Made by a program: the position numbers and the translations under genes
Part shown: positions 1 to 16,390 of the stretch, piece by piece
Layout: the number at the start of each line of letters is the position of its first letter
Position numbering within the stretch: the stretch's first letter is position 1
Notes under the pieces: generated by a model
The model's input: the letters and a program-made list of their open reading frames with translations, nothing else
The model's database searches: none
Told to the model about the DNA's origin: nothing
Assembly (NCBI GenBank): GCA_964518155.1
Contig: CAZFDH010000016.1
Coordinates: forward strand, 1 to 16,390
Length of the DNA stretch: 16,390 nt
Source: Candidatus Woesearchaeota archaeon
Lineage (GTDB): Archaea > Nanobdellota > Nanobdellia > Pacearchaeales > GW2011-AR1
Direction: 5' to 3'

Positions 1-299
1 GAACTCCTGAAGCGATAGCATCAGACGTTCAACTTTCTGAAAAAAAGAAAGACGAACCGTTTTTTACTGGAGATGTTTATAATTATTATCAGGATTTGTG
101 CGTTCGAAACAAAGTAGATGTTTTAACACAAAGAAGAGTCTCAGACATTATTCAAGAATTTGACATGTTAGGCATAATCAATGTTACAGTTATTTCTAAA
201 GGAAGAGGAGGACGAATGAGGGAGATTAAACTAGCCATTTCTAGAACAATAATAGATAAAGCTAAAGAGATAATTCAAGAATCTCTCGCTCATTTATAA
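1..299 (+). CDS. cdc6: Orc1/Cdc6 replication initiator, C-terminal winged-helix part (5' end lies upstream of the window)
   Basis: Frame 3 is open from nt 3 (TPEAIASDVQLSEKKKDEPFFTGDVYNYYQDLCVRNKVDVLTQRRVSDIIQEFDMLGIINVTVISKGRGGRMREIKL...). The LTQRRVSD..E.DMLGII...SKGRGGR.REI pattern is the classic Cdc6 C-terminal winged helix. The TTG start at 96 in the ORF track is a truncation artefact. Stop TAA 297-299 overlaps the next ATG (299-301) by 1 nt. Confidence 0.8.
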   Translation, partial: TPEAIASDVQLSEKKKDEPFFTGDVYNYYQDLCVRNKVDVLTQRRVSDIIQEFDMLGIINVTVISKGRGGRMREIKLAISRTIIDKAKEIIQESLAHL

Positions 300-1858
300 T
301 GGAATCAAATGAAATCCTCAATTTTTGCATAAAGAATGGTTTATTAGTTGATAAGGAAGTTTTAAGATTATTTGATGAAATTGAAGACAAAGAATCAGTT
401 AAACTTATTATTGAAAAACTAAAGAATTCCACTAATAAAAGGGTTTTGACTAAAAGTATTTTTTATGAAAATAAAGATCAAGTTAACCGCTTTCTTAACG
501 ATTTACCTAAAGAAAGTCAAGTTAAGCTTGAAACTCTTAAAATTAAATTAGGACTAAGTATAGAAATTTCAAAAGAGGTTTCTCAACCAATGGTTTCTTA
601 TAGTGAAGAAGAGGAAGAGGTTAAAATAATCTCTATGTATCCTGCTTTGAGTAAAAAACTAGAAGTAGGAGATTTTGTAAAGTATTTTAGAAGTAGATTT
701 ACTGAACTAAGGAACATTCTTCAAGATCATTCTGAACTTAATAATTTAGTTTCTTTAAATAAAATTTCAGGAAATAAACAAGGAATTTCTGTGATAGGAT
801 TGGTTTTAGACAAAAGAGTAACAAAAAATAAAAATATTATTTTAGATATAGAAGATTTAACTGGTAAAACTAAAGCCTTAATTAGTGCAAATAAAGCAGA
901 ACTTTTGGAAAAGGCTGAAGAGATTTCATTGGACTCTGTTATAGGACTTAAATGCTCTGGAAGTAAGGACATTCTTTTTGTAAATGATATTATCTTTCCG
1001 GAATCGCTTCTGCAGGAAAGGAAAAGATCGCCCCATGAAGAATATGCACTATTTATTGGCGATTTACACATTGGAAGTAAATTATTTTTAGAAAAGAGTT
1101 TCCTGAAATTTATTGATTATTTAAATGGCAAATTTCCAAATACGCCTGAAGTGAGTAAAATAAAGTATCTTTTTGTTGGAGGAGATATTGTAGCCGGAGT
1201 GGGAATTTATCCAGGACAAGAAAAAGAATTAGCAATTCAAGATGTTGAAGAACAATACGGCCGAGCGGCGGAATTATTTAGTAAAATAAGGAGTGATATA
1301 AAAATAATCATGTGTCCTGGAAATCACGATGCGCTTAGAATTATGGAACCTCAGCCACTTTTAGATGAAAAATATGCTTGGCCGTTATATAATTTAAAAA
1401 ATTTGATGATGGTGGCAAATCCTAATTTGGTTAATATTGGCGCGAAAAGTGGTTTTGGAGGGTTTAATGTTTTAACTTATCATGGGTATTCCTATCATTT
1501 TTATGCAAATACTATTCCTCGCTTAATGAAGGAAAAGGCAGTTCATAAACCAGATAAAATTATGCATTATCTTTTGAAAAATCGTCATCTTGCTCCGACG
1601 CATTCATCCACACTTTATTTTCCATCTGAAGAAGATCCTCTTTTGATTAAAACTGTTCCAGATATTTTTGTGTCCGGCCACACTCATAAAAGCGCGGTTT
1701 CATATTATAATAATGTTTTAGTTATTTCCGGATCATGCTGGGAAAGTAAAACTCCTTTCCAAGAAAAAATGGGAAATGAACCAGATTTTTGTAAAGTTCC
1801 AATGTTTAATTTGAAAACACGAGCAGTTAAGATTATGAAGAAGAGAATTGGAAGGTAA
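299..1858 (+). CDS. polB: DNA polymerase II (PolD) small subunit DP1, with a calcineurin-like phosphoesterase/exonuclease fold
   Basis: 519 aa. The phosphodiesterase motifs occur in order: GDLHIGS, GGDIVAG, GNHD, YHG, GHTH. It is translationally coupled to orc1 upstream and sits 4 nt before DP2, the conserved archaeal arrangement. Confidence 0.93.
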   Translation: MESNEILNFCIKNGLLVDKEVLRLFDEIEDKESVKLIIEKLKNSTNKRVLTKSIFYENKDQVNRFLNDLPKESQVKLETLKIKLGLSIEISKEVSQPMVSYSEEEEEVKIISMYPALSKKLEVGDFVKYFRSRFTELRNILQDHSELNNLVSLNKISGNKQGISVIGLVLDKRVTKNKNIILDIEDLTGKTKALISANKAELLEKAEEISLDSVIGLKCSGSKDILFVNDIIFPESLLQERKRSPHEEYALFIGDLHIGSKLFLEKSFLKFIDYLNGKFPNTPEVSKIKYLFVGGDIVAGVGIYPGQEKELAIQDVEEQYGRAAELFSKIRSDIKIIMCPGNHDALRIMEPQPLLDEKYAWPLYNLKNLMMVANPNLVNIGAKSGFGGFNVLTYHGYSYHFYANTIPRLMKEKAVHKPDKIMHYLLKNRHLAPTHSSTLYFPSEEDPLLIKTVPDIFVSGHTHKSAVSYYNNVLVISGSCWESKTPFQEKMGNEPDFCKVPMFNLKTRAVKIMKKRIGR

Positions 1859-1862
1859 AATA

Positions 1863-4800
1863 ATGGAAACTCAAGAATATTTTAAGAAACTAGAGAAAGG
1901 AGTAAGGGAAGCTTATGTTGTTGCAGAACAAGCAAGAGCAAAAGGACTTGACCCTGTGGATAAAGTTGAAATTCCTTTGGCAATGAGTATGGCTGAAAAA
2001 TGTGTCGGACTAATTAGTACAATTTATCCTCAGATGATGGGCTGCGGAATTTCTGATAGAATTTTAGCTTTGGAAAAAGAGCATGGTAAACTTGATCCGG
2101 CAGTGTGTTTACAAATCGCTGAAGAGGTTGCCAAACAAAAGTTTTGTAAATTTGCATCGCTGATGGAAGCAATCGATGCTGGTGCTAGATTAGGTTTTGC
2201 ATATATTACTTTAGGTGTTGTTTCTAGTCCAATTGAAGGATTGACTGAAATTAAAATTATGAAGACTAAAGAAGGAAAAGATTATTTTTCTCCTTGGTAT
2301 GCTGGTCCAGTAAGAAGTGCCGGAGGAACGGGGGCGGCTTTCTCATTAGTTATTGTCGATCATCTAAGAGAAATTTTTGGCTACGCAAAATATGATCCTA
2401 CAGAAGATGAAATTAAAAGAACTATTACCGAACTTAGAGATTATCATGAAAGAGTTACTAATCTACAATATTTTCCTTTAGAACAAGAAGCAGAATTTAT
2501 TGCAAGACATATACCTTTACAAGTTAATGGCGATCCATCGGAAAAATTAGAGGTATCTAATTATAAAAATCTGGAGAGGATCGAAACAAATAATATTCGA
2601 AGTGGTGTTTGTTTGACTTTGGCGGAGGGGTTAGCACAAAAAGCACCGAAAATAAAAAGATATGTTAAAGCTTTAAGAGAAAAAGGATATAAGCTTAGTG
2701 ATTGGGATTTTTTGGACGAATATGTTGAACTTCATGAGAAGCTAACCTCCTCAAAAACTAAGTCGAAAGATTCTGAAAGTGTTCCTACATATATGAAGGA
2801 TTTAGTTGCTGGCCGTCCGGTTTTTGGTCATCCTTCTAGATCTGGGGCATTCAGATTTAGATATGGTAGAGGAAGAGTCTCTGGATTTTCTGCAGCTTCA
2901 CTTCATCCAGCAACTATGGCAATCAGCGACGATTTTATTGCGACGGGTACACAACTAAAAATCGAAAAACCAACTAAAGGATGTGTTATAACCGCATGCG
3001 ATTTAATAGAGGGACCAATAGTAAAATTATTTAATGGAAGTGTAAAACAAATAAAAACAAGAGAAGAAGCCAAAAAAATCTATCCTGATGTTGAAGAAAT
3101 AATTTATATGGGAGATATTTTATTCCCCTTTAGTGATCTTGCTAACAGAAACTCTACATTAATCAAACCTGGATATGTTGAAGAATGGTGGTATCTAGAC
3201 TTGAATGAGAAAATAGAACAAAAACTAAATTATTACGATCTTAGTATTGACGAAGCGATTAAATTTTCGCAAGAATATGAAATTCCCCTTTATCCAAAGT
3301 ATATTTTTTATTGGACTCAAATTAGTTTAGATGAATTTAAAGAATTAGTTAATTGGTTGAGAAAATCTTATATTCGAGGGAAAAAAATTGTTTTGCCTTA
3401 TGGGAAGAAAGATCAAGATAAATTTGAAAAAGCAAAAAGAGCACTTGAGCTTTTAGGAGTTGAACATGAAGTTACAATTGAAAATGTTGTTCTGAGTGAG
3501 AAAAAAACTAAAGCCTTATTCTTGAATTTAGGAATTGATTTGTTTTTGATTGAAAAAGAAAATCTTCTTTTAGGAGAAGCTTGGAGCGAGTTTGAGATTG
3601 ATGAAAATAAAACTGTTCTTGAGATTGTAAATGATTTATCTAAATTTAAAATTAAAGATAAAGCAGGAGATTTTATTGGAACAAGAATGGGTCGGCCTGA
3701 AAAAGCAAAACTAAGAAAATTAACTGGTAGTCCAAACGTTTTGTTTTCGGTGGGAAATGAAGGTGGAAGATTAAGAAGTGTTCTTGAAGCGTGTAATGTC
3801 GGGAAAGTTCGTAGTTCTTTTCCTTTATTTTACTGTGAAAAATGTAATAAAGAAACAATTTATTCTTCTTGTGAAAAATGCGGAAGTAAATGCTCAAAAA
3901 GATATTATTATCGTTCAACGGGAGAAAAAAGTAATCAAAAACAAATTGGTGAAGAACACGGCTCATTTACTTTTACTTATGATTTAGATACTAAATATTA
4001 TTTGGAAGAGGCCTTGAATAGGATTGGGATGAAGAAGGAGGAATTGCCGACGCTAATTAAAGGGGTTAGAGGTATGAGTTCAGATAAAAAAATTCCTGAA
4101 AATTTAGCTAAAGGAATTTTGAGGGCAAAGCATGAACTACAAGTAAATAAAGATGGAACTATCAGATTTGACGCGACAGAACTTCCAATAGTCTCATTTA
4201 AACCAAAAGAAATTTTAGTTAGTGTTGAAAAATTAAAAGAAATCGGCTACACTCATGATGTTTATGGAGAAGAATTAACTAGAGATGATCAAATTTTAGA
4301 ACTAATGCCTCATGATGTTTTACTTCCTGCATCATATGAAAGTCCTGATGAAAGAGCAGATGCAGTATTCATTCGGGTTGCAAATTTCATCGACGATCTT
4401 TTACTCCGATTTTATGGAATTAATCCAATACATAATATTAAAACTAAAGAAGATCTCGTGGGAGTTTTAGGTGTTTGTATGGCCCCCCATAATTGTGCAG
4501 GAGTAATTTGTAGGTTTATTGGTTTTTCAAATACTCAAGGTCTTTTAGCAAGTCCGTACATGCATGCAGCAATTAGAAGAGATTGTGATGGTGATGAAGC
4601 AGCAGTAATGCTTTTATCTGATGTTTTGATAAATTTCTCGAGAGAATTTCTACCTAGTCACAGAGGGGGAACACAAGATGCACCCTTAGTTTTGAATGCT
4701 AAAATTGATGCGGGAGAAGTGGATGATCAGATTTTAGATTTTGAAATGGTTTATAGTTATCCTATTGAACTTTATCGTCTTGCGGAGGAGAGAAAACATT

Positions 4801-5333
4801 CTTCTGAAATCAAAATGAAAATTGTTAAGAGGGTTTTGAAAGAAGGAGGGAATCCTTTTGTGGGAATAGGTTTCACTCATGATACAACTAATTTTAATGA
4901 TGGTGTTGTTTGCAGCTCTTATAAAAAGTTAGCGACGATGCAAGAAAAAGTTCAACATCAAATGGAGCTTGTAGAGAAGATTAGAGCGGTTGACACTGCA
5001 GATACTGCTCGATTGATAATAGAAAGGCATTTCATAAGAGATATGAGAGGTAACTTGAGAAAGTTTTCTATGCAAGGATTTAGGTGTGTTGCTTGTAATG
5101 AATCGATTCGAAGACCACCTCTGACAGGGGTTTGTCCTGTGTGTGGAGGAAAAATCATTTTCACAATTCATGAAGGGGGAATAAAAAAATATCTTGAACC
5201 GACGCTAGATTTGATAAATAAATATAATTTGTCTCCTTACATAAAACAAAGTATCGAGATTACTAAACGTTATATTGATTCGGTTTTCGGAAAAGAACTA
5301 GAAAAACAAGAGGGATTGCAAAAGTGGTTTTAA
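1863..5333 (+). CDS. polC: DNA polymerase II (PolD) large catalytic subunit DP2
   Basis: About 1156 aa from ATG 1863; GGAAGG lies just upstream, and the TTG at 1848 in the ORF track overlaps the DP1 stop. It has the catalytic double-psi beta-barrel acidic motif RRDCDGDEAAV and Cys4 zinc modules CEKCNKETIYSSCEKCGSKC and CVACNE...CPVCGGK. The length fits an intein-free DP2. Confidence 0.95.
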   Translation: METQEYFKKLEKGVREAYVVAEQARAKGLDPVDKVEIPLAMSMAEKCVGLISTIYPQMMGCGISDRILALEKEHGKLDPAVCLQIAEEVAKQKFCKFASLMEAIDAGARLGFAYITLGVVSSPIEGLTEIKIMKTKEGKDYFSPWYAGPVRSAGGTGAAFSLVIVDHLREIFGYAKYDPTEDEIKRTITELRDYHERVTNLQYFPLEQEAEFIARHIPLQVNGDPSEKLEVSNYKNLERIETNNIRSGVCLTLAEGLAQKAPKIKRYVKALREKGYKLSDWDFLDEYVELHEKLTSSKTKSKDSESVPTYMKDLVAGRPVFGHPSRSGAFRFRYGRGRVSGFSAASLHPATMAISDDFIATGTQLKIEKPTKGCVITACDLIEGPIVKLFNGSVKQIKTREEAKKIYPDVEEIIYMGDILFPFSDLANRNSTLIKPGYVEEWWYLDLNEKIEQKLNYYDLSIDEAIKFSQEYEIPLYPKYIFYWTQISLDEFKELVNWLRKSYIRGKKIVLPYGKKDQDKFEKAKRALELLGVEHEVTIENVVLSEKKTKALFLNLGIDLFLIEKENLLLGEAWSEFEIDENKTVLEIVNDLSKFKIKDKAGDFIGTRMGRPEKAKLRKLTGSPNVLFSVGNEGGRLRSVLEACNVGKVRSSFPLFYCEKCNKETIYSSCEKCGSKCSKRYYYRSTGEKSNQKQIGEEHGSFTFTYDLDTKYYLEEALNRIGMKKEELPTLIKGVRGMSSDKKIPENLAKGILRAKHELQVNKDGTIRFDATELPIVSFKPKEILVSVEKLKEIGYTHDVYGEELTRDDQILELMPHDVLLPASYESPDERADAVFIRVANFIDDLLLRFYGINPIHNIKTKEDLVGVLGVCMAPHNCAGVICRFIGFSNTQGLLASPYMHAAIRRDCDGDEAAVMLLSDVLINFSREFLPSHRGGTQDAPLVLNAKIDAGEVDDQILDFEMVYSYPIELYRLAEERKHSSEIKMKIVKRVLKEGGNPFVGIGFTHDTTNFNDGVVCSSYKKLATMQEKVQHQMELVEKIRAVDTADTARLIIERHFIRDMRGNLRKFSMQGFRCVACNESIRRPPLTGVCPVCGGKIIFTIHEGGIKKYLEPTLDLINKYNLSPYIKQSIEITKRYIDSVFGKELEKQEGLQKWF

Positions 5334-5515
5334 TCCCAGATGAAATGATTTATTGCGGCTTCTATTGATCTTAATCTCGCTCTACGATGTTCATCAAGAG
5401 CGGGGCGAGCTTTATCTAATAAATCTTCATAAAATCTGTGATACTGTTCGGTCGTCATAAAAACTTGAGGTTCAACACCATTTGATAGACGAATTTTATA
5501 CTCGGGTGGACTCAT
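5330..5515 (-). CDS. Small hypothetical protein (61 aa), paralog B of a tandem pair
   Basis: ATG-initiated ORF. It shares a C-terminal block with the neighbouring ORF (RPALDEHRRARLRSIEAA..HF versus RPELDRLREAALRSEEAS..HF). No Cys or His clusters and no family I recognise. Its stop overlaps the DP2 stop in the sequence TTTAA (convergent). Confidence 0.55.
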   Translation of the reverse strand: MSPPEYKIRLSNGVEPQVFMTTEQYHRFYEDLLDKARPALDEHRRARLRSIEAAINHFIWD

Positions 5516-5555
5516 AATTTCTTAAATAAAGAATGATTTAAATTAGTTTTGGTTT

Positions 5556-5741
5556 TTAATATACAAAATGATAGTGTGATGCTTCTTCTGATCTTAATGC
5601 AGCTTCTCTTAATCTATCTAGTTCTGGACGAATCCTTTCTGAGAATTCTCTTTGAAACTCTCTTGTTTCTTCCGGAGTAAATACTTTATATGGCTGAGGA
5701 CTCCCTTCAGGAAGAATTTTGAGTCCTTTTTTATATTTCAT
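5556..5741 (-). CDS. Small hypothetical protein (61 aa), paralog A of a tandem pair
   Basis: Same length and strand as 5330..5515, separated by a 40-bp AT-rich spacer. The helix-rich C-terminal block (F..EF.E.IRPELDRLREAALRSEEA) is conserved between the two. That conservation argues both are real genes. Confidence 0.55.
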   Translation of the reverse strand: MKYKKGLKILPEGSPQPYKVFTPEETREFQREFSERIRPELDRLREAALRSEEASHYHFVY

Positions 5742-5828
5742 GATTGAAATAATTTTTATAGCTATTTAATTATTTGTGTTTTTTGGAGTAAACATAAATC
5801 TTAAAAGGGTTGTGTTTTTAGGCCTGAA

Positions 5829-6860
5829 ATGGGACGAGAGATTATTATTTATGGGCGAGTGCAGGGAGTTGGATTTAGAAACAGGATTAAGGAATTTTGT
5901 TTGGAGAATCACTTGAAAGGTTTTGTGAGAAATTTATCTGATGGGAGTGTTTATGTTTATTTGGACGCTAAAGAAAAAGAAGTTGAATTATTCTTGAACT
6001 GGATTAAAGAAATAAAAGGGTTTGTTAAAATAAACAATTTTGAACTGAGAGAAAAAAATTTTAAGTCAGAAGGATTTATTGTAAAAAAAGACAAAGGATT
6101 TTTGCGGGATAAACTTGAAAGCGAGATTAATTTATTAAGGTATTTTTTTGGCCTATCTTTTCCGCGAAATTATTTAAGAAAAATTCCTCAACATGTTGTA
6201 ATAATTCCTGATGGAAACCGTAGATGGGCTAAGAGAAGAGGGATGAATGAAAGTGAAGGGCACAAAAAATCTGCACAGTTTGGAAATGTAAAATCTTTAC
6301 TAAAAGAATGTAGTGACTTGGGTGTAAAAAGCTTTTCAATTTGGGGTTTTTCGACGGAAAACTGGAAAAGAAGTGAAGAAGAAAAGAAAATTCTTTTTGA
6401 TTTGATTTATTCTACTTTAGAAAAATTCCATAAAGAAATTAGTAAAAATAAAATCCGGTTCAGACATTTTGGCAGGAAAGATAGACTTCCGTCTAAGCTA
6501 GTTGAACTAATAAAGAAACTTGAAAAAGAAAGTGCAAAAAATAATGAGTTTAATTTTAATCTTCTTTTAGATTATGGGGGAAGAGATGAAATAATTAGGT
6601 CGATCGAAAAACTTTTGAATGCCAAAAAGAAAAAAATTAGTGAAGAAGAATTTTCTAAATATTTGGATAGTTATGGGGTTGAAGACCCTGATTTAATCAT
6701 AAGAACTTCTGGAGAAAAAAGAATCTCGGGGCTCATGCCTTGGCAAACAGTTTATTCTGAACTTTACTTCTGTGATAAATTTTTCCCTTCATTTAACAAA
6801 AATGATTTAAGAAAAGCAGTTTTTGAATACGACGGACGAGAAAGAAGACTTGGAAAATAA
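5829..6860 (+). CDS. uppS: Fusion protein: N-terminal acylphosphatase domain plus C-terminal cis-prenyltransferase (undecaprenyl/di-trans,poly-cis-polyprenyl diphosphate synthase, UppS family)
   Basis: Residues 1 to about 90, IIIYGRVQGVGFRNRIKEFCLENHLKGFVRNLSDGSVYVYLDA..., match the acylphosphatase signatures (V.G.VQGVGFR and G.V.N..DGSV). Residues from about 120 carry the UppS motifs HVVIIPDGNRRWAKRRG, FSTENWKRS and IIRTSGEKRISGLMPWQTVYSELYF. It is one uninterrupted 343-codon frame. Confidence 0.85.
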   Translation: MGREIIIYGRVQGVGFRNRIKEFCLENHLKGFVRNLSDGSVYVYLDAKEKEVELFLNWIKEIKGFVKINNFELREKNFKSEGFIVKKDKGFLRDKLESEINLLRYFFGLSFPRNYLRKIPQHVVIIPDGNRRWAKRRGMNESEGHKKSAQFGNVKSLLKECSDLGVKSFSIWGFSTENWKRSEEEKKILFDLIYSTLEKFHKEISKNKIRFRHFGRKDRLPSKLVELIKKLEKESAKNNEFNFNLLLDYGGRDEIIRSIEKLLNAKKKKISEEEFSKYLDSYGVEDPDLIIRTSGEKRISGLMPWQTVYSELYFCDKFFPSFNKNDLRKAVFEYDGRERRLGK

Positions 6861-8048
6861 TTATAGTGTGAGATAAAAAATAATCGTAGGTAATAGAAGA
6901 CATCCCATCATATTTGTTCTTTTTACTTTTGAAGTTATAGAGTAAATCCCGGTAAAGGTTGAGATTATGAGGACTAAGATCCCGATAATTCCTGAAACTA
7001 ATAGAGTAATTAAGAATATCACAAATAATGTTGTAAATGAAATCTTTGTATAATTAATTTTACTAATGTTTATTGAAAAAAATTTTGCCAGAATTGAAGT
7101 TAGAAAAAAAGAGATTACCCCGGTTATTAAAACCGCAGTTAAAATTAAAATCAAAGTCGGGAAGTTTAATTCTCCTACTAATTCCTGGATTGCAACTGCT
7201 GCACCTGTTCGCGTTTTCGAAATAAGGAAAAGTGAAAGGAAGGAAAAACCCATCACAATTGTGTTAGTTATTCCGAGCAAAACTAAAAATTCTTCTTTGT
7301 CGTTTTTTACGAGCGTGTTTCCTATAACTGCTGCTTGACCTGAACCAAGGCCAGGAAGAAAACCACACAAAGGAGAAGCAATTAAAGAACTGATTATAGG
7401 TTTCTTCAGTTTGAGTGAAGGAGGGGTGATTATTTGAGGAGGAATTTTAGTTTTTTCTTTTATACTTAGGATTATTCCGGAAGCTCCGAACAAACCAGTA
7501 AGCAAAGGCAAAAGCGGCTCGTTTATTTGAATGTTTAGAACGATCAAACCAAGAACTCCGGTCAATGAAAATACTATTAAAGCTTGAAATTTGTTTTGCT
7601 CGGTGAGGATTAAGATTAGAGAAGTTGCAATCAAAATATATCCAATGAAAGGAGTTATATTCTGATAAATTTTTGGAAAGAAAACTATAGAGACGGGTGA
7701 CAAAACGACTAAAAGAAAAATTGAAATTAAACTTCCGTAATTGGTAAACATTATTGCTTCATATGCGCGACCTTCTTTTAGAAGAGAATGGCCTGGAAGG
7801 GTTGAAAGTTCGGTGTCTGTGTCAGGCGCACCCAGAAGAATTGAAGGAATAAAGTCGATGAAAGTATGAGTTATTGCCATCGATGAAATTAAGACGACGA
7901 GATAAATTGGATTTAGTTTTGAGAGAAATGCTACGGATGAAGAAACTAAAAAAACTCCTACAAGGTTTGTATGTATTCCCGGAGTTAGGCCTGTAAAGAC
8001 CCCGGCGGTCACACCGCAGACCAAAGCGATGAAAAGCTCAAATATCAT
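6861..8048 (-). CDS. Polytopic membrane protein, probably TctA/DUF112-family (COG1784-like) transporter subunit
   Basis: 395 aa and almost entirely hydrophobic, with roughly 10 or more predicted TM segments. It has two G(L/F)xPG motifs (FTGLTPGIHTN and CGFLPGLGSGQAAV) reminiscent of TctA-family repeats. The family assignment comes from memory of the motif, not from a search. Confidence 0.6.
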   Translation of the reverse strand: MIFELFIALVCGVTAGVFTGLTPGIHTNLVGVFLVSSSVAFLSKLNPIYLVVLISSMAITHTFIDFIPSILLGAPDTDTELSTLPGHSLLKEGRAYEAIMFTNYGSLISIFLLVVLSPVSIVFFPKIYQNITPFIGYILIATSLILILTEQNKFQALIVFSLTGVLGLIVLNIQINEPLLPLLTGLFGASGIILSIKEKTKIPPQIITPPSLKLKKPIISSLIASPLCGFLPGLGSGQAAVIGNTLVKNDKEEFLVLLGITNTIVMGFSFLSLFLISKTRTGAAVAIQELVGELNFPTLILILTAVLITGVISFFLTSILAKFFSINISKINYTKISFTTLFVIFLITLLVSGIIGILVLIISTFTGIYSITSKVKRTNMMGCLLLPTIIFYLTL

Positions 8049-8210
8049 CGCTATACGCCTTATTCTCCCCTTTCTAAGTTATTGAAATGATTTAAACCTT
8101 TTTGTGAGTGTGGTTTAATATACTCTTTTTCCATTTTGCTTATCTCTCTTTGTTTTTCCGTCGCTGTTGTTTACTATTCTGGAAAGTTTTTTTGTGTAAT
8201 TTTATTGGGT

Positions 8211-8654
8211 TTAGGATTCATTGGACGTCTTGACTTGTTTTTTATCTATTTTGATGACTGGAAATTTGAGGCTCCCCCAAGAGATTGTAATTTCTTGTGG
8301 TTCTTGTGAAGAAGTTATCATGACTGGTCGTCCCTTTACCCTTTCTTTTTTTTCTAGTTTGATTAATCCCGCTTCTTCTAATACTTTCAGATGAAACAAA
8401 AAAGATTTGTAATCTAATTGATTTTTTTTAGAGCGCTTCTTATTTATATCTTCTTGAAGTTTCGAGATATTAATTTCCTTTTCTTCATTCTTCACTATGT
8501 AGCATAATATATCTAATCTCAAATCATTTGCTAAAAGTTTTAACAATATACGTCCCTCTTCCTCTGTCGATTCACCCGCAATTCCTATTGATACCTTCCT
8601 CTGAATACTAAATTTAATCTTTTTCAATCGTTCTCTCCAATTTTCTCTCGGCAT
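8211..8654 (-). CDS. Winged-helix (ArsR/PadR-like) DNA-binding protein
   Basis: 147 aa. The core LRLDILCYIVKNEEKEINISKLQEDI...FLFHLKVLEEAGLIKLEKKERVKGRP has the helix-turn-helix plus wing layout of ArsR-type regulators. It is transcribed divergently from the RHH operon. Confidence 0.6.
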   Translation of the reverse strand: MPRENWRERLKKIKFSIQRKVSIGIAGESTEEEGRILLKLLANDLRLDILCYIVKNEEKEINISKLQEDINKKRSKKNQLDYKSFLFHLKVLEEAGLIKLEKKERVKGRPVMITSSQEPQEITISWGSLKFPVIKIDKKQVKTSNES

Positions 8655-8668
8655 TATAAGAAATAAAG

Positions 8669-8728
8669 TCCCTTAATAGTTATAAATCTATCGAAATATT
8701 CTTTATGGGAATTGACTTCCCTTAATAG
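8669..8728. promoter_or_regulatory. Two direct copies of TCCCTTAATAG (8669-8679 and 8718-8728) in the divergent ArsR-like / RHH promoter region
   Basis: Exact 11-bp direct repeat, 49 bp start to start, inside the 134-bp intergenic region 8655-8788, which also has several TATA-like tracts (TATAAAT, TTTATATATA). This is a candidate operator or recombinase half-site. A third copy, GTCCCTTAAT, lies at 11157-11166. Confidence 0.35.
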
Positions 8729-8788
8729 AAAGATTTATATATACTAATTACTCTAAATATATTATAGGAGTTTAATTCATATAATAAA

Positions 8789-8920
8789 ATGGAAGTGATG
8801 ATATTCAAAATCCCTAAGGAAATGAAAGAACAGTTAGACAAATTAGCGACGAAAGAAGAGAGAACTAAAGCTTATTTTATCAGAAAAGCCATAGAGAAAT
8901 TTTTGGAGGGCAGAAAATGA
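8789..8920 (+). CDS. Ribbon-helix-helix (CopG/Arc-like) protein, 43 aa; not in the supplied ORF track
   Basis: My own translation is MEVMIFKIPKEMKEQLDKLATKEERTKAYFIRKAIEKFLEGRK*. It has the beta-strand / helix / helix RHH pattern (IFKIPKE - MKEQLDKLA - RTKAYFIRKAIEKFL). Stop TGA 8918-8920 overlaps ATG 8917 of the next gene (ATGA coupling). Confidence 0.6.
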   Translation: MEVMIFKIPKEMKEQLDKLATKEERTKAYFIRKAIEKFLEGRK

Positions 8921-9147
8921 GTAACCAAACTTTCTTAATCTGGAATGAAAAAAGTAATTCTCTTATTCAGCTTAAATGTCCTGAATCTATAAAACGGCGG
9001 ATAAAAGCGTTGGCTAAATCAGAAGGGAAGACCGTGACTTCTTATATGCTTGAAAAATCTTTGAACGAGTTGTCTCAAGAAATGAAGCTAAATAAAATAA
9101 TAGAATTGTTGGAGAAGGAGAAAAATGAAAATAATAAAGGACGCTGA
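8917..9147 (+). CDS. Second ribbon-helix-helix protein (76 aa)
   Basis: LIQLKCPESIKRRIKALAKSEGKTVTSYMLEKSLNEL fits the RHH pattern, with a charged, helical C-terminal tail. It overlaps both the upstream RHH gene (4 nt) and the downstream AAA+ gene (23 nt). Confidence 0.6.
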   Translation: MSNQTFLIWNEKSNSLIQLKCPESIKRRIKALAKSEGKTVTSYMLEKSLNELSQEMKLNKIIELLEKEKNENNKGR

Positions 9148-10222
9148 AAAACTTAGAAGCAATTATATTCCAGATAAATTATTATTTCGGGAAGATTTGA
9201 TTAGAGACATCAATCTGAAAATAAAAATCGGAACTGGAAATATGTTCTTGCAGGGAGATACTGGAACCGGTAAGACAGCTAGCGTAATGAAAGCAATAGA
9301 AAAAATTGATAACGTTCTCATTGTTTTCATAAATTGTTCTAGGTATGATACGTATACTTCTGTTGGAATGAAGATAATAGAATCTATTAAAACAACTTCT
9401 ATAAGGCCAACTGGAAGAATACGAGCAGGAATTTCTGAGGAATTGGCAAAAGTGTTAACCACAAAAAGAAAAAAGAAAATAGTTTTTATCTTTGATGAAG
9501 TGGATAAATTAATCAATAAAGAAAGAGACCATCAACAAATTTTTAATCCAATTGTAGAATCTACAAATAGTAACATTATTTTAATTTCTAATGAACCCAC
9601 CGCATTAAATAAATTAGATGCAAGACTTATAAGCAGATTATCTCCTGAAAAAAGATTTGTTCCAAAATATTTCTTTGATGAAATGTTTGAGATACTCAAA
9701 CATCGGGCGAAAATCGGTTTAGTTTCAAAGAATTATGATGTTGAAGCAATAGCAAAAATATCCAGATGGATTTTTAAAACAACTGGTGATATAAGGGAGG
9801 CATTAAATCTCTTATACGAAATTTCTTGTTTAGCTGAAAAAAATAAATGTAGGTTAACTGTCGAACTCTTTGAGGAGGCGAAAAATAGGGTAGAAGATAT
9901 GGAATTTGATGAGGCTTTTGCTTATCTTCCAACTCAACAACAATTAATAATGGCCTCAATAGCAAAAATTGCGATAAAAGAAATTGAAAATTATGCAGAC
10001 AGTACAGAAGTCTATAACTTTTACTCACAATGTGCTAGAGATAATAGCGAGCCGGTTTTACTTCAAAGGCAATTTGAAAGATTACTTCAAAAACTGATTT
10101 TCAGAAAGTTAATCGAGACTGGGACTAAAAGCCCAAAAGGCAGGAGGGGAAAAATGTTCGTTTATTATCCAAAATTTGATACTAGGAGGTTTATGGAAAA
10201 ATATTGGCCAAAGTATAGCTAA
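9125..10222 (+). CDS. Divergent Orc1/Cdc6-like AAA+ ATPase with C-terminal winged helix (probable element-encoded replication initiator)
   Basis: 365 aa. N-terminal YIPDKLLFREDLIRDI matches the Orc1 P..L.gRE.E pattern. Other motifs are Walker A GDTGTGKTA, Walker B VFIFDEVDKL, sensor-1 IILISNEP and SRL. The C-terminal wing KSPKGRRGKMFVYY parallels SKGRGGRMREIKL of the chromosomal Orc1 at nt 1-299. GGAG lies upstream of the ATG. Confidence 0.8.
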   Translation: MKIIKDAEKLRSNYIPDKLLFREDLIRDINLKIKIGTGNMFLQGDTGTGKTASVMKAIEKIDNVLIVFINCSRYDTYTSVGMKIIESIKTTSIRPTGRIRAGISEELAKVLTTKRKKKIVFIFDEVDKLINKERDHQQIFNPIVESTNSNIILISNEPTALNKLDARLISRLSPEKRFVPKYFFDEMFEILKHRAKIGLVSKNYDVEAIAKISRWIFKTTGDIREALNLLYEISCLAEKNKCRLTVELFEEAKNRVEDMEFDEAFAYLPTQQQLIMASIAKIAIKEIENYADSTEVYNFYSQCARDNSEPVLLQRQFERLLQKLIFRKLIETGTKSPKGRRGKMFVYYPKFDTRRFMEKYWPKYS

Positions 10223-10271
10223 TAACCGTCAACACAAGTCATTGTAGTTATTGTGTGTGATGTCGGTTATT
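10221..10271. repeat. Nested imperfect inverted repeat (outer arms AATAACCG / CGGTTATT, inner arms ACACAA / TTGTGT)
   Basis: The sequence is AATAACCGTCAACACAA-gtcattgtagtta-TTGTGTGTGATGTCGGTTATT. It starts at the last base of the Orc1-like stop codon and lies about 30 bp upstream of the recombinase operon. Function unknown (terminator hairpin, res/crossover site or initiator-binding site). Confidence 0.55.
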
Positions 10272-10300
10272 AGTATTAATTGAAAGGAGGTAAAAAGAAG

Positions 10301-10480
10301 ATGAGCAATAATAAATTGGAAGCAGGCGAGAAATATCTGTCTATAAAGATAGTCGGACACGAATACATTAATGTGTTCAAGAACAAAAATAAAAAATCAG
10401 ATAAAGAGCCAGACTATTCAAGCAATGGGGTCGGTGTTTGGGTTAGGACAAAAAAATCAAAGGAGGAAGAAGATATTTAG
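10301..10480 (+). CDS. Small hypothetical protein (59 aa), translationally coupled to the serine recombinase
   Basis: ATG 10301 is preceded by AAGGAGG (10284-10290) at canonical spacing, so I prefer it to the TTG at 10280. Stop TAG 10478-10480 abuts ATG 10481. Lys-rich. The segment KSDKEPDYSSNGVGVWVRTKK is noted under findings. Confidence 0.5.
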   Translation: MSNNKLEAGEKYLSIKIVGHEYINVFKNKNKKSDKEPDYSSNGVGVWVRTKKSKEEEDI

Positions 10481-11143
10481 ATGAAAGAGACTGTAATTTA
10501 TCTTAGAACTTCGACAGAAGAACAAAATCCAGAGAATCAATTAAAGGATTGTGAAGAGTTGGCCGGAAGACTTGGATTGAAAGAATACGATGTATTTCCT
10601 GAGAAGAAGTCTGCCTTCAAAGATAATGTAGAGAGGGCAGTTTTTAACTCGATTAGGTTGGCTATTCAAGAAAAGAAAATAAAGAATTTGATTGTATGGG
10701 ATTTAGACAGGCTTTATAGAAATAGATTAAAGACTGTTGATTTTATAAGAAACTCTTCTAAACTTGGTTTAAACATATATTCTTTTAGACAATCTTGGTT
10801 TGAAGATATAAAGAGAATACCCGAACCCTTTAATGAAATAATGAACGATTTAATGTTGCAGGTTATTTCTTGGATTGCGGAAGAAGAAAGTAAAAAGAAA
10901 AGTGAGAGAGTTAAATCTGCCGTTCGTAGAGAAGATGGAAATACTTTTTCATATAAGGGAAATAAATGGGGCAGAAAAAACATCGTAAACAAAGATGTTC
11001 TTAGGGATGTTTTATTTTTTTATGATAGCGGTATGTCTATAAGAGAAATATCTAAAGAAGTTTTTTATTATGATAAGAATAGAAATAAGAAGAATATCTC
11101 AAAGAGTGTTGTTCATAAAATTATTTTAGAACACAGAAGATAA
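10481..11143 (+). CDS. Small serine recombinase (resolvase/invertase family) with C-terminal HTH
   Basis: 220 aa. VIYLRTSTEEQ carries the catalytic Ser in the Y.R.S...Q motif. LIVWDLDRLYRN is the DRL.R motif and AEEESKKKSERVK the E-helix SER motif. The C-terminal GMSIREISKEV...KSVVHKII is the HTH. AGGAGG lies 15 nt upstream. Confidence 0.9.
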   Translation: MKETVIYLRTSTEEQNPENQLKDCEELAGRLGLKEYDVFPEKKSAFKDNVERAVFNSIRLAIQEKKIKNLIVWDLDRLYRNRLKTVDFIRNSSKLGLNIYSFRQSWFEDIKRIPEPFNEIMNDLMLQVISWIAEEESKKKSERVKSAVRREDGNTFSYKGNKWGRKNIVNKDVLRDVLFFYDSGMSIREISKEVFYYDKNRNKKNISKSVVHKIILEHRR

Positions 11144-11161
11144 TTTACTTTAGAGTGTCCC

Positions 11162-11177
11162 TTAATTGGTCAATTAA
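11162..11177. repeat. 7-2-7 palindrome TTAATTG-GT-CAATTAA, 19 bp after the recombinase stop
   Basis: Perfect 7-bp inverted arms surround an asymmetric GT dinucleotide. The palindrome overlaps the third GTCCCTTAAT copy (11157-11166). This geometry resembles a serine-recombinase crossover site, but the element is AT-rich and short, so it could be chance or a terminator. Confidence 0.35.
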
Positions 11178-11372
11178 AAAATAGCTATTAAACGAGTTAT
11201 TTACTGGGAAAAAATCGAAAAGGGATTTATGGACACTTACGGACAGTTTGACTATAAAAGGACGGTGTCATAGGTGCTTGTGCTGTAATGCTTCCAGAAG
11301 CAGTAACTACACTGCTACTTGGGGTTTCCTGTGTAAAAACTTCAACCACATAATCTTATACCTCAATTAATT

Positions 11373-11585
11373 TTATCTGTTTAAAGTGAAAAGTCTTTCT
11401 GGCTTATATGTTTGTTTTCCCAACCTTTCTTTAACCATCCCTTCTTTCTTCATAAACTCCAAAGCCTTAATTGTTGTTTCCCACTGGGAGCCTATTTTCT
11501 CTGAAATAGCCTTAACAGACAGTTCCTCGTTTCTCAAAACCTTCTTTATAGCAGTTATAACTTCAAGTATGTTCCTTCTTGACAT
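11373..11585 (-). CDS. Small winged-helix DNA-binding protein (70 aa), probable autoregulator
   Basis: MSRRNILEVITAIKKVLRNEELSVKAISEKIGSQWETTIKALEFMKKEGMVKERLGK... is a typical minimal wHTH, with recognition helix SQWETTIKALEFM and a wing after it. The start codon abuts an operator-like site. I prefer it to the overlapping + strand ORF 11386..11628, which is low-complexity and hydrophobic. Confidence 0.65.
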   Translation of the reverse strand: MSRRNILEVITAIKKVLRNEELSVKAISEKIGSQWETTIKALEFMKKEGMVKERLGKQTYKPERLFTLNR

Positions 11586-11639
11586 CTGTATAAAAGCACA
11601 GATATTCTTAAATATCGCAACTGTGTAATTACACAGATA
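11586..11639. promoter_or_regulatory. Bidirectional promoter: two CTGT-N8-ACAGATA sites flanking one TATA-like element
   Basis: Site 1 is CTGTATAAAAGCACAGATA (11586-11604). Site 2 is CTGTGTAATTACACAGATA (11621-11639), whose first 16 bp are a perfect palindrome. The TTCTTAAATATC tract between them lies about 25-35 bp from both divergent start codons (11585 on the minus strand, 11645 on the plus strand). That spacing is consistent with leaderless or short-leader archaeal transcripts. Confidence 0.5.
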
Positions 11640-11644
11640 GCAAA

Positions 11645-11875
11645 ATGGGAATAATTAAAAAACTCTGGAAGGCAATGGATGACACTCCGGAAGAGAAAGC
11701 TCTAATAAAAAGTCAGATTCTTGCAACTCAAATAGCTAATCAACAAAGAGAAATGATGACCTGTAAGAATTGTAAGAAGATATTTAGTGAAGGGTACCCT
11801 TATCAAAGGTATTTATTTGGGAAGGTTAAGAATTATGTTTGTAAGGACTGTGCTAAAAAATTAAAGTTGATTTAG
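11645..11875 (+). CDS. Small zinc-ribbon protein (76 aa), function unknown
   Basis: It has a CxxC...CxxC pair (CKNCKKIF...VCKDCAKKL) after a helical N-terminus. It is transcribed divergently from the wHTH gene and lies upstream of the 352-aa membrane protein. Confidence 0.55.
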   Translation: MGIIKKLWKAMDDTPEEKALIKSQILATQIANQQREMMTCKNCKKIFSEGYPYQRYLFGKVKNYVCKDCAKKLKLI

Positions 11876-11933
11876 GTTCAATAATTTAAATTTCTCTGGA
11901 AAAGTCTATTAAGTTAAAAATATCCAAAGAGTT

Positions 11934-12992
11934 ATGAGAAAAATAGACTTTGGAAAGATAAGCGATTACTTTCTAATCAGCTTGGTTTCGATTGTTTCTA
12001 TTGCTCTAATAATTTTGGAATATTTCCAAGTTCATCGACTTATCTCTCTGGCAGTTGCCATTTTATCTCTTTTAATAATTTTAATTAAGGAAATAAGAGA
12101 GAAAAACAAAGACAGCATAGAAGAAGCAGAAAGAAAACTTACAGATGAGAGAATTATAATAATAGAAAGAGAAGTCACAAAGAAAAATGTTGAGTTGGAA
12201 GACAGGCAAAAAATAATATCTGAATTTTTAAGTGAAGGAATTATTAGAGAAGAGGATTTAATTAAAAGTCTTAATCAAGAACCATTTGTTATATTGTATC
12301 ATTATAATCGTGGAATAAAGCAAGAACTACTCCAGTATTTTCCAGATAAGAAAAAACCAATAAATAAAATCTTAAATGATTTGGGATTTGTTCCTGTGGG
12401 ATTTGCTCACGGTTCTTATTTTTTCCATGTTATTGGTGCTAAGTTTCTTCCTAGACCTTTAGATGATGTTACATATTTAGAGGCATATATAAAAAAGAAA
12501 ATGAGAAATTCATTTAAGAATATCTTATTGAACTTACAAAAAAATAATCCAGAACTTTATAATAAAACCAAAGATAAAAAATTGTTTAATCTAAGTTATT
12601 TTATTGGAAAGATTTTTCCTGCACATTTGAGTGTGGGATATGTTAATTTTTCTTCATTTGATAGAGAGTTTACTTCATATTATTCTAAGTTTAGCAATCT
12701 TAATAAAATGCAAATAAATGAACAAAAGTTAAACGAGATTTTAAAATTGGCCTCATTGAAGATTTTTATTAAACAAATTCCTCCAAAAGATAGAGAAAAA
12801 ATAATCTCGAAAGAAGACGCAATAAAACAAGAATTTTCTATAAATAATTTATTAGACTATCAAACCCTCTCTTTAGAATCTTGGACTAGAGCTTTATCTA
12901 AAATACTCAAAAATGATAAGGCCTCTGTTTATGCCAAAGTAATAAGAAATTCAACACAAAGATATTGTCCAATAATTAGAGAATTTATTTGA
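11934..12992 (+). CDS. Uncharacterised membrane-anchored protein (352 aa): 2 N-terminal TM helices, a charged coiled segment and an unknown C-terminal domain
   Basis: The TM helices are YFLISLVSIVSIALIILEYF and LISLAVAILSLLIILI. Next comes KEIREKNKDSIEEAERKLTDERIIIIEREVTKKNVELEDRQK, then about 250 aa with no motif I recognise. The long ATG-initiated ORF has no competing frame. Its 3' end overlaps the res 3' end by 8 nt (convergent). Confidence 0.65.
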   Translation: MRKIDFGKISDYFLISLVSIVSIALIILEYFQVHRLISLAVAILSLLIILIKEIREKNKDSIEEAERKLTDERIIIIEREVTKKNVELEDRQKIISEFLSEGIIREEDLIKSLNQEPFVILYHYNRGIKQELLQYFPDKKKPINKILNDLGFVPVGFAHGSYFFHVIGAKFLPRPLDDVTYLEAYIKKKMRNSFKNILLNLQKNNPELYNKTKDKKLFNLSYFIGKIFPAHLSVGYVNFSSFDREFTSYYSKFSNLNKMQINEQKLNEILKLASLKIFIKQIPPKDREKIISKEDAIKQEFSINNLLDYQTLSLESWTRALSKILKNDKASVYAKVIRNSTQRYCPIIREFI

Positions 12993-15174
12993 AAGACAAG
13001 AACTTCCAACTTTCGCCTAATTTGTTCTCATTGAAAGAATAATCCTTTCCTTCGTGGTATCTACAACTGCCTTCCTTGAAAACAACAATTCCACCCCATA
13101 ACTTCTTTTTGTATTTCTTGCTATGTTCTTCAATGTGTTTGGCTAAGGCCTCCGCTTTCTCTTTTGCGTCTTCTGCTGTTCTTCCAGACTTAGTATCGAA
13201 TAGCCCTATACTTCCATCTTCCATTACTACAATAAAGTCTACATAGAAGGCTCTTTCAACTCCGTATTTGTCCGCATATTTGACTGCAAAGTATTTCTTT
13301 TCGGACTCTCCATTCTTGAACCACCATAAAACTTTATTCTTGCTTTCTAACAATTCAACAAAATCTTTTTCTGGCTGACTTCCTGACTTTTCAAAGTTAG
13401 GCTTCATAATAGATTTTTTGTAATCTACTGGCTTGTATCTTGAATTGAAACTTATAGATTCTGGAACATTCCAAACAGTATGTTCTGTTTCTCTTTTTTC
13501 AGAAAGTTCTTTTACAACTTTAAGACTATAATCTTCTTTTGCTTTGTTTACATAGTCTGTAATTAATTGGTTATTCTCCTCTCCCAAAATTATCTCTTGT
13601 ATCTTTGTGTAGTCTGAGATTTTAAGAGTCTCCTCAAAGAATTTATACAATGCAGTTTTTATTCTACCACTAGAGTCTGCTGGAGCGAATGGAGAACAAA
13701 CAGAACGAATATACAAATCAAACCGATATTGAAGTTCTTTTTCAGTAATCTTAATTTTTATTTCTCCGCCATGTTTTACAACTTGCACTTCATCTAATTT
13801 TTCTACTCTTCCATCCACCATTATAGCATTTACTAATTTTGTTGGTTGTAAATTAATCTTAGTGTGTATCCTGTCTTTCTTTGCTATGTCTAAAAATATC
13901 TTTGAAAATTTACCAGAGAGTCTAGTCTTTTCTCTTTGTCTCTTAAGATAAACTGATTGTAAATCTATGTTTTTGTATTCTTTTTTTCTTCTGGCCTCAT
14001 AAACGGTAATATAATCTTTCGCAATATCTTCGGCAATTTCAACATCTGAAAGATTTGTGAAAACATAGCCTTTGTTTAATTCTTCTGTGTCGTAATGCTT
14101 AAATTCCGGCATTCTCATAATTCTGCCGATTGTTTGGATTGAGAACACAATGCTTTTCCAATCTCTAAATAAAACTAGAATTGAACTTCTCGGACAATCC
14201 CAACCTAATGCTATGGCCTGTTTGAAGATTAAGACTTCTGTTTCATTATCTAATTTTTCTATATTCTCTAAGTTTACTTTATTGTCTTTTTCTGATAAAT
14301 AAATTGCGAGTTTACGATTCTCTATTGTTATCTTGAATTTGTCTTTTAGAGTTTTAATTATATCTTCTTTTTTATCTATCACTCCTGCTTTGGCGTCGGG
14401 CAACTGGATTAAGACTAGGGGATTAATATTAGAACCCTCTTTTTTATAGGCCTTAACTAATTCTTCTCTTTTCTTTAAAGCACATTCTATAATAAATTCA
14501 TCTGTGCTTTTACCATTAATTGTCTCTTTGTCTATCCCTAAATTTATAGCAACTTCTTTCTTTATCATTCCTTCGTCTTTAACTGCTTGAAAGTCTACTT
14601 CGACAATTCTTGATACTTCTCTAATTTGTGGAGTTGCTGAAACTTCAATAGTCACTTTAGGAGCGATGTCTCTTATTACTTCTTTTGATTTTTCCGCTTT
14701 TGCTGTGTGATGGCTTTCATCAATCACTAGAATAATTTCTCGGCCTTCATCTTTTGTATTTGAAACAACATTTGACAAGTTATTGTCTTGTTCATTTTCT
14801 CTAATGAAAATATTTCCACTTTTGTTTATACTTTGCCAATTAAAGAATAATATCTCATTCTTCCCAATCTTCTTATCTTCTAGGTCTTCAAAATCAGAAC
14901 ATTTTAGGACTCGACTATCTTCGTAATATTGTTCTAACTTATCTTTACTTTGGTCGTGCAACTGATTAACTGAAATCCAAATAAACGAAAGGTCGTTTTT
15001 GTATTTTCTTTCTGTAACTAATCTCTTTAAGGCCTCTGCAAGCATTAAAGTTTTTCCTGAACCTGTCGGAGCCTTGAAAACACAAATCTTATTTTCAGAA
15101 GATTCTAGTAACTCTATTGTTTCTGACTTTAACTTTTCTATTGCTTTGTCTTGGTAATCTTTTAATTCAATCAT
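12985..15174 (-). CDS. res: Type III restriction enzyme Res subunit (SF2 helicase-like ATPase plus C-terminal PD-(D/E)xK nuclease)
   Basis: The helicase motifs are FKAPTGSGKT (I), LVIDESHH (II), SATP (III) and QTIGRIMR (VI). The C-terminal YVDFIVVMEDGSIGLFDTKSG fits D...(D/E)xK. The likely start is MIELKDYQ at ATG 15174, which overlaps the mod stop (15167-15169) by 8 nt as ATGATTGA. The ORF-track start at 15222 is a non-ATG extension. Confidence 0.85.
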   Translation of the reverse strand: MIELKDYQDKAIEKLKSETIELLESSENKICVFKAPTGSGKTLMLAEALKRLVTERKYKNDLSFIWISVNQLHDQSKDKLEQYYEDSRVLKCSDFEDLEDKKIGKNEILFFNWQSINKSGNIFIRENEQDNNLSNVVSNTKDEGREIILVIDESHHTAKAEKSKEVIRDIAPKVTIEVSATPQIREVSRIVEVDFQAVKDEGMIKKEVAINLGIDKETINGKSTDEFIIECALKKREELVKAYKKEGSNINPLVLIQLPDAKAGVIDKKEDIIKTLKDKFKITIENRKLAIYLSEKDNKVNLENIEKLDNETEVLIFKQAIALGWDCPRSSILVLFRDWKSIVFSIQTIGRIMRMPEFKHYDTEELNKGYVFTNLSDVEIAEDIAKDYITVYEARRKKEYKNIDLQSVYLKRQREKTRLSGKFSKIFLDIAKKDRIHTKINLQPTKLVNAIMVDGRVEKLDEVQVVKHGGEIKIKITEKELQYRFDLYIRSVCSPFAPADSSGRIKTALYKFFEETLKISDYTKIQEIILGEENNQLITDYVNKAKEDYSLKVVKELSEKRETEHTVWNVPESISFNSRYKPVDYKKSIMKPNFEKSGSQPEKDFVELLESKNKVLWWFKNGESEKKYFAVKYADKYGVERAFYVDFIVVMEDGSIGLFDTKSGRTAEDAKEKAEALAKHIEEHSKKYKKKLWGGIVVFKEGSCRYHEGKDYSFNENKLGESWKFLSFK

Positions 15175-16390
15175 CTTTGAACACTCTCCTGTAAACGTGA
15201 AGTATTGCTTCTGGAATAGCACATAGTTTTGCTTTTCCTTTTAGTTCTTTAAACTCTTGTTCTGGCACACTATCGTCTAAAGAGAAAACATAAACGTTTA
15301 TTTTGTCTTTTAGTTTTTTTGCTTCTTTAACAAAGTCTTCTATATTTTCTTCATCGAAGATAATCCCTAAATAATGGTCAGTATTCTTGAATATTTTATA
15401 ACTTGTTTTTTCTACTATCGGCTCAAAAGCATTTTCCTTAATACAAATCATTTCTGTTGATTTATCAACTATCTTCTTTTTGTTTTGGTCGGTTGGTGCT
15501 GAGTCCACAAAATCAGTTTTGAAATATTTTAAGTTTCCGCTTAAACCTTCTATCTTTTCTTTTGTAGGAGTAGTGTAGCCTTTGATTACTTTCTCAACTC
15601 TGGGATAACATACTCCGGAACAAATATTTTCTTCATTATTCGTGCATAAAATAAACTTTCTATTTCCACCATAAAGTTTGTTATATTCTAATACTGCGTG
15701 GCCTGTAGTTCCAGAGCCCGCAAAGAAATCAAGAACTATGGAGTCTTCCTTTGTAGATAATTCAAGAATTTTCATAATTAGACTAATTGGTTTAGGATTG
15801 TTGAAAACTTTCTCACCAAATATCTCTTCTAATTCTTGAGTTCCATTAGTGGTTGTTCCCACATCGTCCCAAATAGATTTTGAAACAAGCCCTCTATCCT
15901 CGCATTCGCTTAAATACCTCTTTAATTGTGGTTTTGAATTACCAGTTTTCCCAAATATTATTCTTCCTTCTTTTAAAAATCTCTGAAATTCTTCTTTTGT
16001 TGTTCTCCAACATCTTCCTTTTGGAGGCATATAAATTTCTCCAGTCTTAGGGTTTTTTATTGGATAAGTTAAATTAGGTCTTATGTTTGGTGCATCGAAT
16101 GGGTCTGCAGTCCAATCTCCACGAGGGTCTTTATCTGGATTTGAAAACTTCTCTCCATTGGCCTTAAGTCTAAATTCCTTTTTTATTTTTTGTAGTTTGC
16201 TGATATTTTTAGCATATAGAAATGTGTGATTATGATTTAAAGATATTATTGCGTCATTGGATACGGATTTTCTCGAATTCCATATTACATCAATTATAAA
16301 ATTTTTCTCTCCAAAAACTTCATCACATAATATCTTTAGTTGGGCGAATTCATTGTCATCTATAGAAATAAATATGACTCCACTCTCCAC
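15167..16390 (-). CDS. mod: Type III (beta-class N6-adenine/N4-cytosine) DNA methyltransferase Mod subunit, N-terminus beyond the right edge
   Basis: ESGVIFISIDDNEFAQLKILCDEVFGEKNFI is the conserved block that follows the (off-window) DPPY motif in Type III Mod proteins. LDFFAGSGTTGHAV is the AdoMet-binding motif I, placed late as in beta-class enzymes, and a variable region lies between the two. The mod-res order with overlap is typical of Type III operons. Confidence 0.88.
   Translation of the reverse strand: MESGVIFISIDDNEFAQLKILCDEVFGEKNFIIDVIWNSRKSVSNDAIISLNHNHTFLYAKNISKLQKIKKEFRLKANGEKFSNPDKDPRGDWTADPFDAPNIRPNLTYPIKNPKTGEIYMPPKGRCWRTTKEEFQRFLKEGRIIFGKTGNSKPQLKRYLSECEDRGLVSKSIWDDVGTTTNGTQELEEIFGEKVFNNPKPISLIMKILELSTKEDSIVLDFFAGSGTTGHAVLEYNKLYGGNRKFILCTNNEENICSGVCYPRVEKVIKGYTTPTKEKIEGLSGNLKYFKTDFVDSAPTDQNKKKIVDKSTEMICIKENAFEPIVEKTSYKIFKNTDHYLGIIFDEENIEDFVKEAKKLKDKINVYVFSLDDSVPEQEFKELKGKAKLCAIPEAILHVYRRVFKDD

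Follow-up and report, generated by a model that had tools for sequence, protein, structure and literature searches.

Gene content of the locus

The window, i.e. the whole stretch of 16,390 nucleotides that was analysed, belongs to contig C16 of a small-genome, uncultured DPANN archaeon. It holds host genes followed by an island, which reaches the end of the contig (16515) and, after an unassembled gap, finishes on contig C9 at about position 3362. The inventory of the preliminary description (an Orc1 C-terminus, polD, a second Orc1, RHH and wHTH regulators, a serine recombinase and an R-M system) was recovered in full. The features are (position; strand where assigned; description):

3..299; +; 3' end of the chromosomal orc1/cdc6, winged-helix part (Pfam Cdc6_C 8.3e-23); host, outside the element
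299-1858; +; PolD small subunit DP1 (Pfam); host context
1848-5333; +; PolD large subunit DP2 (Pfam); host context
6861..8048; -; tctA-family transporter gene, integration target (Pfam TctA 5e-45)
7987..7994; -; attL crossover core ACAGGCCT, tctA codons 19-21 (T-G-L)
8049..8210; element-derived spacer, the present tctA upstream region
8108-8116; GTGTGGTTT motif inside that spacer
8211..8654; -; wHTH (ArsR-like) regulator, 147 aa (Pfam HTH_20 6.5e-4, NCBIfam ArsR/SmtB 4.8e-6)
8655..8788; AT-rich divergent promoter region with two direct copies of TCCCTTAATAG (8669-8679 and 8718-8728)
8789..8920; +; CopG/Arc-like RHH gene, 43 aa, first in its operon (PHROG 7325 CopG-like repressor 1.1e-8)
8917..9147; +; 76-aa protein with weak RHH-type matches (Pfam ParD 1e-4, NikA-like 3.7e-3; NCBIfam MobA 2.4e-4)
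9125..10222; +; Orc1/Cdc6-like AAA+ protein, 365 aa, putative initiator (Cdc6_C 8.7e-10, Cdc6_lid 1.2e-6, AAA)
10219..10273; +; long imperfect hairpin (inverted repeat I2) directly 3' of the Orc1-like stop codon
10280..10480; +; small lysine-rich ORF, likely start ATG at 10302 behind GGAGG
10481..11143; +; small serine recombinase, 220 aa, resolvase/invertase type (Pfam Resolvase 5.7e-24, residues 5-150)
11373..12992; cargo block, comprising the next four features
11373-11585; -; wHTH, 70 aa
11621-11636; palindrome CTGTGTAATTACACAG
11645-11875; +; Zn-ribbon-like ORF, 76 aa
11934-12992; +; 352-aa protein
12985..15222; -; Type III restriction subunit (Res), 745 aa (Pfam ResIII 7.3e-23; PADLOC REase_III 3.5e-18)
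15167..16390; -; Type III methyltransferase (Mod; PADLOC MTase_III 5.5e-78, from profile position 126 of 542)
C9 1704-2564; tyrosine integrase at the far end of the island, with all catalytic residues
C9 2799-3275; conserved 158-aa partner gene beside the integrase
C9 3363-3370; attR counterpart ACCGGCCT, pairing with the attL core ACAGGCCT

The start of the window is, as described earlier, a canonical chromosomal Orc1/Cdc6 C-terminus followed by both PolD genes. It shares 77% identity with the single Orc1 of the same-genus genomes G001 and G002 (the N-terminal part of the gene is absent from the assembly), and the PolD genes are syntenic in G001, G002, G004 and G025 at 58-71% identity.

Insertion into tctA

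Comparison with related genomes, which had been suggested as the way to find the boundaries, places the insertion inside tctA and finds the island's gene set without synteny in relatives, i.e. accessory rather than core. At the empty site in G002 and G004 the order orc1-DP1-DP2-...-tctA is joined directly to the genes located on C9 from 4420 on in this genome; tctA there abuts the next host gene and the spacer is missing. On C9, the integrase and the 158-aa gene are followed by a leftover tctA copy of about the first 20 codons, which marks attR. The tctA likeness of such leftover 5' ends stops exactly at the core in G000, JGI63, G022, G372 and G125, and the tctA stubs in five genomes end at T-G-(L). 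The core common to both ends measures only 5-8 nt, with no long exact direct repeat.

The first 18 codons of the present tctA (7995-8048) come from the element. These 54 nt show 72% identity to the occupied JGI allele versus 46% to the empty-site alleles, and their GC content is 50% here and 50-52% in occupied alleles, as compared with 26-35% in empty alleles and stubs; between the tctA genes of G001 and G002, identity is 90% over nt 64-243 and 43% over nt 1-54. The element supplies a replacement promoter together with these codons and so keeps tctA intact; the original 5' end remains as the stub at the far junction. Motifs resembling GTGGTTT also occur just inside attR (C9 3343-3359) and near the attL of JGI63, and may represent integrase-binding sites. 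Along the window, GC content does not separate the island from its flanks.

The whole layout, with both ends, is contiguous on a JGI 63-kb metagenome contig, in the order DP2 ... tctA, wHTH, RHH, Orc1-like, RadC, Type I R-M ... integrase, 158-aa gene, tctA stub; its Orc1-like protein, integrase and 158-aa protein are 48%, 60% and 58% identical to those of the element. In the relative G022 a single contig carries TyrRS, tctA stub, 158-aa gene, integrase ... Type III R-M, terminase, PrimPol-helicase, tctA, DP2, DP1 and orc1. Synteny with relatives and these homologous elements suggest the join of C16 to C9; an attempt to bridge the gap found no spanning read or contig at the low coverage of about 5x, and further contigs or another element in tandem could lie in between. 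The element measures at least 11.9 kb. The island that had been delimited at 8211-16390 is real, but its limits shift: the left end lies at about 7995 inside tctA and the right end beyond the contig, on C9.

The two recombinases

The tyrosine integrase begins directly at its catalytic domain, contains residues R41, K66, H160, R163, H186 and Y195, and ends in a SHOCT-like C-terminal tail. Among 401 genomes of the family, 13 encode it, every time with the 158-aa gene alongside; the 158-aa protein yielded neither a family nor a fold match. Going by gene order and the att sites, this integrase, although encoded on another contig, almost certainly carried out the insertion: the recombinase, presumably with its 158-aa partner, recombined the element into tctA codons 19-21.

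The serine recombinase matches a DNA invertase family over its full length (PHROG 125, 1.8e-27) and carries the motifs YLRTSTEEQ and DLDRLYRN. On other mobile-element contigs from DPANN archaea, close homologues are encoded downstream of replication genes, and the protein is probably the plasmid-maintenance (multimer) resolvase of the element, which would keep a circular form monomeric.

The putative Orc1-like replication module

The second Orc1/Cdc6 is, as first reported, separate and intact among RHH/wHTH regulators, a recombinase and R-M genes. It scores just below the TIGR02928 cut-off (4.5e-50; 170.5 versus 181.3 bits), its best solved structure is Orc1-1 of S. solfataricus (2qby_A, 5e-21, residues 6-343), and Walker A (GDTGTGKTA), Walker B (FDEVD) and sensor-2 (GDIREAL) motifs can be read from its sequence. 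Phylogenetic placement sets it apart from chromosomal DPANN Orc1, in a monophyletic clade of its own (SH-aLRT 100). This clade is small: out of 1.84 billion representatives, only 10 clusters reach E <= 1e-30, and of the order's 401 genomes only 6 carry a member; in relatives no close ortholog was found, the best matches (33% identity) being their single chromosomal Orc1. A tyrosine integrase lies on the same contig in six of the nine contexts inspected (via C9 in this genome). One relative, contig L027 (11,366 nt), overlaps itself by 99 nt at its termini and is apparently circular; it bears Orc1-like (58% identity), wHTH, integrase and resolvase genes, which indicates a circular replicon with an Orc1-like gene.

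The 147-aa wHTH gene is divergent from the replication operon and has equivalents in the same position in JGI63, L025, L027 and L049. The TCCCTTAATAG copies between them are candidate operators or origin-proximal binding sites; the exact 9-mer of this repeat occurs only three times in the window, always intergenic in the island and on the + strand (the third at 11158), and related elements carry repeated motifs of their own at the divergent-promoter position. The 76-aa RHH-like gene overlaps the genes on both sides, and its listed family matches all fall under the cut-offs. Folded as DNA, the hairpin behind the Orc1-like gene reaches -12.8 kcal/mol (z = -5.9 versus shuffles) and is a candidate terminator or origin-associated structure; the lysine-rich ORF has no family match. 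The wHTH gene and the RHH-RHH-Orc1/Cdc6-like operon may together form a replication and control module, in which the Orc1-like protein of the free element would bind the element's origin and bring in the MCM and replisome of the host.

Cargo

The cargo consists of the Type III R-M pair and the block with the wHTH, Zn-ribbon-like and 352-aa proteins. The 352-aa protein has no match in Pfam, NCBIfam, PADLOC or PHROG, and Res shares 31% identity with its counterpart in the G022 island, which occupies this site too. In the assembly, the first 125-200 residues of Mod are missing, as is the DPPY motif, while FAGSG is present; its frame opens at contig position 16402, with an in-frame stop at 16403-16405. 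The break falls within ~130 nt of the contig end, where support by reads, judged from the Logan contigs, drops to zero. Because mod looks truncated, the element may no longer be active but decaying.

Alternative readings

The preliminary description had the island built around a serine rather than a tyrosine recombinase, and therefore of an unusual type. A serine-recombinase-based archaeal integrative element would account for a catalytically intact enzyme inside the island, adjoining the Orc1-like gene, for resolvase-family genes in five of the nine contexts of the Orc1-like clade, and for the window itself being free of a tyrosine integrase. However, the far end of the island carries a catalytically complete tyrosine integrase adjoining the attR stub, and the JGI element, integrated at this att site too, carries the orthologous integrase beside attR without any serine recombinase. 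The G022 island at this site gives no tblastn match to the serine recombinase, nor does its genome at E <= 1e-20; the protein has the 220-aa resolvase/invertase layout as opposed to the 400-700 aa of large serine integrases, and its close homologues sit within the replication modules of other elements, beside different replication proteins. These comparisons largely refute the reading, which we regard as barely credible, and the supposed unusual type is not borne out.

The same enzyme might instead excise the RHH-RHH-Orc1-like-recombinase block (about 8669-11167) as a nested self-replicating cassette between direct copies of GTCCCTTAAT. These lie at 8668 and 11157, with TCCCTTAAT also at 8718, all intergenic on the + strand and the only exact copies in the window, and directly repeated sites are substrates of resolvases. 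Yet the repeat is merely 9-10 nt long, the divergent promoter has two of the three copies flanking its TATA-like boxes, an operator-like arrangement, four related resolvase-bearing elements show no comparable bracketing repeat, and the JGI element has the same module without a resolvase, which makes such a cassette very unlikely. That the Orc1-like ATPase is a defence or regulatory cargo module rather than an initiator also seems very unlikely to us, even though R-M cargo is present, the curated TIGR02928 cut-off is not reached, the element is without a mapped origin and the same-site element of G022 replicates, if at all, via its PrimPol-helicase. Neither here nor in the eight other contexts inspected does the gene adjoin a methyltransferase; its neighbours are constant (small RHH/HTH genes and a divergent wHTH) in the typical layout of plasmid replication control, the protein retains the three Orc1 domains, the origin-binding winged helix among them, and PADLOC assigns it to no defence family. 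In L027 it is the only protein clearly matching a replication family, the 938-aa protein and several smaller ones matching nothing.

Comparison with known systems

Cryptic integrated elements and integrative plasmids that encode Cdc6/Orc1 have been described in archaea, among them NitAQ6f-E1, NitGar-E3 and NitVie-E3 of Thaumarchaeota (Krupovic et al. 2019, PMC6563490). They share with the present element a tyrosine recombinase for site-specific integration, short att sites confirmed against the empty sites of relatives, an Orc1/Cdc6 of their own as presumed recruiter of the host replisome, and defence cargo. In contrast, the present element resides in a DPANN archaeon and targets a protein-coding gene at its 5' end, replacing the promoter and first 18 codons, and the Orc1-like protein forms a small clade of its own. 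Like S. solfataricus Orc1-1 and chromosomal Orc1/Cdc6 proteins, this protein aligns over its full length, through AAA+, lid and winged-helix domains, and its Walker A, Walker B and sensor-2 motifs are intact, but it is about 40 residues shorter, 25-33% identical to the chromosomal Orc1 of DPANN relatives, and sporadic within an att-bounded island.

The integrase we take to be comparable to the pNOB8 type, in which the integrase gene is intact after integration. It likewise adjoins one att site with its gene intact and presents the catalytic R-K-H-R-H-Y residues, but it differs in opening at the catalytic domain, in its SHOCT-like tail, in its constant pairing with the 158-aa gene and in a target other than a tRNA gene. 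The serine recombinase has the N-terminal catalytic domain, YxRxSxxxQ serine motif and DRLxR motif of the gamma-delta/Tn3 resolvases and Hin/Gin/Pin invertases, and resembles these small plasmid and transposon enzymes in size (about 200 aa) and in lying beside the replication genes of a plasmid-like element; as a difference from them, Pfam detects no C-terminal HTH in this protein, such a domain being annotated only in some homologues. Integrases have been ordered in a two-class scheme, and archaeal serine recombinases are without experimental characterisation (Badel et al. 2021, PMC8371274).

A probable integrated plasmid-like element

The separate Orc1 clade, its occurrence in few genomes, the apparently circular relative and the empty sites back the earlier notion of an integrated, accessory, plasmid-like element. 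We consider it likely that window positions 7995-16390 are the left part of such an element, inserted in tctA by a tyrosine recombinase and equipped with an Orc1-like replication module and R-M cargo. It lies near orc1-polD because its target gene, tctA, sits there in this archaeal family. The element family is new, but of an already familiar, tyrosine integrase-inserted kind.

Delimitation of the integrated element

Contig C16, of which the window covers almost all, is 16,515 nt long and belongs to an assembly of 754 kb in 65 contigs that is ~90% complete and has ~32% GC. Bins of Nanoarchaeota, Pacearchaeota and Woesearchaeota are the source of the named homologues, and the host is therefore a DPANN archaeon. 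All genes named in a preliminary description of this DNA were recovered by ORF listing and Pfam searches:

3-299: winged-helix end of orc1 (host)
downstream of the orc1 end: genes for PolD DP1 and DP2 (host; Pfam)
5829-6860: acylphosphatase-UppS fusion ORF (host; Pfam)
6861-8048, minus strand: transporter gene tctA (Pfam)
8211-8654, minus strand: wHTH gene
8789-8920: 43-aa CopG-like RHH protein
8917-9147: 76-aa protein, weak RHH
9125-10222: 365-aa Orc1/Cdc6-like protein
between the Orc1-like and serine recombinase genes: 66-aa ORF
10481-11143: 220-aa serine recombinase
between the serine recombinase gene and res: wHTH / Zn-ribbon / 352-aa block
right end of the window: Type III res and mod pair (PADLOC)

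The preliminary description took 8211-16390 for an integrated plasmid-like island, and a comparison with related genomes bears this out and sets its boundaries. In G004, and in G002 from the same genus, the order orc1-DP1-DP2-...-tctA is followed directly by the genes that are found here on another contig, C9, from position 4420 onwards, i.e. a class-I tRNA synthetase gene and its neighbours. Since tctA adjoins the C9-type genes at these empty sites, the stretch from tctA on C16 to ~3.4 kb into C9 would be inserted DNA and not a syntenic block shared by the relatives. The known element comprises 8,521 nt on C16 (7995-16515) and 3,362 nt on C9, i.e. ~11.9 kb, plus the gap between the contigs. 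The GC and skew profile did not set the island off from its flanks (0.26-0.37 throughout). The C9 part and the two junctions are made up as follows:

C9 1-3300: ORFs for an RHH protein, a 309-aa protein, a YdjM-like protein, a tyrosine integrase, a 78-aa protein and a 158-aa protein
window 7987-7994: core of attL, the junction at tctA
C9 3363-3370: core of attR, the far junction, ACCGGCCT

Beyond the 158-aa ORF on C9 lies a short frame on the tctA strand, VLIQIIFFILLGVLAGTFTGL, that continues into unrelated residues and a stop, and that represents the leftover 5' end of the original tctA; stubs ending at T-G-(L) are also present in two further genomes, G372 and G125. The crossover core common to both junctions, ACAGGC(CT), measures only 5-8 nt and corresponds to tctA codons 19-21. 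No meaningful exact direct or inverted repeat of at least 13 nt was found between the left end of C16 and C9. Scans of the window and C9 for tRNAs and Rfam families found nothing, which rules out a tRNA gene as the target.

The tctA alleles themselves are mosaic. Between G001 and G002, which belong to the same genus, identity amounts to 90% in nt 64-243 and to 43% in nt 1-54. In tctA of the genome studied here, the initial 54 nt share 72% identity with the allele on a 63-kb JGI metagenome contig, which carries a related element at the same site, versus 46% with the empty alleles; the GC content of nt 1-54 is 50-52% in occupied alleles versus 26-35% in empty alleles and stubs. This mosaic 5' end implies that the element replaces the tctA promoter and the first 18 codons, the tctA 5' end in occupied genomes being element-derived.

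Just inside the element at attR (C9 3343-3359) there are GTGGTTT-type motifs, with similar ones near attL (window 8108-8116). At ~15 nt from the core, the form TAGCGTGGTTT here and, in G022 (locus L064, ~1095-1105), the form AAACCACGCTA on the other strand are conserved. These motifs are candidate binding sites of the integrase or its 158-aa partner.

In the flanking host DNA, the fusion ORF at 5829-6860 combines an acylphosphatase domain (5.7e-17) with a complete undecaprenyl-diphosphate synthase domain (2.2e-69), and had no match on those loci of the relatives that hold the orc1-polD-tctA block. Downstream of polD, on the minus strand, there are two tandem 61-aa ORFs (5330-5515 and 5556-5741), neither with a family match, whose 3' ends have 33 nt in common at 76% identity (repeat D5); the pair resembles small paralogues. 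A search of the assembly for the part of the chromosomal orc1 that encodes the N-terminus showed it to be absent.

The integration module and its occurrence in relatives

The tyrosine integrase (C9 1704-2564; Phage_integrase, 2.7e-24) lies 800 nt from attR, has a SHOCT-like tail and aligns with the catalytic R-K-H-R-H-Y residues present. It consists of the catalytic domain only and is paired with the 158-aa gene: orthologues of the integrase occur in 13 of 401 genomes of the family, in every case directly after the 158-aa gene. Here an extra 78-aa ORF (C9 2566-2802) separates the two, which abut in the 12 other genomes. The 158-aa partner matched nothing in Pfam, NCBIfam or PHROGs, and when its AlphaFold model (pLDDT 74.7) was compared with the PDB by Foldseek, no structure scored better than E = 1.4.

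Both junctions are contiguous on one contig only on the JGI contig and in G022; here they are split over C16 and C9. The left part of the JGI contig reads DP2 ... tctA, followed by wHTH, RHH, small ORFs, an Orc1-like gene (48% identity) and RadC; the middle encodes a Type I R-M system, a PD-(D/E)xK protein and an AAA_14 ATPase; and the right part carries the integrase (60%), the 158-aa gene (58%), a tctA stub, MLLQLIIAIFLGLLAGTLTG-K-stop, and host genes. This element is without a serine recombinase. On the single contig of G022 (C13 12000-33800; L064, L065) the synthetase gene is followed by a tctA stub, MLLEVFIFILLGILAGTITGL-stop, the 158-aa gene, the integrase and DUF4238, then by a full-length Type III mod (559 aa) with res, a terminase large subunit and a PrimPol-AAA_25 helicase, and on the other side by tctA, DP2, DP1 and orc1. 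The G022 island is ~19.6 kb long, is without an Orc1-like gene, and is possibly a provirus or satellite. Its element-supplied tctA 5' end looks shortened.

In G001 (contigs C72 and C64; L015, L067) tctA has a GC-rich 5' end of the element type, and at a distance of 2.4 kb from the synthetase gene there is an integrase-plus-158-aa pair that is less closely related (~46% identity). From these two observations it follows that the site in G001 holds another element, that in G002 being empty.

The Orc1/Cdc6-like protein

Judged by its sequence, the 365-aa protein is a divergent member of the Orc1/Cdc6 family. It matches Pfam AAA_22, AAA and Cdc6_lid (1.2e-6), and Walker A (GDTGTGKTA), Walker B (FDEVD) and sensor-2 (GDIREAL) are all intact. 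The C-terminal winged helix is recognised as Cdc6_C (8.7e-10; 38.9 bits versus a cut-off of 25.1), in agreement with a genome-wide scan, and residues 6-343 align end to end with Orc1-1 of S. solfataricus (2qby_A, 5e-21). Its score against the curated NCBIfam model TIGR02928 (170.5 bits, E = 4.5e-50) falls just below the threshold of 181.3 bits.

Each of 60 relatives yielded one best match, at 25-33% identity, which corresponds to the chromosomal Orc1 adjoining polD. A word-indexed search returned 13 proteins that are 46-64% identical, after which identity falls sharply to that of chromosomal Orc1, and an exhaustive HMMER search of 1.84 billion representatives yielded only 10 clusters at E <= 1e-30. 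In a 101-row tree, which is unrooted and in which the rows outside this clade are unnamed, all 15 members of the clade cluster together (SH-aLRT 100, stem length 0.73), and the chromosomal Orc1 proteins of DPANN form a separate group. Members of the clade are present in 6 of the 401 species-level genomes of the order, from six genera of one family. A chromosomal paralogue of the Orc1-1 / Orc1-2 type does not fit this presence in 6 of 401, the 25-33% identity and the separate clade; the second Orc1, which the preliminary description had assigned to the island, is accessory and belongs to a mobile-element clade. In nine clade contexts, tyrosine integrases were found in six and resolvase-family genes in five.

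One clade member is encoded on L027 (SDBU01008858.1, from the metagenome assembly GCA_004196255.1), a contig of 11,366 nt with a 99-nt terminal direct overlap that indicates a circle. It contains genes for:

an Orc1-like protein (58% identity)
a wHTH protein
an HTH_3 protein
a tyrosine integrase with an N-terminal domain
a resolvase

A 938-aa protein of L027 had no family match, and the integrase is not orthologous to that on C9. The apparently circular L027 supports a plasmid-like nature of the family of Orc1-like elements.

The serine recombinase

The island had been described as built around a serine rather than a tyrosine recombinase, which is not supported: the tyrosine integrase lies at the C9 end, and the JGI element does without the serine enzyme. 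The latter (220 aa) has a Resolvase domain at residues 5-150 (5.7e-24), with Ser11 in YLRTSTEEQ and a DLDRLYRN motif, and matches a PHROG DNA invertase over its full length (1.8e-27); only some of its homologues have an annotated HTH at the C-terminus. It fits the small resolvase/invertase type (~180-220 aa, N-terminal catalytic domain). A large serine integrase (400-700 aa, with recombinase and zinc-ribbon domains) is rejected, given the 220 aa with an N-terminal Resolvase domain only; the match to CcrA covers just the first 141 of 442 positions.

Homologues number more than 1,000, many of them 50-73% identical, and are very abundant in DPANN-type metagenome contigs; the gene is single-copy here and was found in 1 of 60 relatives. 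Three close homologues end co-directional small-ORF arrays typical of mobile-element replication modules, one of them with a PrimPol-AAA_25 helicase, and the homologues (P0179-P0297) are typically the last gene of such a replication-module-like array. We infer that the enzyme resolves multimers or has a comparable function in maintenance. Serine recombinases of archaea have been seen in transposons and never fully investigated (Badel et al. 2021, PMC8371274), and the idea of an archaeal island based on such an enzyme is hereby corrected.

Regulatory and candidate origin DNA

The divergent wHTH/RHH promoter (8655-8788) contains two direct copies of TCCCTTAATAG (8669 and 8718) beside TATA-like boxes. 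Related elements carry other repeated motifs at the corresponding place, as would be predicted of operators or iterons specific to each element. Directly 3' of the stop codon of the Orc1-like gene, a strong hairpin (10219-10273) has a folding energy of -12.8 kcal/mol (z = -5.9). The repeats at 8669 and 8718 and this hairpin are candidate origin sites only. A third copy of the 9-mer of this repeat is located at 11158, after the recombinase gene, and a minor alternative is that the GTCCCTTAAT copies are the ends of an excisable mini-element; against this, a search for bracketing repeats in four related resolvase-carrying elements found none.

The divergent promoter at 11583-11639, between the 70-aa wHTH and Zn-ribbon ORFs, contains a perfect 16-nt palindrome, CTGTGTAATTACACAG (11621-11636), with a related half-site repeat 35 nt upstream, and the two are likely an operator. 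A scan for sigma-70 promoters and terminators, a promoter type that is wrong for archaea, gave the same counts as shuffled sequence.

Contig end and the Type III R-M genes

Bridging of C16 and C9 was not found in public reads, where a single run contains the sequence (share 0.93) at ~5.6x word depth; the run gave no information on excision. In the Logan contigs of the source run, support drops to zero over the last ~130 nt of C16, and the contig break looks like a result of low coverage.

Res and Mod of the Type III system are both recognised by PADLOC. A complete Mod carries an AdoMet motif (FxGxG) and a catalytic DPPY motif. As assembled, Mod is without DPPY and without its first 125-200 residues, the frame opening at 16402, and this apparent 5' truncation may be an artefact of the weakly covered contig end. 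A search of the rest of the genome for the missing N-terminus gave a single further strong match, a C-terminal fragment on contig C62. Upstream of the mod frame, C16 16390-16515 (L020, L031) has a GGAGG followed by an ATG that opens, in another frame, a 32-codon ORF with a CPVCG motif. This points either to a disruption of mod in this stretch or to a misassembly of the contig end, where coverage is poor.

Comparison with known elements and implications

Archaea are well known to harbour integrated plasmids that encode an Orc1/Cdc6 of their own, and in that respect the basic finding is ordinary. Thaumarchaeal integrated elements encoding Cdc6/Orc1 were described by Krupovic et al. 2019 (PMC6563490), with tRNA genes (39), intergenic regions (15) and the 3'-distal parts of protein genes (14) as targets. 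The element studied here belongs with them, but differs in its host lineage, in its 5'-end target and promoter replacement, in the combination of a catalytic-domain-only integrase with a 158-aa partner, and in its Orc1 clade. A search of a paper library found no paper on such elements in Pacearchaeota/Woesearchaeota-type lineages, nor on this element family.

Taken together, we tentatively propose, as a reading that is possible rather than probable, an undescribed family of DPANN integrative elements that target tctA codons 19-21 and take over the promoter and first 18 codons by means of a catalytic-domain-only tyrosine recombinase and an obligatory 158-aa partner. Replication modules would be swapped within the family (a mobile-element-specific Orc1/Cdc6 clade here and on the JGI contig, PrimPol-helicase and terminase in G022), and free circles would also exist. 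As the site lies ~8 kb from the chromosomal orc1, the integrated Orc1-like gene and its origin could add an extra chromosomal origin.

The locus is a cleanly delimited example in these lineages, with occupied and empty sites. Integration at the 5' end of a protein gene that replaces the promoter and N-terminus is less usual than integration at tRNA genes or 3' ends, and it implies that the element controls the expression of a host transporter. The association of one integration module, i.e. integrase and 158-aa gene, with different replication modules provides a handle on the modular assembly of such elements.

Follow-up and report, generated by a model that had tools for sequence, protein, structure and literature searches.

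Within the window, the whole stretch of 16,390 nucleotides of DNA that was analysed, a divergent promoter region on the forward strand (8654-8728) separates a regulator gene from an operon that ends with a recombinase gene. The regulator gene (8211-8654, reverse strand) encodes an HTH protein of the ArsR/HTH_20-like type (Pfam HTH_20, E = 6.5e-4); it diverges from the RHH operon and is part of the same module. It has no homolog that could be found among four relatives. The divergent gene of the homologous locus L035 encodes a protein 31% identical to it, and a divergent HTH_5 gene also occurs in L029, L030, and L039.

On the forward strand, the operon starts with a 43-aa CopG-like RHH regulator (8789-8920; Pfam RHH_1, E = 4.9e-8; CopG-like repressor in PHROG), 55% identical to an ORF of L035. 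A second, 76-aa RHH-like protein follows (8917-9147, forward strand), with a weak ParD/NikA-like match and with homologs in L039 and L100. The third gene (9125-10222, forward strand) encodes an Orc1/Cdc6-like initiator of 365 aa, a divergent "shell" copy made up of AAA+, lid, and C-terminal winged-helix domains (Pfam AAA_22, 9.8e-8; Cdc6_lid, 1.2e-6; Cdc6_C, 8.7e-10). Its identity to the Orc1 proteins of the relatives is 25-34%, and homologs at 46-59% identity (64% for one 200-aa partial sequence) are found only in mobile-element-like DPANN contigs. A repeat and folding search recognized no ORB-type repeat origin beside this gene; it returned only the promoter repeats and a hairpin formed by an imperfect 18-nt inverted repeat (10219-10273, forward strand; fold -20.7 kcal/mol, z = -3.8), located between the initiator gene and a small ORF. 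This ORF (10301-10480, forward strand), directly 5' of the recombinase gene, probably starts at the ATG at 10301, which yields 59 aa. It is 71% identical to its L039 counterpart and has no match in Pfam or PHROG.

The last gene (10481-11143, forward strand) encodes a small serine recombinase of the resolvase/invertase type, 220 aa long (Pfam Resolvase, PF00239, E = 5.7e-24, residues 5-150). The protein carries the Y-x-R-x-S-T and D-R-x-x-R motifs of the catalytic domain, with Y7, R9, S11, D76, R77, and R80 invariant in 32 homologs, and it has more than 1000 homologs in all. Among solved structures, the protein comes closest to Sin, the Tn3 and gamma-delta resolvases, and Gin; the top PDB hit of the family profile is Sin (E = 2.2e-8, residues 5-195, including the C-terminal domain). 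HTH_7 is annotated on some of the homologs, not on the window protein, and the best PHROG match is "DNA invertase." Overall, the Pfam search confirmed the gene content given in an earlier note on this DNA, namely two RHH regulators, an Orc1/Cdc6 initiator, a small ORF, and a resolvase-type recombinase.

The same layout is found in L039, where a divergent HTH gene is followed by RHH, small ORF, replication protein, small ORF, and serine recombinase. That of L035 is similar but contains additional small ORFs, and a non-coding stretch precedes its recombinase gene. Comparison of these loci suggests a common architecture in which the replication protein has been swapped.

The dyad site and the promoter repeats

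Twelve nucleotides past the recombinase stop codon lies a 28-bp site (11156-11183, forward strand), composed of two 12-bp inverted arms and a 4-bp centre, TGTCCCTTAATT-GGTC-AATTAAAAAATA, with the central GT at 11169-11170. Two site models, PWM and R1, were constructed without the window sequence. The site scores 25.2 bits with the PWM, vs. 11.2 bits for the runner-up in the window, and 20.5 bits with R1 (E = 2e-5). The dyad pattern has no second occurrence in the window or elsewhere in the genome, and none of 200 shuffles gives a match.

A comparable site is present 0-25 nt past the stop codon in about 40 of 89 homologous loci, all taken from DPANN metagenomes. Matches to the 28-bp consensus at 18 or more of the 28 positions, between -10 and +25 nt of the recombinase stop, are seen in about 37 of the 89 unique loci; only 1.5% of background windows reach such a match. 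In 532 kb, the PWM gave 71 matches of at least 14 bits, 45 of which are located between -12 and +40 of the stop and about 12 others overlap the 3' end of the recombinase gene. A held-out set of 12 loci (76 kb) gave just three matches at E ≤ 0.05, each directly 3' of the recombinase gene. The earlier note had reported three direct copies of a short motif, the third of which, GTCCCTTAAT at 11157-11166, is the left arm of the dyad; the palindrome TTAATTG-GT-CAATTAA (11162-11177) is also contained in it. The view that motif and palindrome together form a serine-recombinase site with a 2-bp GT centre is upheld by the site models and by the homologous loci. Judging from its sequence and its recurrence, the 3' copy is a genuine target site of the serine recombinase, conserved family-wide.

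The site is placed 3' of the gene and not at the recombinase promoter, where autoregulation would require it. Most homologous loci carry a lone 28-bp dyad, and in most of the 80-nt listings of these loci a gene starts right after it. In the window, two arm-like motifs in head-to-tail orientation, TGTCCATAAATC and TGTCCGTAAGTG, are found on the reverse strand 40 bp past the site (11224-11245; arm PWM, 13.9 and 8.5 bits). They may represent an accessory site, and a 13-nt inverted repeat pairs their region with 11154-11166. Nothing comparable follows the dyad in L085, L086, and L089, the three loci read by eye. A weak second candidate site, TGTCCAATAATT-AGAG-AATTTATTTGAA (12966-12993, forward strand; R1 12.5 bits, E = 0.008; PWM 11.2 bits), has the same orientation as the 11156 site. 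Its centre is GA, vs. GT at the real site, and it lies within the last codons of a 352-aa ORF.

The two other copies of the motif, GTCCCTTAATAG at 8668-8679 and TCCCTTAATAG at 8718-8728, are located as reported, and all three copies are intergenic and on one strand. The upstream two pair up with each other as a 26-nt imperfect direct repeat (8654-8679 and 8703-8728, 20/26 identical, 49 nt apart). Both repeats end in (G)TCCCTTAATAG and each abuts a TATA-like box. With the PWM, they score less than 8 bits as sites and less than 7 bits as arms, and with R1 they give no match at E ≤ 10. They have neither a right arm nor the central GT; in the same register, the centres are TT in copy 1 and AA in copy 2. 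The promoter block of copy 1 is 33/40 identical to the L035 promoter, yet the arms of the recombinase sites differ (TGTCCCTTAATT here vs. TGTTAATCAATT in L035), so promoter and arm do not covary. Despite the same gene architecture, the L039 promoter contains neither TGTCC nor GGACA, the arm motif. The upstream copies appear to be promoter repeats, not recombinase sites.

Motif statistics agree with this distinction. Genome-wide, TCCCTTAAT is observed 14 times vs. 9.5 expected and GTCCCTTAAT three times vs. 1.65 expected. A 9-mer with three intergenic copies appears in 18% of shuffles, and the 12-nt arm, with up to two mismatches, has six matches in the window vs. 3.1 expected, a number reached by 23 of 200 shuffles. 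Counts so near background, which shuffled sequences also reach, give the upstream copies no link to the 3' copy beyond chance; the 3' copy itself, as part of the family-conserved 28-bp site, goes far beyond it. In the genome-wide count put forward in the earlier note as a check, the 10-mer is thus near background; the 28-bp dyad around the 3' copy is unique.

The island and its borders

The host is a tiny DPANN archaeon, and the block belongs to a strain-specific island inserted between the genes for TctA and a Tyr/Trp-tRNA synthetase. A synteny comparison showed that in the related genomes G002 and G004 the starts of these two genes are separated by about 20 bp. In the present genome, the synthetase gene is found on contig C9 at 4420, and it is separated from TctA by C16:8049-16515 plus C9:1-4400, which gives an element of at least 12.8 kb. 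Because the island crosses a contig break, the end of C16 and the start of C9 are presumed to be adjacent on synteny only.

The left edge of the island, as defined against G002 and G004, adjoins the TctA start codon (8049-8210). Beyond the recombinase gene and its site, the rest of the island on C16 (11373-16390) contains genes for wHTH and zinc-ribbon proteins, for a membrane protein of 352 aa, and for the res and mod proteins of a type III R-M system. C9:1-4400 continues the island with genes for a YdjM-like protein, a SHOCT-domain tyrosine integrase (Phage_integrase, E = 2.7e-24 on C9:1704-2564), a protein of 158 aa, and a bestrophin-like protein. The integrase and the 158-aa protein have counterparts in L086 (57% and 61% identity, respectively), which lie as a pair 2.3-3.7 kb downstream of the same serine recombinase. 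Thus, since this pair recurs downstream of the serine recombinase, the 28-bp site is internal to the element. A strain-specific insertion facing an empty site and carrying an integrase gene is what is seen in archaeal elements of the tyrosine-integrase type, and the target here is the 20-bp intergenic spacer, not a tRNA gene. When C16:8049-8210 and C9:3276-4420 were compared by eye, short AATGATTT-type similarities emerged, and nothing that could be identified as att repeats of the tyrosine integrase.

Interpretation and relationships with known systems

We interpret the block 8669-11177 as a replication, regulation, and recombination module within a larger integrated plasmid- or virus-like element, with a probability of about 0.6. 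The earlier note had proposed that exchange by the recombinase between the direct copies at 8668 and 11157 may excise the intervening DNA as a circle of about 2.5 kb, which would replicate by means of the Orc1/Cdc6-like gene. The copies are indeed direct and intergenic and share 10 nt with the genuine recombinase site, and direct pairs do exist in the family, the recombinase genes of L143 and L060 being flanked by directly repeated sites or arms. We nevertheless give this proposal hardly any credence, because just one repeat is part of a genuine site and the remaining two are repeats of the promoter. Instead of two full sites in direct repeat at the ends, only 11156-11183 matches the site models, and the TT and AA centres of the other copies do not fit the matching central dinucleotides that serine recombinases need (Stark et al., 1991, in the account given in PMC2602789). 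The left bracket cuts through the conserved HTH/RHH module and its conserved promoter. It does not enclose exactly a minimal replicon, as had been stated, since the HTH gene, which travels with the module in relatives, falls outside. The empty site of the relatives does not coincide with the repeats; it is the TctA/synthetase spacer, and the insertion spans 8049 to about C9:4400. Finally, the bracket is missing from homologous modules, such as that of L039, which has the same gene layout. The fallback of the earlier note, that the repeats are res or operator sites, is compatible with the evidence.

A possible though unlikely alternative is that the serine recombinase binds the promoter copies as half-sites and thereby represses its own operon or forms a loop there, by analogy with Tn3 resolvase at the res between tnpA and tnpR; strand exchange at the promoter would not take place. 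Copy 1 equals the left arm of the site at 10 of 12 positions, the rare CCC included; the C at arm position 6 is found in 2-4% of sites, a rarity suggestive of a true connection between copy 1 and the site arm, for which the operator reading has no explanation. Moreover, the two copies lie over both TATA boxes, and their motif resembles the family-wide arm consensus TGTCCnTTAATT. TGTCCTTAATAAG is found upstream of the L060 recombinase gene, and a site lies directly 5' of the recombinase gene in L094, L100, L052, and L143. Set against this, copy 2 has no G at arm position 2, both copies remain under the PWM and R1 thresholds, L035 keeps the promoter block next to a diverged recombinase arm, the L039 promoter is devoid of the motif, and arm matches with up to two mismatches are at chance level in the window. 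It is much less likely still that the 28-bp site is attP-like and the serine recombinase an integrase or cassette-capturing enzyme, with the 12966 site marking an inserted cassette (wHTH, zinc-ribbon, and 352-aa membrane proteins). The 12966 match is the second best of the window and in the same orientation as the 11156 site, the pair encloses precisely these three genes, lone simple dyads without accessory sites are reminiscent of integrase-type sites, and gene content 3' of the site varies among related elements. Yet hybrid sites made by one exchange should match at their centres, which read GGTC and AGAG. The E value of 0.008 comes from a roughly calibrated model, the match is in coding DNA with a poor right arm, and the genome has no further site able to serve as attB.

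Returning to the module within a larger element, we suggest the following mechanism. In an episomal state, the Orc1/Cdc6-like protein would initiate replication of the element, and the HTH and RHH proteins would control the divergent promoter through the two 26-nt repeats as putative operators. The lone 28-bp dyad would be the substrate of the serine recombinase, with cleavage at the central GT, and the enzyme would probably resolve replicon multimers, or fuse and separate related replicons. Resolvases normally require accessory sites; since most homologous loci show a lone dyad, reactions other than resolution are also possible. The tyrosine integrase at the opposite end of the island would integrate the element as a whole. 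More speculatively, and with only a slim chance of being right, the DPANN-wide recombinase family may move as a portable unit of gene plus 28-bp site, which ends replication operons with interchangeable initiators (Orc1/Cdc6-like, PrimPol-helicase, or unknown proteins of 535 and 584 aa). Elements would then exchange modules and cassettes at this site. Traces or regulators of such exchanges would be seen in the window, as half-sites in the promoter, the dyad itself, its extra arms, and the weak 12966 site.

To our knowledge, DPANN mobile elements are almost uncharacterised, and tyrosine recombinases dominate the biology of archaeal integration. A defined 28-bp predicted target, testable at the bench, can now be assigned to a large DPANN family of serine recombinases (more than 1000 proteins), and it offers a sequence landmark to delimit modules in DPANN plasmids and proviruses. 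For the element of the window, the borders are corrected from 2.5 kb to at least 12.8 kb.

Among known systems, the Tn3 and gamma-delta resolvases share with the present enzyme an N-terminal catalytic domain and probably a C-terminal DNA-binding part. The arms of the site start with TGTC/TGTY, which we take to resemble the resolvase recognition motif. The site has the length of Tn3 res site I and, like it, is a dyad of the crossover type, with inverted arms of 12 bp and a dinucleotide at its centre (PMC2602789). In contrast, it stands after the gene and not between divergent tnpA and tnpR, sites II and III are unseen in most loci, a DDE transposase is missing, the host is an archaeon, and the likeness to solved proteins is at profile level only (E = 1e-5 to 6e-4). 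The Sin/beta-recombinase systems have a "Sin-like" res made up of site I, a spacer for a bending protein, and a head-to-tail site II. Besides Sin being the best PDB match, Sin res measures 86 bp, and the dyad, the 40 bp, and the two head-to-tail arms of the window add up to 90 bp; unlike Sin res, L085, L086, and L089 have no extra arms. The Hin/Gin/Cin invertases are comparable in enzyme size, in domain order, and in having a simple dyad of about 26-28 bp adjoining the recombinase gene, and in the homologous locus L090 two inverted sites are found 1.6 kb apart. Scans with the site models found no inverted partner site, either in the window or elsewhere in the genome, and inversion is therefore impossible here.

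In operons of the pMV158 copG-repB type, a small RHH repressor gene heads the replication-initiator operon, with repeats overlapping the promoter. The present operon likewise has an RHH gene first, an initiator, and promoter-overlapping repeats, here predicted operators; the initiator is an AAA+ Orc1/Cdc6 protein and not a rolling-circle Rep. Integrated elements with extra "shell" copies of Orc1/Cdc6 have been described for many archaea (PMC3914693, PMC6563490). As in those elements, a divergent extra Orc1/Cdc6 lies in a strain-specific island with an integrase, and relatives show the empty site. The island differs from them by its DPANN host, by carrying a tyrosine integrase alongside a serine recombinase with its site, and by insertion into a spacer instead of a tRNA gene.

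Motif copies around the recombinase module

A sequence check placed the three motif copies on the + strand at 8668-8679 (copy 1, GTCCCTTAATAG), 8718-8728 (copy 2, TCCCTTAATAG) and 11157-11166 (copy 3, GTCCCTTAAT), and the palindrome TTAATTG-GT-CAATTAA at 11162-11177 on the same strand, all in intergenic DNA, as the earlier note had reported. Its gene list was borne out by domain searches: the bracket holds two RHH proteins, one RHH_1 of 43 aa and one RHH/ParD-like of 76 aa, then a 365-aa Orc1/Cdc6-like AAA+ protein that has lid and winged-helix domains, a small ORF, and a 220-aa protein with a Resolvase domain.

The genome-wide motif count, proposed as a check, is near background, with 14 occurrences of TCCCTTAAT for 9.5 expected and three of GTCCCTTAAT for 1.65 expected. 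A three-copy 9-mer arises in 18% of dinucleotide shuffles of the window's 1.2 kb of intergenic DNA, and the 12-nt arm TGTCCCTTAATT, with up to two mismatches, matches the window 6 times, for 3.1 expected. Copies 1 and 2 are the ends of an imperfect 26-nt direct repeat, 49 nt apart. The pairing of these two copies is real; their connection to copy 3 is not statistically secure.

The predicted recombinase site

The serine recombinase of the window has more than 1000 homologs, and about 100 recombinase-bearing loci were gathered for site analysis. In many loci, a consensus dyad TGTTCATTAATT-AGTC-AATTAATGAACA, composed of inverted 12-nt arms and a 4-nt centre, lies directly 3' of the stop codon. 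About 37 of the 89 unique loci fit this consensus at 18 or more of 28 positions, between -10 and +25 nt of the stop, as do 1.5% of background windows. Among the 71 matches of at least 14 bits that a weight matrix (PWM) gives in 532 kb of loci, 45 are found at -12 to +40 of the recombinase stop, and about a dozen more overlap the 3' end of the gene. The sole three matches at E<=0.05 in 12 held-out loci (76 kb) are all just 3' of the recombinase gene.

In the window, the dyad is TGTCCCTTAATT-GGTC-AATTAAAAAATA, at 11156-11183. It scores 25.2 bits with the PWM (next best, 11.2) and 20.5 bits (E 2e-5) with the Infernal site model R1, both built without the window, and a degenerate dyad pattern is unique to it in the window and the genome. 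The palindrome at 11162-11177 forms the inner part of this 28-bp site and supplies, with its GT, the central dinucleotide. The view that the repeats are recombinase sites is thus upheld for copy 3, which appears to belong to a genuine, conserved site, and fails for copies 1 and 2.

Catalytic residues are invariant across the recombinase family. A PDB search with the single recombinase sequence gave no match; with the family profile, the nearest solved relatives are Sin, the Tn3 and gamma-delta resolvases, and Gin. The site arm resembles the resolvase motif TGTCYNNTA. The 229-bp spacer 3' of the recombinase gene has no Rfam match and no second genomic copy, and a search of IMG/VR found only two distant recombinase relatives and no Orc1-like relative.

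Two head-to-tail arm-like motifs, TGTCCATAAATC and TGTCCGTAAGTG, are found on the - strand at 11224-11245 (13.9 and 8.5 bits with the arm PWM). They lie 40 bp past the 28-bp site, dyad and motifs together spanning 90 bp, and a 13-nt inverted repeat (AGTGTCC, GGACACT) links this region to the left arm of the site. A Sin-like accessory site was rejected as a family-wide feature, since inspection by eye found no extra arms past the dyad in three other loci (L085, L086 and L089). The second-best match of the site model in the window, TGTCCAATAATT-AGAG-AATTTATTTGAA at 12966-12993, is a weak candidate (12.5 bits, E 0.008) in the same orientation as the real site. Together they would enclose three genes at 11373-12992, encoding a wHTH protein, a zinc-ribbon protein and a 352-aa membrane protein; its centre is AGAG, whereas that of the real site is GGTC.

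Other arrangements were seen among the homologous loci. Locus L090 carries two strong site-model matches, at 7491-7518 (-) and 9071-9098 (+), inverted, 1.6 kb apart and both downstream of the homologous recombinase gene, which makes the stretch of this DPANN contig between them a candidate for inversion. In L143 (2292, 2990) and L060 (149, 912), direct repeats of sites or of 11-nt arms about 0.7 kb apart flank the recombinase gene. Homologs with 40-50% identity occur on contigs binned as Bacteroidota or Chitinophagaceae (L055-L059, L061, L063), which points to cross-domain transfer or mis-binning; two of these loci (L056, L057) have exact TGTCC-N18-GGACA dyads of 28 bp, and a similar dyad in L058 measures 32 bp.

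The upstream copies and the divergent promoter

Read as 28-bp sites, the upstream copies offer a passable left arm and nothing more. The arms AGTCCCTTAATA and CTTCCCTTAATA score below 7 bits each and the full sites below 8 bits each with the PWM, and neither copy is among the R1 matches even at E<=10. In the register of the site, their centres are TT (copy 1) and AA (copy 2), not GT; serine recombinases need matching central dinucleotides, according to Stark et al. (1991) as cited in PMC2602789. Copies 1 and 2 are not sites of the copy-3 kind. Both adjoin a TATA-like box in the 134-bp divergent promoter between the HTH gene (8211-8654, -) and the RHH operon.

This promoter was compared with those of two homologous loci. 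L035 is 68% identical to the window's element in the recombinase, 55% in the RHH protein and 31% in the HTH protein. It keeps the copy-1 block at 33 of 40 positions and has TGTTAATCAATT as its recombinase-site arm; hence, promoter motif and recombinase site do not covary. Copy 2 has no counterpart in L035. In L039, the gene architecture is the same, and the promoter contains neither TGTCC nor GGACA; the earlier note had itself counted such a relative, with the genes and lacking the flanking motif, against its proposal. That the recombinase additionally binds the promoter is retained as an unlikely explanation, because the unusual C at position 6 of the real arm is also present in copy 1.

The putative replication module within a larger island

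The Orc1-like protein of the window is 25-34% identical to the Orc1 proteins of related genomes. Its closer homologs are few (46-59% identity, plus one 200-aa partial at 64%) and are found on DPANN contigs that look like mobile elements and also carry tyrosine integrases, other resolvases and small RHH/HTH genes. Divergent extra Orc1/Cdc6 copies within integrated elements are a known archaeal pattern (PMC3914693, PMC6563490). The operon plan recurs: a regulator in divergent orientation, then RHH and small ORFs and a replication protein, and the serine recombinase last. L039 follows it exactly, with one small ORF before the recombinase, to which the window's 59-aa ORF is 71% identical; L035 has a similar plan, with additional small ORFs and with non-coding DNA just ahead of the recombinase. 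Replication proteins differ between the loci: Orc1-like in the window, a PrimPol-helicase in L037, and proteins of unknown kind in L035 (535 aa) and L039 (584 aa). The interval from the Orc1-like stop to the 59-aa ORF has a hairpin at 10219-10273 (imperfect 18-nt inverted repeat, -20.7 kcal/mol, z -3.8), which might act as a terminator or attenuator, or bind a protein. No replication origin was identified for the element, four loci (L029, L030, L031, L034) have no terminal overlaps that would mark circularity, and L035 has no long terminal direct repeat.

The host genome comprises 754 kb in 65 contigs (35% G+C), the window being contig C16, and homologs named Woesearchaeota, Pacearchaeota and Nanoarchaeota place it among DPANN archaea. 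Relatives share the gene order Orc1, PolD small subunit, PolD large subunit, TctA, and in two of them (G002, G004) the starts of TctA and of a Tyr/Trp-tRNA synthetase gene are about 20 bp apart. In the window's genome this synthetase lies at 4420 on another contig, C9; therefore, at least 12.8 kb of strain-specific DNA separates the two genes. From synteny, the island would cover C16:8049-16515 and C9:1-4400, across a contig gap. The TctA and synthetase genes would thus replace 8669-11177 as borders, and a 2.5-kb element is not supported.

The island begins with the HTH gene and the RHH-RHH-Orc1-like-ORF-recombinase block, followed by the wHTH, zinc-ribbon and 352-aa membrane protein genes, and by type III R-M genes up to the contig break. 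On C9 come a 309-aa ORF, a YdjM-like gene, a tyrosine integrase with a SHOCT domain, a 78-aa ORF, a 158-aa ORF and a bestrophin-like gene. Neither the HTH nor the wHTH gene has a homolog in any of four relatives, and a search with the HTH20 protein returned only the query. The same-genus genome G001 has an AbiEi/AbiEii-like gene pair beside TctA (L024, contig C72, 10208-11670), a different insert at the same spot, which makes the spot an insertion hotspot. It is close to the Orc1-PolD locus. No tRNA gene that could serve as target is present in the window, in C9:1-6000 or in the relatives' loci, and inspection by eye of C16:8049-8210 against C9:3276-4420 found short similarities but identified no att repeats.

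On C9, the tyrosine integrase has 57% and the adjacent 158-aa protein 61% identity to a pair in L086, located 2.3-3.7 kb downstream of the homologous serine recombinase on an 831-kb contig. L049 likewise unites a tyrosine integrase, the serine recombinase, a YdjM-like gene and a zinc-ribbon homolog. Judged by this gene company, the serine-recombinase site is internal to a recurrent element type with its own tyrosine integrase. That the serine recombinase is the integrator, its site marking an element end, was rejected on two grounds: in the window's island, as in L086, the site is internal, and no inverted arm or second dyad is found.

In the window, TGAAATGATTTA and AATGATTTAAA recur at 5341, 5532 and 8083 (regions 5334-5828 and 8083-8096), and the chromosomal origin may lie in the 495-bp non-coding stretch that follows the PolD large-subunit gene. 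A palindrome, AATGATTTAAATCATT, is found on C9 (L027) at about 318-335. An acylphosphatase-UppS fusion gene occupies 5829-6860, between PolD and TctA; tblastn did not find it at this position in three relatives.

Proposed reactions and known systems

One of the three copies is thus functionally meaningful, as a predicted recombinase site. The earlier proposal of a 2.5-kb circle, excised between direct copies and replicating by its own Orc1/Cdc6 gene, is unsupported: the upstream copies fail the site models, the centres differ and the island is far larger. We rather favour a model in which the Orc1-like initiator would drive replication of the element in an episomal state, and the RHH and HTH proteins would set expression from the divergent promoter through the 26-nt repeats. 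Chromosomal integration would be the task of the tyrosine integrase. The serine recombinase would work on its single 28-bp site, and a second copy is therefore needed for its action. As the sole full site in the present chromosome, it leaves the recombinase without an intramolecular partner; the second copy might come from a replicon dimer or a related incoming element. The likely reaction would then be multimer resolution, or the fusion and separation of replicons.

The site has the same length as res site I of Tn3, 28 bp (PMC2602789), and the 90-bp layout of dyad and arm-like motifs recalls the 86-bp res of Sin, in which a spacer separates the crossover site from a head-to-tail site II (PMC2428073). 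The feature belongs to two kinds already known: integrated archaeal elements that carry a shell Orc1/Cdc6, and small serine recombinases whose target resembles res site I.

Follow-up and report, generated by a model that had tools for sequence, protein, structure and literature searches.

The window, by which we mean the whole 16,390-nucleotide stretch of DNA analysed here, ends in a region (11373-16390) where three genes adjoin a restriction-modification (R-M) operon. On the minus strand, a 70-aa winged helix-turn-helix (wHTH) gene (11373-11585) encodes a conserved host transcription factor of Nanoarchaeota/Pacearchaeota. It is separated by a 59-bp divergent promoter/operator region (11586-11644), conserved together with it, from a plus-strand ORFan that encodes a 76-aa predicted Zn-ribbon protein with a CxxC-X22-CxxC pattern (11645-11875). 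A 58-nt spacer follows (11876-11933), in which an A/T-rich TATA-like box can be read at about 11880-11893, and then, also on the plus strand, the gene for a 352-aa membrane protein of a rare, uncharacterised archaeal family (11934-12992). Its GC content, 26.9%, is the lowest among the window genes. The 352-aa ORF converges with res, the minus-strand gene for a Type III restriction subunit (12985-15222; ResIII, 7e-23 in Pfam; REase_III, 4e-18 in PADLOC), the two overlapping by 8 nt at their 3' ends (12985-12992). The Type III methyltransferase gene mod (15167-16390, minus; N6_N4_Mtase, 2.7e-23 in Pfam; MTase_III, 5.5e-78 in PADLOC) is clipped by the window end. Adjacent and on the same strand, res and mod constitute a Type III R-M system of a Res helicase-nuclease and a Mod beta-class N6/N4 methyltransferase; to judge from the sequence, the real start of res is likely the ATG at 15174, 4 nt after the mod stop.

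Across the wHTH gene, a plus-strand serine recombinase gene (10481-11143; Resolvase, 5.7e-24 in Pfam) closes a block of RHH, Orc1-Cdc6-like, p66 and recombinase genes. The p66 product (10280-10480) is 55% identical to that of an ORF in a primase- and integrase-bearing element at locus L001. The window yielded neither a tRNA nor an att site, Rfam gave no match, no convincing element-bounding direct repeats were seen in 7900-16390, and the 229-bp spacer at 11144-11372 has no surplus RNA structure (z 0.7 and 0.0). The ORFs, the wHTH, the CxxC pairs, the promoter, the transmembrane (TM) helices, the charged segment and the res overlap that an earlier note had read from this DNA are all present.

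The 352-aa protein and its family

The 352-aa protein begins with two hydrophobic helices at residues 12-28 and 36-52 (nt 11967-12089), joined by a 7-residue loop, and continues into a charged stalk helix at residues 55-100 (nt 12096-12233), in which 52% of the residues are charged. By the positive-inside rule, the helices are predicted to form a TM hairpin with both termini in the cytoplasm (N-in/C-in). Such a 2TM arrangement is scored in 54 of 76 family members, with a mean loop of 7.8 aa. Beyond the stalk, structure prediction gives a subdomain with ferredoxin-like beta-alpha-beta-beta-alpha-beta order at about residues 115-230 (nt 12276-12623), an assignment based on DSSP strand order and non-significant Foldseek matches, and an all-helical subdomain at about residues 240-351 (nt 12651-12986). 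The AlphaFold2 model reached a pLDDT of 82 and a pTM of 0.72, and a model of the domain alone a pLDDT of 83. No Foldseek match to the 352-aa model reached significance (lowest E 0.014; query TM no higher than 0.28), the best of the weak matches being TnpA (2f4f and 2ec2, probability 0.5-0.57), Cas2, cyclase/palm domains and Prim-Pol.

Sequence searches place the protein in no described family. There was no match in Pfam, PADLOC-DB 2.0.0 (E up to 0.1), PHROGs, NCBIfam or BFVD; the C-terminal part of about 250 aa is likewise without a family match; single-sequence and profile searches of the PDB returned nothing meaningful; and 76 family members compared with Pfam, PADLOC, PHROGs and NCBIfam gave no consistent match. 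There are 23 close homologs. The family as a whole comprises 97 clusters at 50% identity among 1.84 billion representatives, nearly all of 340-400 aa, and scans of IMG/VR, GTDB genomes and JGI metagenomes contributed only a few extra loci. No member was found in IMG/VR, and tblastn gave no match in phage or plasmid records (INPHARED, PLSDB).

Across the 76 members only G151, F152 and E294 are conserved at 90% or more, with S274, K298 and D308 at 76-87%, and no catalytic residue is conserved family-wide. The soluble domain is basic, with a median pI of 9.3 across the family, a value that may just mirror an AT-rich proteome. The predicted strand order of the central subdomain resembles that of HUH/Y1 transposases (IS200/IS605 TnpA), Cas2 and other ferredoxin-like folds, but the structural matches are non-significant (E 0.014 or higher) and the family lacks the HUH motif and the conserved Tyr. 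Identity as an HUH nuclease was considered specifically and rejected: H123 and H165, both conserved in the close subfamily, are replaced across the 76 members by C, T or V and by F or Y, respectively, and the relevant Foldseek matches have E of at least 0.19 and TM on the target of at most 0.38.

Genomic contexts and possible role of the family

We compared 11 distinct contexts of the family, some of them related to each other (L006 with L008; L002 with L007). An all-against-all BLAST of these contexts revealed no recurrent neighbour or conserved partner gene. Neighbours of 185-219 aa in L001, L014, L016 and L017, considered as a common partner, are mutually unrelated. A recombinase or transposase gene lies within about three genes of the homolog in 8 of the 11: tyrosine integrases in L001, L002, L006, L008, L015 and L016, an IS110 element in L006, IS240-type transposases in L007 and L020 with a decayed copy in L002, and the serine recombinase in the window. 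In L006, a tRNA-Ala with a duplicated 3' end stands beside the integrase. Six of the 11 have R-M or other defence genes nearby, and these are of five different kinds. Besides the Type III system of the window, these are an N6_N4 methyltransferase with a GajB-like helicase (L006 and L008), an N6_Mtase (L007 and L020), a Type I HsdR with a PLD nuclease (L015) and, in L004, an island of HaeIII-like restriction enzyme, C5 methyltransferase, Vsr, DpdB-like, PLD-helicase, GajB-like and PemK genes. A reverse transcriptase gene abuts the homolog in L018. L014 and L017, both near contig ends, adjoin ribosomal-protein and SecY operons, and neither shows a recombinase or defence gene. These counts would suggest that proximity to recombinase, transposase, R-M and defence genes exceeds chance expectation by far. 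By guilt by association, a defence gene and other cargo of variable islands look alike.

We conclude that the 352-aa gene, from a rare archaeal family, is an accessory gene that moves horizontally and on its own, without a fixed partner. For this gene alone, the expectations of the earlier note were borne out: it is uncharacterised and belongs to no known defence family (Pfam, PADLOC, PHROGs, NCBIfam), its distribution is unlike that of a housekeeping gene, and it keeps the company of mobility and defence genes. With low to moderate confidence, we propose that its product is an autonomous, mobile, membrane-tethered sensor/effector in abortive infection or exclusion. The protein would be anchored by the N-in/C-in hairpin, and the cytoplasmic module, basic and non-enzymatic and made up of the ferredoxin-like and helical subdomains, would sense an invader-derived cue, nucleic acid or protein, which the stalk helix would relay into oligomerisation of the hairpin. 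The hairpin oligomers would then either compromise the membrane, giving abortive infection, or block the entry or establishment of foreign DNA, giving exclusion.

Several known membrane effectors of abortive infection (SLATT/2TM effectors, CBASS Cap14/Cap15, Pycsar TM effectors and RexB-like proteins) likewise combine an N-terminal TM hairpin with a cytoplasmic non-enzymatic module, and are singly encoded in defence islands or mobile elements. Unlike theirs, the cytoplasmic domain of the 352-aa protein has no recognisable relative. SLATT_1 is matched by only 2 of 76 family members (best E 0.067) and not by the window protein, and, in contrast to CBASS, Pycsar and SLATT systems, no nucleotide-signal generator (CD-NTase, SMODS, SLOG or cyclase) is adjacent in the 11 contexts. 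The only SMODS match, in L006, is part of the CCA-adding enzyme gene beside the tRNA-Ala. The phage superinfection-exclusion membrane proteins of the Sie, Imm and Sp types are bacterial and phage-borne. They too are small, membrane-anchored and located beside the integration module of integrated elements, but they share no homology with the 352-aa family, which occurs in no viral collection searched.

The genomes of DPANN archaea are tiny and encode few recognised defence systems. These archaea reportedly show an enrichment of compact single-gene defence candidates (PMC12988326). The putative defence candidates (PDCs) of PADLOC, to which that enrichment refers, resemble the 352-aa protein in being compact single-gene candidates from small-genome symbiotic archaea that are known from context alone; the 352-aa protein, however, matches no PDC model in PADLOC-DB 2.0.0, and its family is much rarer. 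A wider claim would make the protein the founding member of a new family, specific to archaea and centred on DPANN, of single-gene immune or exclusion proteins tethered to the membrane, with a combination of cytoplasmic folds absent from the PDB and a self-contained gene that spreads horizontally between integrases and R-M islands. We regard this as possible, if somewhat doubtful. If true, it would enlarge the archaeal immune repertoire, of which little is known, and provide a concrete gene for testing.

The contexts can be read in other ways. The protein might serve the mobile element itself, for example by tethering element DNA or the replication/partition machinery to the membrane, or by assisting transfer through cell contact or vesicles. 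The integrase or transposase genes in 8 of 11 contexts would fit such a service, as would the minimal block of L016, which consists of an integrase, a 55-aa gene, a wHTH gene and the family gene, and the primase borne by the L001 element; moreover, the cytoplasmic domain is basic and its predicted fold would be one common to DNA-binding HUH, Cas2 and RRM modules. However, the element types vary (tyrosine integrase, serine recombinase, IS110, IS6-like), which argues that the gene is not core to any single element family. No member was recovered from IMG/VR or from phage or plasmid records, there is no PHROG match, and the L004 defence island has no recombinase within 8 kb. We consider this role unlikely.

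It is still less probable that the protein is an accessory factor of R-M systems, localising or regulating them at the membrane. The arrangement of some loci speaks for it: the homolog is co-directional with, and 33 nt after, the C5 methyltransferase gene in L004 and, again co-directionally, 10 nt after the PLD nuclease gene in L015; it is followed by a 295-aa gene and a methyltransferase gene in L006 and L008; and it overlaps res by 8 nt in the window. Yet a specific molecular partnership is hard to square with R-M neighbours of five unrelated types, and about five of the 11 contexts are without a nearby R-M gene. Just as improbable is an ordinary host membrane protein of envelope or physiology, set in a neighbourhood that reflects general DPANN genome plasticity. 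The ribosomal-protein and SecY operons beside L014 and L017 agree with this, and no toxin-like or enzymatic motif was found in the protein, but for a housekeeping gene the distribution is extremely sparse, synteny is not conserved, the gene repeatedly has recombinases, IS elements and defence genes as neighbours, and its GC content stands out within the window.

The two small genes and the question of a cassette

The earlier note had proposed that a wHTH repressor, a Zn-ribbon sensor and a 2TM effector form a single defence or element-maintenance cassette, inherited and working jointly. The wHTH gene has a history of its own. Its product has sub-threshold Pfam matches to TrmB, HTH_24 and HTH_45 (E about 0.005-0.009; HTH_45, 0.009), and HTH_45 is matched by 16 of 30 family members (best 1.6e-6), so that the family does have a profile match. 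Homologs form at least 120 clusters in Nanoarchaeota/Pacearchaeota, at 55-80% identity and all of 70-73 aa; none was found in IMG/VR. In L024, the nearest long contig, the gene lies among those for eIF-2beta, eIF-1A, KH/PNO1 and FtsZ, and neither the Zn-ribbon nor the 352-aa gene is present. A CasR/Csa3-type CRISPR regulator was considered and set aside: only the C-terminal wHTH portion aligns (PADLOC-DB 2.0.0, E 5e-5), and the 70-aa protein has no CARF domain.

The divergent promoter contains two palindromes of the form CTGT-N8-ACAG, CTGTATAAAAGCACAG at 11586-11601 and CTGTGTAATTACACAG at 11621-11636, which are the only two in the whole window (0.08 expected). Between them lies a TATA-like box, TTAAATAT (11608-11615). 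The spacing suggests that TTAAATAT acts as the TATA box and the palindromes as operators; neither small gene would have much, if any, 5' leader. Each palindrome sits between one start codon and the central box common to both genes, and the wHTH protein would repress both divergent transcripts by blocking polymerase recruitment. L024 and L025 retain the whole 59-bp region next to their wHTH gene, and there it faces an unrelated gene of 79 aa; blastn homology between the window and L024 is limited to 11403-11639. Together, the wHTH gene and its promoter make up a host autoregulator locus that is conserved in Nanoarchaeota/Pacearchaeota.

The Zn-ribbon gene begins where synteny with the relatives' wHTH locus stops, and by this position it has come under the wHTH promoter. 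The protein (C40xxC43-X22-C66xxC69) has only sub-threshold matches to Zn-ribbon profiles, and a PADLOC match to PglX (E 0.029) was judged spurious. Its frame has coding-like codon usage (+0.24 bit per codon, vs -0.37 to -0.51 in the other five frames), and a search of 5.8 billion clusters returned no homolog, the sole match being itself. It is a lineage-specific ORFan. The note's alternative, that the three are plasmid or virus orphans, stands in part: it fits this gene.

The 352-aa gene probably has a promoter of its own in the 58-nt spacer, as read from the sequence. In L001 and L018, where the genes upstream differ, a box resembling the one at 11880-11893, AAATTAAAT, precedes the homolog by 30-45 nt. 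No terminator-like site or oligo-T was found in 11876-11933, and read-through from the Zn-ribbon gene is therefore possible. Co-transcription of the two genes would place the 352-aa gene under the host wHTH in this genome.

A joint cassette is very improbable. The adjacency of the three genes, the palindrome-bearing promoter common to the two small ones and the missing terminator between the Zn-ribbon and 352-aa genes are consistent with it, as is a different, 212-aa wHTH-containing gene that overlaps the family gene by 4 nt in the distant relative L016. However, the co-occurrence of homologs, which the note itself had named among the checks that could refute it, came out against it: neither small gene accompanies any 352-aa homolog in the 11 distinct contexts (tblastn; Zn-ribbon gene in loci L001-L010, wHTH gene in all 26 fetched loci). 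Moreover, the Zn-ribbon gene is an ORFan, the wHTH gene and promoter are kept in a housekeeping locus facing an unrelated gene, the L016 wHTH protein has no similarity to that of the window, and the operator motif was not found upstream of the 352-aa gene. We read the region instead, tentatively and with slightly less than even confidence, as three evolutionarily independent units, of which the 352-aa gene is a solo mobile accessory gene for a proposed membrane-tethered sensor/effector. A neat regulator-plus-effector layout can arise by chance insertion beside a conserved host regulator.

The 70-aa protein resembles the small archaeal wHTH autoregulators (HTH_45, TrmB-like, F-93-like) in its size of about 70 aa, its single winged helix and its palindromic operators overlapping its own promoter. 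In contrast to an element-borne repressor, its gene is highly conserved and chromosomal. With its operator pair, it may merit study in its own right as a regulatory unit of Nanoarchaeota/Pacearchaeota.

Genomic neighbours of the 352-aa gene

The 352-aa gene (11934-12992, plus strand), which does share 8 nt with res (12985-15222, minus strand) as first noticed, belongs to a rare archaeal family that we compared over 11 distinct genomic contexts, including the window, a small and partly non-independent sample. In eight of these, the family gene has a recombinase or transposase no more than about three genes away. Among the fetched homolog loci, tyrosine integrases are near it in L001, L002, L006, L008-L010, L015 and L016, and IS110 in L006; in the window, it is a serine recombinase. 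An IS240/IS6-type transposase is found immediately upstream in L007 (6761-7927, about 73 bp away) and L020 (3323-4489), and the same type has decayed to three small ORF fragments in L002 (7389-7929); the family gene may move with this transposase. The gene order tRNA-Ala, integrase, family gene is seen in L006 and L008-L010. The 3' end of the L006 tRNA-Ala(CGC) is duplicated 46 nt downstream, beside the tyrosine integrase (5133-5159 and 5179-5205), and marks a used integration hotspot carrying the family gene.

Restriction-modification (R-M) or other defence genes of differing kinds are adjacent or near in 6/11 contexts. The window has Type III R-M. In L004 there are a HaeIII-like restriction enzyme, Vsr, DpdB-like, a GajB-like UvrD-PD-(D/E)xK helicase, a PLD-helicase, PemK and a C5 methyltransferase, the last being 33 nt upstream of the family gene on the same strand. 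An N6_N4 methyltransferase is downstream of the family gene in L006 and L008, with a GajB-like helicase next in L006; N6_Mtase is present in L007 and L020. L015 carries a Type I HsdR, and its PLD nuclease gene precedes the family gene by 10 nt. Moreover, a 380-aa reverse transcriptase in L018 (961-2103) stops 4 nt ahead of the family-gene ORF; it matches RVT_1 (6.5e-23) and the PADLOC RT model (6.7e-51), then DRT/UG models. By rough judgement, defence and recombinase neighbours are well above chance in frequency even with a generous assumed background, for a sample that is small and partly non-independent.

All-against-all comparison of the neighbours in the 11 contexts revealed no recurrent partner. 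The gene probably has its own promoter, because an A/T-rich TTAAAT box precedes it in the window and again in L001 and L018, where the genes further upstream differ.

Two loci have further features of their own. In L001, the closest long-contig homolog (58% identity) shares exactly 8 nt (3737-3744) with a convergent, unannotated 219-aa gene downstream, the same overlap length as in the window. In L016, a compact block (113-3243) comprises a tyrosine integrase, a 55-aa gene, a 212-aa HVO_A0114-like or CasR-like wHTH protein and, overlapping the latter by 4 nt, a distant family member, with housekeeping genes directly after; the block could represent an integrated element in minimal form.

Family, predicted structure and candidate roles

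The protein has the layout described from the sequence: a pair of hydrophobic helices, then a helix that is 52% charged, and 250 further residues that match no family. Its 23 close homologs are all full length (38-59% identity), and when 1.84 billion representatives were searched with a profile, 97 proteins came up at an E-value of 0.001 or lower, almost all 340-400 aa long; IMG/VR and the phage and plasmid records yielded no member. No other gene in the window is as low in GC as this one (26.9%; others 30-35%). The AlphaFold2 model from a 23-sequence alignment (pLDDT 82, pTM 0.72; domain-only model, pLDDT 83) predicts a hairpin of helices 6-30 and 35-68 running into a long stalk to about residue 100, a ferredoxin-like beta-alpha-beta-beta-alpha-beta order at residues 115-230, and an all-helical region at 240-351. 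Mean Lys/Arg counts (2.3 before TM1, 0.6 in the loop of about 8 residues, 3.2 over the 15 residues that follow TM2) favour, under the positive-inside rule, an N-in/C-in topology, which would place the soluble module in the cytoplasm.

Foldseek searches of PDB and BFVD gave no match at E below 0.001; the weak matches were generic ferredoxin-like modules (IS200 TnpA, Cas2, cyclase/palm domains, Prim-Pol, NisB). In a set of 76 diverse members, nearly every conserved position is hydrophobic. Conservation of 90% or above is reached by G151, F152 and E294 alone, with S274, K298, D308 and Y309 at 76-87%. The His residues invariant in the close subfamily are substituted in the wider family. This pattern makes an enzymatic role unlikely. 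Transmembrane-anchored single-gene defence candidates found by context are already well known; judged by these searches, what is new would be the family itself, unannotated and without detectable relatives. Compact single-gene defence candidates are reportedly over-represented in DPANN archaea (PMC12988326). The 352-aa family is likewise a compact single-gene candidate, yet it matches none of the PDC models of PADLOC-DB 2.0.0.

The 352-aa gene is a solo accessory gene, travelling with integrases and IS elements and nesting in R-M/defence islands. That this mobile gene encodes a membrane-tethered sensor or effector in abortive infection or exclusion is a tentative reading, plausible but short of probable; the immune mechanism itself is more doubtful. 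With a median pI of 9.3, the soluble part is basic. Of the main rival readings, a role in element maintenance or DNA tethering is unlikely. An accessory role in R-M, despite the Type III genes next door, is improbable, since the partner R-M types are mutually unrelated. No more probable is an ordinary host membrane protein. In its favour, two contexts, L014 and L017, lie beside ribosomal-protein operons, close to the ends of their contigs; against it, eight of 11 have the recombinase or transposase neighbours.

The wHTH and Zn-ribbon genes

All three ORFs of the earlier note are present, the smaller two being a 70-aa wHTH gene (11373-11585, minus strand) and a 76-aa Zn-ribbon gene (11645-11875, plus strand). 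The tightly organised divergent promoter reported between them is likewise real: the 59-bp spacer holds both of the window's CTGT-N8-ACAG palindromes (0.08 expected), symmetric around a TTAAATAT box that lies some 21-29 nt from either start codon. Such spacing is consistent with leaderless or near-leaderless archaeal promoters that place the operator between TATA and start. The 70-aa product is a winged helix; its own match is sub-threshold, and 16/30 homologs match HTH_45. Homologs form at least 120 clusters (55-80% identity, all 70-73 aa; mean column identity 67% in an alignment of 30) from Nanoarchaeota, Pacearchaeota and unclassified archaeal MAGs; some of their contigs are 100-350 kb long, and the wHTH was not found in IMG/VR. 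On L024, the closest long contig with the gene (80% identity), the neighbours are eIF-2beta, eIF-1A, KH/PNO1, DUF424 and FtsZ genes. There the whole promoter spacer is kept with both palindromes (unit at window 11373-11644 and L024 9944-10213; about 74% nucleotide identity over window 11403-11639), and the divergent gene encodes an unrelated coiled-coil protein of 79 aa. The homology ends 6 nt short of the Zn-ribbon start codon and, on the other side, inside the final 30 nt of the wHTH gene. The conservation, the housekeeping setting and the kept promoter thus argue that the promoter is part of a conserved host autoregulator, not of a cassette; wHTH and double-palindrome promoter, a strongly conserved unit, are probably a core autoregulated transcription factor of small Nanoarchaeota/Pacearchaeota genomes.

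The 76-aa protein carries the two CxxC pairs first seen, 22 residues apart, and codon usage is coding-like only in its own frame. Among 5.8 billion clusters, it has no homolog except itself.

The earlier note had tentatively joined wHTH repressor, Zn-ribbon sensor and membrane effector into one defence or maintenance unit whose homologs should co-occur. By tblastn, however, the Zn-ribbon is absent from the 352-aa homolog loci L001-L010 and the wHTH is absent next to 352-aa homologs in all 26 fetched loci. Since the small genes never accompany the 352-aa homologs in these loci, the unit is not borne out and is very improbable; from sequence comparison, each of the three genes has a history of its own.

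Chromosomal setting of the window

The window is chromosomal DNA of a DPANN-type archaeon of low GC (about 31%). After the genes for both PolD subunits (299-5333) come those for an acylphosphatase-UPP synthase fusion and a TctA-type transporter. Accessory content begins at about 8.2 kb with an ArsR-like HTH gene and an operon-like block (8917-11143) of RHH, divergent Orc1/Cdc6, a 66-aa gene and the serine recombinase; after the three genes discussed here comes the minus-strand mod-res operon (mod, 15167-16390). An ORF at L001 6951-7118, within an element bearing a primase and an integrase, shares 55% identity with the 66-aa protein, which suggests that the block is a second, separate mobile module, across the host wHTH gene from the 352-aa gene.

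Within this block, the RHH gene overlaps the next gene by 23 nt, and an 18-nt inverted repeat (10219-10236/10256-10273; 89% complementary, 19-nt spacer) lies directly 3' of the Orc1/Cdc6 stop, ahead of the 66-aa gene. The spacer between the ArsR-like gene and the operon contains a 26-nt direct repeat (8654-8679 and 8703-8728; 77% identical, 49-nt spacing) that could be iteron-like or origin-recognition-box-like. The PolD DP2 and UPP synthase genes are separated by a tandem pair of paralogous 61-aa ORFs (minus strand; 5330-5515 and 5556-5741) with no Pfam match. The synthase gene itself (5829-6860) encodes an N-terminal acylphosphatase domain (E 6e-17) fused to undecaprenyl-diphosphate synthase (E 2e-69).
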